Source of the DNA: a virus
Length of the DNA stretch: 64,000 nucleotides
IMG/VR virus record: IMGVR_UViG_3300012347_000302
Span: 20 to 64,019 of that record
Reading direction: 5' to 3' (one strand)
Part shown: one piece after another, positions 1 through 64,000 of the stretch
How positions within the stretch are numbered: position 1 is the stretch's first letter
Layout of the letters: each line of letters begins with the position of its first letter
Made by a program: the position numbers and the translations under genes
The notes under the pieces: generated by a model
Databases searched by the model: none
The model's input: the letters and a program-made list of their open reading frames with translations, nothing else
What the model was told of the DNA's origin: nothing

Positions 1-1
1 G

Positions 2-220
2 ATCCCCGGTGGTTACACCGTGAACCACTTCTTGACCGACACAAACGCTTGGTTCTTGATGACCGACGTGCCTAACGGTCTGAAGCACTTCGTGCGTTCG
101 CCTTTGAGCAACTCGATGGACGGCGACTTTGATACCGGCAACGTCCGTTACAAAGCCCGCGAGCGTTACAGCTTCGGCGTTTCGGACCCATTGGGTGCCT
201 ACGGTTCCCCCGGCGCGTAA
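2..220 (+). CDS. Major capsid protein, C-terminal fragment (5'-truncated by window edge)
   Basis: Frame is open from base 2. C-terminal sequence NHFLTDTNAWF...DGDFDTGNVRYKARERYSFGVSDP is typical of HK97-fold capsids of this phage type. Followed by a terminator. Confidence 0.85.
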   Translation: MPGGYTVNHFLTDTNAWFLMTDVPNGLKHFVRSPLSNSMDGDFDTGNVRYKARERYSFGVSDPLGAYGSPGA

Positions 221-239
221 GCACTGGTGGAAAAATGAG

Positions 240-267
240 AAGGGCCCCTTGTGGGCCCTTTTCTTTT
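240..267 (+). terminator. Rho-independent terminator after capsid gene
   Basis: AAGGGCCC-CTTGT-GGGCCCTT hairpin followed by TTCTTTT. Confidence 0.8.
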
Positions 268-363
268 GGGGTATATTGGGGCATCCGGGTTTCCGGTGTA
301 TCAGACCAGTCCCGGCTGGACGTCATGCAGATTGATACACCCGCATTGCATGAAGGAATCATC

Positions 364-819
364 ATGGGTCAATCCACATTCTCCGGTCCAGTTCGCGCCG
401 GCACAATCGCAAACACCACTGGCACCACTGTCGGCACAGACATCGCCAACGTTGGGTACATGGTCATGGCGCAGTCAGCTGCGTTTACGCAAGCCAGCGG
501 TGCAACCACCATCGTGGTTCCAGCAAACAGCCAAATTTTGTCGATTGACGTCAACGTGACTACTGAGTTCACCGGCGTGGCGACTACTTTCGGCGTGGGC
601 ACTACCGCTTCCGCAACATTCTTGACCGCCGCCGCCGCCGTTGATGGCGCAGCATTCGGTATCGTGGCCGCCGCCCCCGGCGATGATGCTACTCGCGCAG
701 CCAACTGGGTTGACGTGGGCACCACAGACCGCAAGATCGCAGTGACATCGACCAACACAGGCTCCGGCGCTGGCGTAATCACTGTCCAGTACATCCAAGG
801 TCTGAACCTGTCGGTTTAA
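364..819 (+). CDS. Putative virion structural/capsid-associated protein
   Basis: ATG at 364 preceded by GAAGGA; T/A/G-rich beta-type sequence; directly after the capsid gene. Confidence 0.7.
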   Translation: MGQSTFSGPVRAGTIANTTGTTVGTDIANVGYMVMAQSAAFTQASGATTIVVPANSQILSIDVNVTTEFTGVATTFGVGTTASATFLTAAAAVDGAAFGIVAAAPGDDATRAANWVDVGTTDRKIAVTSTNTGSGAGVITVQYIQGLNLSV

Positions 820-828
820 TTGATCTCG

Positions 829-848
829 GGGGCTTCGGCCCCTGTTTT
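829..848 (+). terminator. Terminator with C(UUCG)G tetraloop
   Basis: GGGGC-TTCG-GCCCC followed by TGTTTT. Confidence 0.7.
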
Positions 849-862
849 ACAGGAGATTGATT

Positions 863-1153
863 ATGGCAATGCAAGGTGATGTAAGCGCGAAGCACGTCAA
901 CGCTTCTGGCTCCGTCTACGCGGGTCGTACACGGGTCAAAGGGTTCTCGATCTGCGCGACGGCCAGCGCGGCTGGTACGCTGCTGCTGAAAGATGGCGGC
1001 TCCGGCGGCACGACACGGATTGAAATCGACATCCCGTCGAACTCAAACCCCAACTCCTTCTACGTGGCGATCCCGCAAGAAGGCGTTTTGTTTGGGACTG
1101 ATGTCTATGCCACGCTGACCAATATTGCGTCGGTGACGGTGTTCTACGGATAA
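863..1153 (+). CDS. Hypothetical structural protein
   Basis: AGGAG upstream of ATG 863; codon usage like neighbouring genes. Confidence 0.7.
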   Translation: MAMQGDVSAKHVNASGSVYAGRTRVKGFSICATASAAGTLLLKDGGSGGTTRIEIDIPSNSNPNSFYVAIPQEGVLFGTDVYATLTNIASVTVFYG

Positions 1154-1159
1154 GCAGCT

Positions 1160-1366
1160 ATGAAAGACCCGTTTGCCAACCTCGACGAGTCCGTCAAGCA
1201 CATTGTGGACGGGCTTTCTGTAGTAACTGTTTTGGGGACATTGGTGGATATGCTACCTTCGATCGCAGCAGGTTTTACGATCGTGTGGACAGGCATCCGC
1301 ATTTGGGAAACCGATACCATACAGCGCATTTTCGGCCGGAAGAAATCCAATGCCGTCGACGAGTAA
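1160..1366 (+). CDS. Small membrane protein (68 aa)
   Basis: Hydrophobic segment LSVVTVLGTLVDMLPSIAAGFTIVWTGI; basic C-terminus. Confidence 0.65.
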   Translation: MKDPFANLDESVKHIVDGLSVVTVLGTLVDMLPSIAAGFTIVWTGIRIWETDTIQRIFGRKKSNAVDE

Positions 1367-1691
1367 AAAACAGCACAACTTCATGAATGCCGTGGCGCAC
1401 AGCCCGGCTTTTGCGAAGAAGGCAGGCGTCCCACAGTCCGTGGGCAAAGACTTTTCAGCGGCCGACAAAGGCCGCAAATTCAAAGAAGGTGGCGATATGA
1501 AACATGATGACGTCAAGATGGACAAGTCCATGATGCAGAAGGCTGTGAACAAGCACGAGAGCCGCCTGCACAAAGGCAAGGCTCCCACAAAGCTGGCCAA
1601 GGGCGGCGGCGTTAAACGCGCCGACGGCTGCGTATCTAAAGGTCACACCAAGGGCACAATGGTTGCCATGTGTGGCGGCGGAAAAATGTGA
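1350..1691 (+). CDS. Small basic (K/G/M-rich) protein, possibly capsid-internal
   Basis: Very Lys-rich; FKEGG and LAKGGGV motifs. Confidence 0.7.
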   Translation: MPSTSKKQHNFMNAVAHSPAFAKKAGVPQSVGKDFSAADKGRKFKEGGDMKHDDVKMDKSMMQKAVNKHESRLHKGKAPTKLAKGGGVKRADGCVSKGHTKGTMVAMCGGGKM

Positions 1692-1699
1692 GGTGACTC

Positions 1700-2770
1700 A
1701 TGGCAACACGTAAACCACGCCGGTTTGGCGAAGGCGGTAGCTCAGACGCCGCTGACAAAGAGGAAGGCCTGAAAGCGTCCAAGGACGAGAAGGTCGGTTT
1801 CTTTGAGCGCATGCGCATGGGCAACATTGACCAAGAAGGCTCCGAGGCATACAAGCGCTTTGGTGCTGGTCGCGGCCGCGCGGAGCGCGTACCGGTCGAA
1901 GATCGTGTTGCTACCCCCGTGAAGCGCGAAGCGCCGAAGGTGGAGAAGGAAGATGAGCTGGAAGCCGCCAACAAGCGCGAGCCCATCGCCGTCCCCGCAG
2001 GTAAGAAGGCTGAGCCTGACGCCCCGGCCAAGACGCCAGCAAAAGCTCCCGCAAAGGCAGAGTCAAAGGCCCCTGCCAAAGCCGAGCCAAAGGCTCCCGC
2101 AAAGGCAGAGCCGAAGCCCAAGGCTGAGAGTTCCAACTACTCCAACGAGGGTCGTGGAATCAAGGCCAAGCAGTCGCTCGTGGATCAAATCCCACGCGAC
2201 AAAGCCACTCCTGTGTCCGGTGAAAAGGTTGATAGCACTGAGCTGGGTCGGAACATCAGCAACGCGCTGAACGCCACACCCGGTATCCAAGCCGTTGGTC
2301 GCATCGCTGGCGCTGGTAAGGCTGCACAGAAAGCCGCAGGAAGTCGCGCAGTATCCACTGCTGTGAACGATGGCGTCACGTTCTTGGGCAAGTCTGGCCG
2401 TCGTCAGGTTGGTGGGTTTGATGAGTTGGGCGAGGCGGCTAAGAAATTGGCCGACGGCCGTAAAGCTGCAATCACCCGTGAAGGTGGTCCTGCACTGGCG
2501 AACAACGCGACCAAGCGTCTGACGGGCCCCTCCAAAGGTGCCCTGACTGCACGCGATCGCGCTGCACGCGCTGCAAAGCGCCAAGCTGAGATGGGTGAGG
2601 AGAACGCGGCACGCCACGGCCTCGATCCCAAGTCGCCAGACTACATGGACAAAGCCAAAGCTGTGCGTGACAACCTCGGCGGCAGCGACTTCTCCTTGGG
2701 CATGAAAAAAGGCGGGTCCGTCAAGGGCTGGGGTATGGCACGAGGCGCTCGCAAGGCGAAAATCGTATGA
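1700..2770 (+). CDS. Basic low-complexity protein with PAKA(E)PK repeats
   Basis: 356 aa; GAGGTGA upstream; PAK repeats at about 2023-2128; MKKGGSV near the C-terminus. Confidence 0.75.
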   Translation: MATRKPRRFGEGGSSDAADKEEGLKASKDEKVGFFERMRMGNIDQEGSEAYKRFGAGRGRAERVPVEDRVATPVKREAPKVEKEDELEAANKREPIAVPAGKKAEPDAPAKTPAKAPAKAESKAPAKAEPKAPAKAEPKPKAESSNYSNEGRGIKAKQSLVDQIPRDKATPVSGEKVDSTELGRNISNALNATPGIQAVGRIAGAGKAAQKAAGSRAVSTAVNDGVTFLGKSGRRQVGGFDELGEAAKKLADGRKAAITREGGPALANNATKRLTGPSKGALTARDRAARAAKRQAEMGEENAARHGLDPKSPDYMDKAKAVRDNLGGSDFSLGMKKGGSVKGWGMARGARKAKIV

Positions 2771-3120
2771 GAGCCAGCCGCGGAATGGGGGCCATGGCTC
2801 CCTCCAAGATGCCCAAAGGCGTCCGCAAGGCACGCCGGGATGACACCGACTTCACGCAGTACGCTGAAGGTGGCGCGGTAAAATCGCCCGCTTGGACGCG
2901 CAAAGAAGGCAAGAACCCCGAAGGCGGCTTGAACGCTAAAGGGCGTGCCTCTGCCAAGGCTCAGGGCATGAACCTGAAGGCCCCGCAACCAGAAGGCGGC
3001 AAACGCCGCGATTCATTCTGTGCGAGGATGGAAGGCATGAAGTCGAAACTGACCAGCGAGAAAACGGCTAAAGACCCGGATTCCCGCATCAACAAAAGCC
3101 TTCGGGCATGGAAGTGCTAA
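2767..3120 (+). CDS. Basic protein, DUF6321-like C-terminal domain
   Basis: AWTRKEGKNPEGGLNAKGRAS...SFCARM...DPDSRINKSLRAWKC recognised as a common phage family; ATGA overlap with the upstream gene. Confidence 0.7.
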   Translation: MRASRGMGAMAPSKMPKGVRKARRDDTDFTQYAEGGAVKSPAWTRKEGKNPEGGLNAKGRASAKAQGMNLKAPQPEGGKRRDSFCARMEGMKSKLTSEKTAKDPDSRINKSLRAWKC

Positions 3121-3822
3121 ATGGCAATCTCCGGCACCACTGCATTCAACATGGACCTCACCGAGCTGGTAGAGGAGGCGTTCGAGCGCTGTGGTGCGGA
3201 GTTGCGCACCGGCTATGACCTGCGTACCGCGCGTCGCTCGCTGAACCTGCTGTTTGCCGACTGGGCCAACCGCGGCATCAACATGTGGACGTTTGAGCAG
3301 GGCACCATTCCGTTGGTGGCTGGCACAGCGACGTACGACCTCCCGGCCGACACGGTAGACCTGATGGAGCACGTCATTCGCACGGGCGCAGGCGCCGCGT
3401 CGACGCAGGCTGACCTGAACATCACGCGTATCAGTGTTTCTACATACGCCACGATCCCCAACAAACTGCAGCAGGCCCGGCCGATTCAGGTCTGGATTGA
3501 GCGCCTGCAGGCAAACCCCCGCATCACGGTCTGGCCTGTGCCAGACAACACCACCACCTACACGTTCGTGTACTGGCGCCTCAAGCGCATCGACGACGCT
3601 GGCAACGGCGTGAACACAATGGATGTGCCCTTCCGATTCCTGAACGCCATGGTGGCAGGCTTGGCCTACTACTTGGCGCTGAAGATTCCTGATGCGGCGC
3701 AGCGGTTGGACGTGCTGAAATCCCAGTACGACGAGGCTTGGGACTTGGCCAGCTCGGAAGACCGCGAAAAAGCAGCGGTTCGATTTGTGCCGCGTCACAT
3801 GTTCATCGGCGGAGGTGGCTGA
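3121..3822 (+). CDS. Head-tail adaptor/connector protein
   Basis: ELVEEAFERCG...YDLRTARRSLNLLFADWANRG helical N-terminus typical of adaptors; position in the morphogenesis operon. Confidence 0.7.
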   Translation: MAISGTTAFNMDLTELVEEAFERCGAELRTGYDLRTARRSLNLLFADWANRGINMWTFEQGTIPLVAGTATYDLPADTVDLMEHVIRTGAGAASTQADLNITRISVSTYATIPNKLQQARPIQVWIERLQANPRITVWPVPDNTTTYTFVYWRLKRIDDAGNGVNTMDVPFRFLNAMVAGLAYYLALKIPDAAQRLDVLKSQYDEAWDLASSEDREKAAVRFVPRHMFIGGGG

Positions 3823-4211
3823 TGCCGAACCGGTTTGCGTCAGGCCCACGGGCCATTGCGATGTGCGACATTTGCGGCTTTCAATTCAAACTGAAGGAGC
3901 TGAAGACTCAGATCGTCAAGACCAAACCGGTGAACGACCGCGTCTGCAAGGAGTGCTGGTCGCCAGATCATCCGCAGTTGCAGTTGGGCATGTACCCCGT
4001 GGACGATCCACAGGCGCTGCGCAACCCTCGACCTGACTCCACGTACGTCACGGCGGGCACGAACTCCGCAGGCTACCTTACAGGTGGCAGTCGAGACATT
4101 CAGTGGGGCTGGAGGCCAGTTGGCGGCTCTAGCGAATTTGATGCCCTGATGACACCAAACAGCTTGGTGATACAGGGAATTGTTGGTACAGTCACGGTAG
4201 TGACGAATTAA
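3822..4211 (+). CDS. Zn-binding (CxxC...CxxC) hypothetical protein
   Basis: ATG overlaps the upstream TGA; CDICG and CKEC motifs. Confidence 0.7.
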   Translation: MPNRFASGPRAIAMCDICGFQFKLKELKTQIVKTKPVNDRVCKECWSPDHPQLQLGMYPVDDPQALRNPRPDSTYVTAGTNSAGYLTGGSRDIQWGWRPVGGSSEFDALMTPNSLVIQGIVGTVTVVTN

Positions 4212-4221
4212 GGAGTCCATC

Positions 4222-4410
4222 ATGGCTTTCACAAAATCGGCTGACGGCGTCGCCAAGCAAGGCAAAACCAAAGGCAAAAACCTCGGCGACAGCGGCCCTA
4301 CAGTGGGTCAAACTGCTGGCGGCAAAGGCAAGGGCGGCGGCAAAACCAACGCCAACATGAAGGCCATGGGTCGCGGCTTGGCCAAAATCGCTGCCCAGAA
4401 GCGAGGCTAA
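4222..4410 (+). CDS. Small basic G/K-rich protein
   Basis: AAGGAG RBS; 62 aa, strongly basic. Confidence 0.7.
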   Translation: MAFTKSADGVAKQGKTKGKNLGDSGPTVGQTAGGKGKGGGKTNANMKAMGRGLAKIAAQKRG

Positions 4411-4412
4411 TC

Positions 4413-4679
4413 ATGGCTAAATTCAGTCAAAAAATGATGGGCAAAGAGGTTGGCTCTGCCAAAACCTACGCCAAACCACACACCATGTCGGGCAAAGAGG
4501 TCAAAGCGTCCTCCAACCCCGGCAAGGGCCCAAACCGTAGCGACCTGAGCACGGTGGACGCGAGCGTCGGCAACATCGACAAGTCCAAGGGTGAGTACCC
4601 AACGAAGACCAGCGGCATCAAAATCCGCGGCACTGGCGCAGCTACCAAAGGCGTAATGGCCCGCGGTCCAATGGCGTAA
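4413..4679 (+). CDS. Small basic protein with RGTGAATKG motif
   Basis: 88 aa, Lys-rich, tightly packed in the operon. Confidence 0.7.
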   Translation: MAKFSQKMMGKEVGSAKTYAKPHTMSGKEVKASSNPGKGPNRSDLSTVDASVGNIDKSKGEYPTKTSGIKIRGTGAATKGVMARGPMA

Positions 4680-4683
4680 TACG

Positions 4684-5334
4684 ATGACATACGACGAACT
4701 CGTCACCGCGGTTCAGGACTATTGTGAGAACACGTTTCCCACAAATGACATGAACACGTTCATCCGGCAGGCGGAGCAGCGCATCTACAACACGGTGCAG
4801 CTGGCCAGCTTGCGGAAGAACATGACGGGTACGCTGTCTGCCAACAACAAGTACCTGACGTGCCCCAATGACTTTTTGTCGACGTACTCATTGGCCGTGG
4901 TCGATGGCAGTGGCAACTACGAGTACCTGCTGAACAAGGATGTGAACTTCATCCGTCAGGCGTACCCCAACCCCACCAGCACTGGCATCCCCAAGTATTA
5001 CGCAATCTTCGGCCCCGCCACAACGGATGCCACAGAGTTGTCGCTGATTCTGGGCCCCACACCCGACACCAACTACGCTGTTGAGCTGCACTTCTACTAC
5101 TACCCCGAGTCTATTGTGACCGCCGGTACGACATGGCTGGGCGACAACTTCGATTCCGCGCTGTTGAACGGCACGATGGTTGAGGCCATTCGCTTCATGA
5201 AGGGTGAAGCCGACATGATTCAGCTGTACAAAGACATGTACCTCCAGTCGATCGGCCTGCTCAAGAACTTGGGTGATGGCAAGCAGCGCATGGATGCGTA
5301 TCGTGATGGTCAAGTGCGAGTGCAGGTGAACTGA
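4684..5334 (+). CDS. Head-tail joining/tail adaptor protein
   Basis: MTYDELVTAVQDYCEN...FIRQAEQRIY N-terminus and G.PKYYA motif typical of adaptors. Confidence 0.65.
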   Translation: MTYDELVTAVQDYCENTFPTNDMNTFIRQAEQRIYNTVQLASLRKNMTGTLSANNKYLTCPNDFLSTYSLAVVDGSGNYEYLLNKDVNFIRQAYPNPTSTGIPKYYAIFGPATTDATELSLILGPTPDTNYAVELHFYYYPESIVTAGTTWLGDNFDSALLNGTMVEAIRFMKGEADMIQLYKDMYLQSIGLLKNLGDGKQRMDAYRDGQVRVQVN

Positions 5335-5741
5335 TGGCCTTTACGCAAGCAACCACCACGCAGACGAAATACGTTGCCCTGAGCTACGTAGCGACGGGCA
5401 CGTTAAAAATCGCGCTGTACACTTCCGACGCAGACCTGAGCGCCAGCACAACTGCTTACACAACTACCGGCGAGGTGGTTGGTACGGGCTACTCGGCAGG
5501 CGGCAAGATTCTGACGGGCGTGACGGTGTCCCAATCTGGGACTACAGCCTACCTTGACTTTGACAACGTGACATGGGACCCTGCAGCCTTTACGGCTCGC
5601 GGCGCCCTAATTTACAATACAAGCCTTGGCGATTTAGCCATTGCGGTGTTGGACTTCGGGTCGGACAAGACTACGACCACAACTTTCACCGTGCAGATGC
5701 CAGACAATTCGGCGTCGTCCGCGATCATCCGATTCACATAA
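5334..5741 (+). CDS. Tail-associated structural protein
   Basis: LKIALYT...TTAY...EV.GTGYSAGG motif common in phage tail modules. Confidence 0.65.
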   Translation: MAFTQATTTQTKYVALSYVATGTLKIALYTSDADLSASTTAYTTTGEVVGTGYSAGGKILTGVTVSQSGTTAYLDFDNVTWDPAAFTARGALIYNTSLGDLAIAVLDFGSDKTTTTTFTVQMPDNSASSAIIRFT

Positions 5742-5750
5742 GGAACCATC

Positions 5751-6329
5751 ATGTTCAACAATCTCGCAAAATCCACCGACACAGTGTCCTCTGGCATGGT
5801 GTGCGGCACTCGTCCAGAAGCCAAAGCCAAAGCTGGTGGCGTGTACAAAGTCCAGTGCCTTGGCGCTGACGGTTCCGTCAAATGGGAAGAGGACATGCAT
5901 AACCTCGTGGTGAACGTGGGCCTGCAAGACATGGTTGCGACCTATCTTGACGCGGGTACGCAAGTCACTACTTGGTATGTCGGTCTCATCACTGGCCCCG
6001 GCTCCGGCACCACGATTGCTGCCGCTGATACGTTGGCGTCGCACGCTGGCTGGACTGAGTTCACGGACTACTCCGGCAGCCGCAAAGCCGCTGTGTTTGG
6101 CACCGCCACAACCGCAGACCCCTCGGTCATCAACAACACAGCCTCTCCTGCTTCGTTCACTATTTCTGGTGCTGGTGGTACAGTGGCTGGCGCGTTCCTG
6201 TGCTCTGCAGCATCTGGCACTACTGGCGTATTGTTCTCGGCCTCGGACTTCCAATCCCCCGGCGATCGCGTGGTGGTAAGTGGCGATACACTCAACGTGA
6301 CGTACACATTCAGCCTCGACGCAGCTTGA
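5751..6329 (+). CDS. Tail-associated structural protein
   Basis: HNLVVNVG motif; beta-rich; AAGGA RBS. Confidence 0.65.
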   Translation: MFNNLAKSTDTVSSGMVCGTRPEAKAKAGGVYKVQCLGADGSVKWEEDMHNLVVNVGLQDMVATYLDAGTQVTTWYVGLITGPGSGTTIAAADTLASHAGWTEFTDYSGSRKAAVFGTATTADPSVINNTASPASFTISGAGGTVAGAFLCSAASGTTGVLFSASDFQSPGDRVVVSGDTLNVTYTFSLDAA

Positions 6330-6356
6330 TTGGGTGACACCCTGAGTTTGGTGCAG

Positions 6357-6382
6357 CACCCGCTACGGCGGGTGTTTCTTTT
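6357..6382 (+). terminator. Terminator with C(UACG)G tetraloop
   Basis: CACCCGC-TACG-GCGGGTG followed by TTTCTTTT. Confidence 0.8.
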
Positions 6383-6394
6383 TGGAGACTTGAC

Positions 6395-6565
6395 ATGAAA
6401 ATCGACTTTGAATTTGAAACTCCTCATGGCTTGTTCCGTGACGCCTTGCACTTGGCTGATGACCATACGTTTACGGAGGCTGAGATTGAGTCGATGAAGC
6501 AGCAACGTGTGGACAACTGGATTGCTGTTGTAACTGCTCCTCCTGCTGAAGACGAGGTGATCTAA
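6395..6565 (+). CDS. 56-aa acidic protein preceding the tail fibre (not in ORF track)
   Basis: GGAG RBS; MKIDFEFETPHGLFRDALHL...DNWIAVVTAP; TAA overlaps the ATG of the next gene. Confidence 0.75.
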   Translation: MKIDFEFETPHGLFRDALHLADDHTFTEAEIESMKQQRVDNWIAVVTAPPAEDEVI

Positions 6566-9500
6566 TGGCTGATCGTTATTGGGTCGGGGGAACTGGAACT
6601 TGGGACGCTACAAGCACAACCCATTGGTCAGCCACGTCTGGAGGAGCCAGTGGAGCCTCAGTCCCTACCGCTTCAGATATCGTATTTTTTGATGAATTAT
6701 CTAATGCGACAGCTTACACGGTAACATGTACCGGAACTTTGGCGTGTTCTTATTTGCACATGGGGCCAGCGCTTGCAGGTAACATTACTTGGGCAGGGAC
6801 TGCTGCAATTACCATAACGGATGGTCTTGATCTTGCGTGGGGGATGGGAACAGGCGCAATTGCCAGAACTTATACCGGAGCACTTACTTTTAACGGTTCA
6901 AATACCGGCAACTTTATTTTTACCAATGGGGTATCTCTTGCAAGCGCCTTCACAATAAACGGAACAGGTGATTGGACTCTTGCTGGAGCGTTAACAACAA
7001 CGGGGACGTTGACAGTAACCCAAGGAACCTTCACCACCAACAATTACAGCGTAGCAGCTACCGCGTTCAACTCTACGGGGTCACTGAGCCGCACCGTATC
7101 GTTTGGCAGCAGCACGATTACTTTATCAAGCATCGGGACAATCTTGCAGTTCACCCCTGAGGGGCTGGTTTTTAACTGTGGCACATCGACTATTACCGCC
7201 TCAAACACCACTGCAAGTTCGGTCAACGTGTTTAGGGGGGGTGCGCAGACTTTTTATGATCTGACGTTCACCTCATCAAACCCGGCAACAGTGAACTTTC
7301 AAGAGTACGCGAACACTTTTCGTAACGTAACCATTGCAGGAAGAGCCGCTTCCGGGGTAAAGATACTCCAACTTGAAGCGAACCAGACCATCACCGGCAC
7401 GCTAACTATCTCCGCAGGTTCCAATGCCACGATGCGCACCTTTGTGCGCTCTAGCCTCATAGGCGCTACCCGCACCTTGACCTGCGCGGCTATAGCGTCT
7501 TTGTCCGATATTGACTTCCGTGACATCGCCATTGCTGGAGCTGCTGCCCCTGTATCCGGTACTCGCTTGGGCGACTGCAAAGGAAACAGTGGGATCACGT
7601 TTGGGGCGGGGAAAACCGTTTATTGGCGATCCACAATATCTGCCAACTGGGGCGGGGTCAACAGTTGGTCTGCCACATCTGGGGGCGCAGCGGATGTCAC
7701 TCAGTTCCCGTTGGCGCAAGACACCGCGGTGTTTCCGGCTGCTACGTATCCGGCGTCTGGGGCCACGGCTACTATTGATGCCGCCTACAACATCGGCACT
7801 ATCGACATGTCGTTGAGGACGTCTAACACAATGACGTTGGCAGGCGGCACTTCTGGGCCCAATTTCTACGGCAACTGGATTAACGGAACGGGTACAACAA
7901 TATCTGGGACAACTCTATTTACGTTTGCAGGGCAAGGAAGTCAGACGATTACCAGTGCAGGGAGGTCGTTCACTCAACAAATTACCACAAACAGCCCCGG
8001 CGGTTCTGTCACGCTACAAGACGCGTATTCCGGAACCAGTCTGGCCATCACGTCCGGCACTTTCGCGGCGAATAATTACAACGTCACGCTGTCTGGGTTG
8101 GTTACATTAACCGCCAATACCACGCGCACAATTGATATTGGTTCGGGTACATGGTCAGTCAATGGAGGCTGGACTGCGACCAACGGTAACAACCTGACCT
8201 TAACGGGGTCGGGGGTAATTAACATCACGCAGACAGACGGGCAGGTGTGGGTTTCTCGGACTTCCGGCACTAGCAACACACTCCGTGCGCTTGCTGCAAA
8301 ACCCGGCGTAGTAGTTGCAGTGGGATTGGGTGGAGTAATAATATCAAGCCCTGACGGAATAACGTGGGCTACTCAAACTTCTGGGACTGGCAACACTTTT
8401 TATGCCGCTGCGTATGGCGCAGGATTGTTTGTTGCCTCTGGCGACGGTGGTGTATTGCGTACAAGCCCGGACGGGGCAACATGGACAACACAAACCGACA
8501 TCTCGGGCATTGCCGTAAAGGGTATGGTGTGGTCAGGCGCGTTGTTCGTAGCCGTTGGGAACAGTGGGCAGGTGCGTACAAGCGCGGATGGAATATCTTG
8601 GACATCTCAAACATCAGGCACCGCTACAAGGTTGAACGGTATTGGATGGGGCAATGGGCTGTTCGTTGCTGCTGGGGACAGTGGAGTCCTTATCACAAGC
8701 CCTGACGGCGTAACGTGGACATCTCAGACTTCGGGTGTTGCCACAGACCTTAACGCGGTGACGTACGGCGCGGGAGTATATGTGGCTGTCGGCAACAGCG
8801 GGGTTGTTCGCACAAGTGCAGACGGCGTGACTTGGACATCTCGGACTTCGGGTGTTGCAACAGCACTCTTCGCTGTATTTTTTAACGGGAAGCAGTTTAT
8901 TTTTTGCGGGGCTTCGCAGGTGGTGCGTACAAGCCCCGACGGCATAACTTGGACTTCTCGCACATCAGCCGTCACCGGCACGTTATACGCCGCTGTATGG
9001 GCGGGTACGGCGCAATTTATTGTTGCGGGGAACACCGGCATCCTAAGTTCTTCCACAACCACATTTATATTTGACGGGGGGTGCATTCAAACATACCCAA
9101 CACTCAATCTTTCGGGGGATGCTCCGGTCAGGTTGGCGGGAGCAAACAAGTTTGCGGACATCACCAATACCTCGGTAGCGCCTTTGGAACTTATACCTGA
9201 GCAAAGTACAGTTACCTCAAGCGGCATGACTTGGGTAGGTAGCAGGTTTGTTGCGTTCTCAAACAGTCAAGGCCCAAGTGTGGTGACTCAGGTTTACGGG
9301 GATGTTTGGCAACGGGTGCTTTACGGCTCTACATCCTCCCTCTCATCCCCATTGTTTTACGCCACATGGACGGGTAGTTTGGCAGTGGGGGTTGGAACCC
9401 CCGGTATTGCAACCAGCACAGACGGGTTGACGTGGGCATTGCAGACCTCAAACCTTCCCGGTACCGGCGCTGGCGTTGTGTACGGCAACAGCTTGTACGT

Positions 9501-11481
9501 TGTGGTGGGGACATTAGGCGGCATATCCACAAGCACGGACGCAACCACATGGACTGCCCGTACCTCCGGTGTAACTACAACACTCAACTGGGTGGCGTAT
9601 GGCGCTGGTACTTACGTCGCCGTTGGGAACAGTGGGGTTGTGCTTACGAGCCCTGACGGTGTAACGTGGACGCCGCAAACTTCAGGAGTAGCCACCACCC
9701 TGTCCTACATAACCTACGCGGCTGGCCTTTTTGTAGTGGTGGGCGCAAGCGGCGTCATACTAACCAGTCCTGATGGAGTAACTTGGACGCCACAGACTTC
9801 TGGAGTTGCCACAAGCTTGACCACGGTTATTTATGCAAACAGCTTGTTTGTAACTGTTGGGCTAAGTGGCGTTATTTTGACCAGCCCTGACGGAGTATCG
9901 TGGACTCCGCAAACTTCCGGCACGGTGAGTAGCTTACAGGGGGTTGCTTGGTCTGGGACAGAATACGCAGTCTCCGGCGGGGCTAGTACCATCCTTACAA
10001 GCCCCGATGCAATCACATGGACGCCAGCGCTGTTCGGGGCTAACGCGTTTGATGCCTTTAGCCTCACGGGCACTTCGACTTGGCAAAATGAAATTGTTTC
10101 TACAACAAGTGGAACGCAGCAAACCATTGTGCAACCTGACATTTGGTACGTTGGGGCAAATTCCATAGACGGCGGCAACAACACTGGGCTGACCTTTTCC
10201 GCTGGCGGTGGCATCGACTTTTTGTATTTTCGGGACATCAACGGCAAAAGCAGCGGAGGTCCAATTGCCGTCTACATCACCGAAGGTGCCACTGGCAGCA
10301 GCAGCGAGTCCCCGGTTGGCACGTACAACATCACGCTGGCAGAGACCACTACAGCAAGCGACATCTCGGCGGCCCAGCTTTTGTACATCGGCACACTTAG
10401 TGAGTCGGCCACAATCGCGGATGTTGCGGAGGCGGTCAAGCTCTATCTCGCCTCCGTCTCTGAGTCGGCCACATCCGCCGATCTGATCTCGGCTGCGTTG
10501 ACCTTTGCGTCCACAGTGTCGGAATTGACTGCAGCCTCCGAAAGCCTTGCGGTTCAGTCAATTTTGACCGCGCCCGTTTCCGAGTTGGCAACAGCTGCCG
10601 ACTCCATCGTGGGTGGGCTGTTCTTCCTATCTGGAGTTTCCGAAGCCGCGACCGCAGCCGATACTGCCGCAGCCTTGCTGATCTTTAATCGCACAATCTC
10701 CGAGGCCACTACGGCTGCCGAGGTGCTGGCGGCGATCGCCACCTTCCAAGCTGCAGTACCTGAGTCGGTCGTAGGGTCGGACATTGCCAGAGCGCTGTTG
10801 CAGGTAGGCGCGAGTGTGAGTGAGTCGCTTTCTGCCTTGGACTCGACTATTGCAGCACGCACAACAAGCCCAACGGTCTCTGAGTCCGCCACATCCAGCG
10901 AGGCCGTCACAAACGTTTACACGTCACGCCCAGCGATTTCCGAATCTGCGCAAGTCATTGACGCCGCGCAGGTGGTTGCCAGCACATTTAGTGCTGCTTC
11001 CGCCGAAACGGCCAACGCTCTGGATACGCCCCAAGGGGCCAACACAGGCACGTCAACTCTGGCCGAGAGCGCGACTGGCAGCGAATCAAACGCCGCCGCG
11101 TTCAACCCCAGCACTCAGATCAGCGAGAGCGCCCAGCAAAGCGACTCAACGTCAGCCGTAGCGGCGTTCTTTTCGGACGCATCGGAGCTGGCAACCGCTC
11201 AGGATGCAGCCCGTGTTGCGCCATCGGTGTTCAGTGCAGTGGCTTTGGCTGCTGCGCAAGCTGCTGAGTCGTTCAACCCCGCTGGAAGCGTCTACAACGC
11301 GGTCCTGCCAATCCAAGGCGCCGGCATCACGGACAGCCTCATCGGGGCCTTCCTGTGGAACGACGTTGATGACAACCAGACCCCGAACTGGCAAAATGTG
11401 AACAATACGCAGACGCCTGCGTGGACGGATGTAACCGATACGCAAAACCCGGGGTGGAACCCCATTACCCCACAAGGATAA
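6565..11481 (+). CDS. Large tail fibre/adhesin with two Asp-box (BNR-like) propeller blocks and C-terminal xSES[AT] repeats
   Basis: MADRYWVGGTGTW N-terminus; G/T/S-rich; 12 TS[PAT]D[GA]x[TS]W repeats; repeated SES/SEA units in the last ~350 aa. Confidence 0.85.
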   Translation: MADRYWVGGTGTWDATSTTHWSATSGGASGASVPTASDIVFFDELSNATAYTVTCTGTLACSYLHMGPALAGNITWAGTAAITITDGLDLAWGMGTGAIARTYTGALTFNGSNTGNFIFTNGVSLASAFTINGTGDWTLAGALTTTGTLTVTQGTFTTNNYSVAATAFNSTGSLSRTVSFGSSTITLSSIGTILQFTPEGLVFNCGTSTITASNTTASSVNVFRGGAQTFYDLTFTSSNPATVNFQEYANTFRNVTIAGRAASGVKILQLEANQTITGTLTISAGSNATMRTFVRSSLIGATRTLTCAAIASLSDIDFRDIAIAGAAAPVSGTRLGDCKGNSGITFGAGKTVYWRSTISANWGGVNSWSATSGGAADVTQFPLAQDTAVFPAATYPASGATATIDAAYNIGTIDMSLRTSNTMTLAGGTSGPNFYGNWINGTGTTISGTTLFTFAGQGSQTITSAGRSFTQQITTNSPGGSVTLQDAYSGTSLAITSGTFAANNYNVTLSGLVTLTANTTRTIDIGSGTWSVNGGWTATNGNNLTLTGSGVINITQTDGQVWVSRTSGTSNTLRALAAKPGVVVAVGLGGVIISSPDGITWATQTSGTGNTFYAAAYGAGLFVASGDGGVLRTSPDGATWTTQTDISGIAVKGMVWSGALFVAVGNSGQVRTSADGISWTSQTSGTATRLNGIGWGNGLFVAAGDSGVLITSPDGVTWTSQTSGVATDLNAVTYGAGVYVAVGNSGVVRTSADGVTWTSRTSGVATALFAVFFNGKQFIFCGASQVVRTSPDGITWTSRTSAVTGTLYAAVWAGTAQFIVAGNTGILSSSTTTFIFDGGCIQTYPTLNLSGDAPVRLAGANKFADITNTSVAPLELIPEQSTVTSSGMTWVGSRFVAFSNSQGPSVVTQVYGDVWQRVLYGSTSSLSSPLFYATWTGSLAVGVGTPGIATSTDGLTWALQTSNLPGTGAGVVYGNSLYVVVGTLGGISTSTDATTWTARTSGVTTTLNWVAYGAGTYVAVGNSGVVLTSPDGVTWTPQTSGVATTLSYITYAAGLFVVVGASGVILTSPDGVTWTPQTSGVATSLTTVIYANSLFVTVGLSGVILTSPDGVSWTPQTSGTVSSLQGVAWSGTEYAVSGGASTILTSPDAITWTPALFGANAFDAFSLTGTSTWQNEIVSTTSGTQQTIVQPDIWYVGANSIDGGNNTGLTFSAGGGIDFLYFRDINGKSSGGPIAVYITEGATGSSSESPVGTYNITLAETTTASDISAAQLLYIGTLSESATIADVAEAVKLYLASVSESATSADLISAALTFASTVSELTAASESLAVQSILTAPVSELATAADSIVGGLFFLSGVSEAATAADTAAALLIFNRTISEATTAAEVLAAIATFQAAVPESVVGSDIARALLQVGASVSESLSALDSTIAARTTSPTVSESATSSEAVTNVYTSRPAISESAQVIDAAQVVASTFSAASAETANALDTPQGANTGTSTLAESATGSESNAAAFNPSTQISESAQQSDSTSAVAAFFSDASELATAQDAARVAPSVFSAVALAAAQAAESFNPAGSVYNAVLPIQGAGITDSLIGAFLWNDVDDNQTPNWQNVNNTQTPAWTDVTDTQNPGWNPITPQG
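8332..10029 (+). repeat. Two blocks of six ~40-aa Asp-box-like repeats
   Basis: G(V)xxTSPDGxTWTxQTSG recurs six times at about 8330-8970 and six times at about 9400-10030. Confidence 0.85.
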
Positions 11482-11484
11482 AAC

Positions 11485-12318
11485 ATGTCGAGTAGCTTTT
11501 CAAATCTTAAATTTGAACTCATCGGGACTGGTGAACAGTCCGGCAGCTGGGGCGCATCTACCAACACGAACATTGGCACTGCCATTGAGCAGGCTATCGT
11601 AGGCATGGCTACCCTGACATCGGGGGATTTCACGGCCAACGTAGCAACGTTGGTGTTGGCGGACACATCCGCGCTACAAAATGCCCGGGCGGCGTGTATA
11701 AATATCGCGGCGGGAGCCGTATCTGCGGCGGGCACCATCAATGTCCCGGCCATCGAGAAAAACTACATCATCATCAACGGCAGTAGCTTTGCAGTGACGG
11801 TTAAAGTATCCGGCCAGACTGGCGTAGCTGTTCCGGCTGGCAAGCGCACCGTGGTGTACAACAACGGCACAGATGTTGGTCAGATGTTTGACTATATGCC
11901 GGCTCTGCAGTCCACCTTCACTGGCAGCCTTGTGGGCAACGCTGATACCGTCACCAACGGCGTGTACCTCGCAACGGCACAGACGCTGACCAACAAGGTT
12001 TATCAAGCCAGCAAGGAGGTCAAGACGGCGATTGCAGCCGCCAATATCGACCTGTCCTTGGGCAACTACTACTCCAAGACCATTTCGGGCACCACAACAT
12101 TTACGGTGTCCAACACGCCCGCCAGCGGCACTGCCAGCGCCTTTGTCCTTGAGCTGACCAACGGGGGCTCAGCTACGGTTACTTGGTGGGCAGGAGTTAA
12201 ATGGGCCTACGGCACTGCCCCGGTCCTGACCCTTTCGGGCGTCGATGTGCTGGCGTTCTACACATTTGACGGTGGCACCACATGGCGAGCCTTCTTGTTG
12301 GCCAAGGATAGCAAATGA
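11485..12318 (+). CDS. Tail fibre protein
   Basis: LKFELIGTGEQSGSWG..TN.N N-terminus; IDLSLGNYYSKT...VKW..GTAP...GVDV..F...DGGTTW C-terminal module. Confidence 0.75.
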   Translation: MSSSFSNLKFELIGTGEQSGSWGASTNTNIGTAIEQAIVGMATLTSGDFTANVATLVLADTSALQNARAACINIAAGAVSAAGTINVPAIEKNYIIINGSSFAVTVKVSGQTGVAVPAGKRTVVYNNGTDVGQMFDYMPALQSTFTGSLVGNADTVTNGVYLATAQTLTNKVYQASKEVKTAIAAANIDLSLGNYYSKTISGTTTFTVSNTPASGTASAFVLELTNGGSATVTWWAGVKWAYGTAPVLTLSGVDVLAFYTFDGGTTWRAFLLAKDSK

Positions 12319-13964
12319 GCATCATCAACATAATCATGGCAGCTGCTGGAAACACCTCCACGGGTCCTTGGGATTTGGCTGGGGCAGGCTACGTCGGGGA
12401 ACCCTTTCCCGCAACGCCAAACGGCGTAGACGCAGCGCCCTCGGGAGTATTTTTCAAGCCTGACGGGCTGAAGATGTTTGTGTGCGGGTTTGGTTCGGAT
12501 GCGGTTTATGAGTACACCCTATCAGTTGCGTGGTCTGTGGGTACCGCGGTGTACACCGGCGTCTCCTTCAGCGCTGCTGCCCAAGACACAACCATCAAAA
12601 GCATGGCCATGTCGTCTGACGGTACCGCAATGTTTTTGGCGGGCGACACGACCAACAAAATCTACCAGTACACGCTTGGCACTGCATGGTCGCTCGCGAC
12701 CGCCAGCTACGCAAGTAAGTCAAAGGATGTGACCGCCGAGGTGCCAAGCGTCGGGGGGTTGGCTTTCAATGATACCGGCACGGCAATGTACGTGTCGTCA
12801 GCAAGTTTTGTAAGTGCCACCGTGTATCAGTACACACTGGCAACTGCGTGGGATGTATCCACTGCTACCTATGCACTCAAGTCTTTTGCGGGGTCTGGCG
12901 CGGCGATCAACGGCATATTTTTGGCCTCAAGCGGAACCAAACTCTTTATGCTTTCTACGAGCGGCCCTGCGGTCGTCTACAGCTACAACTTAGGCACAGC
13001 CGACGACGTAACCACTGCGGTATCGACGGGCCAGTCGGCAAACATTACGTACTTGGACAACACCTCGGTGTATGGGCTGTTCATCGCACCGACTGGCGAC
13101 AAGATGTATGTTGCTGCTGCCAACGTGCAAGAGCGCGTATTCGAGCTTGCGATGTCCACCGCGTACAACCTGAGCACTGCGACGTTTGCGTACCAGCTGC
13201 CGGACATGCTGTACCTCGGAGCTCAACTGCAGTACCCGACGGGTATGTACCTCACTGACGATGGGTTGAACGTGTATTTTACGCGGGACCTCGGGTCCGG
13301 CAGTTCGGTCACGCAATACGCGGTTGGGACAGCATGGGACTTACAAAGCTCGACGTACTCGGGTAAGGCGTACAGCATCGCAGCGCAAGACTCCAACCCC
13401 GGAGGCATTTCAATGTCCGCGGACATGACGAAAATGTTTGTGTTCGGGCAAGCGACAGACAAGCTGTATTTGTACAACCTCGGCACCCCCGGAGATGTGA
13501 CGACCGCCTCGTACTCAGGCACTTCGTTTAGTGTGGCCACGCAATCAACAAGCGTGGCGTCTGTCTTCTTCGCAGCGAACGGGCTGTACTTCTACGCCGT
13601 CAATCCATTCACGGACCTTGTGTACCAGTACAACCTATCGGTGGCTTGGGACCTGACCACTGCGACGTATAGCGCAAAATCCTTCAGCGTGGTCTCACAG
13701 GCTCCTGCCTGCTCTACTGTGTATGTTTCGCCGGATGGCGCATACATGTACGCAATCAACGGCGCTGCCCTCAGTAGCATTGTGTACGAGTACGCGATGA
13801 CAACAGCGTTCGACATCTCAACGGCCTACTACACGAGCCGCGCGTATGATTTTTCAGACCAAGAGACTGCGGCCAAGGCACTTTTCTTTAAGCCTGACGG
13901 GCTGCGTATGTATCTTGCGGGGTCGAATAACCGCACAGCATTCCAGTACTCGCTTGGGCTTTAA
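12315..13964 (+). CDS. Beta-propeller receptor-binding/tail-fibre-associated protein (10 repeats)
   Basis: Ten ~50-aa repeats of the form G.FF.PDG.KMY....D..YQY.L..AWD..TA.Y. Confidence 0.8.
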   Translation: MSIINIIMAAAGNTSTGPWDLAGAGYVGEPFPATPNGVDAAPSGVFFKPDGLKMFVCGFGSDAVYEYTLSVAWSVGTAVYTGVSFSAAAQDTTIKSMAMSSDGTAMFLAGDTTNKIYQYTLGTAWSLATASYASKSKDVTAEVPSVGGLAFNDTGTAMYVSSASFVSATVYQYTLATAWDVSTATYALKSFAGSGAAINGIFLASSGTKLFMLSTSGPAVVYSYNLGTADDVTTAVSTGQSANITYLDNTSVYGLFIAPTGDKMYVAAANVQERVFELAMSTAYNLSTATFAYQLPDMLYLGAQLQYPTGMYLTDDGLNVYFTRDLGSGSSVTQYAVGTAWDLQSSTYSGKAYSIAAQDSNPGGISMSADMTKMFVFGQATDKLYLYNLGTPGDVTTASYSGTSFSVATQSTSVASVFFAANGLYFYAVNPFTDLVYQYNLSVAWDLTTATYSAKSFSVVSQAPACSTVYVSPDGAYMYAINGAALSSIVYEYAMTTAFDISTAYYTSRAYDFSDQETAAKALFFKPDGLRMYLAGSNNRTAFQYSLGL

Positions 13965-13978
13965 CAAGGAGCATAGAT

Positions 13979-14437
13979 ATGCTCGCTGAACTCGCTGCCG
14001 CTAACGCCGCCTTCGCGGTAATCAAAGGTGCTCTGGCCAATGGCAAGGAGCTGTCTGCGCTCGGCGGCCGCGTGTTCGACTATTTTGACAACAAAGCCAA
14101 GATTCAGGAGAAGGCCACAAGCAAGGCGGCCGGCGGCGCTGAACGTTCCGACATGGAAGAGTTCATGGCTTTGGAGCAACTCAAGCAGCAGGAGGAACAC
14201 CTGCGCGAGTCCATGGTCTATGCCGGTCGGCCGGGCATGTGGGACGACTGGGTAAAATTCCAAGCGCAAGCTGCGCGGCGCCGCCGTGAGGCCAAGGAAG
14301 CCGCAGTTCGTGCAGCCGCAGCACGCAAGCAAAGAGCCGAGCAGATGGCGGAGTATGTTGCCGTCGGGCTGGCTACCGCCGTCCTCGCGGTCTTGATGAT
14401 CTACGGCATCGTGATGTACATGAGGCACTTGCGGTGA
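13979..14437 (+). CDS. Hypothetical coiled-coil protein with C-terminal TM helix
   Basis: AAGGAG RBS; C-terminal hydrophobic YVAVGLATAVLAVLMIYGIVMY. Confidence 0.7.
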   Translation: MLAELAAANAAFAVIKGALANGKELSALGGRVFDYFDNKAKIQEKATSKAAGGAERSDMEEFMALEQLKQQEEHLRESMVYAGRPGMWDDWVKFQAQAARRRREAKEAAVRAAAARKQRAEQMAEYVAVGLATAVLAVLMIYGIVMYMRHLR

Positions 14438-15051
14438 GCGACGACAAGCTAAACCCCTCCTCGACGTTAGATAAGGTGCTCGGGTATGTGGACTCGCCGT
14501 TCAAGCTGTTTGCCATCCTCGTCATGGGGGTGGTTGCCTTTGCCGGGTATTTCCTGTGGCAGAACCAAGAGTTCATGCGCGATGCCTACAAAGAGTCCAA
14601 GAAGCTGCCCGAGATCAACACCAGCCGGGTAGATGAAACCTCTGCGATGCTGTTCAAAAAGACGGGCGCGGCGACCGTAGCGATCTTCAAAGTCAACCCG
14701 CTGTTCAACTCGCGGGTGCTGTATAAAGCCTACACTAAGGATGGCAGGGACAAAAGCATTGAGGACATCGACGTTGGCCTGTTCAGCCAAAACTCTGGCA
14801 ACAACAACGACGTGATCGCCTTGATGACCAACCAGATTCCTTGCAGCGAGTACCGGTACGCGCAGTCTGAGGTTGGGTTGTGGTACATCGAGAAGGGCGT
14901 GGGCTTCACCTGCCGCGTGAGCGTGCCGCCAGACAGCCACCGGTTTGTTGGCCAAGTCACCGTGGGCTGGCCACAGCAGCCCGAGAACCTCGAACAGATA
15001 AAATTCATGCTGGAAATCGCCAGCGCAATGCTAACCAAAAGGGGCAACTGA
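14434..15051 (+). CDS. Single-TM membrane protein, candidate T4 gpT-like holin with GAF-like soluble domain
   Basis: N-terminal TM (LFAILVMGVVAFAGYFLW) then ~160-aa domain ending FVGQVTVGW...LEIASAML; lies just upstream of the holin and endolysin. Confidence 0.5.
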   Translation: MSDDKLNPSSTLDKVLGYVDSPFKLFAILVMGVVAFAGYFLWQNQEFMRDAYKESKKLPEINTSRVDETSAMLFKKTGAATVAIFKVNPLFNSRVLYKAYTKDGRDKSIEDIDVGLFSQNSGNNNDVIALMTNQIPCSEYRYAQSEVGLWYIEKGVGFTCRVSVPPDSHRFVGQVTVGWPQQPENLEQIKFMLEIASAMLTKRGN

Positions 15052-15515
15052 TGAACCTCGCTGACCTGAACCCTATTGCTGCAATCGGCGGCAAGCTGAT
15101 TGACCGTTTTTTGCCTGATCCTGTGGCCGCTGAAAAGGCCAAGGCCGAGCTGGCGCAGATGCAGCAGAACGGTGAGTTGGCCCAAATGGCAAACGAGACC
15201 AAGCTGGTTGAGTTGGGCAACGCCAATACGGACAGCGCCCGAGACATGAACGCCAAGGTGCAGGAGTCGGCGAACGCCTCATGGCTGGCAAAGAACACAG
15301 CTTACGCGCTGGACGTGGGTATTGTTTCTGCCACCATCTTCTTGGCTTGGTTTGCTTTTATGAAGGGCGTGCCAGACGCCAACAAAGAGCTGGTCTACAT
15401 GGCGCTCGGCTCGCTCATCACCATGAGCGGCACCATCCTCAACTTCCACCGCGGTAGCTCGCAAGGCTCCAAAGACAAAGGCGCCGACCTTCAAAATCTG
15501 AAAGACAAGAAATGA
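15051..15515 (+). CDS. Holin, GTA 3TM-like (DUF3154-like)
   Basis: IAAIGGKLIDRFLPDP..AEKAK N-terminus; two hydrophobic helices; F.RGSS.GS.DK; overlaps the endolysin start. Confidence 0.7.
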   Translation: MNLADLNPIAAIGGKLIDRFLPDPVAAEKAKAELAQMQQNGELAQMANETKLVELGNANTDSARDMNAKVQESANASWLAKNTAYALDVGIVSATIFLAWFAFMKGVPDANKELVYMALGSLITMSGTILNFHRGSSQGSKDKGADLQNLKDKK

Positions 15516-16024
15516 AACAGAACTTCGCTGAAGCCCTGCAAAAGCTGCTGCACCATGAAGGCGGCTTCGTAAATCACCCCAGCGATCCGGGCGGCATGAC
15601 CAACCTCGGCGTGACCAAGGCCGTTTGGGAGGAGTGGGTGGGCCATCCTGTGGATGAGAAGCAGATGCGGGCGCTGGACCCTGCTACCGTTGCGCCGCTA
15701 TACCGAGCCAAGTATTGGGACAAGATCAAGGGTGACGACCTGCCAACGGGTGTGGACTACGCCGTCTTTGACGCTGCCGTGAACTCGGGCCCGGGCCGGG
15801 CGGCCAAATGGCTGCAGTCTTGTGTCGGTGTTGAGCCCGACGGTGGCATTGGCCCCAAGACGCTGGCCGCCGTGGCCGCTTTCGCTCCCGCTGAGCTGGT
15901 CGAAGACTACGCCAAGCGCCGCCTGTCCTTCTTGATGGATTTGCCGCATTGGGGTACATTTGGGAAGGGCTGGAGCCGCCGCGTGGCGGAAGTGCAATCG
16001 ACAGCCTCATCCATGACTGCGTGA
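15512..16024 (+). CDS. Endolysin, glycoside hydrolase family 108 with PG-binding domain
   Basis: HEGGFVNHPSDPGGMTNLGVT catalytic motif; FD.AVNSGPGRA; DG.IGPKT; FGKGW.RR. Confidence 0.92.
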   Translation: MKQNFAEALQKLLHHEGGFVNHPSDPGGMTNLGVTKAVWEEWVGHPVDEKQMRALDPATVAPLYRAKYWDKIKGDDLPTGVDYAVFDAAVNSGPGRAAKWLQSCVGVEPDGGIGPKTLAAVAAFAPAELVEDYAKRRLSFLMDLPHWGTFGKGWSRRVAEVQSTASSMTA

Positions 16025-16032
16025 GGTAAACC

Positions 16033-17907
16033 GTGCCACTCAAAAAGCTTACCCTAAAAGCCGGGGTGAACCGTGAAAACACCCGATATACGACCGAAAA
16101 CGGCTGGTACGAGTCCGACAAGGTTCGCTTTCGCCAAGGGACTCCTGAAAAAATTGGGGGCTGGAACCGCATATCCCCAGCGTATTTTCGCGGTGTGTGC
16201 AGTTCTCTGTGGAACTGGGCGACTCTGGGTGGGGCCAACCTGATCGGCGTCGGAACGAATTTGAAGTTCTACATCGAGCTAAACGGCCAATACAACGACG
16301 TCACACCACTGCGGGGCACGGCCACTCTCAATAACCCATTTGCGGCAGTAAGTGGGTCGGACGTACTCACTGTCATCGACGTTGCGCATGGGTGTATCAC
16401 GGGCGACTTCGTTACCTTCAGTGGGGCCGCATCGCTGGGTGGCGCTATCACAGCCACAGTGCTCAATACGGAGTTCCAAGTCACGGTGGTCACGGTGGAT
16501 ACGTACACTGTGGTGGCGAGTGCCACGGCCAATGGTTCGGATGTTGGCGGTGGTGGAGCCGCGGTCACCGCGGAGTATCAGATCAACACCGCCCCTGCCG
16601 TTACGGTTCCTACATTTGGGTGGGGGGCTGGCCCGTGGGGCTCCGGCGGGTGGGGGATCGGGGAAACTACCAACTACCCTATCCGGCAGTGGAGCCAGAA
16701 CAACTTCGGAGAAGACTTGGTGTTCGGTCCGCGAGGCGGCGCGATCTACTACTGGAACAACCTGCTAGGTGTCGGCACCCGCGCCGTCTCCGCGGATAGT
16801 TTGGTTGGCGCGTCCGACGTACCGACGGTGCAAAACTACCTGCTTGTGTCCGATGCTTCGCGATTTGTTTTTGCCTTTGGGGCGAACGACTACGGCTCCG
16901 CGGTTCAAAACCCAATGCTGCTGCGGTGGTCGGACCAAGAGAGCGTCACCATGTGGACCCCAGCAGCGACGAATCAAGCTGGCAGCTTACTGCTGTCGCA
17001 TGGCTCCAAAATAGTAACCGCCCTGCAGACACGGCAGGAAATTTTGGTCTTTACCGACTCATCGCTGTATTCCCTGCAGTACCTTGGAGCGCCCGCAGTG
17101 TGGGGCTCGCAGTTGATGGGGGACAACATCTCCATTGCCGGGCAGTCATGCGCGTCTGTTGCATCGGGGGTGGTGTATTGGATGGGCGTAGACAAATTCT
17201 ACAAGTACGACGGCCGCGTACAAACTCTTCGGTGTGACTTGCGCCAGTTCATCTTCGGGGACATAAACTTGGAGCAGGCGGACCAGTTCTTTTCAGGTAC
17301 CAACGAAGGCTTCACTGAGGTGTGGTTTTTCTACTGCAGTGCAAACTCAATGACGATAGACCGCTACGCAATCTACAACTACGTCGAGAACAACGGAGAG
17401 GGCGCTTGGTACTACGGCTCCATGGTCCGTACGGCATGGCTGGATTCAGGACTACGCGACTACCCCATGGCAGCTACGGGCACCAACAACATTGTGTACC
17501 ATGAGTACGGGGTGGATGATGTGGAAACGGAAGTCCCGATGCCCATCAATGCGATCATCAGCTCGGCCGAGTTTGACATCGACGACGGCGACCATTTTGG
17601 GTTTGTGTGGCGCATCTTGCCGGACATCACGTTCCGCGGGTCCTCCACTGGGAGCCCGCAGGCCACCATGACGCTGATCCCCATGCAGAACTCAGGCTCC
17701 GGGTACAACAACCCCGCGTCCGTTGCCGGCAGTGATAGTGCCACGGTTGTACGCACCGCCACGGTACCGATCGAGCAGTTCACCGGGCAGGTCTATGTCC
17801 GGGTTCGCGGGCGCCAGATGATCCTGCAGTTGGAGTCCAATCAGCTTGGGTGTACTTGGCAGCTGGGGTCTCCGCGGATTGACATCCGCCAAGACGGGCG
17901 GCGTTGA
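16033..17907 (+). CDS. Tail nozzle/tail tubular protein B-like
   Basis: 624 aa; LRWSDQE, VYWMG.DKFY.YDG.V, RTAW.D and G.PRIDIRQDGRR motifs typical of podovirus nozzles. Confidence 0.75.
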   Translation: MPLKKLTLKAGVNRENTRYTTENGWYESDKVRFRQGTPEKIGGWNRISPAYFRGVCSSLWNWATLGGANLIGVGTNLKFYIELNGQYNDVTPLRGTATLNNPFAAVSGSDVLTVIDVAHGCITGDFVTFSGAASLGGAITATVLNTEFQVTVVTVDTYTVVASATANGSDVGGGGAAVTAEYQINTAPAVTVPTFGWGAGPWGSGGWGIGETTNYPIRQWSQNNFGEDLVFGPRGGAIYYWNNLLGVGTRAVSADSLVGASDVPTVQNYLLVSDASRFVFAFGANDYGSAVQNPMLLRWSDQESVTMWTPAATNQAGSLLLSHGSKIVTALQTRQEILVFTDSSLYSLQYLGAPAVWGSQLMGDNISIAGQSCASVASGVVYWMGVDKFYKYDGRVQTLRCDLRQFIFGDINLEQADQFFSGTNEGFTEVWFFYCSANSMTIDRYAIYNYVENNGEGAWYYGSMVRTAWLDSGLRDYPMAATGTNNIVYHEYGVDDVETEVPMPINAIISSAEFDIDDGDHFGFVWRILPDITFRGSSTGSPQATMTLIPMQNSGSGYNNPASVAGSDSATVVRTATVPIEQFTGQVYVRVRGRQMILQLESNQLGCTWQLGSPRIDIRQDGRR

Positions 17908-17908
17908 T

Positions 17909-18568
17909 ATGAGTCGGTTTACAACCTTTGTAGGGGCTTTGAGCCAAGTATCGCCTCCGAGTCTTCCGCTGGCCCCGCAGCAATACGCGCCGCAGTACCA
18001 AGACCAACTCAACAACGTGCTGCGGTTGTACTTCAGCCGCATCTCGGACACACTCGGCGCGGTCGTGGGGACTGATGGCGGGCGGTACGTTGACTGCCCG
18101 AACGGCGTGTTTTTTAACACGGTAGACCAGACCTTTGCTGCCATCAATACGGCGTACCCAGCGGTGTTTAACCAGACGTACCTGAACAACGCGATCAGCT
18201 TGGCATCCTCCAGCCGAGTCACTGCGAGTGTCGATGGGGTGTATAACGTCCAGTATTCCGGGCAGCTGGTTACGAGCAGTGGCAGCGCCAAGACCGCGTA
18301 CGTCTGGATTCGCAGGAACGGCATCGACATCGGGTACTCGACGCGGGCGTACACACTGACGTCCAACAACAACCAAAGCGCTGTCGAATGGGCTTTTGAC
18401 ATTGATCTCGGTGAGGGCGAATACGTGGAGATTGTCATGGCAGTCACTGATCTGGCGATCAAGCTGGAAGGTGTGGCAGCCGCAGCCCCGCACCCGGGTA
18501 TCCCATCATCGGTTTTGTCGGTAAACTTCATCGCCCCCCTGCCAAACCCACGACCCGTAGCACCATGA
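17909..18568 (+). CDS. Tail-associated protein with C1q/TNF-like jelly-roll C-terminus
   Basis: P.LPLAP..Y...YQDQLNNVLRLYF N-terminus; GVYNVQYSGQL...W.RRNG.DI. Confidence 0.65.
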   Translation: MSRFTTFVGALSQVSPPSLPLAPQQYAPQYQDQLNNVLRLYFSRISDTLGAVVGTDGGRYVDCPNGVFFNTVDQTFAAINTAYPAVFNQTYLNNAISLASSSRVTASVDGVYNVQYSGQLVTSSGSAKTAYVWIRRNGIDIGYSTRAYTLTSNNNQSAVEWAFDIDLGEGEYVEIVMAVTDLAIKLEGVAAAAPHPGIPSSVLSVNFIAPLPNPRPVAP

Positions 18569-19767
18569 ACACCACATCCAACACCACTGACCTTATCCGC
18601 CAGCTCGTAGCAGCAGGCCTCCTCGACTCGCAATATCAAGACGGCGGGGTTGTGTACTTTGAAGATGGCGGGTCGTCCGATGGTGGTGGCGGCGGCGATG
18701 GTGGTGGCGGCGGCGATGGTGGTGGTGGCGGCGGCGATGGTGGTGGCGGCGGCGATGGTGGTGGCGGCGGCGGCGATGGTGGTGGCGGCGGCGATGGTGG
18801 TGGCGGCGGGTCGTCCGCCTCAAGCTCCTCTGAATCAAGCTCGTCCGACTCGAGCGCCTCTGACTCGAGCGCCTCTGACTCGAGCTCGTCCGACTCAAGC
18901 TCGTCCGACTCAAGCTCGTCCGACTCAAGCTCGTCCGACAGCGGGACGACTGGGGCCATGGGTGGTGGGTTCGGTGACACTGCGGACGCCGGAGTTTCGG
19001 ACGCCGGAGTTTCGGACGCCGAAGCGGCCACAGGGGTTGCTGGTGTCGGTGCAAGTGACGCTGCGGCCGCAACGGGGCACTCGAGCTCTGTTGGCGCTGG
19101 CGCGGTGGGTGGGGACGTTGGCGGGACGGGCGGATGGGGTGTTGATAGCAGTGGGATGTCCTCGCCGGCTAGTGCGGCTACCACTGGGCCAACACTAGCT
19201 CAGATTGCGGCCTTGGCAGCGGCGGTAGTATCGCAAAACCCAGTGGCCATGGCCATGGCCGTAGCCAATATGACCGGAAACCCCGGTGTCGCTGCGGGGA
19301 TAGGCACCGCCAACGCGCTGGCGTCAGGGAACATCGCGGGCGCGATTTCTGGCATAGCGGGGCTCGCGGGCAGCGGGGCGCTTGGCACTGGTTCATCCAG
19401 CTCGACAGGTTCGACAGGTTCCACAGGGGCTACGGGCAGCGATGGGGGCGGAAGCGGGTCTTCGGACTCCACTCCAACGACTCCAACGACTCCAACGACT
19501 CCAACGACTCCAACGACTCCAACGACTCCCAGCACCACGAAATCCGGAACGGACGTAAACGCGCTGTTGGCTCTTATTGGGGCATCCGGGGGCGGATCGG
19601 GCTCTGCTGCTCAAGGCACTGCAGCTTCCCAAGATAACTCTGCAGACGTACAATTGATGCAGGATATTTTCGGGTCGTCACTTGGGTTTGACGCGCCCAA
19701 ACCAAAAACCGCCAAGGCGGCACATGGAGGCTCAGTAGATGAGCTTCTGCAAATTCTAAGGGGCTGA
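18565..19767 (+). CDS. Low-complexity putative ejection/internal virion protein
   Basis: 400 aa with (DG4-6)x7, DSS[SA]S and (TPT)x6 tracts; first gene of the ejection cluster. Confidence 0.65.
   Translation: MNTTSNTTDLIRQLVAAGLLDSQYQDGGVVYFEDGGSSDGGGGGDGGGGGDGGGGGGDGGGGGDGGGGGGDGGGGGDGGGGGSSASSSSESSSSDSSASDSSASDSSSSDSSSSDSSSSDSSSSDSGTTGAMGGGFGDTADAGVSDAGVSDAEAATGVAGVGASDAAAATGHSSSVGAGAVGGDVGGTGGWGVDSSGMSSPASAATTGPTLAQIAALAAAVVSQNPVAMAMAVANMTGNPGVAAGIGTANALASGNIAGAISGIAGLAGSGALGTGSSSSTGSTGSTGATGSDGGGSGSSDSTPTTPTTPTTPTTPTTPTTPSTTKSGTDVNALLALIGASGGGSGSAAQGTAASQDNSADVQLMQDIFGSSLGFDAPKPKTAKAAHGGSVDELLQILRG
18679..18942 (+). repeat. Tandem repeats encoding poly-(DGGGGG) and poly-(DSSSS)
   Basis: Seven GAT-GGT-GG(T/C)... 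units followed by 15-nt GACTC[AG]AGC(TCGTCC/GCCTCT) units. Confidence 0.9.
19471..19529 (+). repeat. 9-nt tandem repeat (ACTCCAACG)x6 plus a partial copy
   Basis: Read directly from the sequence. Confidence 0.95.
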
Positions 19768-19768
19768 T

Positions 19769-21496
19769 ATGGCACAACGATGGGTAGACCTTGGGGACGA
19801 TAGTGGGTACTGGGAAGACGACGGGTATGACTTCGAGCCAGAACCAGTTACTGACACACCGGAGCTGCTGAACCCAGACACCCCCGACACAGGGACGGAC
19901 GACTATGATTTTTACGAATCAATCGGAATTGACCCCGGAACGCTGAGCGATTTCAAGGACTCCCCAACCAACCAACAGATTCTGAAAGACATCGGGTACA
20001 CCGGGACAGACTTCACTCTTGCGGGTATTGGAAATTTCCTAAAAGGGCTTGTGTCTAAGCCGGGTGGCGGATACAGCATCAGCAAAATTTTGCCGCTGCT
20101 AGGCGGCGCATCTAGTTTGTTTGATAGCGGCAGCGGCAGCGCTCCGACTCGCCCTACCGGTTACCAAGGGACCATCCCGAAGTACACTGCCACGCGCGAA
20201 GCCCCGGGCATTGGCCAGCTCCTGAGCGGCAACGTGCTGTACAAGAAACCTGACGGCGCGGTCGTGAACCCAAACAGTGCAGCCCCGTCGACGGGTATTG
20301 CACCTGCGGCAAATACTGAAGTGGCCAAGGCCAAGGGTGGCCTGCTGGAGTCCGGCGGGTTCGTGATCCCTGCAGACGTCGTGTCGCATCTGGGCAATGG
20401 TAGCAGCGAAGCCGGCCTGAAGTTGCTGGCGCAACGCACTGGTGCAGCCCCAATCAAAGGCAAAGGCGACGGTATGAGCGATTCTATTAAGACTACCATT
20501 GACGGGCACCAACCTGCCCGCGTGGCCAATGAGGAAGCTCGTTTGACCAAATCCCAAGTGGAAGCCCTCGGCGGCGCCAAAAAGCTGTATGCCATGATGG
20601 ACAAGATTCGTCAGGCCCGTACCGGCTCCAAAGAGCAGGGCAAGCAGATCGACCCCAGCAAGTTCATGCCCGGCGGCACAGTGCAAGGCTACGCGACTGG
20701 CGGCACCCTCCCCGCAGGCACCGTTGGCACCGAGTCCAGCCTCTCTAACTGGGCGGGTGACTACGTCACTGACATGCTTGGCAAGGGCCAAGCGCTGTCT
20801 GAAATGCCCTACGAGCAGTACAAAGGCCCACTGACTGCGGGCGCATCCGACCTGCAAGGCAAGGTCTCTACCGGCTTGGGTGGCTTGAACTTCCCCGGCA
20901 CTCTGGGCCAGTCGTTCTCAAGCTCCACGGCTCCAACCATCGGTGCAGATGGGCAGCCCACAGGTGGCGGCGGTATCGCATCCAACTACATGAACCCGTA
21001 CCTGTCCGCTGTGCTTAACCCACAGATGGAGGAGATGCGTCGTCAAGCCAAGATCAACAACCTGTCTGGCGTCGGTGCACTGACCAAGTCGGGCGCGTTT
21101 GGTGGCGGTCGTCAGGCCATCATGGAGTCGGAAGCCAACCGCAACCTGCTGACTGAGCAGAACAAGACCATCGGTCAAGGTTACTCCAACGCCTACGACA
21201 AGGCGATGGGCCAGTTCAACATCGAGCAGGGTCAGGCCAAAGACTTGGCAGGGCTCATGGCGCAGCAAGGCGCAGTCGATCGCGGGATTGAATCCGAAGG
21301 CGTGGCGGCGAACAAGGCACAGTTTGAAGAGGCCCGGGCCAACCCCTACAAGATGGTGCAGTTCCAGCAGTCGCTCCTCTCCGGCTTGCCGTTGGAGTCT
21401 CAGAGCTTTACTCCTGCAGAGGTTGATGCGTTCACCGCGTTCTCACAGAAATTCAAAACAGTGGATGAGATGCTCAAAGCCCTCGGCCAAACTTAA
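19769..21496 (+). CDS. DNA ejection/pilot protein
   Basis: Q/G/A-rich; YMNPY..AVL.PQ.EE.RRQ and GAFGGGRQAIMESE motifs seen in podovirus ejection proteins. Confidence 0.7.
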   Translation: MAQRWVDLGDDSGYWEDDGYDFEPEPVTDTPELLNPDTPDTGTDDYDFYESIGIDPGTLSDFKDSPTNQQILKDIGYTGTDFTLAGIGNFLKGLVSKPGGGYSISKILPLLGGASSLFDSGSGSAPTRPTGYQGTIPKYTATREAPGIGQLLSGNVLYKKPDGAVVNPNSAAPSTGIAPAANTEVAKAKGGLLESGGFVIPADVVSHLGNGSSEAGLKLLAQRTGAAPIKGKGDGMSDSIKTTIDGHQPARVANEEARLTKSQVEALGGAKKLYAMMDKIRQARTGSKEQGKQIDPSKFMPGGTVQGYATGGTLPAGTVGTESSLSNWAGDYVTDMLGKGQALSEMPYEQYKGPLTAGASDLQGKVSTGLGGLNFPGTLGQSFSSSTAPTIGADGQPTGGGGIASNYMNPYLSAVLNPQMEEMRRQAKINNLSGVGALTKSGAFGGGRQAIMESEANRNLLTEQNKTIGQGYSNAYDKAMGQFNIEQGQAKDLAGLMAQQGAVDRGIESEGVAANKAQFEEARANPYKMVQFQQSLLSGLPLESQSFTPAEVDAFTAFSQKFKTVDEMLKALGQT

Positions 21497-21508
21497 TAAG
21501 GACGTACC

Positions 21509-23071
21509 ATGCAACAACCCAGCGCCCAAGGCATCGCGTCTCTGTATCGCGGCAATCCCCAGCCATTGCAGCAGAGCATCCAAAAAGACCAGCAGGCCAA
21601 GCCCGGCCTGCCACCTGACCTGCAGAAGATGTTGGCCCTCCAGATCGTGACCAACGAGAAAGACGGCGCCACCGCGCAGGCAGCCATGGATCAACTCAAG
21701 CAAATGGCCGGCCCCCAAGGCTCCCCGCCCACCGTGATGCAGTCCTTGCAGGAGCAGGCCAAGCAGAAGCTGCAGGCTCAAGCTGTGCAGGGGCAACAAC
21801 AGCAGCAGGGTATTCAGGCTTTGATGCAGCAAGCACCTGCAGGCGCAGTGCCGGCCGGTACCCCACAACCCGAAGCGCAGCCCGAAGCCCAAGGTATCGA
21901 CCAACTGCCCGCCGAGTTTGCGATGGCCGAAGGCGGTATCGTTGCGTTCAGCGGCGAAGACGGTAGCGACGTGCCCGAAGCCGATGACTCCGAGGGAATC
22001 AAGAAAGCGCTGAAGTTTGTTGCCGGGTTGCCCATTGAGGCGTTAAAAACGTTGGTCAGTGCGCCCGGATATGGGTTGAACAAAGATGCGGCACCTGAAA
22101 AGAAGCCGCAGCCCAAGGAGGCCGATAGCCGCGCAGCTCTCAACAAAGCCGATGCCGCAGCCTACGCAGCTCCTGCGGAGCCCAAGCCCCCAGCCGCACC
22201 AGCTCGCGACCTTAAGGCGTTGGTCGCCCAACGCGCTGCACCTGCTCAAGCCGCGGCGCCGGCACCTGCTCCAGCTACTGACTCCGACGCTCTGAAGCTG
22301 ATTAAGGAGAGGATGCAGGAAAGCCCTGAAGCTCGGGAATCTCGCGAAATTGCCAAGTACAAGGCTGCTATTGGCGAGCCGGACACCTCGCAGCACGACC
22401 GTCTGATCGAGGAGCTGGACAAGCGCAAGGCTCAGTTTGAAGCTCCAAAGGCCGGGTATGACCGCCTTGCTGAGTATCTGGGTGAGGTCGCCAAGGGCGG
22501 TCGTGGTAAGAAGTGGTACGAAGCTGGAGCCGCAGGGTCGGCCAGCCTGAACGAATTGGACAAGAGCCGGAAGACTCAGCAGTTTGAGCTGTCCAAGCAA
22601 GCCGTCGAGGTGTCCCAGAAAAAGCTGGACACTGTCCGCGCCTACGCCAAGGATGTCTACGGTGTCGGCAAGTCTGCCTTCGATCAGGTGTACAAAGACC
22701 AGTACGATGCAGCCAAGGAAGTCGCCAAGAGTGAGCAGGACGCCCGCAAGCTGGCGCAGGAGAACACCCTCAAGCGCTTGGAGATGCAAAACGACTTGCA
22801 GAAGGCCAACATCATGGCCAACGCACGCGATACCGGTGGTACTGGGGACAGGCAGCAGCTTGCGGAGCTCAAAGCCCTGCAGAAGCAGTACGCCGACCAG
22901 ATGAAAACGACATTTAACAAGGCCGACAAGGCCGCGTTGCAGACCAAACTGAGCGCTGTTGAAACTGCGATTGCCAAGATGGCTGGGCTCGATACAATGC
23001 TAAAAGCCCCCGGCGCAGCAAGCCCCGGCGGAACCAACCAACAAGGCTGGGGCATTAAACCGCTCCAGTAA
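21509..23071 (+). CDS. Ejection protein (helical, Q/A/K-rich)
   Basis: AAGGA RBS; MAEGGIVAF motif; position between pilot and large ejection protein. Confidence 0.65.
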   Translation: MQQPSAQGIASLYRGNPQPLQQSIQKDQQAKPGLPPDLQKMLALQIVTNEKDGATAQAAMDQLKQMAGPQGSPPTVMQSLQEQAKQKLQAQAVQGQQQQQGIQALMQQAPAGAVPAGTPQPEAQPEAQGIDQLPAEFAMAEGGIVAFSGEDGSDVPEADDSEGIKKALKFVAGLPIEALKTLVSAPGYGLNKDAAPEKKPQPKEADSRAALNKADAAAYAAPAEPKPPAAPARDLKALVAQRAAPAQAAAPAPAPATDSDALKLIKERMQESPEARESREIAKYKAAIGEPDTSQHDRLIEELDKRKAQFEAPKAGYDRLAEYLGEVAKGGRGKKWYEAGAAGSASLNELDKSRKTQQFELSKQAVEVSQKKLDTVRAYAKDVYGVGKSAFDQVYKDQYDAAKEVAKSEQDARKLAQENTLKRLEMQNDLQKANIMANARDTGGTGDRQQLAELKALQKQYADQMKTTFNKADKAALQTKLSAVETAIAKMAGLDTMLKAPGAASPGGTNQQGWGIKPLQ

Positions 23072-23082
23072 TGGAGCCCTAG

Positions 23083-26000
23083 ATGCCTCGCTACGAGATT
23101 ACCTCCCCCGACGGACGCAAGTTTGAAGTAACCGCCCCGGAGGGGGCATCTCAAGGCGAGGTGCTTGCATACGCGCAAGCAAATTTTGCCAAAGCCGAAG
23201 CGCCTAAAACCACCGCTTTAGGGCAGGTCAAAGAAGGTTTCAAGGGCGTCGTTCCCGGCGCAGTTGGCCTGCTGGAAAGTGCTGCCACTGGAGCATCGGC
23301 ATTGCTCCCCGAGGGCATGGAGAAATCCGCCCGAGAGAAGATTAAGTCAGTGGCAACGGCAGCAAAAGCGCCATTCGCCGCAGACGCGGGGTACGAAGAC
23401 TCTGTTGGGCGCAAGCTGGGCGAAGCCGTCGGCTCCACGGCTCCTTTCCTATTGGCGGGCCCCTTGGGCTTGGCGGGTCGCGCTGCGGCCGTAGGCTTGG
23501 GCGTTGGTGCTGGCGCCGGTGAAGCTCGCACGCGGGCCGAAGAAGCTGGAGCCACAGGTGCCCAGCGGGGCACAGCCACTGCACTGGGCATAATCCCCGG
23601 CGCACTCGAAGCGTTCGCCCCTATCCGAGTTTTGTCCCGCATCCCCACAGCGTCAAAAGCTGCAGGGGTAGAGGCCGTCAAACGCGCACTGGTCGCGGGC
23701 GGCGAGGAGGCAGCCCAAGAAGCTGCGTCAGGATTCGCGCAAAACCTCATTGCCAAGGGTGTGTACAAACCCGAGCAGGCACTAATTGAGGGGTTGGGGG
23801 AGCAAGCTGCGTACGGCGGAGCCACTGGTGCCATCGTGCAGGGCTTGATGGACTTGGCCCTTGGCCGTCGCGCCCGAGGTGCACAGGCACCGCAGGAAAA
23901 ACCGCAAGCTCCGGAAGCAAAGCCAGAGCCAGTAGTACCCGCACCGCAGGCGCAAGCCGCGATACCCGCACCGGAAGCACAGGCTGCGCTGCCCGCACCA
24001 GCGGAACGGCTCGCCCTGCCAAACGCACCGACACCCGAGAGCGCTGCAGAGGCGATCCAAGAGCGCGAGCGCTTAAAGTCCCGGCCCCAAACTGCTGACC
24101 TCGCTGCTCGTGTTGAGGAGCTGGACGCCCTGATCGACACCTACAACCAGTCGGACATCGAGGTGATCCGGGAAGAGCAGGCGCAGAAGAAAGCCGAGGC
24201 CGCAAAGGCTACCGCGGACGATGCCGAAGTACGCCGCCGGTTCCCCGGTCTGGTCGGTGCCGTCGAGGAAGAGGCAGTTGCCCCCGGCGCGTTTACGATG
24301 CAGAATGTGGTGGACACCGGTATCTCTGTTGGTCCCGGCGTTAAGGCATGGGCCGCCGAAAATATCGTTGGCAAGACCCAAGCTGAGTTGCAGGCGCTGG
24401 TGGCTAAAGTGCCCGCGCTGCTCGAAGGCAAGACGCAACGGACCAAGCTGTTGCGGGAGCTGTTGGCACCACAACCCGCCAAATTTGAGGAGGCACTCCG
24501 TGTCGAACCGACCCCTACCGCGACGCCTGCAGTTGAGCAGCGAGCTGAGCCCGGAGCAAGTGAGCCAAGCGTGGGAGTTCCTAGTGAGCCTGCCATTGCC
24601 GAACTCCCTGAACCCGGAGCCGGAGTATCCGCCCCCACCGAAGAACCTGTCGCATCTGACGGACTCGGATTGGTATCTGCTGGACGGCCTGCTGTGCCGG
24701 GAGTTGAAGCTCAAAGAGCTGAGCCTGCTGCAGTAACGGCGGACCAACTGCATACGCAGGTCCGCGGTCTGGTCGACCAACAGCAAGCCCTGCTCAGCAA
24801 GTCTGGGCAAGCCCCGCGTGGCGGGACCGCTAAGGCGGCGCAATGGGCCGAACTGGATACCCAGATCGCGGACCTGAAATCGCAACTGGATGTCGCTGAC
24901 CGCGCCGGTCGTGCAAACACGGCCGAGCCCAAAGCCCCGGCCGCCGCAGAGAAAACCCTTCAGGAAAAACTGCAGGCCATCATTGACGACTCCACCGCGT
25001 CTAAGCGCTCGAAGCAAACCGCTTTTGCCGCACTGGATTCCCTGACCGACCCGGACCTAAACGAGACCGCGGAAGAGCGCCAGCAGAACGAAGCCTACGC
25101 TGAGAAAGAACTGCAGTCCGCTGAAAAGCAGCGCCGCTTCGCAGCCCCCCGAGGTAATGCCCAAACGCTGAGCGAGCTGGAGCAAGAGATTCAGAACATG
25201 CCGGGCAAGCTGGGTGATGCCGTTCGCAAGATGCGTCGCACCGGCAAGCTGAAACTGGAAGAGGGCGATGGCTCCCAAGGTGGTTTGTACGACGGCAAGC
25301 GGGCTACCCTGTACGCACGCGGTACCCCAAAGGGCCAAGCGCTCGGTATGCTGCTGCACGAAGTCGGCGCCCACATGGGTATGCGCAACCTGCTGGGCCA
25401 GAAACAGTACGATGCCGTGATTGACCGCATCGCTGCCATGCTGAAAGCGCCTGATGGCTCGCTAGAGAAGCGACTGGCTGCCACTGCATATGACCGTATC
25501 CCGGAACAAGACCGCGCACGCGGCGCTGAAGTTGCCCGTGACGAGCTGGTGGCCTATTTTGTTGAGGGCGTAGCGTACGCCGAAGCCGATGGTCAGCTGC
25601 CGAAGCGCGGCCCGTTGCGTGTCGTGTGGGACCAGATCAAGACCGCCATCACAACCAGCGTCAACCGGGCACTGGGCACGTCATTCGGTATCAACGATTT
25701 GACCCCCCAGCAGATTGCGGACATCGCTACCGCGGCCATCTTCAGAGAGTCCGAGACTGGCGTATCCGAGACTGCCGAGGTCAAGCAGCAGTTCTCCGTA
25801 GCCCCTAGCACCGAAACCCTGATCGACTCCATGGGTCCGATGGAAGTGCAAGAAAAGCCCATGCTGCGCAAAGTCATTGATGGATTTAAAGCGCAGGACG
25901 ATATTGGGTATGCGACGAAGTTTCGCACTCAGGCAGCGGACTCCGCGGCCACGATTGAACACCGCCTGCGCGAGCAGTTTGACGGTGCCGTGAAGGACAA

Positions 26001-28407
26001 GCTGGGCAAGTTCAACCCGATGGGCCTGTACCGTCAGGCGCAGGATTACTCCAAGATGCTGCTGGAATACCTGCAGGTGGGGTCCATCGCCAAGGAACCC
26101 GCAACGGGTTTGTGGAAAGTCAAAGCGGACCCCAAGGTTCGCCCGCCCGTGGAAGTCTACGCGCTGATCGACAAGTGGGCTGCCAAGAACGGCTACTCTC
26201 GCGAGCGAGGCACGCAAATCGCCAGTCGTATTCTGGAAGGTGTGCGATTGAACGCCATGCGCGATGCCAATACGAACGACGGCGCAGGCTTCCTGCTGCA
26301 CCTGAAGGACAACGAGATCGACCAGCTGGTGCGCGAGTACAAGGCAGACCCGGACCTTCAGGCCATGAGCAAAGTCATGGATGAAGCCCGTCTGGCCATG
26401 GTGGACAACATGGTGGCGGTGGGTCGGTTGTCTGCCGAGCAGGGTCAATTGTGGAAAGACGCCGCAGGGTATGTGCCGTTCGACCGCATCGAGGACTTCG
26501 CCACCAGCTTCGCCAAGATCAAGAAGATCAGCAACAAGGGGCTGGCCCAAGTTGGCAAGCTGCCGGAACTCGTGGGCTCGATCAACCGCCCCGTTGGCAA
26601 CGTGTTTGACAACTACCTGAACACCCTCGGGTGGATGGTGGGCCAGACGCTCAAGACGGACGGCACCGTGCAAACCCTGCGCAGTCTGGAAGACGCGGGA
26701 CATGCCAAGTACCTCGGCCTCAGCCCACAAGGCAAAGACAACGTCGTGGGCATGTACGTCAAAGGTGAGATGATGTATTGGGAAGTGCCCTCGAAGTACG
26801 ACGTGCTGGCGTTCAAGGACCTGAACCCGCCCAAGGCCAAGTGGCTGCAGGTGCTGGGCCAAGCATCCAACGTGCTGCGAAAGGCGGTGACATCGCTGCC
26901 TCCATTTGCGCTCAAGCAGGTGACTGACGACGTACAGCGGGCCATCATGACCTCCGGCGTGAAGAACCCCGGCGCTCTGCTACGCATGACGCTCTCCAAC
27001 TTCGGCGGGCTGGCACTGGCCGAGCTGCGCGGTATCCAGCACCCAGCAGTCAAGCAGTTCGGTGCACTGGGTCTGACCGGCGAATACGACTTCCAACAAG
27101 GCAAGCCTGCAGCGTCCGTGCTCAAGGACTTAGGGTACAAACCTCGGGGCAAGTTTGAAACTTTGATGCACCGGCTGGACGGCATTACCCGCGCGTCCGA
27201 CTTAGCTGTCCGCAAAGCCATCTTCGACCAGACCATGAAGGAGTCGCAGGGCGACGAGCTGCTGGCGCAGACCCGGGCGCGAGAGTTCATCAACTTCCGC
27301 CGTCGCGGCGCGTCGGACTTCGTGGGCGCCATGGTGACAACCATCCCGTTCTTCAACGCCTACATCCAAGGTATGGACGTGCTGTACCGTGCGGCCTCTG
27401 GCAAGGACTCCAGCTCCTCAGTGGGTCGGGCGCAGGCACGCCGCATGTTCTGGAGCCGGGCTGCTATCGTTATGGCTCTCAGCTCTCTGTACGCCCTTGG
27501 TAAGGGGGACGACGACGAAGAATACAACGAGATGGACCTGCGTACCCGGGACAGCAACTGGATTCTGCCGGGTGGAGTCAAGCTGCCAGTACCCAGCGAA
27601 TTGGGCGCGTTGTTCAAGGTGGTCCCCGAGCGCGTGGTGGAATACATGCGCCGCCAAGGCACCCCCGAGGAGCAAACCGCGTGGGAAGCAACCCGCACTG
27701 CACTGTCGTACATCTTTGAGCAATACGTCGGCCGCACGGTGCCTGTGCCGCAGGGCGTGAAACCTCTGCTGGAAGCATGGACCAACTACTCGTTCTTCAC
27801 TGGCCGCGAGCTGGAAGGTATCTACCAGAAGCAGCAGGACCCAAGCCTGCGCCGCGCATCGAACACCTCCGAGTTGGCCATCGCCATTGCGGAGTTCAGC
27901 AAAAACATCGTTGGTGTGGACAAAGTTTCACCCATCCTGATCGACAACGCGCTGAACGGCTACTTCGGTTCGTCCGCTGGCCTGCTGGTTGCCATGACCG
28001 ACTCTTTGCTGAACCCAACGCGAGTTGACCGCCCCCTGCATAAGTGGGCACTGGTGTCCAACTACATGTACGACCCGGTGGGCACGCGCCGCATGACCGA
28101 GTTCTACGAGGAGCGCGAAAAGGTTGGCCGCGCCAACACCACGCTGAACGAGCTGATGAAGACCGATCTGGACAAAGCCGCTGCGTATGCCGAGGAGCAT
28201 GCCGACGAACTGATGCTGGAATCTGCAGTCAACTCGACACTGGAACAATTGGAGCGCACCCGGGCCTACAAGAAGCACCTTAACAGCCCAGCCGGAGCTG
28301 AGGACATGTCCAAGGAAGAGCGCGAAGCGTCCATCAAAGAAGTGCGCCAGATGGAGCTCGAACTCACCGGCTGGCTGCGAGAGGCCAAAGCCAGCATGCG
28401 TCAGTAA
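23083..28407 (+). CDS. Large polyvalent/ejection protein with zincin-like HExxxH region and LPD38-like C-terminus
   Basis: 1774 aa; LLHEVGAHMG at 25351-25380 with downstream DELVAYFVE; INFRRRG...IPFFNAYIQG...P.GVKPLLE..TN.SFFTGR. Confidence 0.75.
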   Translation: MPRYEITSPDGRKFEVTAPEGASQGEVLAYAQANFAKAEAPKTTALGQVKEGFKGVVPGAVGLLESAATGASALLPEGMEKSAREKIKSVATAAKAPFAADAGYEDSVGRKLGEAVGSTAPFLLAGPLGLAGRAAAVGLGVGAGAGEARTRAEEAGATGAQRGTATALGIIPGALEAFAPIRVLSRIPTASKAAGVEAVKRALVAGGEEAAQEAASGFAQNLIAKGVYKPEQALIEGLGEQAAYGGATGAIVQGLMDLALGRRARGAQAPQEKPQAPEAKPEPVVPAPQAQAAIPAPEAQAALPAPAERLALPNAPTPESAAEAIQERERLKSRPQTADLAARVEELDALIDTYNQSDIEVIREEQAQKKAEAAKATADDAEVRRRFPGLVGAVEEEAVAPGAFTMQNVVDTGISVGPGVKAWAAENIVGKTQAELQALVAKVPALLEGKTQRTKLLRELLAPQPAKFEEALRVEPTPTATPAVEQRAEPGASEPSVGVPSEPAIAELPEPGAGVSAPTEEPVASDGLGLVSAGRPAVPGVEAQRAEPAAVTADQLHTQVRGLVDQQQALLSKSGQAPRGGTAKAAQWAELDTQIADLKSQLDVADRAGRANTAEPKAPAAAEKTLQEKLQAIIDDSTASKRSKQTAFAALDSLTDPDLNETAEERQQNEAYAEKELQSAEKQRRFAAPRGNAQTLSELEQEIQNMPGKLGDAVRKMRRTGKLKLEEGDGSQGGLYDGKRATLYARGTPKGQALGMLLHEVGAHMGMRNLLGQKQYDAVIDRIAAMLKAPDGSLEKRLAATAYDRIPEQDRARGAEVARDELVAYFVEGVAYAEADGQLPKRGPLRVVWDQIKTAITTSVNRALGTSFGINDLTPQQIADIATAAIFRESETGVSETAEVKQQFSVAPSTETLIDSMGPMEVQEKPMLRKVIDGFKAQDDIGYATKFRTQAADSAATIEHRLREQFDGAVKDKLGKFNPMGLYRQAQDYSKMLLEYLQVGSIAKEPATGLWKVKADPKVRPPVEVYALIDKWAAKNGYSRERGTQIASRILEGVRLNAMRDANTNDGAGFLLHLKDNEIDQLVREYKADPDLQAMSKVMDEARLAMVDNMVAVGRLSAEQGQLWKDAAGYVPFDRIEDFATSFAKIKKISNKGLAQVGKLPELVGSINRPVGNVFDNYLNTLGWMVGQTLKTDGTVQTLRSLEDAGHAKYLGLSPQGKDNVVGMYVKGEMMYWEVPSKYDVLAFKDLNPPKAKWLQVLGQASNVLRKAVTSLPPFALKQVTDDVQRAIMTSGVKNPGALLRMTLSNFGGLALAELRGIQHPAVKQFGALGLTGEYDFQQGKPAASVLKDLGYKPRGKFETLMHRLDGITRASDLAVRKAIFDQTMKESQGDELLAQTRAREFINFRRRGASDFVGAMVTTIPFFNAYIQGMDVLYRAASGKDSSSSVGRAQARRMFWSRAAIVMALSSLYALGKGDDDEEYNEMDLRTRDSNWILPGGVKLPVPSELGALFKVVPERVVEYMRRQGTPEEQTAWEATRTALSYIFEQYVGRTVPVPQGVKPLLEAWTNYSFFTGRELEGIYQKQQDPSLRRASNTSELAIAIAEFSKNIVGVDKVSPILIDNALNGYFGSSAGLLVAMTDSLLNPTRVDRPLHKWALVSNYMYDPVGTRRMTEFYEEREKVGRANTTLNELMKTDLDKAAAYAEEHADELMLESAVNSTLEQLERTRAYKKHLNSPAGAEDMSKEEREASIKEVRQMELELTGWLREAKASMRQ

Positions 28408-28610
28408 ACCCGCCAAACGCGGACGCCGTAGCGTCCGTACTCGCAGCGGTTGCGCACCTGCAGCTGTATTCCCAGATACCGGGCGTACGGCTGCAGTGCC
28501 TCGAACGCTTGCTTTTTGGTGGCTGTGCTTGGCAGGAAGAAGGACGCACCGATGGATAGGTGGTCCCAGAAAATGAAGTAGTCCACCCCGTGAAGGGTGA
28601 ACAGCCTCAC
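28401..28610 (-). CDS. Hypothetical protein (69 aa), last gene of the - arm
   Basis: GTG 4 nt after the primase-helicase stop; WDHLSIGASFFLP...GRYGVRVWRV. Confidence 0.65.
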   Translation of the reverse strand: MRLFTLHGVDYFIFWDHLSIGASFFLPSTATKKQAFEALQPYARYLGIQLQVRNRCEYGRYGVRVWRVY

Positions 28611-28614
28611 GTCT

Positions 28615-31449
28615 TCAGACGGCGGGGGTAGCGAACGCTGTCTCGTCGATGCCAATGGAGTCTCCATCAAAAACGTAGCATCGAATGGCAATACCGCTGA
28701 GCCCGCCGACCGCGCCAGCACCCAAACGGGTCGGATGCGATTTGCCGTCGTGCTTCATGTAGCCGGAAGCGTGCAGTCGGGCGATGCTGTCCTTGACGTC
28801 CACCTGCCGTATGGCATAAAACCTGCGGAACTCCGCCACAGAGATGGCCAGCTCACGGGTATCAGGGTCGTAGCGCATGCGCAGTGTGCCCTTCGGTGTG
28901 ACTGCAGGGCGCTCAGGCAAACCACCGGGCGGTGTGAACGGTGCCACCAACGCGTTGTTCACGTTCTCGTTGATGAACGCAGCCAGTGTTTCCTGTGCCA
29001 CGGTAGTGGGGTCGCCAATGTCGGCCTTGGTCGATGCACGAACCTGAGTCACCGAGGTCAGCGCGTACTGGTAGACGTGCGAGATTTCGATTTCATGCAA
29101 CTGCAAGCGGCGGCTTATCAGGGCCCCCACGAACGCGCAGGTCAGGATGGCCGAGTAGAAGCGATCCGATTGATCCAGTCCCAGCTCCGCGTCGATCTTG
29201 GTCTGCATGTTGGCCAGCAGTGCACGCACGCTGTCTATGTTCGCCATCACGTACTCGATGTAGATGGGGCCCGCCACACCGAAGTTGGTGTTGAGCTTGC
29301 CGAACACAGCGTCGATCTCTTGCTTCGTGGCACCGGTGTACTTGGGCACAGACAACTCCAGCACGCGGCGCAGTTCGCCGTCAGCCGTGCTCTTGTATTG
29401 CTGCAGTACGTCCGTCACCGAGGCGTTGCCCGAGGTCAGCGTGATGTTGCACCAGACGGTGTGGTTCGCTCGCATCTTGTTGGACTGGGACTCCATACGG
29501 TGCTTGCCCCGCCCGGAGGTGAAGCCGTAGGCCATGTCCGACAGGACTTCTGCCTTCTCGTTGGTGATCTCATCCACGGTGTAGATCAGGCTGTTGACCA
29601 TGCCCAGCATGTGCATCTTGGAAGCATAGGTGTCCTCCTTCTTCATGAGCAGGTCGTCCGGGTGCCCGAAGATCGAGTTGGCCACCATCTGGGCAGTGGA
29701 CTTGCCGGAGCCAGACCCGTTGTGCTTGAGGTGCACCATCGCGCCCTTGACCACGTTGCCTTCGATCAGGCGCAGCAGTGGGGAGCCAAAGCCAAAGAAC
29801 AGTGCCAGCGCATGCGGCTCCAGTCCGGGGCGGTTGTAGAAGTTGGCAATCTTCTTCCACTCTTCCAAGCTGCCGGTCGGTTTGAACGCGGCAGCCAGTT
29901 GCCTTGTGCCGCTGGCGGGGGGTGCCAGCTTGACGCCAGACGCCGTGTATTCCAACTCACCAACGACGAAGCCCAGCAGGTCGGGAGTCCACCCCATCTG
30001 ATTGCGAGTGCGGTTGGCCGAGTATTGTGACTGCAGCTTGCGGATTGCGGATGCGAAATATGCCATAAGAACTTCCAATTTTTTACCATAGGCGACGACG
30101 CCGTTGCGCACCAGCAGGTCACGCAGTTTGTCCGTAGCGAACAGCGTAGTGACCGGGGCGAAGAAGCGGCGCACGCCATCCTTGCGCATGTGCAGGTTGA
30201 TGCCAACCATCTCGCCATCACCACTGTCGTGCTCATCGGAGTCGAAGAAGCGCTCTGTCAGGTAGAGGTCGTCCGGGTAGATTTCAACCTCGACGTCATC
30301 GCCGTCCTTATCCCGATCCTTGCGGAACACCCCGCCGTTTACACCGCGGAAGTACGGAAACGGGTACGCTGGAATCGACAGGGCCACAACGGGCGAGTCC
30401 TCGTCCTCTTCCTTCTCGATCACGTAGTGGTCGTCCGTAACCGGGGCTTCCTCCACGATCTTGCCGATCAGGATCGGGCTGCTGATGTTTTGCTTGCAGC
30501 CCTTGCAGCCTTCAGCGTAGTTGTCTCGGAACCACTGGCACGTATAGGGGCCCTTGGTCTCGGCTGCTTTGGCTTCGGTGTCTGCCGCCGTGTAGCCGGG
30601 GTGGGCCTTGGACAGCTTGTGGATTGCCTCCGCACCGTCTTCACAACGCACAGCGATCGACAACGCAGCCCGCCACAGGGGCTCTTCCAGCGTAGCGGCG
30701 TTGACCAGTGCGCTCTTGATCTGTGCACAGCCGGAAGTACCCATGCTGCGGGCCACGACGCGGGAGAATATGCACTTGGGGAACTCACCGCCAGCAATGT
30801 CACGAGTCGAAGCGTCCATGCCAAACTGTTTGGCTGCAGACAAATCAACGGGTGCCGGTGGCAGGTGCTGGGCGAACACACTCAGGTCAGTGGGCTGGCC
30901 TTGAGCAACGATCTGGACAGGACGCGCGGGGGTCGTCTTGTAGTTCTGGGTGCCGGGTACCCGCAGGATGCGAACAGTGTCCGCAGTCACCGCTGGGTCG
31001 GCGTGCAGGTTGTGCTGTGCGCACAACCGCTTGAGGGATTTGGCATGGGGCAGCCACTCGGCTGCGGTAACGTCTTGGGTCAACGGCCAGTACACATGCA
31101 GACCACCGCCTGAATTGACCACTGTAGGGCTGGGGAGCCCGGTGCTTGTAATGAATACGGAGAGTGCTTGAGCAGCAGCAGGTTGGTCAGCGTAGGGCTT
31201 GCCCGTGCCGCAGTCCAAGTCCAAAAAGAACGCCCGCAGGAACGCAGCGTTATCCGCCTTGCGGCTTGAGTCATCATGGAAAGTTGCCAGTGCGAAGTAC
31301 GCATCGACACCCTTACCCACGAGCGCAGTGCTCACATCATCAACATCATCAATCGTCTCGTGGAACGATTGCTTCACAACACCGGACCGTATCCCTACCG
31401 TGCAGTATGTGCCCTGTGTGGGCAGAACGGAATTGAGAAAATCAGTCAC
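28615..31449 (-). CDS. Primase-helicase (AEP/RepB-like primase + PriCT-like + DUF927/P-loop domain)
   Basis: FFLDLDCG and VNSGGGLHVYW AEP motifs; EPLWRAALS; GSGSGKST Walker A; YTVDEIT Walker B; G.GK.RM. Confidence 0.85.
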   Translation of the reverse strand: MTDFLNSVLPTQGTYCTVGIRSGVVKQSFHETIDDVDDVSTALVGKGVDAYFALATFHDDSSRKADNAAFLRAFFLDLDCGTGKPYADQPAAAQALSVFITSTGLPSPTVVNSGGGLHVYWPLTQDVTAAEWLPHAKSLKRLCAQHNLHADPAVTADTVRILRVPGTQNYKTTPARPVQIVAQGQPTDLSVFAQHLPPAPVDLSAAKQFGMDASTRDIAGGEFPKCIFSRVVARSMGTSGCAQIKSALVNAATLEEPLWRAALSIAVRCEDGAEAIHKLSKAHPGYTAADTEAKAAETKGPYTCQWFRDNYAEGCKGCKQNISSPILIGKIVEEAPVTDDHYVIEKEEDEDSPVVALSIPAYPFPYFRGVNGGVFRKDRDKDGDDVEVEIYPDDLYLTERFFDSDEHDSGDGEMVGINLHMRKDGVRRFFAPVTTLFATDKLRDLLVRNGVVAYGKKLEVLMAYFASAIRKLQSQYSANRTRNQMGWTPDLLGFVVGELEYTASGVKLAPPASGTRQLAAAFKPTGSLEEWKKIANFYNRPGLEPHALALFFGFGSPLLRLIEGNVVKGAMVHLKHNGSGSGKSTAQMVANSIFGHPDDLLMKKEDTYASKMHMLGMVNSLIYTVDEITNEKAEVLSDMAYGFTSGRGKHRMESQSNKMRANHTVWCNITLTSGNASVTDVLQQYKSTADGELRRVLELSVPKYTGATKQEIDAVFGKLNTNFGVAGPIYIEYVMANIDSVRALLANMQTKIDAELGLDQSDRFYSAILTCAFVGALISRRLQLHEIEISHVYQYALTSVTQVRASTKADIGDPTTVAQETLAAFINENVNNALVAPFTPPGGLPERPAVTPKGTLRMRYDPDTRELAISVAEFRRFYAIRQVDVKDSIARLHASGYMKHDGKSHPTRLGAGAVGGLSGIAIRCYVFDGDSIGIDETAFATPAV

Positions 31450-31471
31450 ATAACCTCTCGGGTAGCTGGAA

Positions 31472-31505
31472 TAAAAAAGGGGGCGGCAGGAAGACCCACC
31501 GCCCC
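31472..31505 (-). terminator. Terminator between HTH gene and primase-helicase
   Basis: On - strand GGGGCGGTGGG-TCTT-CCTGCCGCCCC then CTTTTTT. Confidence 0.75.
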
Positions 31506-31516
31506 GCTGGGCGCGA

Positions 31517-31765
31517 TCACTTACGCTTGGACAAGCGCGTTGTGACCTTTGAAATCAGAGCCAGATACCGAGGGTTTGGTGTCGTCTTCCCCGTCATCCA
31601 GTTGTAGACGGTTGCACGCGTCACACCGAACAGCTCGGCCACTTCTGTGACCGGGATGCTTTTCTCGATGCACACATCCGCCAGCAGCAGGACTGCTGGC
31701 TTCTGGTCGGCGTCTTCCACCTTACGGATAAAGAGGGAGTCATACCCCCGGATTTTTTTAGGCAT
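31517..31765 (-). CDS. XRE/Cro-like helix-turn-helix protein
   Basis: IPVTEVAELFGVTRATVYNWMTG. Confidence 0.85.
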   Translation of the reverse strand: MPKKIRGYDSLFIRKVEDADQKPAVLLLADVCIEKSIPVTEVAELFGVTRATVYNWMTGKTTPNPRYLALISKVTTRLSKRK

Positions 31766-32675
31766 CTTCGTCAGTCGCCCAGTCGCTCAGAATGTCAGCC
31801 ACATTCTTGGAGGCTGCCGGTGCCGATTCGGCTTTGGCTTTTGCAGGAGCACGCTTGACTGGCTCAGCAACTTCCTCAGCGTCCACCTTCTCAACGGCTA
31901 CTTCCTTGGCAGGGATCGGCGCTTCTTTGAAGGCTGCTGGCAGCGCAGCTTGCTTGTTGTCAGTCTTGCTTGGCACCATCTTGAACTCGACCGCTTGGAT
32001 CGCGTCTTCAGTCAGGCTTTGAGCCTTGGCCAATTCCCACTCCTCACGAGCCAACGGACGCACAGCGCGGAACTTCAGCACTGGCACAGCTTCGCTTGTG
32101 TCGAAACGGGCTTCGGTCACGACGCCTGTGATTGGGATACCGTGGCCAGCCAAGAACTTGCCGTAGGCTTGCAGAGGCATCTTGTCACCGTCAGCCTTGC
32201 CGAAGTAGGATTTGGCGGGAACCGACAGGCGGTAGATGTTGCCACCCACATCGTTCTCCAAAGCCACGGCCAAACGCTTGCTGTAACGGCAGGCGCGGGA
32301 CTTGCCTTCGCCGGAGCCTTCAATGTTCTGCTGGCATGTAGCGCAGGTCTTGGCTTGTGGCTCTGGCACTTCTTCGTTGGGCACCACACCTTCGGCAGAC
32401 CAGCAGGCAGGCTTGATGTCCTTGCCTTCTTCATACTTGTCAGCGTAGAACGTGCGGGACACACCCTTACCGGCCGAGATCACCACGATGTTCATGGAAC
32501 GCTCTTCGTTCTTGGCAACTTCTTCACCGCCCACCACCATGCGCCACACGCCGCCCTTGATGGAAATGCTCTTGCCGCCGGAGGAGCCTGCAATGTCTTT
32601 GGTGGTGGAGTCGGATGCCTCACGCAGATAGTCGGGGATAACGGAACCGGATTTGAAAAGTGTCATATTGCTCAT
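31758..32675 (-). CDS. Putative single-stranded DNA-binding protein
   Basis: SISIKGGVWR, SRTFY...Y, PACWS..G..P, C..C..N..GS and acidic/aromatic C-terminal tail (SDWATDEDA); lies in the replication module. Confidence 0.6.
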   Translation of the reverse strand: MSNMTLFKSGSVIPDYLREASDSTTKDIAGSSGGKSISIKGGVWRMVVGGEEVAKNEERSMNIVVISAGKGVSRTFYADKYEEGKDIKPACWSAEGVVPNEEVPEPQAKTCATCQQNIEGSGEGKSRACRYSKRLAVALENDVGGNIYRLSVPAKSYFGKADGDKMPLQAYGKFLAGHGIPITGVVTEARFDTSEAVPVLKFRAVRPLAREEWELAKAQSLTEDAIQAVEFKMVPSKTDNKQAALPAAFKEAPIPAKEVAVEKVDAEEVAEPVKRAPAKAKAESAPAASKNVADILSDWATDEDA

Positions 32676-32694
32676 TTGATTTCCTTGATTGGAG

Positions 32695-33087
32695 TTACTT
32701 GGAACGGCGAACCGTGATCGAGTATTTCGACTCGACATTTACACCTGCTGGCATGATGTTTGGGTTTTCCTTGAGCATGTCCACAAAGTTGCCTTGGTGG
32801 ATGCGACGCTCTAGAACTTCCGGCACATCGTGTTCGCGGATGAACTTGTACATACTGTCCCAGTCACTGGTCCAGTAGCGTGTTTTGACAGACCGTGTGA
32901 ACGATCCGAATTGTGTCTTGCCACCGTCTTGGCCGGTGGTCTTGCAGAGTTCAAGCAGTTCCTGCTCTACGGCGTCGAGCTGGGCGTCAAGCGCACCAAC
33001 TTCTTCCTCCATCTGCTTCTTCTTCATTTCCTTGGCGTCTCTGATCTTGATGTAGACCTGCACCAATTTATTGGCATCTGCGGGCAT
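32695..33087 (-). CDS. Conserved replication-module hypothetical protein
   Basis: LVQVYIKIRD coiled coil; KTRYWTSDW; LERRI.Q. Confidence 0.75.
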   Translation of the reverse strand: MPADANKLVQVYIKIRDAKEMKKKQMEEEVGALDAQLDAVEQELLELCKTTGQDGGKTQFGSFTRSVKTRYWTSDWDSMYKFIREHDVPEVLERRIHQGNFVDMLKENPNIMPAGVNVESKYSITVRRSK

Positions 33088-33121
33088 TTGATTTCCTGTG
33101 AATTGCGTTGAACGAGTTGAG

Positions 33122-33149
33122 ATTATACATTGTCAAAGTCTGGCGTCAA
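33122..33149 (-). promoter_or_regulatory. Sigma70-type promoter for the SSB operon
   Basis: On - strand TTGACG-16 nt-TATAAT, ~35 nt upstream of the ATG at 33087. Confidence 0.65.
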
Positions 33150-33324
33150 TGTTTTTTCGTCGGAGTTTGATCCTCCAAAAAAGTTGCCACATGCGGCTTT
33201 GTTTCGTACGGTGCAGGGACCGGGTTCCAGTGTAGAAGCGCCCGTCGATAAGCCTGCCGAACGGCTTTGCTTTGGGTTGACCCCGCAGTAGGCGTTGCGA
33301 GGTGCGTTTATACGTGCCGATCAT
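33133..33324 (-). CDS. Small Arg/Lys-rich protein (63 aa)
   Basis: ATGA overlap with the upstream 53-aa ORF. Confidence 0.5.
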   Translation of the reverse strand: MIGTYKRTSQRLLRGQPKAKPFGRLIDGRFYTGTRSLHRTKQSRMWQLFWRIKLRRKNIDARL

Positions 33325-33482
33325 TGGTGCTCCGCGATCAATTCGTGTTTGACGATTTCTAAGACCCCGAGGACTTCCGCCAGCGAAGTGCGGCCGTCGT
33401 ATGTGTGGATGACTTCTTTGAGTTGGTCGCACAACTCTTGCAGGTGTTGCCGCTGAAACATGCCGTGAATAACTTCACTCAT
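33321..33482 (-). CDS. Small protein (53 aa; not in ORF track)
   Basis: MSEVIHGMFQRQHLQELCDQLKEVIHTYDGRTSLAEVLGVLEIVKHELIAEHQ; ATGA overlaps at both ends. Confidence 0.7.
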   Translation of the reverse strand: MSEVIHGMFQRQHLQELCDQLKEVIHTYDGRTSLAEVLGVLEIVKHELIAEHQ

Positions 33483-35032
33483 TCTGATAACTCCTGCTTG
33501 TATAAATCAACCAGCGTTTGGTGGAGGTCGATCTTGTCCTGCAGCATGGCGTACATGCGGCGCTCGACTGGGCTCCCCTGCAAGTGGGTCACGGTCACGC
33601 AGTTCTTTTGCCCCGCGCGGTGCGCACGGGCATTGGCTTGGATGTAGATTTCCGTTGAGGACACTGGGCCCCACCACACCACCTGATTGGCGCGGGTGAG
33701 GGTAATCCCGTGTGCAGTGGCTTGCGGCACCATGATGAGGATGCGGGGATCGTCCTCGGTCTGGAACTGCTTGATGATGTCCGCTCGCTTGGTAGCGATC
33801 ACCCCGCCGTGAATGGTTGCCGTGGTGTAGCCCGCCTTGATGACCCGGTCCTCCAGCATCTCAAGCGTGTGGCGGTACGGCACGAACACCAGCACCTTCT
33901 CGTTGGTGTTGGCAATCACATCGAGCAGCTCATTGACCCGGTTGTCCACATCGAACTCAACCACATCCCTATCATCCGTGTAGACCGCGCCTTGGGAGAT
34001 TTGGAGCAGCTTGTTGAGCATGGATGCTGCGTTGACTGCCGTGACTTCGGACCCGGCTGCGATGACCGCCATTTGTTTCTTGATCGCGTCATAGTACTTC
34101 GCCTGCTGCGGCGTCAACGGCACCTCGCGTGTGGAGTACAGCATGTCAGGCAGGTCAAGGCACTCAGCTTTGGTAAAGCGTATCGCAGGCTGCAGAACTT
34201 GGTGCACGATAGCCTGTGCGTCTTGGCGCGGTAGCCACCGATACTGCGACATTTTAATCATCACGCGGTCGCGGAACGCGCCGAAGAAGCGCGGCACTGC
34301 ATCGGGGTTCACCAGCTTGGCCAAGCCATACGCATCGAGTGGGGACTGCGAAGCGGGCGTGCCTGTCATCATCCACAACCGGACACCGGGCGTGATGAGT
34401 TCCGCCAAGCACTTCCAGCGATCGGTCTGCACGCTCTTGATGGCGTTGGCCTCGTCCACGATGACCAGATCGAAGCCGCCGTTCTTGAGCTCCTCGGTGA
34501 CAACCTTCACCCCGTCGAAGTTGATGATGACGAACTCGTAGTTGCCCGCGATGACCGCCTTGCGTTGTGTCTTGCTACCTTGGGCGATGGCCACTGTGCG
34601 GTGCATCACCGTCTTGAACAGGTCGGAGCGCCATGCAGTCTCCATGATGGACACCGGGCACACGATCAGCACGCGCTTGACCTTGCCTTGGTTCATCAGG
34701 TAGTCGGCTGCCCATGCAGCGGCGGAGGTCTTGCCTGTGCCCGCCTCATTAAAGATGAAGCAACGGGAATGGAGTGTGAGGAAGTCTGCAGTGGTGCGTT
34801 GGTGGTCGAACGGGGAGAACATGCCGGGCCACGCGTAGCGGCCGAGGATGGGGCTCGGGACTTCCTTGATGCCGAGGTTGCGCAGCAAGAGAGTCTCTTC
34901 AAACCCCCAGTTGACCAGCACCTGATCCACATCGCCGTTGCTTGCAACGACCTTACTCTTGGGGATGATGGCAGTGATCTGCCCGGCTTTGCGTGTGTTG
35001 AACAGCAGTGCCTTGTTCTCGATGACTTGCAT
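33479..35032 (-). CDS. SF2 (SNF2-like) DNA helicase
   Basis: NEAGTGKT Walker A; VIVDEA Walker B; MTGTP; HGITLT.A; QANARAHRAGQ motif VI. Confidence 0.92.
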   Translation of the reverse strand: MQVIENKALLFNTRKAGQITAIIPKSKVVASNGDVDQVLVNWGFEETLLLRNLGIKEVPSPILGRYAWPGMFSPFDHQRTTADFLTLHSRCFIFNEAGTGKTSAAAWAADYLMNQGKVKRVLIVCPVSIMETAWRSDLFKTVMHRTVAIAQGSKTQRKAVIAGNYEFVIINFDGVKVVTEELKNGGFDLVIVDEANAIKSVQTDRWKCLAELITPGVRLWMMTGTPASQSPLDAYGLAKLVNPDAVPRFFGAFRDRVMIKMSQYRWLPRQDAQAIVHQVLQPAIRFTKAECLDLPDMLYSTREVPLTPQQAKYYDAIKKQMAVIAAGSEVTAVNAASMLNKLLQISQGAVYTDDRDVVEFDVDNRVNELLDVIANTNEKVLVFVPYRHTLEMLEDRVIKAGYTTATIHGGVIATKRADIIKQFQTEDDPRILIMVPQATAHGITLTRANQVVWWGPVSSTEIYIQANARAHRAGQKNCVTVTHLQGSPVERRMYAMLQDKIDLHQTLVDLYKQELSE

Positions 35033-35062
35033 GATAGGTGTTGAATTAAATTGAACGAACGG

Positions 35063-35097
35063 AAAAGAGGCCCGGTAGCAGAACTACCGGGCCAAAA
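35063..35097 (-). terminator. Perfect 10-bp hairpin terminator
   Basis: GGCCCGGTAG-CAGAA-CTACCGGGCC with TCTTTT following on the - strand. Confidence 0.7.
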
Positions 35098-35147
35098 CCC
35101 ATAAGGAGAAAGCACACTCGTCAGTTGCCTGACGCCCAAATCGTAAC

Positions 35148-35432
35148 TTACTTTTTGCGCTCGCGCTTGGAAATTTGTGACTTCATCGCGCCTGTTTTTG
35201 TGCGGGCGAAGCTGGTGTTCTCAGACTGCGGGGCTGCCCGCAGGTTGCTGAGTTTGGAGGTACCACCCTTGGACATGGCCTTCTTGTGGTCCACGTCTAC
35301 GGTTGACGGCAGGTCGCCGTTGGCCTTCTCATACGCACGTCGCGCCTTGTGGCGTTCAGACTGTGCCTTGAGCTGGGCTGGCGTGCCCTGATAGTTTTTG
35401 TATTCGGCGGCGTAGTCGCGGGGTTTAGCCAT
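35148..35432 (-). CDS. HNH endonuclease-like protein
   Basis: DVDHKKAMSKGG...SNLR...EN. Confidence 0.75.
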   Translation of the reverse strand: MAKPRDYAAEYKNYQGTPAQLKAQSERHKARRAYEKANGDLPSTVDVDHKKAMSKGGTSKLSNLRAAPQSENTSFARTKTGAMKSQISKRERKK

Positions 35433-36087
35433 GATGGTACTCACATGAAGAGACGGGGCAGAATTTGCAGAGTGCTGAGCTGCGGGGATTCCACACCCCC
35501 ACGTCTACGGCCTTCTCGATGGCCCCGGCTCTGCCTGCCCACTTGGACAGAATCTCGGGGAGCTGAGCACGAGTGTACTCAGCCTTGATGATGTCGCCAA
35601 CCACCACGAACAACAGGGCGCCTTTAACTTTGTCCACGGTGGGGTGGTGCAGCATGACCATAGCGGCCATGAGTTCGAGCTGCGCGGTGTCCGCATACCG
35701 GCTGGATTTGCCGGTCTTGTAGTCGGCTACGCGGGCTGTCTTTCCAGACTTGCTGATGGCAAGGTAATCCGGGATGCCTCGGAACCATACGTCCTTGTCA
35801 AAAAAGCCACACGGGCTAAAGTCAACTCGGATCGCCATACGCTCTTCGCACCGGATGTCCCCGTCGTGGGCTGCAAGCGGCTCGACGAATGGTTTGTATG
35901 CGGAGAATTGCTCCGGCAGTGGTGTGCCGTCCTTGATAAAGTCTTCAAAGGCTTTGTGTACTGCTGTTCCATAAAGTGTTGCTGTAGTGTCTTGTGACTT
36001 GAATTTTTTGAGGATACGAACTTCGTGATAACGACGGGCACAGCCCTCGTAGTCTTTGACGGACGAATAGGAATGAGCAAGTGCCAT
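35425..36087 (-). CDS. PD-(D/E)XK (Cas4/RecB-like) nuclease
   Basis: SYSS...YEGC; G..VH; FRGIPDYL...VADYKTG; QLELMA; C.FCPV..C. Confidence 0.88.
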   Translation of the reverse strand: MALAHSYSSVKDYEGCARRYHEVRILKKFKSQDTTATLYGTAVHKAFEDFIKDGTPLPEQFSAYKPFVEPLAAHDGDIRCEERMAIRVDFSPCGFFDKDVWFRGIPDYLAISKSGKTARVADYKTGKSSRYADTAQLELMAAMVMLHHPTVDKVKGALLFVVVGDIIKAEYTRAQLPEILSKWAGRAGAIEKAVDVGVWNPRSSALCKFCPVSSCEYHHG

Positions 36088-36121
36088 AGGAAGTAACTGG
36101 AGGTTTGTTTGGACCCCCAGT

Positions 36122-36289
36122 TTAACCGGGTCTACCCTTTAGGGCTTTGATTTTTTGCTGTACCGCGCGGATGGCCTCGCGTTGCCTGCGCTTCATGCCT
36201 TCATACGCGGGGCCGAAATCGCATTGCGGGTCGGCCACCAATTCCTCCAGCGATTCGAGGGCCAGCTTCAGCACATCAACAGTCTCCAT
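36122..36289 (-). CDS. Small helical protein (55 aa; not in ORF track)
   Basis: METVDVLKLALESLEELV...; fills the gap between polymerase and nuclease. Confidence 0.6.
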   Translation of the reverse strand: METVDVLKLALESLEELVADPQCDFGPAYEGMKRRQREAIRAVQQKIKALKGRPG

Positions 36290-38201
36290 AGCTCGCTCCC
36301 ATGCCGGACTCGCAGGACAGTGGTAGGCCCACTGCCCACTTGGGGTTCCAGTTCATGCACTCCTCCAGATAGGCTTGGGCTTCAGCAGCCTCTTCCTTCT
36401 TGGCAACGATGGCCACAGCGTCATGCACCGTCAACACCACCTTGTATCGCTTGGATACGCGCAGCATCTGCTCGGCCACGATCTGCCGCGCCACCGCCTG
36501 ACAGATGTTCTCCACGACCTTCCCACCGTAGATGCGGACAGGCAGTCCCTTGGACGTGTACACCAGCTCGGTCTTGCCTTCGTCGTTGGTGATCTTGCGC
36601 AGCTTGGGGTACTGGATGTGCAGCCCGTTGGGCAGCGTCAGACCTTTGCCGGGGATGGCCCGAATCAGCCCCACTGCGTCCACCTGCATGGACTGGCCCA
36701 TGAGCATCGCATTCAGTGCCTCACCTGCACGCTTCCAGAACTCGGCAATGCGGAACGACGCGCTACGGTATGTGTCAATGATCCGCTTGGATTCATCCAG
36801 CGACACCTCAACACCGGCTTGAGTCTTGAGGAACACCTGCAGCTTGACGTGCCCAACGCCGTAGCCTGCGCCCAGCACCACGGTCTTGCCAACCTGACCC
36901 TCGGTCTTGTCGGGGTTGAACTCAACGCCATCGGCACCGATCTCAACACGCTTGCGGTCCACTGGTCGGCCGTAGAGCTTGGTGGCCATGAGTGAGTACA
37001 CGTCCTCCTTGTTGCGGAACGCCTGCACCAAGTCCGCCTGCCCTGCCAGCCACGCCAACACCCGCGCTTCAATCTGCGCTGAGTCGCAGTCAATCACCAC
37101 GTAGCCCTTGGGGGCCAAAATGGCTTTCTTGATCTTGCCAGCGTTCGCACCGCGCGACGGAAGGTTCTGCAGGTTTACAGAGTCTTGGCCAGACCAACGA
37201 CCAGAATGAGCGCCGTAGTAACGCAGAGGAACCGGAAACTTGCCGCGACGAGCCATCCCAATAAAACGCTCCGTACGAGTTTCCTCCAGTGTGGTTTTAT
37301 TCCCGAGTCGGGCAGCCACCAACGCTTGTACTCTTTCATCTTCGTGTTCCTCAAGCGCCTTGAACGCCTCGTCTGTCTTGGCAAATGCCCATGCCGTTTT
37401 CTTGGTGGTCGCGCTGATCTTGGTGGGCGGGTCGATGCCCAGTGATTGCAGGGCCAAGGCAAACTTGTCGTTGGACATGAGCAGCTTCTTGATGCCCTCC
37501 ATACCCTCGGTGTAGATCGCATGCACGTAGTCCGGGTCAGCGTCCTTGAGCATATTGTCGCGCACGGTCTCCAGCAGTGCCAGCTTAGATTCCTTCACGT
37601 TCTCCAAGTGCTCGGACAACTGCAGCGGGTCCAGCTCCAGCACAGGCTCAATGAACATGCGCAGTGTCAGGTCGATCAGTTTCAGCTCTTGCTTGGGGAA
37701 GCCAGCGTTCATGTACATCATGAAGATGTCGTAGGTCAGCTCCACGTCGTTGATGCAATAGGAGGCGTACCGTGCCAGCTCCGCATCGTAGAAGTCCGCG
37801 TAGCGTTTGCCAATGGCGTTCAGCACCTCGTCACCCTTGACGCCGACTCCCATGCGTTCAGCTTGCGCCTTGAGGCTGTGTGCCCGGTCATGAGGGTACA
37901 GCGCACGAGACATGCCCAGCGTGTCCGCCCACACCAGCGGCTTAACGCCGTAGTGCCAGTCGAGGATGGCGCCATCGAAGGCTGTGTTCTGGCACACCAC
38001 CATCGCGTCAGACCAGTCGAAGGCTTTGATGAACGCAGCGCACTGCGGCTTTGGCACCCATTGGGTGGGGCCGTCGTTGGTCTTGATGGCAAAACCAATC
38101 AGCTCGAACTGCGGCGAGCGCACGTAGTCCTCAGTAGTAATTTTAGAGAGCGAGTACTCCCTATCGTAATAAGTTTCCGCATCGAATGTGACGATCTTCA
38201 T
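36276..38201 (-). CDS. polA: DNA polymerase family A with 3'-5' exonuclease, no 5'-3' exonuclease
   Basis: TFDAETY (ExoI), QNTAFD (ExoII), YCINDV (ExoIII); DCDSAQIEARV (motif A), GKTVVLGAGYG (B), LTVHDA (C); ATG overlaps the upstream TAA. Confidence 0.93.
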   Translation of the reverse strand: MKIVTFDAETYYDREYSLSKITTEDYVRSPQFELIGFAIKTNDGPTQWVPKPQCAAFIKAFDWSDAMVVCQNTAFDGAILDWHYGVKPLVWADTLGMSRALYPHDRAHSLKAQAERMGVGVKGDEVLNAIGKRYADFYDAELARYASYCINDVELTYDIFMMYMNAGFPKQELKLIDLTLRMFIEPVLELDPLQLSEHLENVKESKLALLETVRDNMLKDADPDYVHAIYTEGMEGIKKLLMSNDKFALALQSLGIDPPTKISATTKKTAWAFAKTDEAFKALEEHEDERVQALVAARLGNKTTLEETRTERFIGMARRGKFPVPLRYYGAHSGRWSGQDSVNLQNLPSRGANAGKIKKAILAPKGYVVIDCDSAQIEARVLAWLAGQADLVQAFRNKEDVYSLMATKLYGRPVDRKRVEIGADGVEFNPDKTEGQVGKTVVLGAGYGVGHVKLQVFLKTQAGVEVSLDESKRIIDTYRSASFRIAEFWKRAGEALNAMLMGQSMQVDAVGLIRAIPGKGLTLPNGLHIQYPKLRKITNDEGKTELVYTSKGLPVRIYGGKVVENICQAVARQIVAEQMLRVSKRYKVVLTVHDAVAIVAKKEEAAEAQAYLEECMNWNPKWAVGLPLSCESGMGASYGDC

Positions 38202-38746
38202 TAGAAGTCCCCAAAAGGTTTTGTGGTACGCATTGCGTATTCGTTCTCTTGCCGCCGGTGCCGCTCCAGCTCCATTCGGTACTTCTCCTTCTCCATTCGA
38301 TACACCTGATCTATATCCGGTGGGTAGCTGGTGCTGGTAACGGCGGTGCCCGCCCAAGGCGGTTGGGCTTGGTTCACCAATGACCCCAACATCGACTTAC
38401 CCCCACCACGGCCGCTACTGGTAGCGTACGGCGACTTCTCCACTTCATTCGCCTTCGGTTGCATGAGTGTGGTCAGCACATCCGCGGCCAGCCACACTTC
38501 GTAGAGGTGCGTTTCAGCAGCAGCCAAGATGGCCTTGGCATCCCGCAGGGACATGATATTGCCCCGGTGCACACCTTGCCCGATATCGTAGGCCGTATCC
38601 AGCATGGAGCGGAACTTCCCCGCGTAGCCCCGAAACTCCTCAGGGTGTTCCTTCATCTGGTCGATCAGCATCTTGGCTCCGTCCGAGCAGTCCGGCTGGA
38701 GCGGGGCTTTCCCATTTGAGATTGTTCTTTTTGGCATATCGTTCAC
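38201..38746 (-). CDS. Hypothetical protein
   Basis: 181 aa, coupled on both sides. Confidence 0.7.
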   Translation of the reverse strand: MNDMPKRTISNGKAPLQPDCSDGAKMLIDQMKEHPEEFRGYAGKFRSMLDTAYDIGQGVHRGNIMSLRDAKAILAAAETHLYEVWLAADVLTTLMQPKANEVEKSPYATSSGRGGGKSMLGSLVNQAQPPWAGTAVTSTSYPPDIDQVYRMEKEKYRMELERHRRQENEYAMRTTKPFGDF

Positions 38747-39123
38747 GCCTCTTTAGGTTTACGTTTAACCGGCGCTCCTGTGCCGGTGTCAGCTTCGGTG
38801 AGTGGTCTTGCAAAAAGCTGGTAATTGGATCGGGGGTGGGCTGCTTCAAGGATGTCCTCCAGTTGGTTGAGGTTCGTTTCATTGATGACCAGTGCGAGCC
38901 CACCAGCTTCGTCAATTCTTTTAAGGTTCAAAGTTTGCAGGTCGGTCGGCTTGTTCTTGCCAGCCTTGGCTTCGATGCCGATGAACCGCCCGTGGAGGCA
39001 AGCCAGAATGTCAGGCGTGCCGTTGTTGGCAGAGATGCCGCCGATGTAGTTGACCGCGTAGGCGCCATGCGCCTTGAGCAGTGCGTGGATTTTGGCTTTG
39101 ACTTTGGACTCAGGCGTTGCCAT
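38743..39123 (-). CDS. VRR-NUC domain nuclease
   Basis: TPESKVK; GTPDILAC..GRFIGIEAKA; PT.LQ. Confidence 0.88.
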   Translation of the reverse strand: MATPESKVKAKIHALLKAHGAYAVNYIGGISANNGTPDILACLHGRFIGIEAKAGKNKPTDLQTLNLKRIDEAGGLALVINETNLNQLEDILEAAHPRSNYQLFARPLTEADTGTGAPVKRKPKEA

Positions 39124-39358
39124 GACGGGTCTCCAGCTCGATCAGCAGCTCGATGTAGTGCTTGGCTTTCTCCAAGTCTTTGATGCCGTTCTTGCTGCGC
39201 CAGCGGGACACGTACTTGATGACGTTGCCCTCGAAGTAGCCGATCTTGTTGGCATGGATGTACTCAACGGGCTGGATGGCCAGCTTCTTGTAGTGGTCGC
39301 CCGCAACTTGTACGTCGAGGGCGCTGGTAGCGTCAGGGAGCATTTCGATTTGTGTCAT
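39110..39358 (-). CDS. DUF3310 (SaV-like) protein
   Basis: QV.GDHY....IQP.EYI...GNVIKY.SR...KNG..DLEKA.HY. Confidence 0.88.
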   Translation of the reverse strand: MTQIEMLPDATSALDVQVAGDHYKKLAIQPVEYIHANKIGYFEGNVIKYVSRWRSKNGIKDLEKAKHYIELLIELETRHGNA

Positions 39359-39439
39359 AGGAGGGCTTCTTCGATTGGGGGTGTGGGTATTTCTGGAAAT
39401 GGCAGAGTGCCAAGAATAATCGGAAAGGGCCATAGCCGG

Positions 39440-39679
39440 TTACTGCTTTTTGATGGTGAACATGTTGCTGCCTTTGAGACGCGGCGGGGGCGGCGGGGTG
39501 CTGTTGTTGAGCTTTTTGGCTCGGGTGTAGGTGTAGACGTTTCCATTTGAGTGCATGTCCAGTGATCGAGGGTTCACGCCACCCACGTAGGGGACGGCGG
39601 AGGCTGCAGTGCTGCGCCAGTTGAACGCATTGTTCATTGACTTGGGGGTGCCATCAGGCCATGTCGGGGGGTATGTCAT
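39440..39679 (-). CDS. Hypothetical protein
   Basis: ATGA overlap with the upstream gene. Confidence 0.55.
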   Translation of the reverse strand: MTYPPTWPDGTPKSMNNAFNWRSTAASAVPYVGGVNPRSLDMHSNGNVYTYTRAKKLNNSTPPPPPRLKGSNMFTIKKQ

Positions 39680-40146
39680 TTCTGCTCCACAATGTGCCGC
39701 ATCTTCTTGAGGCGGAGGTTTTCCATCACGTCGCCCATGGCGACTTCCAATTCTTTAACCGTCACAGCTTCGAGCTGCGCGTCATGAATCTCCATGCCGA
39801 GGTTAAGGGCCTTGAGTTCTTCTCCACGCACAATGAAGCGCATGTCGTTGGCAACGCCGCGCCGGGCCAGCGTGAGTAGATTATCCTGCGCAGCTTGAAT
39901 CTCCGGCAGCCAGTCACCGCCTGTGCCGCGCTTGCACAACGCCTCGGCCACATTCATGGCGTCGATGATGGCGTCGATCTCACGGCGCGTAGCTTGGCCC
40001 AAGCGCAGGTTGTTCATGGCGTCGTAGTTTCTGATCTTGAGCGTAGTGCCCGCACTGATCTCGTCAATGCGCTTCATGCCAGCCTGCACCCAAGTCATGG
40101 TGTCCATGATGACCCCCTTGGGTCGGTACTTGCTGCGCTTTCTCAT
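39676..40146 (-). CDS. Hypothetical protein
   Basis: 156 aa; MRKRSKYRPK basic N-terminus; coupled. Confidence 0.7.
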   Translation of the reverse strand: MRKRSKYRPKGVIMDTMTWVQAGMKRIDEISAGTTLKIRNYDAMNNLRLGQATRREIDAIIDAMNVAEALCKRGTGGDWLPEIQAAQDNLLTLARRGVANDMRFIVRGEELKALNLGMEIHDAQLEAVTVKELEVAMGDVMENLRLKKMRHIVEQK

Positions 40147-40280
40147 TTCCCATCATCCTCAAGCAGTGCCCGCAGCTCCAGCAGTTCGCGCTCAAGGCGT
40201 TCGTTGCGTGCTCGCAGCAGGCGGTTCTCAGCTTCGCACTCGGCAAGGGCCAAGTCCATTTGGCGATCATCTTCAGTCAT
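40143..40280 (-). CDS. Small coiled-coil protein (45 aa; not in ORF track)
   Basis: MTEDDRQMDLALAECEAENRLLRARNERLERELLELRALLEDDGK; ATGA overlaps at both ends. Confidence 0.65.
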   Translation of the reverse strand: MTEDDRQMDLALAECEAENRLLRARNERLERELLELRALLEDDGK

Positions 40281-40483
40281 GTTTCCCTCTTAAAAGTTGG
40301 TAGGCCAGCGTAGTGTGTCCAAGTGGTGTTCGTTGAGTAGCTGCCGATGACGGCAACCCCCAAGCGCTGGTCGATCAGCAGAAGCTTTACCCCACGAGGC
40401 GGAGGGTGCTTCGGGTCTATCGGTGTCCAGTGGTGGAACACGTCCACCAACGCGAGTTTGTCAGATGTGGTCTTGGTTGTCAT
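40277..40483 (-). CDS. Small hypothetical protein (DUF551-like)
   Basis: W.PI....PP.G..LLL...W...THY. Confidence 0.6.
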   Translation of the reverse strand: MTTKTTSDKLALVDVFHHWTPIDPKHPPPRGVKLLLIDQRLGVAVIGSYSTNTTWTHYAGLPTFKRET

Positions 40484-40725
40484 GTGTTGCTCCTTGCTCG
40501 TATGGCGGCAGCAAAATCTGATTTGTACAGTAGCTCTTCGTAGGGGTCTTGCTGGAATGACTCACACGCCTTTGCACACGCCTCACGCTCGTCAGCACGG
40601 ACAAGCTCGGCAAAGGCTTCAAGTTCTTCGACCCAACACTCAACAAATGCTTTAGGCGGGGAGGCAGTTGGGTCGTGGGTAAATTCAATGCCAGCCTCAC
40701 GCGCCATTTCAATCACTGTTTTCAT
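40480..40725 (-). CDS. Hypothetical protein
   Basis: MAREAG...LEAFAELVRADEREACAK.C...AAAIRAR, common in phage early regions. Confidence 0.7.
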   Translation of the reverse strand: MKTVIEMAREAGIEFTHDPTASPPKAFVECWVEELEAFAELVRADEREACAKACESFQQDPYEELLYKSDFAAAIRARSNT

Positions 40726-40799
40726 TTCCGTTTCTCCCAAAACGCCCAGACATATACGGCTGTGTGAGCAATGCCGATGAGATACATCCACCAAGTCAT
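40722..40799 (-). CDS. 25-aa hydrophobic peptide (not in ORF track)
   Basis: MTWWMYLIGIAHTAVYVWAFWEKRK; ATGA overlaps at both ends. Confidence 0.55.
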   Translation of the reverse strand: MTWWMYLIGIAHTAVYVWAFWEKRK

Positions 40800-41167
40800 G
40801 CGTTCTCCTTGATGCCGTGGGCGGCTTCGATGGCTCGGGCAAAGGCAAGCAGTTGCTCATCAAAAGCACCTGACTGCATAGCGAGGTCGTTGATTTCATC
40901 AATCGTCAGCGGCTTGCGCTGTGCTGGTGGGGATGTGTAAAACTCCGTCCCAACAGGCAGGCTGTCCCACCCTGAACTTGTTACCAGCCCAATACGAGTC
41001 TTTTTTGCCACAGGCTCCTGCTGTGCAAACATGGCTTCAACCTTGGGCGTCTGTTCACGCTCGCAGTACAGATCAACCGTGTGGTCTTTGTCGATGGCGA
41101 CGCTTGCCACCATCATGTCATCACCCCATTGTGTTTTAACAGGGGCTTGTTGCCATTCGAGTTTCAT
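40796..41167 (-). CDS. Hypothetical protein
   Basis: EPVA...Y..PP..KPLT..EI...FARAIEAAHGI pattern common in phages. Confidence 0.7.
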   Translation of the reverse strand: MKLEWQQAPVKTQWGDDMMVASVAIDKDHTVDLYCEREQTPKVEAMFAQQEPVAKKTRIGLVTSSGWDSLPVGTEFYTSPPAQRKPLTIDEINDLAMQSGAFDEQLLAFARAIEAAHGIKENA

Positions 41168-41168
41168 A

Positions 41169-41636
41169 TCAACCCCCAAAGATTTTGCGCAGCTCATCGT
41201 ACAAAGCGCGGGCTTGCTTGATGCTCAGGTTGTTGAGCAAAGTGTCGGCATCCCATGCGGAGTTGATCTGCACCGGCTCGGGGGCTTTCGGCGCTTCGAT
41301 TGGGGCAGGTTTGACTGCTCTTGTGGCAACTGGGGTTGTGCGGGGCAGCGGCTTGTACTCGGGCTGCGCTGCGAACAACGCGCCCTCTGAAGTTTGTCGA
41401 AGATTGCCTCGCGTGACCATCGTAGACAGCAGGGATGTAGACGACCCTTTGGGGATGCCACGCGACATCAACCCAGACACTGCCGCGTCCCGAGTAACAC
41501 CGGGGTTGTCACGCACGTAGTTGAACGTGGCGCGGGTAGAGTTCGACGTGATCGGATGGCCGGTCTCCGCTTTTGTAGGAGCCTCGTCGCTCCATGAGTT
41601 GATGACTTTAGACATTTCAGATTTCAGATCGGGCAT
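41169..41636 (-). CDS. Putative winged-HTH protein
   Basis: FNYVRDNPGVT...S.LL.TMV.RG. Confidence 0.6.
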   Translation of the reverse strand: MPDLKSEMSKVINSWSDEAPTKAETGHPITSNSTRATFNYVRDNPGVTRDAAVSGLMSRGIPKGSSTSLLSTMVTRGNLRQTSEGALFAAQPEYKPLPRTTPVATRAVKPAPIEAPKAPEPVQINSAWDADTLLNNLSIKQARALYDELRKIFGG

Positions 41637-41646
41637 GGTGTTCTCC

Positions 41647-42111
41647 TTATTTTTTGGGCCAGCCGAGCTTGCTCAGATCGGCCATGACGTTTGCGAGTGC
41701 TGGCAGATTCTTGGTAGGCTCTGCCTCGGTGGGGTAATACTTCTTTAACTCGGGGAAGGTGGTCAGTGCTTGCTTGAGCGTGTTGATACCCTCAAAGGCG
41801 GCGGTCAGCTTGCGGTGCATGTCACTGCGCTCTTGCTCCTGTTTCTTGTATGGCTCCGTGATCGCCTTGATCTGTTCCTCTGTCACGTCACCCACCACAA
41901 CGTCTTGCCAGTTGGAATACTGGTTGGTATAGGCGACCGACCTGCGGCGCAGTGCATCTGGCTTGGTCTTGTACAGCTTGCGCACCTCGGGTGACATAGC
42001 CCTGACAACCTCAGCGATGATCGCCTCGGCGCGTTTTACCTTGTCGATGGGTGGGGTGTCCTGCATGATGGCGCGGACAATAGTTTCTTTGTGCAGTTTG
42101 GTCAGTTTCAT
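41647..42111 (-). CDS. Nmad5-like protein (nucleotide modification associated domain 5)
   Basis: MKLTK..KE.IVRAIM.D.P N-terminus; TLKQA....PE..KY.P...NLPALAN..ADLSKLGWPK. Confidence 0.7.
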   Translation of the reverse strand: MKLTKLHKETIVRAIMQDTPPIDKVKRAEAIIAEVVRAMSPEVRKLYKTKPDALRRRSVAYTNQYSNWQDVVVGDVTEEQIKAITEPYKKQEQERSDMHRKLTAAFEGINTLKQALTTFPELKKYYPTEAEPTKNLPALANVMADLSKLGWPKK

Positions 42112-42122
42112 TTCTTTTAACC

Positions 42123-42614
42123 TTAAAACAATTTGGTCTGCGGGGGATTGAGCAGGGAGTCGAGGTCTGGTGGTGTCCAGCCTTCGGGCTTGAGAATCTT
42201 GCCGTCTTCACGGCGGCGCACGGTGCCAGAGTACGGGTCGATCTTGGCCATGTTAGAGCGAACCACTTCGGCCCAGCCTGCGTTCATTGGCCAGCCTCGG
42301 GACAGGCCGTAACCGATCAGCACAACGATCTGATCGAGCACTGCATCGAACTCCTCGATCTCGTCACTGGCGTCCTCTGCATCAAGCATCTCCATGCGCT
42401 CCTCATCGACCAGCTCACGGTACATCTCGGCTTGGAGTTTGTTGGCCTCGTGCGTCGTCTGGCCACACGCTTGCATGAAGAACGCTTGCTCCTCGAACGC
42501 CGTCATAGTAGGTGCCTGTCGCATCTCAAGGCGCTCGCTCAGTGCTTTGATGAGGCCGCTTTGCCCATCGGCTTGTCGGATGAGTTCATCATCTGTTAGG
42601 TTGTCATAAATCAT
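42123..42614 (-). CDS. MazG-like NTP pyrophosphohydrolase (PRA-PH type)
   Basis: LVDEE..E.....EEFDAVLD; EV.RSNMAK; RREDGKILKPEGW.PPDL. Confidence 0.85.
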   Translation of the reverse strand: MIYDNLTDDELIRQADGQSGLIKALSERLEMRQAPTMTAFEEQAFFMQACGQTTHEANKLQAEMYRELVDEERMEMLDAEDASDEIEEFDAVLDQIVVLIGYGLSRGWPMNAGWAEVVRSNMAKIDPYSGTVRRREDGKILKPEGWTPPDLDSLLNPPQTKLF

Positions 42615-42865
42615 GTGAGTTCCAAAAAGGTTAATAGGTTGTTATCGAGATCGGTTGTGAACCACACGATGGCATTGGGTGGCGGTACGTGGACCGTCTT
42701 GAGGTGTGACCCTACGATCGCCGTGTTGACGATGTGCTTGAGCCACTCCGGTCGGCTATCCAACTCGCCACGCCATGAGGTCTCTTCGCCGTCTTGCCAG
42801 CGCTTGAGGTGGTACATGTCGTCACGCTCTTCGTAGCGGTATTCGCGTTCATTGATTGGTGTCAT
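42611..42865 (-). CDS. Hypothetical protein
   Basis: GGAG upstream of ATG 42865; ATGA overlap downstream. Confidence 0.55.
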   Translation of the reverse strand: MTPINEREYRYEERDDMYHLKRWQDGEETSWRGELDSRPEWLKHIVNTAIVGSHLKTVHVPPPNAIVWFTTDLDNNLLTFLELT

Positions 42866-42902
42866 AACTTGATGTTTGTTTCTCCATTGGCGTGATACGT
42901 CT

Positions 42903-43826
42903 TCATCCCTCCACGTCGGCTCCATCATCCCCCACGCCCCAATCGAAGGCATCGAGGATGGCGTCAACGCGTTGCTTGGTTTGGATACGGGTGCTGTGCT
43001 CATCGCGTAATTCTTTCGGTGTGATGCCAGACAATACTTCTTCTAACTTACGTCGTGCTGACTCAAGCTGAGGGTCATTCGTGATGTTCATTGTGGTGAG
43101 CAACTCGCACAGGTCAACTGCGCCAGTCACCGTGGTGTCGTGAAACACTTTCTTCTTGCCGTCCTCGTCAATGGTCAGTCGGTCAGACAGTCGAGTCAGT
43201 GCATCGTGCAGTCGATCCCACGCATCCCGGTTGGCCTGTGCCAGCTTGTTTGTCAACTGGGCTTCGTACTGGGCGATCAGGTCGCGTTGCACTTCGCTCT
43301 CAATATCCAAGCGGAAGTCGCCGCCGGTAGGCAGTGGTGTGAAGCTCGACTCCATGCGAAAACGCAGTGCCACTTGTGAACGGGTCAGGTACTCTTTGCG
43401 ATCGAACAGCGTGCCGAGTTGGAAGGCCGCTGCTGCCACCAGTGTGTCGTACTTGTCGAGGAACGCATCAACCAGTCGCTCGAACTCGTTGCGGTATCGG
43501 TTCATGGTCTGCTGGTACTCAAGCAGTGACGCAGTGGGCAAGAGACGTGCACCTTGGTCATTCCACGGCAGTGTCAGGCGGTAATGCTCGGCGCGTGCTC
43601 GCGCTTGAAACTTGGTCAGGGCATCGAGTTCTTTGCACTCGCTGAACAGGTTCTTGTACACGGATGCGGCACGCTTGGAGTTGGCCCCCTTGTTGGCCAC
43701 GACCTCGGCTTGGGTTGACTTGTCTTGCTTGCGCCCCGAGTACACGGAGATGTGCAGGTCCACCATCATGGCGGAACGAGCGACGCCAGCAACGGCGGAG
43801 GGTTTGATGTCAGTGATGTAGTTCAT
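42903..43826 (-). CDS. DUF3150-like protein
   Basis: LTLPW.D.GARLLP; F...YD; Y.....V..RF......PLP..GDFR; L....N.T.DP.LE. Confidence 0.65.
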   Translation of the reverse strand: MNYITDIKPSAVAGVARSAMMVDLHISVYSGRKQDKSTQAEVVANKGANSKRAASVYKNLFSECKELDALTKFQARARAEHYRLTLPWNDQGARLLPTASLLEYQQTMNRYRNEFERLVDAFLDKYDTLVAAAAFQLGTLFDRKEYLTRSQVALRFRMESSFTPLPTGGDFRLDIESEVQRDLIAQYEAQLTNKLAQANRDAWDRLHDALTRLSDRLTIDEDGKKKVFHDTTVTGAVDLCELLTTMNITNDPQLESARRKLEEVLSGITPKELRDEHSTRIQTKQRVDAILDAFDWGVGDDGADVEG

Positions 43827-43853
43827 GGTGTGTCTTTCTTTTAACCTTAAAAG

Positions 43854-44099
43854 TTATCTGAGTACGCCGCCGATGAGGGCGACCGTTGCGGCTGCTTTAA
43901 GCGCACGTCGGGCTTGTTTAGCCGTCTCGAATACTGTGTTCTCGGGGTAGTCCCCCAGTCCTGACACCCAGTGGCAGTAAACAACAAATCCGGGGCCAAC
44001 CAGCGAGTTTGATTTAGTTGGCTCAACCCAACCTACCTGTACCCAACCTCTCTCGGCTGTGTGCAGATACAGATCGCCGTCTTCCCACTTAGCTCTCAT
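43854..44099 (-). CDS. Small early protein (F-x-T-x-x-x-A family)
   Basis: VFETAKQARRAL; paralogue of 51256-51534. Confidence 0.7.
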   Translation of the reverse strand: MRAKWEDGDLYLHTAERGWVQVGWVEPTKSNSLVGPGFVVYCHWVSGLGDYPENTVFETAKQARRALKAAATVALIGGVLR

Positions 44100-44361
44100 C
44101 GCGGTCTAACTTCATGGCCAGCTTGGTGGCGTCAATAAAGTCGTCGGCAACGAGCGTTACCCCCAGCCACTCATGCGGCTGCTTGACCTCCACAGTGGGG
44201 ATGTAGGCGTTGCTGTATCCTTGCGACCCTTTGTTGTTGCCCACATGCTTCTCGGCCAGTTGTTCGGCGTCCTGCACTGCGGTCATCAGCAGGGCCATCT
44301 GTGTCTCGTTCAAGATCAGCGGCACGCCGCTTACGGATATTTTGTATTTCATGCTGTGCAC
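44089..44361 (-). CDS. Hypothetical protein
   Basis: Overlap-coupled with neighbours; alternative start 44352. Confidence 0.6.
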   Translation of the reverse strand: MHSMKYKISVSGVPLILNETQMALLMTAVQDAEQLAEKHVGNNKGSQGYSNAYIPTVEVKQPHEWLGVTLVADDFIDATKLAMKLDRDES

Positions 44362-44990
44362 TCCTCAATTTCAAAAGTTACGTCGTTACATTCGCACGAC
44401 TCGATGAATGATTCTTCGCTGGTCAGGTGCTCGTACTCGTCACGCAGGTCACGGTAGAGCTGGCGCGATATGTCGCCCACGTAGTCCTGCAACGCTTGCT
44501 CGATACCTGCGCTGAAGAACTGCTCCTCAACCAGCTCGTCCCATGCCTCCTGCTCAAGCGCACTGAAGATGCCGGTTGGGTAAGTATTGCCGACGAGGTT
44601 GCCGTCAAAGTTGACCCGTGCTTGGCAATCCCGACTCCCCGTATTGACCGTGGCGTAGTCGCCGTAGTCTTGTATAGCAAGGTACAGGGCAGGGTACTTC
44701 TCCTCGTAGGTTTGGTCTCCGTCCTTGGTTACTTCCATCCACTCGGCGAGGCTTATGCGCCCCTCGAACGTGGCGTAGTCCCCTTGGCTGTACCACAGGC
44801 TGAACGCTATGCGGTCAACACGCACACCAGCAGGTGCAAGCGTCTCGCGCAGTCGTTCCTCTGCCCAGTCCCACCAGTTGTAGTCAGCGGCGTACTCGGT
44901 CCACTTTAAATACTCCCTTTGGAACCGCTTCAGGTCGGTGCCTCTTAGGGCGGAGGCTGTAATGTTGGTCGGCATCTGGGTACTCTCCAA
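44349..44990 (-). CDS. Acidic hypothetical protein
   Basis: W..W; FSL.YSQGD.A.F.G; LY..L..EYE.LTS.E pattern seen in phage early genes; likely start 44975. Confidence 0.7.
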   Translation of the reverse strand: MESTQMPTNITASALRGTDLKRFQREYLKWTEYAADYNWWDWAEERLRETLAPAGVRVDRIAFSLWYSQGDYATFEGRISLAEWMEVTKDGDQTYEEKYPALYLAIQDYGDYATVNTGSRDCQARVNFDGNLVGNTYPTGIFSALEQEAWDELVEEQFFSAGIEQALQDYVGDISRQLYRDLRDEYEHLTSEESFIESCECNDVTFEIEECTA

Positions 44991-45204
44991 AGTGAATGTT
45001 GATGTGAATCATGGCGATGGCCTTAGCCGCTTCCAGATCGTCCATGCCTTGGGCGATGGGGGCACCGCTTCGGTTGGCTTTATATACGCTCACCTGCCAC
45101 CCGCTATAGTGGGTGACGCGAGCGACCGTCATGTGGCGTGTCTTGTGGGTGAAGGTGTAGGCGTCAAACCCTTCTTCCACCCATTCAAAGTCGTCGATGG
45201 TCAT
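44884..45204 (-). CDS. Small early protein
   Basis: ATGA overlap upstream; DDLEAAKAIA helix; 3' end overlaps the next gene by ~90 nt. Confidence 0.6.
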   Translation of the reverse strand: MTIDDFEWVEEGFDAYTFTHKTRHMTVARVTHYSGWQVSVYKANRSGAPIAQGMDDLEAAKAIAMIHINIHFGEYPDADQHYSLRPKRHRPEAVPKGVFKVDRVRR

Positions 45205-45584
45205 ATGTTGCAGTCAATCGAGCGCCGCACTGCTAGGTAATACTGGTTGTCGTTCCCACTGTGCGTCTCCTCCACATCGTCGCTCTCCTCGCCGATGCGG
45301 ACTCGCTCGGTGCAGTACCCCTCGATCTCCTCGGTGGAGAACGTGTCCAGCATGGACTCAAACATCTTGACGTCTACGTAGCTCGGGTACCACTTCACAC
45401 CCTGCATGTCGAACTTCAACACAAACTCTTTGTCATGCCATGTCATGTACCCGCTGAACTCGTCGGACACATCCTTGAACGTCGTGCCCATCAGCACTTT
45501 GAGTTGTTCGTACGCGGCTTGCTCCCCCAGCTTCGACTGCGCCTCGGGGTAGATGATCGCCATAAAATCTGAGCAGTAACCCAT
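45201..45584 (-). CDS. Acidic hypothetical protein
   Basis: MGY.SD...; VKWY.SY.DV; R.GEE.DD.E. Confidence 0.7.
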   Translation of the reverse strand: MGYCSDFMAIIYPEAQSKLGEQAAYEQLKVLMGTTFKDVSDEFSGYMTWHDKEFVLKFDMQGVKWYPSYVDVKMFESMLDTFSTEEIEGYCTERVRIGEESDDVEETHSGNDNQYYLAVRRSIDCNI

Positions 45585-45585
45585 G

Positions 45586-45891
45586 TCATTTCTCCGTTAA
45601 GACCAGCACAGTGCTGATCGCATCAATCAAGGACTCGTCGGACTGCACGAGGTACACCTCATGTCGGTAGTCATCCGGCCCGTTGGGGTTGTACTTACGT
45701 CGTTGGAACGTGATGTACTTGCCATTCAGCGCCTCCGTTATGGTGAAGGTGCGGTTGAGGTTGTGCACCGAAGGGCCTTCGGTTACGGCTAGCGAGGGTT
45801 GCTCCCCCGCATCCCGCAGCTTCTTCTTTTGCTGGGCTCGATCCCACGAAGCTTTAAATATACGGTCAATGAAATCTGTAATCAGGCTCAT
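45586..45891 (-). CDS. Hypothetical protein
   Basis: ATG overlaps the upstream TGA. Confidence 0.65.
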   Translation of the reverse strand: MSLITDFIDRIFKASWDRAQQKKKLRDAGEQPSLAVTEGPSVHNLNRTFTITEALNGKYITFQRRKYNPNGPDDYRHEVYLVQSDESLIDAISTVLVLTEK

Positions 45892-46019
45892 CACGGTCTC
45901 CAGAAAAATAAATCCAACAACAAAACGACCAAGCAAGTGGAGAACACCACTGCTTCGATCACGTCAATCAACGGTCTGCGCCATGTCGGCACAGGCTTAG
46001 CGGGTCCGGTGTATTTCAT
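45891..46019 (-). CDS. 42-aa membrane peptide (not in ORF track)
   Basis: MKYTG...AVVFSTCLVVLLLDLFFWRP; starts 3 nt after a palindrome. Confidence 0.65.
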   Translation of the reverse strand: MKYTGPAKPVPTWRRPLIDVIEAVVFSTCLVVLLLDLFFWRP

Positions 46020-46030
46020 TTCTTTTAACC

Positions 46031-46297
46031 TTAAATGTTTTTGGCAAGTGCGATGCCAGCCAGCAGTCGGCCGACTTCCTTGGCTTGTTTGATGGTGGGG
46101 AAGTGGTCGACCTCATCCCACTCCTCGTCAGCGCCGGCCCATATCTCCAATCGGAACGGCCCCGTGGGGTCTTTGAACTCGATGCACGCCCAGCATAAAT
46201 CCCTGTCCCCGAGCGGGGTCTCCGACAAGAACGTCCGGTATAGCGCGCCGCCGTAAGTGAGCCTGACTGGCTCCCACCGCTTGCGTAGCCGCCTCAC
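46031..46297 (-). CDS. Small early protein (F-x-T-x-x-x-A family)
   Basis: HFPTIKQAKEVG; its stop codon forms part of a palindrome. Confidence 0.65.
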   Translation of the reverse strand: MRRLRKRWEPVRLTYGGALYRTFLSETPLGDRDLCWACIEFKDPTGPFRLEIWAGADEEWDEVDHFPTIKQAKEVGRLLAGIALAKNI

Positions 46298-47487
46298 ACT
46301 TCCACCTTAATGGTCGTACCGAAGGGTGCCTTCAGGTCAGAGGTAACAGCCCACAGTGTGGGCACATCAGTGCGGCCCCAGTCGCCGACATAACCGTCAG
46401 TGAACTGCACAATGGCTTGCGGGTTGATGTTCTTGTCACGCAGGTAGTCGAACAGCACAGAACCGTCTGTGCCGCCACCGCCTTTGATCTTGAGTTCCTG
46501 AACAGCGAACTGTCCGTCATCGAATGTCTGGTGCCCTGCAACTCGTGTGTCCCAATAGATCACATGCACCTTGCTTGGCTTGACGTCCTCGATGATGGTC
46601 TTGATCTCAGACACGAAGCGTGTCATCTCGTTGCCACCGAAGATCGAGCCGGATGTGTCGAAGCCGATCACGAGTTCCGTCATAGTTGTGCCGACCATCG
46701 AGGGCATGTAAATGTCCATGCCGAGGTAGCGGCGGTTGGGCTTGCGCCATGAAGACTCGTCACGACCTGCGCATGTCTCGGTGATGAACTCGCGCAACAC
46801 TTTCTTCCAGTCGATGGCGGGGGCCATGAGGTCGCCGAACAAGCCGTCCGATTGGCCAGCACCCTTACCTGCCAGCTTCTTGCGCATGATCTCGCCCTGA
46901 CGGATGGCACGTTGAATCTCGTCGGCTTGTTGCTGTTCCTTGGCAGGGTCGTTACCTGCCTCGTTGCCTGACCAGTCGTGCTCGTCAAGCTCGCCGTTCT
47001 CGTCGCCGCCGTTGCCGCTACGGCCCTCACCGCTTGCGTCGTCTTGTTGCATCTGTTGCTTGAGGTCAGCGTAGATCATGGCGACAGACCAGCCACGATA
47101 CTTGGGTTCGACAGGCACACCGATCTTGGGCATCTTGACGAAGCCTTCGCCGTCATCGGTATCGTGCAGTGTCAGGTTCACGAAGAAGTCAGCAGCCACG
47201 TTAGCCAGCCGTGCGTTCTCCTCGTGCAGTGCACGCCATGTCACCATGTGGCGATAGGCTTTGTGCGTTGCCTCGTGCAGTACGAGGAAGCGCAGCTCCG
47301 GGTCAGTGGGCATATGCTCAGCGATGAACTCCGGGTTGTAGATGACGTTCCAGCCGTCCGTTGCGGCCGTTGGTACATCGGTGTTGACAGTTACTTTGCC
47401 ACAGGCAAGGATGCCTGAGTAAGCGCAGAACTTCTTGTGTTGCATGATGGCAATGTGGGCGCGTTTAATTCGATCTGGGACATTCAT
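46294..47487 (-). CDS. Metallopeptidase-like (HExxH) + vWA domain protein (DUF2201-like)
   Basis: AATDG; LHEATH; N.A.D...N; DW...L; DTSGS MIDAS; GGGGTD; FTDG. Confidence 0.88.
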   Translation of the reverse strand: MNVPDRIKRAHIAIMQHKKFCAYSGILACGKVTVNTDVPTAATDGWNVIYNPEFIAEHMPTDPELRFLVLHEATHKAYRHMVTWRALHEENARLANVAADFFVNLTLHDTDDGEGFVKMPKIGVPVEPKYRGWSVAMIYADLKQQMQQDDASGEGRSGNGGDENGELDEHDWSGNEAGNDPAKEQQQADEIQRAIRQGEIMRKKLAGKGAGQSDGLFGDLMAPAIDWKKVLREFITETCAGRDESSWRKPNRRYLGMDIYMPSMVGTTMTELVIGFDTSGSIFGGNEMTRFVSEIKTIIEDVKPSKVHVIYWDTRVAGHQTFDDGQFAVQELKIKGGGGTDGSVLFDYLRDKNINPQAIVQFTDGYVGDWGRTDVPTLWAVTSDLKAPFGTTIKVEV

Positions 47488-47512
47488 GATTGATTTCCTT
47501 TAAGGTTAAAAG

Positions 47513-47797
47513 TTATTTGAGGAACGTGTCCTCGTGTGAGTAGTTCGATGCCTTGCGGGGGTTGAGCCTGTACTCAATGAGCTTGGACACCAGCATGCGG
47601 TCACGCAGTTTGCGAACGTAGTACCCGACCACTTTGCGTTCAAACCAGTTGAACTTGAACGGCACCTCGTGCGGTTGCATGGTTTCGGTGTTGATGATGA
47701 GAAACGACTTGGCGTGCTTGATCGCTGAGTGTTTGATGATCCAGTCGTCCTCCTTGAGTGCATGGACCACATGCTTGGTGAACTCTCTCATTGCCAC
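47513..47797 (-). CDS. Hypothetical protein
   Basis: 94 aa, coupled with the upstream gene. Confidence 0.6.
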   Translation of the reverse strand: MAMREFTKHVVHALKEDDWIIKHSAIKHAKSFLIINTETMQPHEVPFKFNWFERKVVGYYVRKLRDRMLVSKLIEYRLNPRKASNYSHEDTFLK

Positions 47798-47958
47798 TCC
47801 CTGCGCTTGGCCAGCAGTGCGCTTTGCAGCTTCTCCATGTCGCGGCTATCGACATAGTTCTTGCTCGGTGCATAGGCTTTGCCGATGCGGTTGGGATGCC
47901 AGTCGTGCTTGATCTTCACGAGGGTCTTGCCGTTGGATTGTTGTTCGATGATTAGCAT
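47788..47958 (-). CDS. Hypothetical protein (56 aa)
   Basis: AGGA upstream of ATG 47958. Confidence 0.55.
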   Translation of the reverse strand: MLIIEQQSNGKTLVKIKHDWHPNRIGKAYAPSKNYVDSRDMEKLQSALLAKRREWQ

Positions 47959-48185
47959 TTGATTTCCTGTGGGTATCCTAAAAGTTTCATGAGGCCGATG
48001 CACTCGGCCTTGGTTATGTTGGTTGCGATGGTCTGCGCTGCTGAGATACCGAGGGGGTCACGGTCCCAGCTATACACATCCAAAGACCAGCGCCACGGTG
48101 CCCACCACAATCGGTGCGGCGCAACAGCGAAGATTTCATGCGATATGGGGAACAAGTACATGTCCCCCGAGCGAAGGGGTTTCAA
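47952..48185 (-). CDS. Small early protein
   Basis: Trp-rich; follows a palindrome; start uncertain (48185 or 48161). Confidence 0.55.
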   Translation of the reverse strand: MKPLRSGDMYLFPISHEIFAVAPHRLWWAPWRWSLDVYSWDRDPLGISAAQTIATNITKAECIGLMKLLGYPQEIKC

Positions 48186-48194
48186 CTTTTAACC

Positions 48195-49262
48195 TTAAAA
48201 GTATTTGCCCAGCTTGGCTGCTGCTGCGGTGAACTTGCGGTTCTTGCATGCCATGCCTACCTTGTTGCGGTTGGACGCGAGGGAGGTAACAAAGAGAGCG
48301 TGTGCCTCGAATGATTGGTCAGCCATACGCTCGGCGTACTCCATCACAGGGTCGAGGTTGTCTGCGTCCACTCGGCCAGCCAGCATGAACGCAAGGATGA
48401 ACAGCGCACCGACACTCTCGGGCACCTTGGTCTTGGTCGGGGTCTTCACGATGTTCTCGAACAGCGGCAACTGGTCAGCCAGATTCACAAGGGCTTCCAT
48501 GTCACGGGCAGCAGCCTCGCCGACAGTACCTGCAAGGGCTGGAATCAACGCAGTGCCGAGCACGCTGCGCTGCTTGATGATGTTCGATGCCTTGGTCAGC
48601 GAACGAGGTGAGCAGAAGGCCCGCACGTTGCCCGTCATGGGGTTGAAGATGTAGGGGTTCTTGTCTTTCTTGTCGAGGTCTGCATAGCAGTCGAAGACCT
48701 GCGGGTACTGCTTGGCAAACGCCATCACCTCGGGGGCTACGTTGTGGCCCGATGCCCAGTCAATCCACTGGTCGGCCGATGGGTTGGCCACAGTCACGAC
48801 AGTCATACGGTTGAACGCATGGGCTGGGATGTTGTCACCCACGCCGTCAGTGTCGAGGTTGGTTGTGCCGAACACAATGGAGCCGGTAGGCAGGGGCACA
48901 TCACCGATGCGACCTTCGAGAATCACAGGCAACAGCATGTTGAGCACAGGGCGTGACGCTTTACCCAACTCGTCGAGCATCAGCACGACAGGGCGTGTCT
49001 GGCCCTTGCCTACACCGAAGCGAGCGTTGGGTGCGTAGTTGGTGACCATTGTGTCTTTGTCGATGACTGGCATACCCAGATCGCCGAGGTCGAGGTTGGC
49101 TACGTCGATGTAGCAGATTTGATAGTCAGGCAGTTCACGTTCGAGTGTCTGCAAGATGGAAGACTTGCCGATGCCGGGCTGGCCGCGCAAGAGCAGGGTG
49201 TTTGTAGTGCCGACGTTGCGGATGAGAGTTGCAGCTTGGTTCAGGTTGATAGACATAGACAT
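48195..49262 (-). CDS. MoxR-like AAA+ ATPase
   Basis: GQPGIGKS Walker A; LMLDELGK Walker B; GTTN sensor; NRM; SPRS. Confidence 0.88.
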   Translation of the reverse strand: MSMSINLNQAATLIRNVGTTNTLLLRGQPGIGKSSILQTLERELPDYQICYIDVANLDLGDLGMPVIDKDTMVTNYAPNARFGVGKGQTRPVVLMLDELGKASRPVLNMLLPVILEGRIGDVPLPTGSIVFGTTNLDTDGVGDNIPAHAFNRMTVVTVANPSADQWIDWASGHNVAPEVMAFAKQYPQVFDCYADLDKKDKNPYIFNPMTGNVRAFCSPRSLTKASNIIKQRSVLGTALIPALAGTVGEAAARDMEALVNLADQLPLFENIVKTPTKTKVPESVGALFILAFMLAGRVDADNLDPVMEYAERMADQSFEAHALFVTSLASNRNKVGMACKNRKFTAAAAKLGKYF

Positions 49263-49318
49263 GATGATTTCCTTGGATTGAAAAGTTTTAAGATTAAAGG
49301 TTTGAGCTTTCGCTCGGC

Positions 49319-50056
49319 TTACAAGACTGTCTCGTCGGTATCGACGAGCTTGGTCATTGTTCGGGTTTGGCTTGCAATGAGTGACCTCAGTGCAGCTTTG
49401 TGATCGGGGTGGCTGGGCCTGCCTGTGTGTCGTGCATGGTATGTGCTGTACTTCGCAAGGGCCACAAGTTCGGGCCATTCGTTGGCGTGACAGTCAGAGG
49501 TCATGATCTTTCGTGTCAATGTTGCGAGCCAGCTCTGTGTAGGAACCTCGGCTGCTTGGTACAGAACAGGGAACATACCGACGAACCCAGACTCTTTAAT
49601 GTCTTGGCGAAACTCAGCGGTTTCTTCACGGTCGGTGCGCTTGGCTGAGAACTGCTTGGCTTCGCCCATCAGCTTGCCCTCGACGTCGAACGCCATGCCG
49701 TCATAGTACCTGTACGTCTTGCCGTTGACACGGATGCCGGTCTGCGAGTACCCACCCTTACGCACGCTGAACAGATAGCCCATGCCGAAGAAGCTAGTCA
49801 GTGCGTCGTTCATTGCACTGCGTGTAGTAGGTGACGTATGCCAGCCATTGGTGTTGAGCATGATGCTCCCATCCTCATAAGCGGTGATGAGGTCTGCGCT
49901 GTGCATACGCACCAGCATCTGCCCACCGTTGCCCTGCACTACACGGAAGTGTGTCTTGGCCCGGCGTGTCTTGTCTGCGGGTGCGTCGCCTTTGAATCGG
50001 CCACGCTTGTACACATGGCGTTCGAGGTGCAGTTTGAGTTTGGTGTGTGCTGTCAT
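49319..50056 (-). CDS. Hypothetical protein (245 aa)
   Basis: L.TNGW..SPTT...MN; follows a palindrome. Confidence 0.7.
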   Translation of the reverse strand: MTAHTKLKLHLERHVYKRGRFKGDAPADKTRRAKTHFRVVQGNGGQMLVRMHSADLITAYEDGSIMLNTNGWHTSPTTRSAMNDALTSFFGMGYLFSVRKGGYSQTGIRVNGKTYRYYDGMAFDVEGKLMGEAKQFSAKRTDREETAEFRQDIKESGFVGMFPVLYQAAEVPTQSWLATLTRKIMTSDCHANEWPELVALAKYSTYHARHTGRPSHPDHKAALRSLIASQTRTMTKLVDTDETVL

Positions 50057-50082
50057 GATGTACTTTCTTTTAAGGTTAAAAC

Positions 50083-50355
50083 TCATGTCGCGGGGTGCGT
50101 CATCTTCCCGATAGCATGGGTAACGAGCGCCCAATCCACGGCGTCTCGCAAGGCTTCGAGCTGTTCGACAGTGCTTATACTCACTGTACACGCAGGAGTT
50201 CCTGCTGATCCGTCCTCCGCTTCGCCCCCGCCGTAGAAGATGGTGAGGTGCGGTCGCCATGAACTGTGCCCGTCGGTTGCCTCCAAAGTTACTCGCCGAG
50301 CTATGACTGGCATGTTTTCGTGTATGAGAAATGCCTTTGCCTCATAAACTTGCAT
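50083..50355 (-). CDS. Hypothetical protein
   Basis: Overlap-coupled; ends at a palindrome. Confidence 0.55.
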   Translation of the reverse strand: MQVYEAKAFLIHENMPVIARRVTLEATDGHSSWRPHLTIFYGGGEAEDGSAGTPACTVSISTVEQLEALRDAVDWALVTHAIGKMTHPAT

Positions 50356-50587
50356 CTGTCTTCTCCTTGGGTTTGTCGAGCTTGACGAGTTCGCCAGCAG
50401 CTACGCTGAAGGCATGTGATACGGCCAGCAGATCGTTCAGTTCTTTCTGTGCACTCAACAGTACGTTGACTGCTGTCTCTTTGGCCATGCCCTGCATGAG
50501 CAGGGTGGCTATCTCAGGCTTGCGTTGCATCGACTTGCGCAGCAGTCGGATGGCTTGCTGCTCGTCGAGCATGAGTTTGATCGTCAT
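50342..50587 (-). CDS. Helical hypothetical protein (81 aa)
   Basis: ATG 2 nt after a palindrome. Confidence 0.6.
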   Translation of the reverse strand: MTIKLMLDEQQAIRLLRKSMQRKPEIATLLMQGMAKETAVNVLLSAQKELNDLLAVSHAFSVAAGELVKLDKPKEKTDASL

Positions 50588-50604
50588 ACTTTTAACCTTA
50601 AAAG

Positions 50605-50817
50605 TTACAGGCTTCCGCCCTTGTGTGATGAGTTGAGTCCCTTGAGTAGGGACAGATCGGTGAACAACATGTAGTTGCTCTTGGGCATGGGTGCCACTGT
50701 GTGCTTGACCTTCTTGGCTTGCTTCTCGCCGCAGGTCAGGCATGTGCGATACCCGAGCTGGTATCGTTGCATTGGAATGTCCTCGATGTAGCACGAGGGG
50801 CATAGGGGTTCAGTCAT
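50605..50817 (-). CDS. C4 zinc-finger protein, DksA/TraR-like
   Basis: CPSC-YIEDIPMQR...-CLTC. Confidence 0.6.
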   Translation of the reverse strand: MTEPLCPSCYIEDIPMQRYQLGYRTCLTCGEKQAKKVKHTVAPMPKSNYMLFTDLSLLKGLNSSHKGGSL

Positions 50818-51014
50818 TGGTTCTCCACGGTGGTGATGAATTGCAGGAAGTCTTTGGCGGATTCTCTGTTGTCGAACTCACCACGGACGATGGGGTTGTC
50901 GATGGTTCCCGCAGTGCGGGCGTACCACATTTGGCTGTCCGACTCGTAGCCAATCCAGCCGAGCACACGGTTACGGTTAAACAGCACAGAGCCTTTCCAT
51001 TCGGGTTCGGTCAT
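50814..51014 (-). CDS. Small early protein (F-x-T-x-x-x-A family)
   Basis: GEFDNRESAKDFL. Confidence 0.7.
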   Translation of the reverse strand: MTEPEWKGSVLFNRNRVLGWIGYESDSQMWYARTAGTIDNPIVRGEFDNRESAKDFLQFITTVENQ

Positions 51015-51259
51015 GATTGGCTTCCTTCGATTACTCTGAGCACAGCGAGTGCTTGGGTTAGGGTTTTGAACTGTTGCAATGGGCGCTCACATTCTTTGGT
51101 GTCGTCATCAAGCCAGTCACACAGGTGGTAGTCAGGCACGAAGGGGAATCGCGCAACTACATACCCACATTCAGCCTTGCTGCTGTCGATGTGCCAGACA
51201 ACGCAGTCATCCCACACTGACCGTGTGTACCCGTCTCTCTTTACGTGGTCGAGCATCAT
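51011..51259 (-). CDS. Small early protein (F-x-T-x-x-x-A family)
   Basis: QFKTLTQALAVL. Confidence 0.65.
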   Translation of the reverse strand: MMLDHVKRDGYTRSVWDDCVVWHIDSSKAECGYVVARFPFVPDYHLCDWLDDDTKECERPLQQFKTLTQALAVLRVIEGSQS

Positions 51260-51534
51260 TTGCGCCCCCTGAACCCGCCGATAACGGCGACCATTGATGC
51301 GTCGATCAGGGCTTGCAGGGCTTCGTGCTCCGTGTCGAAGATGTGCTTCTCAGGGTAGACGGGCGGCGACAGCCACGGTCGTTGGTATGAATCGTTGGGC
51401 ATGTCAGTCATCCATGAGCACAGGCAGTAGAACTGCGTGTGGTTGGTGTTCTGTACCCAGCCCATCTTGAACGGCTTGGTGCCGTTCTCCATGTCGCACA
51501 GCAGGTCGTGTGTGTTTACGAAGTAGAGCTTCAT
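51256..51534 (-). CDS. Small early protein (F-x-T-x-x-x-A family)
   Basis: IFDTEHEALQAL; ATG 2 nt after a palindrome. Confidence 0.7.
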   Translation of the reverse strand: MKLYFVNTHDLLCDMENGTKPFKMGWVQNTNHTQFYCLCSWMTDMPNDSYQRPWLSPPVYPEKHIFDTEHEALQALIDASMVAVIGGFRGRK

Positions 51535-51568
51535 TGTTTTAACCTTAAAAGTTTCAACGCGCCGCGCG

Positions 51569-51793
51569 TCATAGTTGTCGGCTTGCCGTGATGGTGACGA
51601 GGAAGTCTTGGGCTTCTTCGAGCGTTGGCATGACACCCAGAAACTCACGGGCGTAGGGGTTCTTGCTGGGGTTCTCGCCGTACACGCTGACCGCATCGGG
51701 CTTGACCTCATACACAAGGCCAACTGATTTGCCGTTTACTACCAGCCAGTGTTGTCGTGGTATGCGGGCGTCGGCTATCCATCGGTAGTTCAT
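51569..51793 (-). CDS. Small early protein (F-x-T-x-x-x-A family)
   Basis: GVMPTLEEAQDFL. Confidence 0.7.
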   Translation of the reverse strand: MNYRWIADARIPRQHWLVVNGKSVGLVYEVKPDAVSVYGENPSKNPYAREFLGVMPTLEEAQDFLVTITASRQL

Positions 51794-52083
51794 ATCTGTA
51801 TTCCTTGTATCTTGAGGACTGCAACGAGTTCGGGGACTTTGCGTTCGACTGCACGTTTGGCCGCTTCGAGCGTGGGGTACTTGTGCTTGAGGATGTATGC
51901 GTTGGGCGGCACAAGATCGTTGAAGTGGTAGCTGAGGTTGACTCGATAGTGGTTCTTGGGGTTGCCCGGGATGTGATACACACCTGCCACGCCGATGGAG
52001 CGTGACAACTCCACGGTGTTCTCGTCGTACCTGTAGGTGTAGTGCCCATTCCTCAGAGGGCCGAACCATTCAAAGGTTGTCAT
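51790..52083 (-). CDS. Small early protein (F-x-T-x-x-x-A family)
   Basis: KYPTLEAAKRAV. Confidence 0.7.
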   Translation of the reverse strand: MTTFEWFGPLRNGHYTYRYDENTVELSRSIGVAGVYHIPGNPKNHYRVNLSYHFNDLVPPNAYILKHKYPTLEAAKRAVERKVPELVAVLKIQGIQI

Positions 52084-52337
52084 TCGTCGTCTCCAGTGTT
52101 TGCACAGTGCCTGATCCACATGGCGGGCAGGTGGCGTTCGCAGAAGTTCTTGGCACCTCGCTTGGTCTTGAACTTCTCGCCATCGGGGAACTCGTTGTCC
52201 TTCATGTCCATGAACTTGCATATGTAGTGGGCGTTGCGCCGGATGAACGCGAGGAGGTGCCAGTCATCCGCAGTGACCTGCACCCGCAGGTCAAGGTCGT
52301 CTGGGTAGCGGGCGTCGTAGTCCCATTTGTAGTTCAT
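52080..52337 (-). CDS. Small early protein (F-x-T-x-x-x-A family)
   Basis: KFKTKRGAKNFC. Confidence 0.7.
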   Translation of the reverse strand: MNYKWDYDARYPDDLDLRVQVTADDWHLLAFIRRNAHYICKFMDMKDNEFPDGEKFKTKRGAKNFCERHLPAMWIRHCANTGDDE

Positions 52338-52495
52338 GATTGTCCCCCTTCAGGCATACCGCAGTCGGACAGGAACGCAACGAGTGCGTCCTCTGGGGTG
52401 TGGCCCAGCAATTCGGCAATGGCCGTCCAGTCTTGCGAGTCAATGTCGAGTTTCATCTGTTCGATCACAGCGTCAATCAATGCGGCGTCTTTCAT
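52334..52495 (-). CDS. Small acidic protein (53 aa)
   Basis: AAAGGA RBS just after a palindrome; LID.VIEQ...D....D.TAI.ELL. Confidence 0.65.
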   Translation of the reverse strand: MKDAALIDAVIEQMKLDIDSQDWTAIAELLGHTPEDALVAFLSDCGMPEGGQS

Positions 52496-52517
52496 GGCGA
52501 TTCCTTTAAGCTTAAAA

Positions 52518-52913
52518 GATATGCGGTATTGCACATCACAAAGGGCACAGGTATTGCCTATGCCCTTCAGGATGCCACCTCGTGAGAGGTGTCCTTGGAC
52601 TGCGATAGTGTTTGTCGGGCTGGCATATCGGGGTTGGTTACCCTTCCAGCGCCCTAACGCTCATACATAATTTCTTAGAGAGGAGCGCACACAGTTAGGC
52701 AGTGGGTGAACGTATTGCATGAAGCTATCGTCGCTGGTGACTCTGGCCTATGGCGACTACACCACTTCATACCCCCGGCTATACGGGGACGCCTTCTCGT
52801 CTGTGGGGAGTGATCTCATATCCATGTCGGGGATGCTTGGTGGCTGTCCCGCTGTCTGGCCTAATTCCTACTACACGACTTTTGCTTGTGCAACGGCGGC
52901 TCGATGGGAAATC
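52518..52913 (-). ncRNA. Candidate structured non-coding RNA/long leader
   Basis: No sense-strand ORF of 60 aa or more; several hairpins; three GCAATAC copies; flanked by two palindromes; downstream of a strong promoter. Confidence 0.35.
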
Positions 52914-53028
52914 CTTTAACCTTAAAAGTTATAGAAAATCCTAACTGTCTCTGGGTTGTTAAGGAGCATGAGCCGCACATGAATAAGGCTGGCTGGGAAT
53001 TGGAAACGATCTCCAACTCGATATATGT

Positions 53029-53057
53029 ATTCTACCACAAATACCTATATATGTCAA
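53029..53057 (-). promoter_or_regulatory. Strong sigma70 early promoter
   Basis: On - strand TTGACA-17 nt-TAGAAT with extended -10 TG. Confidence 0.85.
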
Positions 53058-53074
53058 GTCTTTTCGGTGGGGGT

Positions 53075-53100
53075 TGGGGGGCAGGTTTGCCCCCCATTTT
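53075..53100 (+). terminator. 9-bp GC hairpin with U-tract on the + strand
   Basis: TGGGGGGCA-GGTT-TGCCCCCCA-TTTT; at the 3' end of the - strand gene 53104-53349. Confidence 0.55.
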
Positions 53101-53103
53101 GGC

Positions 53104-53349
53104 TTAGCTGTTGATGATGGCTTCGATGTCGGCTTCACTCATGGCATAGATCACTGCAATGGATTCGATGGATTTGCCGGTTGACCTGACGTGCTTGATG
53201 ATCTTGGCCCGCTGGTCGTAGTCGGTCTTGAGGTATTCCTGCAAGGCTCTGACCACGGCAGCATCAACGCTGCCTGCACGGGCAATGAGTTCATCGGCCA
53301 CATCAAGCGGTAGGTCAAGCTCAACGGTGTGGAATTCGGGTGTTGTCAT
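53104..53349 (-). CDS. Putative DNA-binding protein (RHH-like + HTH-like)
   Basis: TVELDLPLDVADEL...VVRALQEYL; KSIESIAVIYAMSEADIEAII. Confidence 0.6.
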   Translation of the reverse strand: MTTPEFHTVELDLPLDVADELIARAGSVDAAVVRALQEYLKTDYDQRAKIIKHVRSTGKSIESIAVIYAMSEADIEAIINS

Positions 53350-53369
53350 AGTTGTGGTCTCCTGTTGGT

Positions 53370-54221
53370 TCAGATGGCGAAGTCTGGGTTGTTGGGGTCG
53401 AACATGGACACGTCCACCTTGGCTGGGTCAGGGATTTTGATCGGCTTGGGTTGTTGGAACAGCTCAGGGTTTCGCATGGATGGTGGGATGACTGCCAGTT
53501 TACGGGGTGCAGGGGTGGAAACTTCTAAGCTTAAAACTTCCTGTGGTTGGGATGCGGCAATGGATGCGTTCGCCTTATCGCCGATGGTGGGTTTGGCTGG
53601 CAGGTTCGCTTTGTATGCAGCGTACAGGTCGCGCACTCGCTGCACATCCAACTCATAGGTGTTCGCGGCAACGGCAATGGTCATGCCCGCGTCGAGTTCG
53701 TCATACATACGCATGAGGTTGGGCTGGCCGTGAGACTGGCGGGGGTTGGGCTTAGAGCCGCGTCCACGGCGTGGAGTATCCCCGCTGGCTACACGATGCA
53801 GGGCTACGATCTGCCCAACGCGCACAATGGATATGCCGAACTCGGATGCAACCTCGGCTTGTGTGGCCCCGGCTTTGATTCGCGCGTACAGATCGGCGTC
53901 GCGCTGCTCGTTGATCTTGGGTCGGCCTACGGTGCCACGGGTCATGCTGAGCCGGTCGGCCTCGGTGGATAGCAGTTGGATGGCAGAGCGCAGAGCCTTG
54001 GCAGGGGATGTGTCCAGTTGTTTGGCCAGCTCCTGCAGGGTGTTATACGTGGCAGGGCCCATGCCGTTGATAAGCTGCAGGCCAGCGCGGGTTGCGCTTT
54101 CTACGGTGCCTTCAAAGGTTTCGGTGATGCGGTGGGCTACGGCAAGGGGGATTTCGATGGTGATGGAACGCATGGCGGGGTCTGGAGTGGGTGCGGTTGT
54201 TGGGTGGGTGCTGTCGGTCAT
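53370..54221 (-). CDS. Multi-domain DNA-binding regulator (RHH-like + two HTH)
   Basis: GATQAEVASEFGISIVRVGQIV; GMTIAVAANTYELDVQRVRDLY; N-terminus similar to 53104-53349. Confidence 0.7.
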   Translation of the reverse strand: MTDSTHPTTAPTPDPAMRSITIEIPLAVAHRITETFEGTVESATRAGLQLINGMGPATYNTLQELAKQLDTSPAKALRSAIQLLSTEADRLSMTRGTVGRPKINEQRDADLYARIKAGATQAEVASEFGISIVRVGQIVALHRVASGDTPRRGRGSKPNPRQSHGQPNLMRMYDELDAGMTIAVAANTYELDVQRVRDLYAAYKANLPAKPTIGDKANASIAASQPQEVLSLEVSTPAPRKLAVIPPSMRNPELFQQPKPIKIPDPAKVDVSMFDPNNPDFAI

Positions 54222-54560
54222 AGTAGTCCTTGGGGGTGGGGTTGATGAAGGGGTCAGTGTATCACAGGTTAGGGCTTATGGGTAGTTGTGAAACAGATGT
54301 ACAGACGGGGGGAGTTTTGCTACGGGGCGGGGGATCAATATGTAATCGCTGGAAGCCCCTCGTGGCTTGGGGGTTGGCCGGAAGGGTAGCTATTTGATGA
54401 TACGAGTTACGGCGATACAGGGTGTCCAGAGCCCGCCAGAGACCCCCTGCCCGGACTAAACTTTTAACGTTAAAACTTCCGCAAGTGAGCCAAAGACCTT
54501 TCCTAGCTTTTCATACCTAAAAGCCTGTACATCAGTAACAATAAACAAATAAATATCTAA

Positions 54561-54577
54561 TCTCTCTCTCTCTCTCT
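54561..54577. repeat. (TC)8T microsatellite in non-coding control region
   Basis: Read directly from the sequence. Confidence 0.9.
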
Positions 54578-54893
54578 GCCGTAAGTGCTTGATTTCATTG
54601 GATATTTTCCCTTAGCTATTTTGCTTTAGTCGTGATACGGGGGTTTTGTAACGAGCCCTGATTTTCTGTACGGCTGTTCCACAACAACCAATATCTTTTA
54701 ACCTTAAAACTCTCCGGGGGTCTTGCGCGCGGCGTGTGCTCGGCGCCTGCACCTCATGCCATCGCCCTGCCGCTTGGCCGCCTCTCCCTCACGCACGGCT
54801 GCGCACACTCGCACTCACACTCTCCCTCACGGTCGCACTACTATGACGGTTCCCCACAGACGTGGGGAACGTGGGCTCCAAAAAGTACAGGCG

Positions 54894-54918
54894 AAAAAAA
54901 GCCCGGCCGGAGCCGGGC
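54894..54918 (-). terminator. Terminator after first early gene
   Basis: On - strand GCCCGGC-TCCG-GCCGGGC-TTTTTTT. Confidence 0.85.
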
Positions 54919-54942
54919 GGTAAGGGCTTGCGCCCTTGGGTC

Positions 54943-55473
54943 TCACTTGCTGAGCACGGTCTCCTCAAAACCATCCAAGCGATCTTGGCACAAGTCAACC
55001 AAGTCGGCGGCAAAATCGAGCAAGCCAAGCAAGCGGGCTTGCGCCATTGCTTTAGATAACGTTTTGTCCAAGTCGGTGCGACTTGTCGATTGCACGGCGC
55101 CGGATGCCTTGGCGCTTGTCTTGGCTTCGCCGGTTTCGCCCTTTTCTTTTTTGTTGTTCAGGTCACGCTTGAATTCAATGCCTTGTTCGAAGGCGATCCA
55201 AAATGCAGATTGATACGATGCGCCGGATGATTTGCTAATGAAGCCCTTTTCAACGATGGCATCGAACATGGCTTTGATCTGGCCGCGTGCTGGGTTAGTC
55301 TTTGCGTTACCCTTCAAGAACTCAGCCTTGGGTTTGTCACACGCAATGAACATGGCATCGAGCGCACCTTGGATGGCCTTGTCTTGGCTAGTGCGAGCCT
55401 TGGCGATGGCCTTGGCTTCGCCCTCAAACGAACGGACAACGGCGGCGATAAGGGAGGCATTGATAACGGACAT
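54943..55473 (-). CDS. First gene of the - arm, unknown function (176 aa)
   Basis: AAGGA RBS; own promoter and terminator. Confidence 0.75.
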   Translation of the reverse strand: MSVINASLIAAVVRSFEGEAKAIAKARTSQDKAIQGALDAMFIACDKPKAEFLKGNAKTNPARGQIKAMFDAIVEKGFISKSSGASYQSAFWIAFEQGIEFKRDLNNKKEKGETGEAKTSAKASGAVQSTSRTDLDKTLSKAMAQARLLGLLDFAADLVDLCQDRLDGFEETVLSK

Positions 55474-55520
55474 GATGTTTTCCTTTAGGTTTTTCTCAGT
55501 CACCATCGACTGAGGACTCA

Positions 55521-55549
55521 ACTGTAACCCAACGCATAGGTAATGTCAA
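55521..55549 (-). promoter_or_regulatory. Sigma70 promoter of the first early gene
   Basis: On - strand TTGACA-17 nt-TACAGT. Confidence 0.75.
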
Positions 55550-55562
55550 CCCCATTACCTAT
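55536..55562. promoter_or_regulatory. Operator-like inverted repeat overlapping the -35 box
   Basis: ATAGGTAATG-N7-CATTACCTAT, perfect 10-bp arms. Confidence 0.7.
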
Positions 55563-55735
55563 TGTTTAACCTTAAAAGTCCGGGGTCTGACCCCACCGCA
55601 CCCGGGGGCCCACAACGGCAAACTGGGACTCCTCCCGTCCGCTTACGCTGAGTGGCGTATCCTCCACCACCCCTAAAAAACAAAACTATATATAACTAAT
55701 TTCAAATTTAACTCGACGACATCAATGTCGTCGAC

Positions 55736-56398
55736 ATGGCGACCCCACCCCCCTCATACAGGAAAGGCCCCCCGTCAAAAAATAAAACGCACATCGAAAA
55801 TTTTGCAATACAATCCACCCAACACACAGGAGTGCGATTCCCTCCCATGGCATACCAGACAACCATTGACTACGACGTCCCGCTTGCGGACTTCTCTCCC
55901 ACCTTCGAGTCCCTCGAGACCCGGGTGGCTGCTGCCATGTCTGCATTGGTGGACACCGATGGGCTGCCAGACCCCTCCCAAATTGACGAAGACGACAAGG
56001 ATTTGGCCCGTGCCATCTTCTCAGGCCAGCAACTGGCCTCGGATCAGGACCTTTCGTCACCTCCGGTGGTGGTTTACCTGCAGTCGCTCCTCAACGAGTA
56101 CGACAAGACCGTCGTAAAGTCCGCGGCGCAGCTCAGAACATACGTAACCAACAAGCTTTTGGCAGAAACTGCCAATGCCGACCCACGAATCCGGCTCAAA
56201 TCGCTGGAATTGCTGGGCAAAGTGTCCGACGTGGGGCTGTTTACGGACAAAACCGAGATCACGATGCGCCACCGGCCGACGGAAGAGCTCGAACAGCTGC
56301 TGCGCGAGCGCCTGACACGCGTAATTGAGGGCGAAGTCGTGCCACAAACCCGGCCGGCAGCCCCAGAAATCTCCGTTGACGACGTAGACGCCAAGTAA
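55736..56398 (+). CDS. Putative terminase small subunit
   Basis: First gene of the + arm, directly upstream of TerL; helical RLKSLELLGKV..VGLF; alternative start 55847. Confidence 0.6.
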   Translation: MATPPPSYRKGPPSKNKTHIENFAIQSTQHTGVRFPPMAYQTTIDYDVPLADFSPTFESLETRVAAAMSALVDTDGLPDPSQIDEDDKDLARAIFSGQQLASDQDLSSPPVVVYLQSLLNEYDKTVVKSAAQLRTYVTNKLLAETANADPRIRLKSLELLGKVSDVGLFTDKTEITMRHRPTEELEQLLRERLTRVIEGEVVPQTRPAAPEISVDDVDAK

Positions 56399-56420
56399 GC
56401 CCTCAAAACCGCCAGAACAC

Positions 56421-58844
56421 ATGCAGCTCACACCCGCAATTGTCGAAAGACTGGTGAAAAGCATGCCTCATGCCGAGGCGGCGGAGCTGTTGGCCATGTT
56501 CGACGAGCTGGAAGAGCGCAAAACCGTACAGGCGGCGCAAGAGGACTTCTTGGCGTTCATCGCTGCGGTCGATAAGAGCTATAAATTCGGCGCCCACCTG
56601 AAAAGGCTGGGCTCTCTCCTGATGGATGTGGAGGAGAACATCAAAAACCGCATCGCCGTGAGCATGGCGCCGCGTATGGGCAAGTCCCAGATGATCTCCA
56701 TCTACTACCCCGCTTGGTACCTCGGCCGGCACCCGGACCACAAGGTGATCGTGGCGTCCCACACTGCTGACTTGGCGATTGTCATGGCACGCAAGGTGCG
56801 GAACCTGATTAACTCTCCGGAATACGCCCGAATTTTCCCGAACACCAAGATTGCAAGTGACGCCAAGGCGGCTGCCCAGTGGAACACCACTGCGGGCGGT
56901 GAATACTTTGCGATCGGTGTGGGCGGCGCGCTGGCCGGCCGAGGTGCCCACCTCATCATTGCTGACGATCCGTTGTCCGAGCAGGACATCAAGGCGGGTA
57001 ACACCAACTCGCTGGACACAGCCTACGAGTGGTTCAGTGCCGGTCTGCGAACACGTCTGATGCCGGACGGGAAAATCTGCGTGCTCCACTGCTTGACTGG
57101 GGACACCAAAGTCACCATGGCCGATTTAACCGAGAAGCGTATCCAAGACGTCAGGCCGGGCGATCGCGTGTACAGCTACGACGCAGGATCGCTTAAGCAG
57201 GCAGAAGTTCTAGGGTGGTCCAAACAGGGGTTAGATCATATTTACGCAGTGGCCTTGAAGTCTGGTGTTATAATCCGTGGTAACGAGCGGCATCCGCTGC
57301 TTGTCAGCCAAAACGGAGTAGAGCAATGGATCAAAATCAAGGACTTGAAAGTGGGGATGCCCCTCGTCTGTGTAACGAACCCGGATGCGCTGAGCCCCAC
57401 TACTCTCGAGGCAAGTGCAAGTATCACTACCACAAAGCCCGCCGCGAAGCCCCGGAAAGCCTTACGCCCACAGGTTGGGGTAAGTGGCGTGGGAAAACGT
57501 GCAGCACTGATGGATGCGATGCGGCGGTATTTGCCAAAGGGCTTTGCCTTGCGTGTAGCAACAAAGCTGTCTACGCTGAGCGCAAAGCGCGGGGTGGCCA
57601 CTACTGCCCCAAAAAGCGGAGTGACGCGCATCTCAAGCTGCAGTATGGGATCACTGGAGCTGACTACGACCGCATGTTTGCCGAACAGTCCGGGGTCTGC
57701 GCAATATGCGGGGAGCCTGCACACGATGGAAACACCCCAGCAGCATGGAAAGTCCGAAAGCTGGCTGTGGACCACTGCCACACAACTGGGCGAGTTCGTG
57801 CGCTCTTGTGCAACTCATGCAACCTCGTGGTCAAAGAGCGCAACACCCCAGACTTGCTCCGCAAAGCCGCTGGGTACCTTGAGCATCACGCTGGACGAGA
57901 TTGCCTCGATAACCCCTGACGGGGTGGAGGATGTGTACGACATTCAGGTCGAGGGCACTGAGAGCTTCTTGGCCAATGGCGTCGTCAGCCATAACACCCG
58001 GTGGCACCAGCGGGACCTGATCGGCCGGCTGCTCAAAGACTCTGCCATGAACGAGGGCGGAGACAACTACGAGGCGTTTGAGTTCCCGGCCATCCTGAAC
58101 GAGGGCACCGAGAACGAGAAATCCATCTGGCCAGAGCAGTGGACACTAGAAAGCCTGCAGCAGACTCGGGCGTCGATGCACCACATCATGTGGCAGTGGT
58201 ATGCCCAGTACCAGCAGAACCCCACAGCTGCAGAGGCTGCGATCATCAAGCGCGACTGGATCAAGTGGTGGACCAAAGACTCACCACCCCCGATTGACTT
58301 CATTGTGCAGTCCTTCGACACGGCGCTCACGACCAAGCAGCGCTCGGACTTTTCCGTTTGCCACACATGGGGCACGTTCACCAGCGAGGCGGACGGCAGC
58401 CAGAACGTCATCCTGCTCAACAAGGTCAAAGGCAAGTACGAGTTCCCGGAGCTCAAGGCCATGGCTCACGAGCAGTTTGCCGAGTGGCAGCCCGACAGCG
58501 TGATTGTGGAAGCGAAGGCCAGTGGCCAGCCGCTGATCGACGAGATGCGCCGCTCCGGTATTTTTGTGCAGGACTTTAGCCCGGGTAAGGGTCAGGACAA
58601 GATCGCCCGGCTCAACGCCGTTGCTGATATGTTTGCCTCCGGTCACGTCTGGTTCCCAGAGACGGCATGGGCGTCGCAGACTGTCGAGGAGATTTTGGCG
58701 TTCCCGTCCGGCGAGCACGACGACGAGGTGGACACGATGACGCTGGCCCTGCAGCGCGTGCGTAAAGGCGGGCTGTTGCAGCTTCGTACCGACCGAGACG
58801 ATAATGAGGTCTTTCACCGGTCCCGCCGGGCAGCGTATTACTAA
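56421..58844 (+). CDS. terL: Terminase large subunit precursor (807 aa incl. 302-aa intein)
   Basis: MAPRMGKS Walker A; LIIADDP Walker B; TRWH; YQQNP; QSFDTA and HDDEVD RuvC-like nuclease motifs. Confidence 0.95.
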   Translation: MQLTPAIVERLVKSMPHAEAAELLAMFDELEERKTVQAAQEDFLAFIAAVDKSYKFGAHLKRLGSLLMDVEENIKNRIAVSMAPRMGKSQMISIYYPAWYLGRHPDHKVIVASHTADLAIVMARKVRNLINSPEYARIFPNTKIASDAKAAAQWNTTAGGEYFAIGVGGALAGRGAHLIIADDPLSEQDIKAGNTNSLDTAYEWFSAGLRTRLMPDGKICVLHCLTGDTKVTMADLTEKRIQDVRPGDRVYSYDAGSLKQAEVLGWSKQGLDHIYAVALKSGVIIRGNERHPLLVSQNGVEQWIKIKDLKVGMPLVCVTNPDALSPTTLEASASITTTKPAAKPRKALRPQVGVSGVGKRAALMDAMRRYLPKGFALRVATKLSTLSAKRGVATTAPKSGVTRISSCSMGSLELTTTACLPNSPGSAQYAGSLHTMETPQQHGKSESWLWTTATQLGEFVRSCATHATSWSKSATPQTCSAKPLGTLSITLDEIASITPDGVEDVYDIQVEGTESFLANGVVSHNTRWHQRDLIGRLLKDSAMNEGGDNYEAFEFPAILNEGTENEKSIWPEQWTLESLQQTRASMHHIMWQWYAQYQQNPTAAEAAIIKRDWIKWWTKDSPPPIDFIVQSFDTALTTKQRSDFSVCHTWGTFTSEADGSQNVILLNKVKGKYEFPELKAMAHEQFAEWQPDSVIVEAKASGQPLIDEMRRSGIFVQDFSPGKGQDKIARLNAVADMFASGHVWFPETAWASQTVEEILAFPSGEHDDEVDTMTLALQRVRKGGLLQLRTDRDDNEVFHRSRRAAYY
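57090..57995 (+). mobile_element. Intein in TerL (Cys1...His-Asn | Thr+1)
   Basis: CLTGDT.V.MAD (block A); I.GNERHP.L (block B, with His); W...KDLK.G; VYDIQV.GT.SF.ANG..SHN (blocks F/G); removal restores ICVLH-TRWH. Confidence 0.93.
57326..57919 (+). CDS. Endonuclease VII-type (His-Me) homing endonuclease nested out of frame inside the intein
   Basis: GGAG at 57315-57318, ATG 57326; two C..GC...G.C repeats; YGIT..DY..M...Q.G.CAICG; LAVDHCH.TG.VR.LLC..CN; LLRKAA.YL. Confidence 0.88.
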   Translation: MDQNQGLESGDAPRLCNEPGCAEPHYSRGKCKYHYHKARREAPESLTPTGWGKWRGKTCSTDGCDAAVFAKGLCLACSNKAVYAERKARGGHYCPKKRSDAHLKLQYGITGADYDRMFAEQSGVCAICGEPAHDGNTPAAWKVRKLAVDHCHTTGRVRALLCNSCNLVVKERNTPDLLRKAAGYLEHHAGRDCLDNP

Positions 58845-58852
58845 GGATTTTT

Positions 58853-61507
58853 ATGGCCTCGAACAGTATGACATCCTCCCTCACTCCGGCACCTATGGGA
58901 CTGGATATGGCGGCAATTGACCTGACGGACATTCCGCAGGACGACACCCCTGCGATTGAAATTGAGATCGACGACCCAGAAGACGTGCGAATCGGCATTG
59001 ATGGTATGGAAATTGACCTGATGCCCGGGGATGAAGGCGAGCGCGGCGAAGCGTTCGGCGACAACTTGGCTGAGTTCATGGACGAGGGTGAGCTCGGTGC
59101 ACTGGCCAGCGAACTGCTGGAGCTGGTGGATTCCGACATCACATCGCGCCGCGACTGGGTTGAGATGTATGTGCGAGGCCTCGAAGTCCTCGGCATGACC
59201 TACGAAGAGCGGACCGAACCGTGGGAAGGCGCTTGCGGCGTGTACTCCACAGTGCTGACAGAGGCTGCCATTCGCTTCCAGTCCGAGACAATCATCGAGA
59301 CATTCCCCGCTGCCGGCCCGGTCAAGACCGAAATCATCGGTGCGATCGACAAGCTCAAAGAAGAAGCGGCCGAGCGCGTGCGCGAAGACATGAACTACAA
59401 GCTCACAGAGGAGATGCCTGAGTATCGCCCTGAGCACGAGCGCATGCTGTACAACTTGGGCTTGGCTGGCGCCGCGTTCAAGAAGGTCTACAAAGACCCA
59501 GCTCTGGGCCGCCAGACAGCGATTTTCATTCCGGCCGAAGACATCGTCATCCCTTATGGCGCCTCCAGCGCACGTACGGCCGAGCGCGTCACGCACACGA
59601 TGCGCAAGACCAAGAACGACATCCGCAAGCTGCAGGTGGCCGGGTTCTACCGCGACGTGGATTTGGGCGAGCCAGTCACGTTCCACACCGACATTGAGAA
59701 GAAAAAGGCCGAAGGCCAAGGCTACTCCCTCACCGACGACAACCGGTACCAGATTCTGGAAATCTGCGTGGACTGGGACATGCCCGGCTACGAGGACGAG
59801 AACGGCATCGCTCTGCCATACGTGGTGACCATCGACCGCTCCACCCAGAAGGTTCTGGCTGTCTACCGTAACTGGGATGAGGACAACGAGCTGCGACTAC
59901 GCAACCAGCACTTCGTGCAGTACACCTACGTGCCCGGCTTCGGCGTGTACGGTCTGGGTCTGATCCACATCATCGGTGGCTACGCCCGCGCGGGCACCTC
60001 GATCATCCGCCAGTTGGTGGACGCCGGCACGCTGTCGAACCTGCCCGGTGGCTTGAAGTCCCGTGGTCTGCGGATCAAAGGCGACGACACCCCGATCGCC
60101 CCCGGCGAGTTCCGTGACGTGGACGTCCCATCCGGGTCTGTGCGCGACAACATCATGGCGCTGCCGTACAAAGAGCCATCCATGGTGCTGGCCGGTTTGC
60201 TGGACAAGATCACGGAAGAAGCCCGCCGCCTCGGCTCCGTGGCAGATATGAAGGTCTCCGACATGAGCGCGAACGCGCCCGTCGGCACCACGCTGGCCAT
60301 CCTCGAGCGCCAGTTGAAGACCATGTCGGCCGTGCAAGCCCGTGTGCACTACTCGATGAAAGAGGAGTTCAAGCTCCTCAAGCGCATCATCCGTGACAGC
60401 ACCCCGGGCGAATACGCCTACGTGCCAGTGGGCGGTAACCCCAAAGCCAAGCGCGGTGACTACGACTTGGTCAACGTCATCCCCGTGTCGGACCCCAACA
60501 GCTCGACCATGGCTCAGCGGATCATGCAGTACCAAGCTGCGATCCAATTGGCCCAAGGCGCCCCACAGATTTATGACCTGCCACAGCTGCATCGCCAGAT
60601 GTTGGAAGTGCTGGGCATCAAAGGTGCTGACAAGCTGGTCCCGATTGAAGACGACATGAAGCCGCGCGACCCCGTCAGCGAGAACATGGCCATCATCACA
60701 GGCAAGCCAGTCAAAGCGTTCATCTACCAAGATCACGACGCCCACATTGCTGTGCACACCGCCATGATGCAGGACCCCAAGATCATGGGTCAGATTGGCC
60801 AGAACCCACAGGCGCAGGCGATGCAGGCGTCTCTCATGGCGCACGTTGCCGAGCACGTCGCGTTCCAGTACCGCTCGCAGCTCCAAGAACGCCTTGGCGC
60901 CACATTGCCCGAGCCAAACGCCGAGATTCCGAAGGAATTGGAAGTTCAGCTGTCCAAGGTTGTGGCTCAGGCTGCCGCTCAGCTGCTGCAGATTCACCAA
61001 GGCGAAGCCGCTCAGGCACAGGCTCAGCAGCAAGCACAGGACCCAATCGTCCAGATGCAACAAGCCGAGCTGCAGATCAAGAAGCAGGAAGCCGACATCA
61101 AGGCGCTCAAGGTCAAGGGCGAGCTGCAGATCAAGGCAGAAGAACTCAGCCTCAAGGCCCAAGACGCTGCACGCGCGGGCGGCGAAGACCCAGCTCTGGC
61201 TGCACAACGCCTGCAGATGGAGATTTCCCAAGCCCAAGAGCTGCACGGTCTGGAGATGGCGGCCAAACAAGCTGAACTCCAGCAAGCGCAGGCCCAGCAG
61301 CAGCAGGCCATGGCGATGCAGCAGCAACAGCATCAGCAGAAGATGGCCCACGGCGGGCAGGTGCACGGCCAGAAGCTGAGCCACGCACACAACACCCACC
61401 ACCAACAGCTGACTCACGCGGAACAAGCCGCTGCCAGAGCAGCCGAGATGGCGGCTAAACAACCTACTCCGACTGCGAAACCGTCGGGCGACAAAGGAGA
61501 TAAATGA
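58853..61507 (+). CDS. Portal protein (P22-like)
   Basis: AAGGA RBS; FKKVY.D; FIPAED; Y.YVPG.G.YG.G; RQLVDAGTL.NLPGG; long Q-rich helical C-terminus. Confidence 0.9.
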   Translation: MASNSMTSSLTPAPMGLDMAAIDLTDIPQDDTPAIEIEIDDPEDVRIGIDGMEIDLMPGDEGERGEAFGDNLAEFMDEGELGALASELLELVDSDITSRRDWVEMYVRGLEVLGMTYEERTEPWEGACGVYSTVLTEAAIRFQSETIIETFPAAGPVKTEIIGAIDKLKEEAAERVREDMNYKLTEEMPEYRPEHERMLYNLGLAGAAFKKVYKDPALGRQTAIFIPAEDIVIPYGASSARTAERVTHTMRKTKNDIRKLQVAGFYRDVDLGEPVTFHTDIEKKKAEGQGYSLTDDNRYQILEICVDWDMPGYEDENGIALPYVVTIDRSTQKVLAVYRNWDEDNELRLRNQHFVQYTYVPGFGVYGLGLIHIIGGYARAGTSIIRQLVDAGTLSNLPGGLKSRGLRIKGDDTPIAPGEFRDVDVPSGSVRDNIMALPYKEPSMVLAGLLDKITEEARRLGSVADMKVSDMSANAPVGTTLAILERQLKTMSAVQARVHYSMKEEFKLLKRIIRDSTPGEYAYVPVGGNPKAKRGDYDLVNVIPVSDPNSSTMAQRIMQYQAAIQLAQGAPQIYDLPQLHRQMLEVLGIKGADKLVPIEDDMKPRDPVSENMAIITGKPVKAFIYQDHDAHIAVHTAMMQDPKIMGQIGQNPQAQAMQASLMAHVAEHVAFQYRSQLQERLGATLPEPNAEIPKELEVQLSKVVAQAAAQLLQIHQGEAAQAQAQQQAQDPIVQMQQAELQIKKQEADIKALKVKGELQIKAEELSLKAQDAARAGGEDPALAAQRLQMEISQAQELHGLEMAAKQAELQQAQAQQQQAMAMQQQQHQQKMAHGGQVHGQKLSHAHNTHHQQLTHAEQAAARAAEMAAKQPTPTAKPSGDKGDK

Positions 61508-61701
61508 GCAACACAGTGATGGACCTCCTTCAGCGCAAGTTGAAGGAGCAGGAAGACAGTCATATTCAAGCTTTGGCGGGGGGCGCGGTCGCTGACTACG
61601 CTGCCTACCGAGAGTTGTGCGGAGTGATCCGGGGTCTGCAGACCGCACAACGAGAAATTGCCGACCTCGTGCGTAAATTGAAAGAGAACGACGATGACTA
61701 A
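61504..61701 (+). CDS. Small helical protein
   Basis: L..G...DY..YR..CG.I.GL; coupled to portal. Confidence 0.75.
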   Translation: MSNTVMDLLQRKLKEQEDSHIQALAGGAVADYAAYRELCGVIRGLQTAQREIADLVRKLKENDDD

Positions 61702-62092
61702 CTTTGACGTCCAAGCGGTGGACCTGTCTGGCCTGCTCAACAAACCTGTTGAGGACAAAGCCAAGCAGATTCCGGACCCAGTGACATACCACCTTCTGTG
61801 CATGCTCCCAGAAGCGAAGGAAGAGTACGAAGGCGGCTTGCTGAAAGCCAGCCAGACCATGATGCACGAAGAGCTGCTGTCTCCCGTGTTGTTCGTGGCG
61901 AAACTCGGACCTGACGCGTTCAAAGACGAGAAGCGATTCCCAAGCGGCCCGAGCTGCAAGGTCGGCGATTTCATTTTGGTACGCCCCAACAGCGGCACCC
62001 GCATGAAAATCCACGGCACCGAATGGCGCCTCATCAACGATGACTCCGTCGAAGCGGTCGTGCAAGACCCCCGCGGCATCCAACGTCCTTGA
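61694..62092 (+). CDS. groES: GroES-like co-chaperonin
   Basis: P..Y.LL...GGLL; V..LGPDA; CKVGDF.L...NSG.R..I.G.E.R.INDD.V.AVV. Confidence 0.85.
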   Translation: MTNFDVQAVDLSGLLNKPVEDKAKQIPDPVTYHLLCMLPEAKEEYEGGLLKASQTMMHEELLSPVLFVAKLGPDAFKDEKRFPSGPSCKVGDFILVRPNSGTRMKIHGTEWRLINDDSVEAVVQDPRGIQRP

Positions 62093-62102
62093 GGAGTAAA
62101 CC

Positions 62103-62345
62103 ATGACTGAACAACGCGAAATGACCTACGGCGAAAAAGCTGTCGGCCTCACCTTCAACCCCAGCAACAATGATGCTGTGGCCGCCTGCAAAGCTGGCTT
62201 TGCCATCCTCATCAACCAGATGGATGATCTGCGCAAGTCAACAGGCAGCAATCCGGAGATTTCACGCATGGCAAGCATTGCCATTACTGAAGCCCAGACG
62301 GCCCAAATGTGGGCGGTCAAAGCCCTGACTTGGAGCCACACATGA
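62103..62345 (+). CDS. Acb2/Tad1-like helical-hairpin protein (candidate nucleotide sponge)
   Basis: GAGGAG RBS; TFNPS...K.......; RMASIAITEAQTAQMWAVKA. Confidence 0.55.
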   Translation: MTEQREMTYGEKAVGLTFNPSNNDAVAACKAGFAILINQMDDLRKSTGSNPEISRMASIAITEAQTAQMWAVKALTWSHT

Positions 62346-63295
62346 CCATCGAAAAAACTGAATTTGAGTTCCCCGACGAGATCGAGGAAGAGAACCCCCG
62401 CAAGGGCGGCGCTGTCGTGCAGGCTGAGGAAGAAGACGAAATCGAAGTCGTCGACGACACCCCGGTAGCTGACCGCGGCCGCAAGCCGATGGAAGAGCCG
62501 CCCAAGGACGTCACTGACGAAGAGCTGGCCAAGTACGACGAGTCCGTCCAGAAGCGGATCAAGCACTTCACCAAGGGCTACCACGAGGAGCGCCGAGCCA
62601 AAGAGACCGCCCTGCGCGAGCGCGAGGAGGCCCTGAAGCTGGCACAGACGATCGTGGAAGAGAACAAAAAGCTCAAGGGCTCGCTGTCTCAAGGCCAGAA
62701 CGCTCTGCTGGAACAGGCCAAAAAGAACATTGCCCATGAGGTGGAAAACGCCCGGGCCAAGTACAAGGCCGCGTACGAGTCCGGCGATGCAGATGCGCTG
62801 GTCGCCGCGCAAGAAGAGATGACTTCGGTAAAACTGAAGGCAGACCGTGTAAATAATTTCAAACCAGCCCCTTTACAAGAGGAAAAGTTTGAGGTACAAC
62901 CTACACAACAGGTTAATCAAGCCCCCAAGGCGGACCCGAACCTCACTGAATGGCAGGAACGCAATTCATGGTTTGGGCCCAACAAGCGAATGACAGCGTA
63001 CGCGCTGGGAGTTCACGAGGACTTGATTGCTGATGGAATCCCCGCAGGCAGCAAAGAATACTACAAGCGTATTGATGCTGAAATGCAGGAACGCTTTTCG
63101 GACGTGTTTGGGTCTGAGAAGCCGGCGGATGCGCAAACTCCACCGACCAGAAAGACAAACGTTGTCGCACCGGCAACACGTAGTACTGCTCCCCGAAAGG
63201 TCGTACTTACCAAAACGCAGGTCGAAATCGCCAAGCGGCTCGGGGTTCCTTTGGAACTCTATGCTCGTAAGGTTGCGGAAGAAATGAGGAAATGA
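62342..63295 (+). CDS. Capsid scaffolding protein
   Basis: Acidic N-terminus, long coiled coil, W...N.WF, C-terminal V.LT..QV.IAKRLGVP.E.YA. Confidence 0.75.
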   Translation: MTIEKTEFEFPDEIEEENPRKGGAVVQAEEEDEIEVVDDTPVADRGRKPMEEPPKDVTDEELAKYDESVQKRIKHFTKGYHEERRAKETALREREEALKLAQTIVEENKKLKGSLSQGQNALLEQAKKNIAHEVENARAKYKAAYESGDADALVAAQEEMTSVKLKADRVNNFKPAPLQEEKFEVQPTQQVNQAPKADPNLTEWQERNSWFGPNKRMTAYALGVHEDLIADGIPAGSKEYYKRIDAEMQERFSDVFGSEKPADAQTPPTRKTNVVAPATRSTAPRKVVLTKTQVEIAKRLGVPLELYARKVAEEMRK

Positions 63296-63750
63296 AAATG
63301 GCTGAACAAATTCGTGATAAGCGTGAACTGACAACCCGTGCGTCTTCCACTCGCCCTGCGAAGTGGCTGCCGCCCCAACTTCTGCCTGATCCCACACCGG
63401 AGGAAGGCTATGCGTTTCGTTGGGTCCGTATCAGCACTTTGAACAAAGATGACGCCACCAACATTTCGTCAAAACTCCGCGAAGGCTGGGAACCTGTAAA
63501 GGCTTCTGACCACCCCGAGATTCGTCTCTTCGGTACCGACGACAAGCGGTTCCCAGATTCGGTTCAAGTCGGCGGTTTGTTGCTTTGCAAAACCCCGGTG
63601 GAGTTCGTTGAGCAGCGTAATGCGTATTACAGCAATCAAGCTGAGGCGCAGATGCAATCAGTGGACAACACCTACATGCGCGAAAATGACCCACGGATGC
63701 CTATGTTCAAAGAACGTAGCACTAAAGTCACTTTCGGTAAGGGTATTTAA
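63292..63750 (+). CDS. Conserved head-morphogenesis protein
   Basis: GY..RWVR; S.KLREGWEPV; VGGLLLCK.P. Confidence 0.7.
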   Translation: MKMAEQIRDKRELTTRASSTRPAKWLPPQLLPDPTPEEGYAFRWVRISTLNKDDATNISSKLREGWEPVKASDHPEIRLFGTDDKRFPDSVQVGGLLLCKTPVEFVEQRNAYYSNQAEAQMQSVDNTYMRENDPRMPMFKERSTKVTFGKGI

Positions 63751-63768
63751 CTTTTTTGGAGTATTAAC

Positions 63769-64000
63769 ATGGCTTATCCAACAGTCAGCGCTCCGTACGG
63801 TCTGAAACCCATCAATTCCATTGATGGCAAGCCATACGCAGGCGCCTTCCGTCAGATTCCTATGGCATCTGGCTACACTACCACCTTTTTTGGTGACGCA
63901 GTGCTCATCGTTGACGGCTACCTGAACAAGGACACCGGTACTTCTGCAGCCACCCCTTGCGGTGTGTTTGTCGGCGGTTCCTACGTGAACTCCATGGGTC
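63769..64000 (+). CDS. Capsid-associated (cement/decoration-like) protein, 3'-truncated by window edge
   Basis: GGAG RBS; MAY..V.APYGL.P; GVF.G..Y. Confidence 0.7.
   Translation, partial: MAYPTVSAPYGLKPINSIDGKPYAGAFRQIPMASGYTTTFFGDAVLIVDGYLNKDTGTSAATPCGVFVGGSYVNSMG

Follow-up and report, generated by a model that had tools for sequence, protein, structure and literature searches.

What is a short palindrome doing at one early-gene junction after another in a phage genome, and what reads it? The question is raised by the window analysed here, a 64-kb stretch of DNA that covers almost the complete genome of a freshwater phage known only from uncultivated material. The phage is probably virulent; a six-frame search returns no match to a tyrosine integrase. 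A preliminary description of the DNA offered three readings: operators of a phage regulator, crossover points for early-gene cassettes, and binding sites for a host protein.

A palindrome repeated along the early arm

The element is TTTTAANNTTAAAA (TTTTAA-NN-TTAAAA). The window contains 8 exact matches against 0.00 expected, and 16 with at most one mismatch against 0.04 expected, so the count across the window confirms the array as first described. Allowing two mismatches adds no further copies (0.57 expected), so that copies are either near-perfect or absent and sequence specificity is sharp. A pattern search also recovers the 15 copies originally reported in 42115–55577 (8 exact, the rest with one mismatch). 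That account noticed none elsewhere, but a sixteenth copy with one mismatch, an intragenic outlier at 38919–38932, was overlooked within a coding region. All 16 copies fall within 38919–55577, in the early arm. With its arms lengthened to AAC...GTT/GAA the palindrome measures about 20 bp, and nothing is conserved past ±10 nt in the aligned flanks. Alignment of the copies also displays the variable centre and the GTT/AAC arm extension noted earlier. The site is dyad-symmetric, without a conserved asymmetric flank, and orientation-neutral. Enrichment and symmetry are both direct observations.

Ten of the 16 copies end 1–23 nt ahead of minus-strand starts, as first described. Gaps of 2–3 nt separate four of them from an ATG: 42115–42128 (exact; 3 nt from 42111, overlapping the MazG stop codon), 46023–46036 (one mismatch; 3 nt from 46019), 50590–50603 (exact; 2 nt from 50587) and 51537–51550 (exact; 2 nt from 51534, the central AAGG forming the Shine–Dalgarno (SD) sequence). 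Gaps of 8–12 nt follow the copies at 52504–52517 (one mismatch; 8 nt from the ATG at 52495), 47498–47511 (one mismatch; 10 nt from the ATG of a DUF2201/VWA gene at 47487), 50068–50081 (exact, with CC on the coding strand; 11 nt from the ATG at 50056) and 43839–43852 (exact; 12 nt from the ATG of a 307-aa gene at 43826). The copy at 49286–49299 (one mismatch) lies 23 nt ahead of the MoxR ATPase ATG at 49262, and that at 48187–48200 (exact) overlaps the MoxR stop codon and ends 1 nt before a TTG start at 48185. Stops of upstream genes at 42123, 43854, 46031, 47513, 48195, 50083 and 50605 lie inside or abut the sites, again in agreement with the first account.

Five window copies have no start codon nearby, and several have no gene downstream. 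Exact copies at 54696–54709 and at 54462–54475, the second with CG as its centre, occupy a 680-nt non-coding gap; one-mismatch copies lie within the coding region of a 283-aa RHH/HTH gene (53523–53536) and, away from any start codon, some 100 nt past promoter P2 (52914–52927). The promoter scan places P1, a sigma-70-type promoter (TTGACA-17-TACAGT), at 55521–55549 on the minus strand, ahead of the first early gene. A one-mismatch copy at 55564–55577 lies 14 nt upstream of its −35 box, with its centre at about −55; this is the copy already recognized as preceding the first promoter, and its flank has CCGGGG(G)TCT in common with that of the 54696 copy, as reported. The first early gene, g176 (54943–55473, minus strand), encodes 176 amino acids and is followed on the same strand by an intrinsic terminator (54901–54918) with a 7-bp GC stem and then a T7 run.

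Motif versions in related phages

About 100 related metagenomic phage loci carry their own versions of the motif, nnnTAA-N2/3/4-TTAnnn, at equivalent gene junctions, and at least 12 motif classes of this one design are distinguished among them. The junctions before MoxR, DUF2201, g245 and g307 bear each lineage's own motif, those before MoxR and DUF2201 in all classes, and genes within a unit are never preceded by one. The TTGACA of P1 is kept in relatives, with the own-lineage motif 13–14 bp upstream of it in nearly all classes. Positional orthology and placement at P1 are observed directly. The replication modules of relatives contain 0–1 copies. This arrangement tells against a blocking role for the sites: replication genes downstream on the same strand would be deprived of transcription as well, unless served by separate promoters.

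The sharpest comparison is between loci L034 and L058, about 90% identical in DNA, which have TTCTAA..TTAGAA and TTATAA..TTATAA, respectively, at no fewer than 10 orthologous sites. Every one of these sites differs by the same symmetric double change, and the flanks are not exchanged. Such concerted symmetric change between close relatives, itself a direct observation, speaks for a reader of double-stranded DNA that the phage itself encodes. Half-site spacing also varies among classes (N2, N3 or N4), an uncommon property for the sites of a rigid dimer. The hybrid sites of mixed genomes nearly always combine a left arm TTCTAA with a right arm TTATAA, so that the two are no longer complementary; this directionality is not explained by a symmetric reader.

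These comparisons weigh against the proposal that a host DNA-binding protein, for example a nucleoid-associated or division-control factor, occupies the sites, or that they serve as anchors while the DNA enters the cell. Nucleoid proteins are indeed attracted to A-T-rich islands within G+C-rich DNA, and the early arm is probably the first part to enter. Phages of about 90% identity and equal G+C content (0.47–0.49), however, include three motif classes, and so probably belong to a common host group. Specificity is also sharp, as the two-mismatch scan indicates, and a phage protein covaries with the motif. The host-protein reading is accordingly very improbable.

A recombinational role is a further reading. 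Here the sites would be primarily crossover points for early-gene cassettes, like the PeSL elements of T4-type phages, and their uniformity would come from copying instead of from a binding protein. One clean example exists: the two genes at 50082–50589 sit between two palindrome copies, 50590–50603 upstream and 50068–50081 downstream, and in L001 and L002 a single copy joins the genes that neighbour this cassette. A large number of homology blocks break off no more than 20 nt from a site, and some copies in relatives have spread along with duplicated small genes. Breakpoints nevertheless fall at 10 of 16 motif sites versus 23 of 30 motif-free gene junctions, so they are not enriched at palindromes. 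Orthologous sites, moreover, switch in place between genomes of about 90% identity with flanks unexchanged, and the P1 copy, at fixed spacing, has no cassette logic.

PeSL cassettes themselves consist of a strong sigma-70 promoter and a terminator stem-loop (PMC2839356, PMC4122927). They resemble the present array in that repeated regulatory motifs separate small early genes within a plastic region, and recombination between the copies deletes or inserts genes. Their promoter-plus-terminator structure is absent here: conservation ends at ±10 nt, no promoter is found at the junction copies, and 7 of 8 folded copies give 0 to −3.7 kcal/mol. PeSL-type indels bounded by the repeat amount to one exact case, with no enrichment over other junctions. 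Recombination as the primary role is therefore highly improbable.

DNA site, RNA signal or promoter

If the motif acted on RNA, it could be a translation initiation or enhancer element made up of an SD with A/U-rich flanks, or it could be bound by a translational repressor or cut by a ribonuclease on polycistronic early mRNA. Ten of the 16 copies do lie no more than 25 nt upstream of start codons, and an A/U-rich single strand in G+C-rich RNA would be a likely RNase E target. In short-gap copies the AAGG centre is 8–9 nt from the ATG, and GG predominates in the central dinucleotide (46:1) only if a start comes within 4 nt; longer gaps favour CC, and copies that no start follows have GG and CC in about equal numbers. 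The central AAGG is used as an SD sequence, but secondarily. Identity with an SD, with the anti-SD core 5–10 nt from the start and on the mRNA strand alone, holds only for copies with 2–3-nt gaps, and fails for the CC-centred copies, the five start-less copies, the copy upstream of P1 and the classes with a separate SD. In those other classes the motif ends 15–19 nt before the ATG, its centre is, for example, TA, CC or GC, and a separate GGAG follows downstream.

Further evidence tells against action on RNA. DNA upstream of the P1 −35 box, which holds a conserved copy, is probably not transcribed in that direction. An SD sequence has no need of symmetric, concerted arm changes. RNA hairpins at the palindromes are negligible: the 7 weak copies have z about 0, and the eighth, at 48187, comes to −7.2 kcal/mol (z −1.3), G–C pairs in its flanks included. 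Hybrid sites break the pairing, and five window copies have no start close by. An RNA-level function is hence highly improbable. The original argument for recognition of double-stranded DNA by a dimer, instead of an RNA signal, is supported by the concerted symmetric changes in relatives, the conserved site and its spacing upstream of P1, the hairpin energies and the non-complementary arms of hybrid sites.

A DNA site could also be a phage-specific, middle-type promoter heading each transcription unit, with transcription beginning at the palindrome or beside it and driven by an unrecognized polymerase or by a phage factor, possibly g176 as activator or sigma-like adaptor. Like phage promoters, the sites stand at the head of gene units. 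They precede units of 1–5 genes and never within-unit genes; 16 sites in 17 kb matches phage promoter densities; sigma-70-type promoters are scarce (2–3 in the 18.5 kb scanned, none at junction copies); other classes have the motif 15–19 nt before the ATG, then GGAG; and lineage-specific motif change is typical of promoter–polymerase pairs. Six-frame searches, on the other hand, return no T7-like RNA polymerase and no sigma region 2, and polymerase motifs were not found in the large virion proteins. A dyad without a conserved asymmetric flank is a poor fit to a promoter. Sites of the window's class have their SD within the motif and the ATG 2–3 nt further on, leaving no room for a start site and leader; one copy stands upstream of a complete sigma-70 promoter, and several have no downstream gene. 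A promoter function is for these reasons doubtful, with some chance of being correct.

The T1-like phage TLS offers a partial parallel. It encodes neither a polymerase nor a sigma factor and has few sigma-70 promoters; its 21-nt intergenic direct repeats number about 18 copies upstream of start codons, and both stoperator and UP-element ideas have been raised for them (PMC11447400). The present phage shares the intergenic placement before starts, the absence of any polymerase or sigma match and the paucity of sigma-70 promoters. The TLS repeats differ in being asymmetric, in following the direction of transcription and in lying about 76 nt upstream of start codons.

A candidate reader and a stoperator-like model

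Operators of a phage regulator remain the best reading of the sequence comparisons, and gene-by-gene shut-off of the early genes, as first proposed, may be their mode of action. At a probability of roughly 0.55, the palindromes would be operator-type double-stranded DNA sites of a homodimeric phage early protein, most likely g176, that control the early genes. We infer from sequence that a protein binds the sites, that g176 is the binder and that transcription is affected.

The four readers proposed earlier are all excluded as determinants of specificity. The 82-aa HTH_3 protein (31517–31765) is identical in phages with different motifs. The RHH/HTH (53370–54221) and g155 (41169–41636) families are 90–94% identical across motif classes, and the 53104–53349 protein, a paralogue within the RHH/HTH family found in the window's clade, is excluded with that family.

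Judged by sequence comparison, g176 is the better candidate. It is the sole well-sampled early family never common to two motif classes, with a maximum cross-class identity of 0.66 versus 0.78–1.0 for other early families. Among 42 unique sequences from 12 classes, all 20 pairs with at least 80% identity share a motif class. Of the proteins compared, only g176 changes together with the specificity of the site. It evolves fast and adjoins the P1 site, so part of this covariation may reflect lineage. Class-informative residues 82, 85, 86 and 89 lie on one exposed face of a predicted helix, 81–97, with Gln tending to accompany TTATAA, Lys/Arg TTCTAA and Ala/Ser TTTTAA. The code is imperfect, since L034 (TTCTAA) has Thr85/Gln86, and columns 5, 40 and 161 also hold class signal.

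Structure prediction suggests that g176 forms a homodimer. The model scores 0.71 against 0.01 for the best control, a mark that 20 of 30 solved homodimers attain but only 1 of 23 monomers; contact agreement between runs is 73% or more, partner pLDDT is at least 78, and helix 81–97 lies off the interface. Searches of Pfam, PHROG, PDB and AFDB give no match, no HTH or repressor family and no fold match. The predicted arrangement of helix 61–75, loop and helix 81–97, with covariation at positions 2/5/6/9 of the second helix, is only suggestive of a DNA-binding domain.

On lambdoid Cro/CI operators (e.g. the 14-bp dyads of phage 434), each subunit reads the outer positions specifically through its recognition helix, no contact is made with the centre, and specificity differs between related phages. 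The sites described here likewise are 14-bp dyads with specific outer positions, a free centre and specificity that varies among relatives. Lambdoid phages confine some six operators to two promoters and have no array at gene junctions, and g176 has no detectable Cro/CI-type domain.

Such an array is found in Cluster A mycobacteriophages, where one phage-encoded protein (L5 gp71, Bxb1 gp69) reads more than 20 short operators and stoperators (PMC9283540). As here, one site lies at an early promoter, the rest lie in short gaps overlapping start and stop codons, and comparison of related phages shows the protein and its sites evolving together in sequence. The block to elongation in Cluster A would be the same action as is proposed here. 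Stoperators, however, are 13-bp, asymmetric and orientation-dependent, whereas the palindrome is dyad-symmetric and its centre balanced where no start follows. The Cluster A reader is a monomeric two-domain immunity repressor of temperate phages; g176 is an unrelated, all-helical predicted dimer without a repressor match, in a phage with no integrase found.

Symmetry is matched by the Cluster O mycobacteriophages, which carry dozens of copies of a 17-bp dyad repeat, TGTTCGG-NNN-CCGAACA, for which a dimeric regulator has been suggested; its reader and function are not known (PMC4351075). Both repeats have invariant inverted arms and a variable centre whose orientation means little, and many copies lie in short intergenic gaps or near gene 5′ ends, concentrated in one transcription arm. 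The Cluster O repeat differs in sequence and host phylum and occurs genome-wide, often inside genes, with no lineage-specific variant series or candidate reader described.

A stoperator-like scheme may accommodate these features. Infection would begin with g176 made at once from the host-type promoter P1, and the weaker palindrome copy about 55 bp upstream of its transcription start would fit feedback on P1. Other copies occupy short gaps between units of 1–5 early genes in the first 13.5 kb of the early arm, where a bound dimer would modulate, and most plausibly block, host RNA polymerase running from P1 or P2. The non-contacted centre would be free to vary and could be co-opted for translation, as AAGG serving as SD where a start lies 2–3 nt away. 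Identical 14–20-bp sites flanking gene units would also become occasional crossover points in the early arm.

Genome context and the palindrome array

The window covers 64,000 of the 64,211 bases of one viral contig, the DNA of which is present in freshwater metagenomes; none of the RNA runs searched contains the phage. Late genes run on the plus strand from 55736 around to 28407 and encode TerL, the portal, virion proteins and a 1774-aa polyvalent protein. About 40 early genes, mostly of unknown function, run on the minus strand from 55473 down to 28615. They include those for a MoxR-type ATPase, a DUF2201/VWA protein and MazG. A replication module (DNA polymerase A, exonuclease, helicase and primase-helicase) comes after them. 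Among GenBank phages there is neither a near-identical record nor a near relative, and the relatives of TerL are only distant (approx. 40% identity, HTVC023P-type pelagiphages). TerL itself (56421-58844, 807 aa) aligns with other terminases as two separate segments, consistent with an intein-like insert. Six-frame searches detected no tyrosine integrase and no sigma region 2 (PF04542). A T7-like RNA polymerase (PF00940) was likewise not detected, a weak negative as the control was silent in every genome. The 1774-aa and 1638-aa proteins had no phmmer match in the PDB and carry no DxDGD or HD[SAG] motif; Pfam identified LPD38 and DUF6242 only. Because integrase, T7-like RNA polymerase and sigma region 2 were not found, the phage is probably virulent and reliant on host RNA polymerase. 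The 1774-aa product of the last late gene (23083-28407), with an LPD38 domain at E = 2e-26, is probably an ejected protein.

The early region is punctuated by the palindrome TTTTAANNTTAAAA, which has eight exact matches in the window. Allowing one mismatch gives 16 matches where 0.04 are expected, and a second mismatch adds none. The copies range from 38919 to 55577. The preliminary description had counted fifteen and none elsewhere; those fifteen are confirmed, but a sixteenth, at 38919, had been overlooked. On the coding (minus) strand the consensus wAAC-TTTTAA-GG-TTAAAA-Gww forms a palindrome of about 20 bp, and conservation is absent past 10 nt either side of the palindrome. As first described, ten copies end 1-23 nt ahead of a minus-strand start codon, and the upstream stop codon lies within or abuts seven. 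Five copies have no adjoining start: one precedes the first early promoter, two lie in the 680-nt non-coding gap behind the first gene, one approximately 100 nt downstream of a second strong promoter (53057-53029, TTGACA-17-TAGAAT) and one within the coding region of a 283-aa gene.

Rfam and tRNA scans of the window and its non-coding gaps returned no match. The 680-nt gap (54222-54900) extends from the terminator of g176, the first early gene, to the next gene. It has a (GA)n run near 54555-54575 and, beside its palindrome at 54696, an incomplete repeat of the sequence preceding the palindrome at P1, the g176 promoter. Downstream of the 53057-53029 promoter, some 400 nt without open reading frames (52518-52913) carry a palindrome copy at each end; this segment is 66-70% identical in close relatives and matches no Rfam family. 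Around the P1 -35 box there is another inverted repeat, GGTAAT...ATTACC (55530-55560), which is not obviously conserved in relatives.

Lineage-specific versions of the motif

Related loci were collected from IMG/VR, 68 with the DUF2201 protein (62-93% identity) and 58 more with the first early protein. Close relatives retain the same motif, and the others each have their own repeated palindrome of the form nnnTAA-N(2-4)-TTAnnn. With a 2-nt centre (N2) the half-sites are TTCTAA, G/ATCTAA, TCTTAA, TTATAA, AACTAA and C/TCGTAA; with N3 they are TTCTAA, ATCTAA and TTTTAA; and with N4, TTTTAA. The positions recur. In almost every class the lineage's own motif occupies the junctions ahead of the MoxR, DUF2201, g245 and g307 orthologues; genes inside apparent units (MazG, g130, g213 and g126) are never preceded by it, and the relatives' replication modules hold 0-1 copies. 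The further half-site type C/TCGTAA-NN-TTACGR was seen in L050 and L051, the latter together with TTCTAA-N3, so that L051 may have two site families.

The most informative pair is L034 and L058, which share approximately 90% DNA identity across most of 21 kb. At all of at least ten orthologous junctions, every copy reads TTCTAA..TTAGAA in one and TTATAA..TTATAA in the other, the same symmetric pair of changes. The change has therefore been concerted and has taken place at the existing sites, which requires a sequence-specific reader that differs between the two phages. Hybrid TTCTAA..TTATAA sites, whose arms are not complementary, are numerous in five genomes. Mixed motif sets with many hybrids were noted in L017, L023, L027, L030, L038, L153 and L163, where the hybrids nearly always have TTCTAA as the left arm and TTATAA as the right arm on the coding strand. 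These genomes may represent intermediate stages of a change in specificity; alternatively, their sites may result from strand-biased G-to-T mutation in the presence of a relaxed reader.

Two other roles had been suggested for the palindromes. The first is that they are crossover points for gain and loss of gene cassettes. One case fits: two genes at 50082-50589 lie between the copies at 50590 and 50068, and in L001 and L002 a single copy directly joins the neighbours of this pair. Homology breakpoints, however, fall at 10 of 16 motif sites versus 23 of 30 motif-free gene junctions, and are thus not enriched at the motif. Recombination at the repeats looks like a by-product. In L013, three tandem small paralogous genes (2730, 2951 and 3453) each have a palindrome and a conserved 34-nt leader; some copies have therefore spread by joint duplication of site and gene. 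The second suggestion, a host DNA-binding protein, is unlikely since three motif classes are found among phages that are approximately 90% identical and equal in G+C content. The known consensus sites of the host factors IHF, Fis, CRP and SlmA do not appear to fit the palindrome.

The early protein g176 as candidate reader

Four phage DNA-binding proteins had been proposed as readers, and comparisons between motif classes exclude all of them as determinants of specificity. The Cro-type HTH_3 protein (31517-31765) does not vary in its recognition helix and has the same sequence in L034 and L058. The adjacent paralogues 53370-54221 and 53104-53349 combine a ribbon-helix-helix-like N-terminus with a sigma-region-4-like helix-turn-helix. 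Near-identical members of this family accompany three different motifs in three phages (94% identity for L034 versus L029, 86% for L025 versus L034). Their recognition helix is conserved over all motif classes, and their target might be the invariant TAA..TTA core or a different site. The fourth protein, g155 (41169-41636), reaches an identity of 0.90 across classes.

Early proteins were screened for covariation with the motif classes. Of 25 families sampled where motif sets are pure, only g176 (176 aa, 54943-55473, minus strand) has no member shared by two classes; its identity across classes peaks at 0.66, versus 0.78-1.0 in the other families. Five columns of its alignment separate the classes perfectly. 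Across 42 unique sequences and 12 classes, all 20 pairs at least 80% identical are of the same class and none crosses. The four genomes with mixed TTCTAA and TTATAA sites share a distinct g176 type. Residues 82, 85, 86 and 89, on one face of a predicted helix (81-97), are among the most class-informative columns. Gln occurs at these positions with the TTATAA motif; residue 85 is Lys or Arg with most TTCTAA motifs; and Ala or Ser stands at the class-informative helix positions with TTTTAA. Such pairings match common amino acid-base preferences. L034 departs from this simple code, and other columns likewise hold class signal in this fast-evolving protein.

A homodimer model of g176 scores 0.71, compared with 0.01 for the best control; among proteins of solved structure, 20 of 30 homodimers and one of 23 monomers reach this mark. 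The dimer runs agree in at least 73% of contacts, with a partner pLDDT of at least 78. The modelled interface comprises residues 1-44, 61-79 and 130-166 and leaves helix 81-97 free. The protein has no Pfam, PHROG, PDB or AFDB match, and a Foldseek search of the model against the PDB and AFDB clusters gave none at E <= 0.001. The family has approximately 600 metagenomic members.

A more far-reaching interpretation, with a probability of roughly one in three, is that g176 represents a new, unannotated family of dimeric DNA-binding early proteins, that its recognition-helix residues 82, 85, 86 and 89 have co-evolved with at least 12 operator specificities, and that the array is a stoperator-like form of early-gene control of independent origin in virulent phages. 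This evolution would include shifts in half-site spacing (N2, N3 and N4) and promiscuous intermediates, namely the genomes with mixed or hybrid TTCTAA/TTATAA sites.

Site recognition, proposed action and significance

Several features favour double-stranded DNA as the target rather than an RNA signal, as the preliminary description had argued. (i) Nearly every class has the lineage's own motif upstream of the P1 TTGACA box, outside the early transcript. The gap to TTGACA is fixed at 13-14 bp in most N2 classes, placing the motif centre near -55. (ii) The palindrome is orientation-neutral, with translation shaping its centre and not its arms. Window-class centres read GG on the coding strand by 46:1 if a start codon lies no more than 4 nt downstream, since AAGG is then 8-9 nt from the ATG and serves as the Shine-Dalgarno sequence. 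There is a bias towards CC at longer gaps and no bias in copies that no start follows. Other classes have a separate Shine-Dalgarno sequence after the motif, which itself ends 15-19 nt ahead of the ATG. (iii) RNA hairpins are weak, at 0 to -3.7 kcal/mol with z near zero in seven of the eight copies folded. (iv) The arms of the hybrid sites in five genomes have lost their complementarity. Points (iii) and (iv) rule out that a hairpin, in RNA or DNA, is required. Upstream of the first early promoter (55580-55615, minus strand) there is also a G-rich element, approximately GGGGnCGGTGGGGTC, which recurs in L001-L066. It sits 10-25 nt upstream of the promoter-proximal palindrome and is kept in nearly all motif classes. 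It is situated where early and late genes diverge. It may be a genome end, a packaging element or a G-quadruplex.

The gene for g176 is monocistronic, with a good sigma-70 promoter before it and a strong terminator after it. A weaker copy of its presumed site at about -55 would provide the geometry for feedback on P1. A similar position, about -55, is used by activators of the P2 Ogr type. The space between a junction copy and its start codon is too short for a promoter, and the surroundings of these copies show no conserved hexamers. The simplest inferred role is thus that a bound dimer, most likely of g176, would hinder or modulate polymerase passage through the junctions, in the manner of stoperators (PMC9283540).

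Palindromes repeated at gene junctions are known from several earlier reports on phages, among them Cluster O mycobacteriophages (PMC4351075) and T1-like phages (PMC11447400). Of the features described so far, the unexplained 17-bp dyad repeat of the Cluster O phages (PMC4351075) comes closest. The closest mechanism is the stoperator system, although the asymmetric site, monomeric repressor and temperate lifestyle that define it are not seen in this phage. PeSLs (PMC2839356) have only the recombination by-product in common with the array, and TLS repeats (PMC11447400) share the open question of function. Arrays of this kind are thus already known; the novelty lies in how broad the specificity series is and in a concrete candidate reader from an unannotated family. 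The phage group is an unusually rich natural experiment: the same junctions bear at least 12 versions of the motif, all sites have switched in pairs of phages approximately 90% identical, and some genomes look intermediate. A single candidate with a short list of specificity residues makes the question of the reader directly testable. If g176 is confirmed, it would establish a new DNA-binding family and a model for joint specificity change of a protein and dozens of its sites.

Follow-up and report, generated by a model that had tools for sequence, protein, structure and literature searches.

A structured RNA with a boxA-like element at the head of the early genes of uncultivated phages

Gene arrangement and promoter of the early region

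The stretch of DNA analysed here (64,000 nt, hereafter referred to as the window) corresponds to approximately the whole of one complete 64.2-kb phage record of IMG/VR. Structural and packaging genes were encoded on the plus strand; the early and replication genes occupied the minus strand between about 55.6 kb and 28.6 kb. Within the latter region, positions 52518-52913 had been singled out in the original prediction as free of open reading frames, and this was confirmed: stops were present in all three minus-strand frames, the longest internal ORF comprised 31 aa (52770-52675), and a 51-aa ORF starting with TTG (53016-52861) overlapped only the 5' edge of the segment. The next gene started with an ATG at 52495, and its AAAGGA Shine-Dalgarno sequence was located within a palindrome (52503..52516, minus strand), which is a copy of the dispersed motif described below.

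A near-consensus sigma-70 promoter was identified on the minus strand at 53029..53057, consisting of a -35 element TTGACA (53057-53052), a 17-nt spacer with TG upstream of the -10 element, and the -10 element TAGAAT (53034-53029). From the position of this promoter, transcription was predicted to start at approximately 53024-53022. Two good sigma-70 promoters were present within 40-56.5 kb, both on the minus strand (55549-55521, 10/12 matches; 53057-53029, 11/12 matches). The latter was the best match in this range, and the earlier statement that the segment directly follows the strongest early promoter was thus upheld. In a simple scan, the whole early region was served by only these two sigma-70-like promoters. 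No minus-strand intrinsic terminator was detected by a simple scan from 53029 to 40000, which covers about 13 kb of early genes.

Upstream of the promoter, a GC-rich hairpin (53075..53096) was found between the promoter and a gene for an 81-aa protein. It reads as a terminator on the plus strand only, with the T-run on the plus side, and the changes in its stem were compensatory in a homologous locus (L002). This hairpin may halt transcription that runs antisense into the regulator genes. Another stretch without ORFs, about 720 nt long (54222-54942, minus strand), had the terminator of the first early gene on one side and a gene for a 283-aa protein on the other. Two palindromes were found in it, together with a GU/GA-rich run and a (GA)n tract, and it showed 68-78% nucleotide identity in three homologous loci (L002, L004, and L007); an island of about 50 nt was common even to two distant ones (L030 and L034). 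This stretch could be a further regulatory or non-coding RNA region.

As judged from the comparisons below (alignments, covariation, and the lack of an Rfam match), the gene-free stretch is the core of a structured minus-strand non-coding RNA of about 510 nt, which extends from approximately 53024 to 52517 (52517..53024). The unit is therefore larger than the extent of about 400 nt given originally, the first ~110 nt being located outside 52518-52913, and it is not a small RNA as had been supposed, because it is about 510 nt long and has multiple domains. The two palindromes said to bracket the segment were real (52926-52913 and 52516-52503). Since the RNA begins at the predicted transcription start (~53024), the 5' palindrome falls within it.

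Homologues and covariation of the RNA

Thirteen homologues were identified in contigs of uncultivated freshwater phages, representing four sub-lineages; together with the analysed phage, the family had 14 members. The loci were retrieved by alignment of the 81-aa upstream protein and by two RNA-pattern scans, and L002 was found through the upstream 283-aa protein (51% amino-acid identity), with the ORF-free stretch in synteny. Nine loci were close homologues (L002, L004, L013, L007, L009, L010, L015, L008, and L018), L036 was a homologue truncated at the 5' end, and L021, L030, and L034 were three distant variants. Nine of the 15 pattern matches from the first scan and five of the eight new loci from the second were chance matches in coding DNA and were discarded. 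Exact-word scans (27-mer and 22-mer) detected one close relative and nothing else. Among isolate phages, no match was obtained by blastn against INPHARED, and the nearest isolates by DNA polymerase were only 34-37% identical. Searches of GTDB representative genomes with the RNA pattern and the flanking protein detected no prophage or host copy, and a literature search found no paper describing such an RNA. For the upstream 81-aa gene, 67 clusters of proteins were present in public data.

All homologues retained the promoter and the RNA, the latter always at the head of the early genes, while the downstream genes differed among members. In L002, the promoter, the leader, and the first ~140 nt past the palindrome were more than 90% identical to those of the analysed phage; the substitutions lacked 3-nt periodicity, and one 1-nt indel was present. 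Where the flanking 81-aa protein was only 48-53% identical, the RNA could still be aligned at about 70% identity. In L021, the upstream genes were wholly replaced and the RNA was retained; segments of the RNA survive such replacement of flanking genes.

Single-sequence folding was only modestly unusual compared with shuffled sequences (z = -1.8 for 396 nt; z = -3.15 for 531 nt, leader included). With an alignment of ten sequences, RNAalifold predicted more than 110 pairs, 43 of which showed compensatory changes. In the 136-pair predicted structure, 93.5% of cells were paired. Changes on both sides were found in 49 of the 136 pairs, compared with 22±2.9 in column shuffles (0/500) and 6-10 in slid controls with partners shifted by 1-3 columns. 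The covariation analysis of homologues that the original prediction had called for thus yielded a signal above both types of control, and we regard the comparative evidence for structure as decisive. The RNA was assigned to the minus-strand transcript because many G.U pairs, some of them invariant or frequent as in hairpin K and domain F, would turn into A-C mismatches if the plus strand were transcribed. When covarying non-nested stacks, which would indicate pseudoknots, were searched for, only an extension of helix C was obtained.

From the 5' end (all positions on the minus strand), the predicted fold begins with hairpin H1 (52997..53019; helix 1), whose AUCGU loop was nearly invariant and which precedes boxA in the manner of rrn leaders, at a boxB-like position. 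It is followed by hairpin H2 (GCCAGCC/GCGGC; 52971..52994; helix 2), which was 100% paired and had both-side changes in three of six pairs. The core opens with domain A-C (52790..52898; helices 7-13), in which a long-range helix (CGCC/GGCG) encloses hairpin B (52893-52882) and the long helix C (52879-52870 with 52811-52799). Helix A was invariant among members in the alignment, and a change from AGU/ACU to ACU/AGU was seen in the domain. Lineage-specific insertions were found at helix tips; the variable tip of helix C takes up to about 90 nt (L010, L036, L008, and L018). Hairpin E (CCCG-UAUAGC-CGGG; 52774..52787; helix 14) contained UGGG/CCCA instead of CCCG/CGGG in L030 and L034. Domain F (52717..52773; helix 15) consists of an outer helix, a loop-E-like internal loop (GG(A/U)GUA / GA(A/U)AG), and a variable inner hairpin, and was retained in the distant variants L021, L030, and L034.

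The 3' core domain (52599..52703; helices 18-23) is predicted to comprise a 5-bp helix (ACUGC/GCAGU), an internal loop, a helix of 3-4 bp, and a junction with hairpins H (52688-52657) and I (52653-52617). In L021, the 5-bp helix was fully swapped (ACUAC/GUAGU to GGUGC/GCACC), and the flanking unpaired bases were unchanged. The internal loop (YUAAAU / UAUC) was conserved, and the 3-4-bp helix showed four pair types. The GAAA tetraloop of hairpin H (52674-52671) was invariant and, like the loop-E-like motif, belonged to the conserved elements. Within 52693-52715, the family hairpin AUGC-AGAC-GCAU is replaced by an unpaired AUAC-GUUC-ACCC in the analysed phage, and the conserved internal loop CUAAAU reads CUAACU.

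The 3' end of the RNA contains hairpins J (CACCUC-UCAC-GAGGUG; 52576..52591; helix 24), K (52533..52575; helix 25), and L (GAUGUGC-AAUACC-GCAUAUC; 52517..52537). Hairpin K, with about 19 bp, is rich in G.U pairs and is not followed by a U-tract; it is a candidate RNase III or other processing site. In hairpin L, GCAAU.CCGC was kept in most members. These three hairpins (52591-52576, 52575-52533, and 52537-52517) had been quoted in the original prediction, and all of them recurred in the homologues with compensatory changes. The plus-strand repeat GTATTGC, also pointed out there, was indeed present at 52526, 52551, and 52712, but the triple repeat was not conserved. GCAAU was kept in the relatives at two of the three sites, and the third corresponded to a loop peculiar to this phage; the repeat of GCAATAC is largely a coincidence.

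Rfam 15 was searched by cmscan in E-value mode with the analysed phage and eight homologue loci, and only chance-level matches were obtained, indicating no known family. The unmatched families included GOLLD, ROOL, OLE, HEARO, RNase P, tmRNA, 6S, and riboswitches. No tRNA or tmRNA was detected by ARAGORN. The original suggestion of an antitoxin mimic or an anti-CRISPR RNA gained no ground, as nothing was found pointing in that direction: there were no repeat units and no Rfam match.

Several other candidates were rejected. A coding region was discarded because every frame contained stops, no ORF was conserved, codon periodicity was lacking, and 1-nt indels occurred. A plus-strand RNA was ruled out by the G.U pairs, despite the plus-strand terminator at 53075-53096. 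A template repeat of a diversity-generating retroelement was dismissed, as no second copy was present in the genome. A terminator-type attenuator or riboswitch was likewise set aside, with no minus-strand terminator at 40000-53029 and no U-tract after hairpin K.

In summary of the comparative data, a structured and conserved minus-strand non-coding RNA is established by comparison, as the original proposal of a candidate non-coding RNA had anticipated. Its status as a new structured family absent from Rfam 15, with 14 members, about 50 covarying pairs, and conserved putative tertiary motifs, is well supported.

The boxA-like element and the dispersed palindromes

A boxA-like element (TGCTCCTTAACAA; 52956..52968, minus strand) was located in the same alignment column in all 14 RNAs. 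The gamma-proteobacterial boxA consensus is GYTCTTTAANA (11 nt; PMC5725501). The corresponding sequence of the analysed phage (GCTCCTTAACA; 52966-52956) had one mismatch, C at position 5, relative to this consensus, which may not be that of the host. The consensus was matched perfectly in six members (L004, L013, L007, L015, L036, and L030); seven members, including the analysed phage, deviated at position 5 only, and L034 at position 2. Alignment columns 73-86 read TG(C/T)TC-N-TTAA(C/T)AA in nearly all members. When the 13-mer TGCTCTTTAACAA, boxA as read from the E. coli rrnH leader, was used for comparison, the site was the only one in 64 kb within one mismatch, and the match of the L030 RNA to this leader extended over boxA and TTTATCAG.

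The element was positioned about 57-68 nt past the predicted start, on the sense strand as set by the G.U pairs. Hairpins preceded it, which is the order of rrn leaders (boxB-boxA) and not that of lambda. From its sequence, position, and conservation, we consider the assignment as boxA to be probable. In the RNAalifold structure, some of the boxA bases pair with GUUAGGA further downstream (helix 4, weak covariation), and this pairing could occlude boxA. The original prediction of a nut/put-like leader accordingly held in part: a consensus-matching boxA was present about 57 nt from the predicted start in all 14 members, but the 400-nt core is far above the size of the known nut or put elements. 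boxA elements have been described in front of long non-coding RNAs, 16S rRNA and CRISPR arrays among them; there, processivity is increased by the Nus complex, which may also block Rho (PMC7862264). Antitermination leaves the 400-nt core unexplained, because boxA alone needs only about 12 nt.

Downstream of boxA, hairpin H4 (52911..52930, minus strand; helix 6) is the 5' bracketing palindrome and contains the dispersed palindrome of the lineage. The dispersed motif (A)CTTTTAA-NN-TTAAAAG (14-16 nt) had 26 matches on both strands, against 0.18 expected. It occurred about 12-15 times at gene junctions, with about a dozen minus-strand copies just upstream of early genes; the junction copies ranged over 42114-55576 on the minus strand. 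H4 always contained the dispersed palindrome of its own lineage, and three types were distinguished: ACTTTTAA-NN-TTAAAAGT in most members (the TTTTAA-NN-TTAAAA version), CGTCTAA-NN-TTAGACG in L021 (11 copies in 12.4 kb), and ACTTATAA-NN-TTATAAGT in L030 and L034 (the CTTATAA-NN-TTATAAG version). In L009 and L010, the palindrome centre was CA in all copies, including H4. The concerted change of H4 and the dispersed palindromes implies a common lineage-specific recogniser or process, and ties the RNA to a genome-wide, lineage-specific recognition system. The orientation of the palindrome on the sense strand was biased (centre GG 35 vs CC 17), and arm mismatches showed no clear G.U bias (24 vs 16). 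By a reading of coordinates, a second palindrome directly followed the RNA in nine of the 13 full-length members; the RNA core thus occupies a palindrome-bounded slot, as protein genes do.

The regulator-like genes upstream also differed with palindrome type. Those of type 1 encoded a 283-aa protein with a weak HTH match and the 81-aa protein, L030 had a single HTH protein of about 150 aa, and L021 had unrelated proteins of 316 aa and 90 aa. In the analysed phage, the 81-aa protein (53104-53349, minus strand) was labelled 'Mor family' by JGI and had no Pfam match at E up to 0.01, and the 283-aa protein (53370-54221, minus strand) had only sub-threshold matches to HTH and sigma-70 region 4. Both proteins start with a similar E-x-x-L-P-x-x-V-A motif, and the ~150-aa protein of L030 unites this motif with an HTH.

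Possible roles of the RNA and relation to known systems

We propose, at about even chances, that the RNA heads the main early transcription unit, built like an rRNA operon, in which boxA would load Nus factors ahead of a folded RNA. Host RNA polymerase would initiate at the near-consensus sigma-70 promoter, and the first ~110 nt of the transcript would carry two hairpins, boxA, and a phage-specific hairpin. The putative boxA would recruit host NusB and NusE (S10) and, with them, NusA and NusG (and SuhB). The polymerase could thereby withstand Rho, both on the long untranslated RNA and on the terminator-free early operon that follows. As no minus-strand terminator was detected between 53029 and 40000, the same polymerase would run on into the early operon. 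The next ~400 nt are predicted to fold compactly into a multi-domain structure, whose features are long-range helices, a GAAA tetraloop, an internal loop resembling a receptor, and a loop-E-like motif.

This core occupies a slot like that of a gene, with a copy of the dispersed palindrome at either end, and would most likely be a stable product excised from the transcript. Candidate processing sites are the palindrome hairpins and/or the 19-bp hairpin K, and the excised core would then act as an RNA or an RNA-protein particle early in infection. We prefer the core as a product over the core as part of a cis-acting leader because of its cassette layout, size, and putative tertiary motifs. It is tentatively proposed that the ~400-nt core represents a new class of compact phage RNA with a function in trans, made like rRNA and excised at lineage-specific hairpins. 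Such a function might be that of an RNA-protein particle, a host-factor decoy, a ribozyme, or a self-assembling RNA.

A purely cis-acting leader is a possible alternative, to which we assign a minor but real share of the probability. All 510 nt would then remain with or signal to the transcribing polymerase, by modifying it directly as in HK022 put or by sensing a host or phage factor as in riboswitches, and would control the early operon, a free RNA product being of no importance. The RNA immediately follows the promoter and precedes the first early gene, no terminator lying in between; it contains boxA; and in L002, L030, and L034, about 20 nt lie between the end of hairpin K and the first Shine-Dalgarno sequence. 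Moreover, the core is set off from the downstream genes neither by a terminator nor by a proven cleavage site. However, known cis antitermination RNAs are 70-120 nt long, and we know of no nut or put element near the size of the 400-nt core. Neither an alternative terminator/antiterminator pairing nor one sequestering the Shine-Dalgarno sequence was seen, and the palindrome-bounded slot of the core, as read from the coordinates, is gene-like.

A nut site of the lambda N type appears improbable. According to this explanation, boxA and H4, the latter as an analogue of boxB, would bind a phage antiterminator that also recognises the identical hairpins at gene junctions. The position of H4 about 25 nt after boxA, its agreement with the palindrome of the lineage in all three types, even down to the central dinucleotide, and the difference in upstream regulator-like genes between palindrome types are consistent with such a protein. 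No N-like arginine-rich protein was identified, however, and the occurrence of the palindrome in both orientations without clear G.U bias would fit recognition of DNA by a dimer equally well. Further, the 400-nt core is not accounted for.

A diverged group I intron or another known large ribozyme is very unlikely. The sequences ACUAC-CUAAAUG and CUAUC-GUAGU-CCAAG around the 5-bp helix resemble what we take to be the R/S elements of group I introns around P7, and a GNRA loop and a receptor-like loop are also present. Against this, no Rfam match was obtained at E up to 10 for the analysed phage and E up to 5 for the eight homologue loci, and no extra covarying stacks were detected. In addition, the topology of a P3-P7 pseudoknot is excluded, as the strand following the P7-like helix belongs to a nested helix showing four pair types (helix 19), and the RNA starts at the promoter and is not inserted in any gene, with differing genes downstream. 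A DNA-level element, such as an origin or an operator cluster, or unrecognised short coding genes, might be suspected in an ORF-poor region with palindromes, but is equally hard to credit in view of the compensatory changes and strand-specific G.U pairs, which favour RNA, and of substitutions without 3-nt periodicity, 1-nt indels, and no ORF conserved across members.

Most of what is known of antitermination in phages comes from lambda N/Q and HK022 put. The latter is an RNA of about 70 nt with two stem-loops that requires no boxA or Nus factors and acts on the beta-prime subunit of RNA polymerase. Like HK022 put and EAR, the RNA described here is a structured RNA located right after an early promoter that could act on its own transcribing polymerase; unlike put, it is about seven times larger and contains boxA. 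With lambda nut, it has in common a boxA near the start of an early operon and a phage-specific hairpin downstream. In contrast to lambda nut, the hairpin recurs about 12-15 times at gene junctions, no N-like protein was identified, boxA and the hairpin are separated by about 25 nt instead of about 8 nt, and a large structured core is attached.

Non-coding transcripts led by boxA have been reported for CRISPR arrays (Stringer et al. 2020, as cited in PMC7862264). These resemble the present RNA in having boxA before a long untranslated RNA, presumably blocking Rho, and differ from it in that the latter is a single folded RNA with no repeat array, and its transcript continues into mRNA. In its size class (400-800 nt), its many covarying helices, and its signatures of tertiary motifs, the RNA is comparable to GOLLD, ROOL, OLE, and raiA, all of which are also of unknown function; an association with phages and lake samples is shared with GOLLD. 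It is distinguished from these RNAs by the lack of an Rfam match and by its place as a promoter-proximal leader of an early operon with boxA. Large structured RNAs whose function is unknown are few, and several of them proved to be mechanistically novel. The core may turn out to be a new RNA class.

In rrn antitermination leaders, boxB-boxA-boxC act with NusA/B/E/G, SuhB, and S4. The leader found here differs from these in being phage-borne and in its ~400-nt structured RNA, which is not rRNA and is followed by protein genes; there is also no clear boxC, and a leader-trailer helix was not found. Leaders headed by boxA and nut sites of phages were already known, and what is new, as far as the sequences tell, is the fusion of a consensus-grade rrn-type boxA to a covarying RNA of about 400 nt in a phage leader. 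If the proposed reading is correct, a phage early operon with an rrn-type boxA and no recognisable N protein would make direct use of the host machinery for rRNA transcription. The likeness to rrn leaders lies in a strong sigma-70 promoter, one or more hairpins, a consensus-matching boxA, and a long, highly structured untranslated RNA after it, and the locus would then be a phage 'pseudo-rRNA operon', in which a strong promoter and a boxA leader recruit the Nus antitermination/chaperone complex.

Follow-up and report, generated by a model that had tools for sequence, protein, structure and literature searches.

A probable homing endonuclease gene overprinted in a second reading frame of a terL intein from an uncultivated freshwater phage

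Results

The terL precursor and its intein

The window analyzed here is a 64,000-nucleotide stretch of the genome of an uncultivated freshwater phage. The IMG/VR genome is complete, with a length of 64.2 kb and a GC content of 57%. The terL precursor gene, taken from the list of open reading frames, lies on the plus strand at 56421..58844 (807 codons plus stop). Its product matches the terminase large subunit family PHROG 38 (4.8e-88) and the Pfam domains Terminase_6C and Terminase_6N. The two exteins, at 56421-57089 and 57996-58844 on the same strand, are predicted to be joined by splicing into a 505-aa TerL. Natural intein-less alleles are 505 aa long, and their extein identity to the window reaches up to 97%. 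The window's TerL exteins are nearest to those of Pelagibacter phages HTVC023P/027P, DSL-LC04, and Planktothrix and Synechococcus phages (37-43%), and not to those of actinophages. PHROG annotation of the large open reading frames of the genome gave only generic replication and structural matches, and a nucleotide search against cultured phages returned nothing beyond a segment of about 100 nt that covers blocks F and G and the extein junction. The sequencing runs in which relatives were found are described by their sources as freshwater or lake only.

The class-1 intein occupies 57090-57995 on the plus strand (302 codons; CLTGDTKV...NGVVSHN/T, with the slash marking the junction) and is inserted directly 5' of the Thr of TRWH, the ATPase coupling motif, also called the C-motif. 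It has Cys1, the block B His68 (GNERHP), the terminal His301-Asn302 and a +1 Thr (VVSHN/TRWH); Cys1, His68, His301 and Asn302 are invariant among 18 relatives. Pfam Intein_splicing (PF14890) is found in TerL above its cut-off (E 4e-13). The AlphaFold2 (AF2) model of the intein resembles mini-inteins (Foldseek probability 1.0), with a TM-score of 0.90 on the target for the Mtu RecA splicing domain 2in0. Both Hint halves are modeled with confidence: the N-terminal half (intein aa 1-101; plus strand, 57090..57392) has a pLDDT of 83-97, and the C-terminal half, with blocks F and G (aa 262-302; plus strand, 57873..57995), a pLDDT of 81-97. The C-terminal half has a mean pairwise amino-acid identity of 88% among relatives, and its DNA is 76-83% identical to that of terL from mycobacteriophage cluster B. 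We infer that the precursor splices, since the phage cannot do without terL, its genome is complete and intein-bearing alleles recur across many samples. Splicing would yield an active 505-aa terminase.

Between the Hint halves, the TerL frame encodes a linker of 160 aa (intein aa 102-261; plus strand, 57393..57872) that is open, poorly conserved and unstructured, with an AF2 pLDDT of 25-36. The original prediction held that this part of the TerL frame has no endonuclease motif; a Pfam search found no domain in the linker.

An Endonuclease VII family gene within the intein

The DNA of the intein center encodes a second protein. The nested gene, a predicted homing endonuclease gene, lies on the plus strand at 57326..57919 (197 codons plus stop), between intein aa 79 and 277. 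Its frame is TerL+2, or equivalently -1, since (57326-56421) mod 3 = 2. The protein matches Pfam Endonuclease_7 (PF02945) over aa 102-186 with an E-value of 5e-19 and 68.4 bits (cut-off 23.6), in an alignment that spans profile positions 3-81 of 82, and it matches PHROG 2914, "endonuclease VII", at 5e-27. The mean pLDDT of its AF2 model is 84.9. The Endonuclease VII (EndoVII) or beta-beta-alpha-Me core (plus strand, 57629..57883) has the motifs CAIC (C125, C128), DHCH (D149, H150, H152) and LLCNSCN (C162, C165, N166), and all eight of these residues are invariant across 42 relatives. Thus the coordinates, the family matches and the invariant residues agree with the expectation of an intact EndoVII open reading frame, shifted by two bases, inside the TerL intein. 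Upstream of the core, two Cys-rich, zinc-finger-like repeats were expected and were found on the plus strand at 57371..57556 (C16..C21..C31..H34 and C59..C64..C74..C77; pLDDT 81-93). Residues C59, C64 and C74 show no or almost no variation across the 42 relatives, in which the number of repeats ranges from 1 to 3 or more. The repeats of the relatives resemble Pfam Zf_WRKY19 at a level below the threshold, and we infer that the repeats are a putative DNA-recognition module.

The length of the open reading frame was considered as evidence and dropped, because the portal gene has chance open reading frames of 203 and 208 codons. Since alternative-frame open reading frames of about 200 codons are not unusual in this genome, the evidence for the nested gene is its family match and its conservation.

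A profile of the nested nuclease matches T4 endonuclease VII (1e7d) with an E-value of 3.5e-8, with the CxxC, DHxH and LLCNxCN motifs aligned: C125/C128, D149/H150/H152 and C162/C165/N166 in the window correspond to C23/C26, D40/H41/H43 and C58/C61/N62 in T4. The match extends over residues 10-70 of T4 EndoVII (157 residues), and a T4-type C-terminal dimerization domain was not detected. In a Foldseek search of the nuclease model against the PDB, nothing was found at E <= 0.001; T4 EndoVII (1en7) and Hpy99I came first, as weak matches (E 7e-3, TM about 0.3) limited to the catalytic core. In contrast to the nuclease in the window, T4 EndoVII (gp49) has no N-terminal zinc-finger-like repeats, and its role is junction resolution, whereas the presumed role of the window nuclease is homing. 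Because the dimerization domain was not detected and the TM-score is about 0.3, the nested protein is classified from its sequence as an EndoVII-family nuclease and not as a T4-type resolvase.

Intein-less alleles and predicted homing

The predicted homing site consists of two halves on the plus strand, GTGCTCCAC (57081-57089) and ACCCGGTGG (57996-58004), that are contiguous in intein-less alleles. Intein-less terL alleles, which the original prediction proposed to look for, do exist. In two of them (L094 and L095) the junction sequence is identical and the exact target, GTGCTCCAC followed by ACCCGGTGG, is uninterrupted. In contigs of two sequencing runs (X1 and X2), position 57087 is followed by 57994, with exactly 906 nt missing in between, and the intein is also present in both runs; filled and empty terL alleles thus occur together in the same freshwater metagenomes. 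In a tree of exteins, intein-less alleles lie scattered between those that carry the intein, which takes a minimum of 5-7 changes across the tree as a whole; the set comprises the best 120 matches and is biased towards intein-bearing sequences in distant clades. The close extein clade contains 79 intein-less and 7 intein-bearing alleles.

We propose that, during co-infection, the nuclease would cut an intein-less terL at or near the C-motif, at the junction of the two half-sites. Repair off the intein-bearing allele would then copy the intein and the nuclease together. The patchy distribution of the intein could instead mean repeated precise loss, rather than gain.

The nuclease might also have been domesticated, to act either as an HNH cofactor of terminase in packaging or, like T4 gp49, as an EndoVII that resolves branches, with its location in terL reflecting that function. 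HNH and EndoVII proteins are partners of phage packaging machines, and packaging in T4 requires EndoVII. The nested gene is under purifying selection (see below) and is located within terL, as would be expected of a domesticated enzyme. However, a PF02945 gene was sought in four intein-less relatives with genomes that are 96-100% complete (TerL identity 85-87%), and none was found anywhere in them, whereas the nested copy is the only PF02945 gene in the window's genome. The nuclease is therefore dispensable, and it strictly follows the intein. Near-identical exteins also differ in whether they have it, and the similarity to T4 EndoVII stops at the catalytic core, short of the dimerization domain. 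Given this distribution, we regard domestication as unlikely, and a homing function for the nested nuclease remains the reading that we prefer.

Start codon and Shine-Dalgarno-like motif

The ATG of the nested gene overlaps the codon for the invariant Trp80 of the intein (CAA/TGG). In all 44 distinct relatives this triplet is a start codon (ATG in 33, GTG in 11). A Shine-Dalgarno-like GGAG (plus strand, 57315..57318) lies 7 nt before the nested ATG and is formed by the codon for the invariant Gly76 (GGA) and the next base. Variants at this position among the 44 relatives are GGAG (18), GGGG (6) and GGGA (5). By comparison, the window has 42 other candidate gene starts, and an SD-like motif lies upstream of 18 of them. 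These observations bear out the earlier proposal that the nested open reading frame has its own ribosome binding site and start. The intein fold, too, constrains Gly76 and Trp80, so that conservation of both elements comes partly for free. The signal that is specific to the start and the SD consists only of the purine in the third position of codon 79, which ends in a purine in 10 of 10 cases where it is four-fold degenerate, and of the bias towards GGA and GGG. We postulate that ribosomes would initiate internally on the late terL mRNA, at the AUG that overlaps the Trp80 codon, and so make the nuclease, with the invariant Gly76 codon supplying the SD.

Alternatively, a -1 ribosomal frameshift, and not internal initiation, could produce a fusion of N-extein, intein-N and EndoVII. 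Relative to terL, the nested gene lies in the -1 frame, which in the window has no stop in the 14 codons ahead of the ATG, as such a fusion would need. Yet the segment 57284-57326 contains no slippery heptamer of the canonical X XXY YYZ type, and an in-frame stop lies no more than 5 codons ahead of the start in 10 of 35 loci, directly adjoining it in L028 and L033. The start codon is kept in every relative, and most have an SD-like motif. Frameshifting is very improbable in light of these features, and internal initiation is the mode of expression that we favor.

Selection in the two reading frames

The pattern of codon-position variability in ten gap-free relatives distinguishes the two frames. 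In the splicing halves, TerL position 3 is the most variable; in the N-terminal Hint half its variability is 0.44, versus 0.21 and 0.15 at the other positions. Across intein nt ~300-780 the peak moves from TerL position 3 to position 2 (0.36 in the center), which is the wobble position of the nuclease, and in the C-terminal Hint half the wobble is back at TerL position 3. The central DNA is 78% identical, and its translations have mean pairwise amino-acid identities of 81% (+2 frame) and 55% (TerL frame). Purifying selection in the center of the intein falls on the nuclease frame. The TerL frame across intein nt ~300-780 is merely stop-free and encodes an unstructured linker. The initial claim of constraint on both frames along ~590 nt was thus an overstatement, given the two identities, the linker pLDDT of about 30 and the shift of the wobble position; true double constraint is confined to roughly 30-60 nt at either end of the nested open reading frame.

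The depletion of TerL-frame stops in the single sequence was set aside as main evidence because it is modest. The probability of no stop in the TerL frame was 0.012 when the nuclease gene was resampled synonymously with phage codon usage, and 0.10 when its own codons were shuffled.

The same data bear on the possibility that the +2 open reading frame is a decaying relic that is no longer translated or active, in an intein that is inherited only vertically. Stages of such decay are known elsewhere, as mini-inteins with EndoVII remnants (L057-L061) and as a broken copy (L117). In the window and its relatives, however, the open reading frame is intact and the catalytic and zinc residues are invariant, and the wobble periodicity and the difference in identity between the frames indicate ongoing purifying selection. 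We find it hard to credit a relic here, and an active, selected nuclease is the better reading. That two compensating indels in assembly or sequencing faked the two-frame layout of an in-frame HNH intein is already refuted, since the same frame relation recurs in 44 distinct inteins, in independent assemblies and in isolated sequenced phages, and contigs of independent assemblies from four runs list no insertions or deletions (one contig from another study, a 94%-identical relative, spans 57026-58142 with 69 substitutions and 0 gaps).

Discussion

From the sequence comparisons, we conclude that this locus is very probably a mobile terL intein with an overprinted homing endonuclease in the +2 frame, that it is homologous to elements of actinophages, and that it belongs to a much wider family. 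Out-of-frame EndoVII-like intein homing endonucleases (HENs) have been described in actinobacteriophages (Gosselin, Arsenault & Gogarten, bioRxiv 10.1101/2025.01.02.630785), in a survey that covered PhagesDB only. The original prediction correctly pointed to this recent report. It also expected that an EndoVII case in this phage type would extend the known architecture, but the element is not an independent invention: it is a homologue whose insertion site at the C-motif, +2 frame and start position are those of the actinophage elements. The window shares with the actinophage elements the host gene terL, insertion before TRWH, the +2 frame and a start on the Trp codon. The best tblastn matches of the nested open reading frame in the phage collection are all inside these actinophage terL genes, and the nucleases are 41-49% identical (AlanGrant, Pipefish and Phlyer, and the Gordonia phages Affeca, Sedona, Keitabear and Angelicage). 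In contrast, the phage that carries the element here is an uncultivated freshwater virus, and its exteins are not actinophage-like. The window nuclease has two zinc-finger-like repeats, as does that of AlanGrant (194 aa), whereas with the three shorter actinophage nucleases examined, of 151-153 aa, the alignment begins no earlier than about residue 44-52.

The insertion site is the TerL6-f site of mycobacteriophage terminases, likewise in a TerL of the Terminase_6 type, according to passages of Kelley et al. 2016 (mBio, PMC5050341); the searched passages of that paper make no mention of an out-of-frame endonuclease.

The same architecture, site (/C[LM]TGDT...SHN/TRWH) and +2 nuclease are present in Mycobacterium phages AlanGrant and Phlyer and in Gordonia phages Affeca and Nordenberg. 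The architecture is also found in about 50 metagenome loci and in 20 contigs from genomes or MAGs that carry the labels of many phyla. A scan of IMG/VR with the intein alone gave 8 loci, and the wider set came from a metagenome scan that used an alignment. The layout itself was already known from the 2025 preprint on actinobacteriophages. Its range now extends to abundant uncultivated freshwater phages and to contigs of many bacterial phyla.

It is plausible that a free-standing HEN invaded a mini-intein. Beyond this, we tentatively propose, with a little less than even confidence, that the out-of-frame EndoVII intein is one ancient co-adapted unit and not the product of repeated invasions. 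The signals for nuclease expression could be hard-wired into the Hint fold through Trp80 and Gly76, and the unit may have spread via terL across phages of many phyla (actinobacteria, proteobacteria, firmicutes, CPR, Chloroflexota and others). The linker might then be an obligatory disordered tether, and ribosomes that translate terL might gate synthesis of the nuclease.

Two other overprinted nucleases invite comparison. The "ShiLan domain" is an HNH insertion that lies out of frame in DNA methylases of phages (Arsenault et al. 2025, PMC11855218), and a cyanobacterial dnaX intein has a homing endonuclease that is out of frame (Phillips et al., bioRxiv 10.64898/2026.09.14.751524). In both of these and in the window, the host frame remains open and a nuclease of the homing type is overprinted on it in another frame. 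The ShiLan insertion lacks a splicing domain and a detectable ribosome binding site, and leaderless initiation has been proposed for it (PMC11855218), whereas the window has a Hint domain and a conserved SD-like motif and start. The dnaX intein differs from that of the window in its host gene.

The terL intein offers a clean example of overprinting inside a mobile element. How hidden nucleases are expressed was left open in the published papers, and testable predictions on this point come from the variability switch, from the location of the start on the Trp codon of the intein and from the presence of filled alleles alongside empty ones in the same lakes. Gene callers overlook such nucleases, and the linker is liable to be mislabelled as intein sequence. 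We suspect that the nested nucleases are candidates for new sequence-specific enzymes against a conserved terminase motif.

We also considered L117 as a natural in-frame Hint-EndoVII fusion, but this copy has decayed: it contains a stop and changes frame. Related Hint domains at the same site carry an in-frame LAGLIDADG endonuclease or no HEN.

A terL intein with an endonuclease VII-family gene in a second reading frame

The IMG/VR record (64,211 bp, CheckV 100%), of which the window is nearly all, carries its head and packaging genes on the + strand, with those for replication on the - strand; the window's GC content is ~57%. The terL precursor gene (56421-58844, + strand; 807 aa) matches PHROG 38 (4.8e-88) and Pfam Terminase_6C and Terminase_6N. 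It contains an insert of 302 codons (57090-57995, + strand) that starts with CLTGDT, ends with NGVVSHN, is followed by TRWH, and matches Pfam Intein_splicing (E 4e-13). The nested nuclease ORF (57326-57919, + strand; 197 aa) lies two bases to the right of the terL frame (+2) and matches Pfam Endonuclease_7 (E 5e-19; 68.4 bits, cut-off 23.6 bits) and PHROG 2914 'endonuclease VII' (5e-27). Coordinates, family matches and conservation thus confirm the original prediction of a TerL intein with a nested EndoVII gene, and its coordinates for both features are correct in the ORF, Pfam and PHROG checks. The terL start is 22 nt past the stop of a 220-aa ORF (55736-56398) that is possibly the small terminase subunit. 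An SD-like motif is absent at terL's own ATG (window 56398-56421), and the ribosome binding site of the nested nuclease is clearer than that of its host gene.

We rejected ORF length as evidence, as other genes of this genome, which is GC-rich, also contain chance alternative-frame ORFs of ~200 codons. Because length alone is uninformative, the case rests on comparative evidence. In tblastn, the nested protein finds its best matches (41-49% identity) inside terL of AlanGrant and Phlyer (Mycobacterium) and Affeca and Nordenberg (Gordonia); in 4/4 the nuclease ORF is in frame +2 and the intein site is identical (…|C[LM]TGDT…SHN|TRWH). A metagenome scan with the intein alignment gave 80 loci, and 54 of the 60 inspected have an EndoVII-like reading frame, in frame +2 every time and in no other frame or strand. 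The same nesting occurs within long Hint-containing ORFs on 20 contigs from prokaryote genomes or MAGs, labeled Berkelbacteria, Oribacterium, Dysosmobacter, Endozoicomonas, Opitutaceae, Caulobacteraceae, Bradyrhizobium, Microbacteriaceae, Mycolicibacterium, Chloroflexota, Geobacteraceae, Saccharimonadales and others. A terL with a nested-EndoVII intein is found on short contigs binned as Candidatus Iainarchaeum (L106, an archaeal MAG) and Candidatus Berkelbacteria (L097, a CPR MAG); these may be mis-binned phage DNA, so their labels are weak host evidence.

Compensating indels, for which the original prediction had proposed a check, are ruled out by the shared +2 frame in relatives and by indel-free contigs from independent runs: over 56900-58200, contigs of four independent public runs have 0 inserted or deleted letters. 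Over 57026-58142, the sequence of a contig from another study differs from the window by 69 substitutions and no gaps (~94% identity).

Comparison with known systems

Out-of-frame EndoVII-like inteins are known from actinobacteriophage TerL and other proteins (Gosselin, Arsenault & Gogarten, bioRxiv 10.1101/2025.01.02.630785), and the phages named in that preprint (Affeca, Keitabear, Sedona and 'Angelicase') are homologues recovered here by search. Published reports also place an out-of-frame nuclease inside a methylase insertion (PMC11855218) and inside the cyanobacterial dnaX intein (bioRxiv 10.64898/2026.09.14.751524). The arrangement in the window is therefore a further case of a known type. 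Its insertion point matches the TerL6-f (C-motif) site of Kelley et al. 2016 (PMC5050341). The actinophage elements differ in host context: the window's phage is a freshwater non-actinophage, and its nearest exteins (37-43%) are those of Pelagibacter phage HTVC023P/027P, DSL-LC04 and Planktothrix phages. Besides this host context, the window adds quantitative evidence on which frame selection acts, a nested start at a fixed position, and filled (intein-bearing) and empty (intein-less) alleles seen directly in the same samples.

Selection on the nuclease frame

Mean pairwise variability per TerL codon position was compared among ten relatives (intein identity 59-89%, gap-free over all 906 nt). 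At positions 1/2/3 it is 0.21/0.15/0.44 in the N-terminal splicing half, 0.12/0.36/0.18 in the overlap (intein nt 237-830), and 0.04/0.07/0.44 in the C-terminal half. TerL codon position 2 is the third position in the nuclease frame. In 60-nt windows, the pattern switches near intein nt 300 and back again near nt 780. Between these points mean DNA identity is 78%, and the translated sequences share 81% identity in the nuclease frame versus 55% in the TerL frame. AlphaFold2 models the TerL-frame intein with pLDDT >90 at residues 1-100 and 262-302 and 25-36 at residues 102-261; the confident Hint parts superpose on mini-intein structures, e.g., the Mtu RecA splicing domain (TM 0.90 on target). 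Together, the codon-position variability, frame identities and structural model indicate that the intein center is a nuclease gene, where the terL frame needs only to remain open (when the window sequence is resampled synonymously, P of no stop in the TerL frame is 0.012).

The original prediction held that both frames are constrained over ~590 nt. This is true at both ends of the nested ORF but fails in the center, given the TerL-frame identity and low pLDDT there. Real double constraint is limited to the two ends: at one, the last strands of the N-terminal Hint half share DNA with the nuclease's first ~10-20 codons, which are disordered; at the other, block F shares DNA with the nuclease's last ~15 codons, which are variable. 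With that correction, the original interpretation is supported, and we are highly confident of the two-frame architecture and of selection on the nuclease frame.

Probable expression and predicted fold of the nested nuclease

A GGAG lies 7 nt upstream of the nested ATG. Among 44 distinct EndoVII-frame inteins, the start triplet (the last base of codon 79 plus the first two of invariant Trp80) is ATG in 33 and GTG in 11; codon 79 thus ends in A in 33/44, against a GC-rich background, and four-fold-degenerate codons at this position are purine-ending in 10/10. In 34/44 the invariant Gly76 is encoded by GGA or GGG, which creates a GGAG, GGGG or GGGA suitably spaced from the start. Comparable SD-like motifs occur at ~18/42 other candidate starts in the window. 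A stop in the nuclease frame lies ≤5 codons upstream of the nested start in 10/35 relatives, abutting it in two, and 57284-57326 of the window contains no canonical slippery heptamer; for both reasons internal initiation is much more likely than -1 frameshifting. Since the intein's own Gly-x3-Trp motif accounts for part of the start and SD conservation, translation of the nested nuclease is something we infer from sequence.

The AlphaFold2 model of the 197-aa protein has a mean pLDDT of 84.9 and is poor only at residues 1-10 and 195-197. Across 42 aligned nested proteins, C125, C128, D149, H150, H152, C162, C165 and N166 are invariant, and a profile of this alignment finds T4 endonuclease VII (1e7d; E 3.5e-8), pairing CAIC with C23/C26, DHCH with D40/H41/H43, and LLCNSCN with C58/C61/N62. 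Foldseek puts T4 EndoVII at the top together with Hpy99I, a beta-beta-alpha-Me enzyme, both as weak matches. The catalytic core alone is common to the nested nuclease and T4 EndoVII, whose dimerization domain is unmatched. N-terminal to the core are two Cys-rich repeats (C16…H34 and C59…C77), one to three or more among relatives, which resemble zinc fingers only below threshold and form the putative DNA-recognition module. The AlanGrant nested nuclease (L001:1501-2085) has DHDE in place of the family's DHxH, the second His being replaced.

Probable mobility and endonuclease turnover

Protein searches found many insert-free 505-aa TerL proteins, whose identity to the window's exteins reaches 97%; overall identity is 56-91% for other intein-bearing alleles. 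Within the close clade of the extein tree, 79 alleles lack the intein and the seven that carry it are scattered among them; the whole tree, whose distant clades are biased to intein-bearing sequences by hit ranking, requires at least 5-7 intein state changes. The predicted target, GTGCTCCAC|ACCCGGTGG, exists intact, with the same flanks as in the window, in two intein-less terL alleles (L094 and L095). The L095 contig (JGI Ga0620607_000042; 198,311 bp) is ~3x the 64-66 kb genome, perhaps because a concatemer was assembled or because the genome is integrated or in tandem. Contigs joining 57087 to 57994 and skipping 906 nt also occur in X1 and X2, two freshwater metagenome runs in which the intein is present; filled and empty alleles therefore co-occur.

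The nested nuclease might instead have a housekeeping role, as a packaging cofactor or resolvase. Against this, no PF02945 gene was found in four intein-less relatives (96-100% complete), and the nested copy is the only one in the window's genome, which argues for a selfish homing function. The 197-aa protein is probably today's homing endonuclease for the TerL intein site.

Related Hint domains at this site differ in content. Four have an in-frame LAGLIDADG endonuclease (L055:315-1298, L064:1501-2496, L065:1003-2004 and L067:1501-2496; Pfam Hom_end / LAGLIDADG_3), and no endonuclease is detectable in the 293-aa Hint domain of L072. Mini-inteins of 148-189 aa occur at six metagenome loci (match regions about 1501-1977). 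Short +2-frame remnants resembling EndoVII persist in L057-L061, and L063 has no endonuclease content; the six look like stages of endonuclease decay. The contents at this site fit a homing cycle of endonuclease gain, decay and replacement. A decayed copy in an uncultured Alphaproteobacteria MAG (L117:2100-3800, 911-kb contig), probably a prophage remnant, is interrupted by a stop codon in the N-terminal half of the intein, and a change of frame within its zinc repeat brings the EndoVII core into the Hint frame. Three metagenomic TerL relatives (P0017, P0031 and P0101; 1141-1158 aa) have the C-motif intein in addition to another elsewhere; the second terL intein in some relatives is ~340-350 aa, with an example site after GRGAHL in the Walker-B region.
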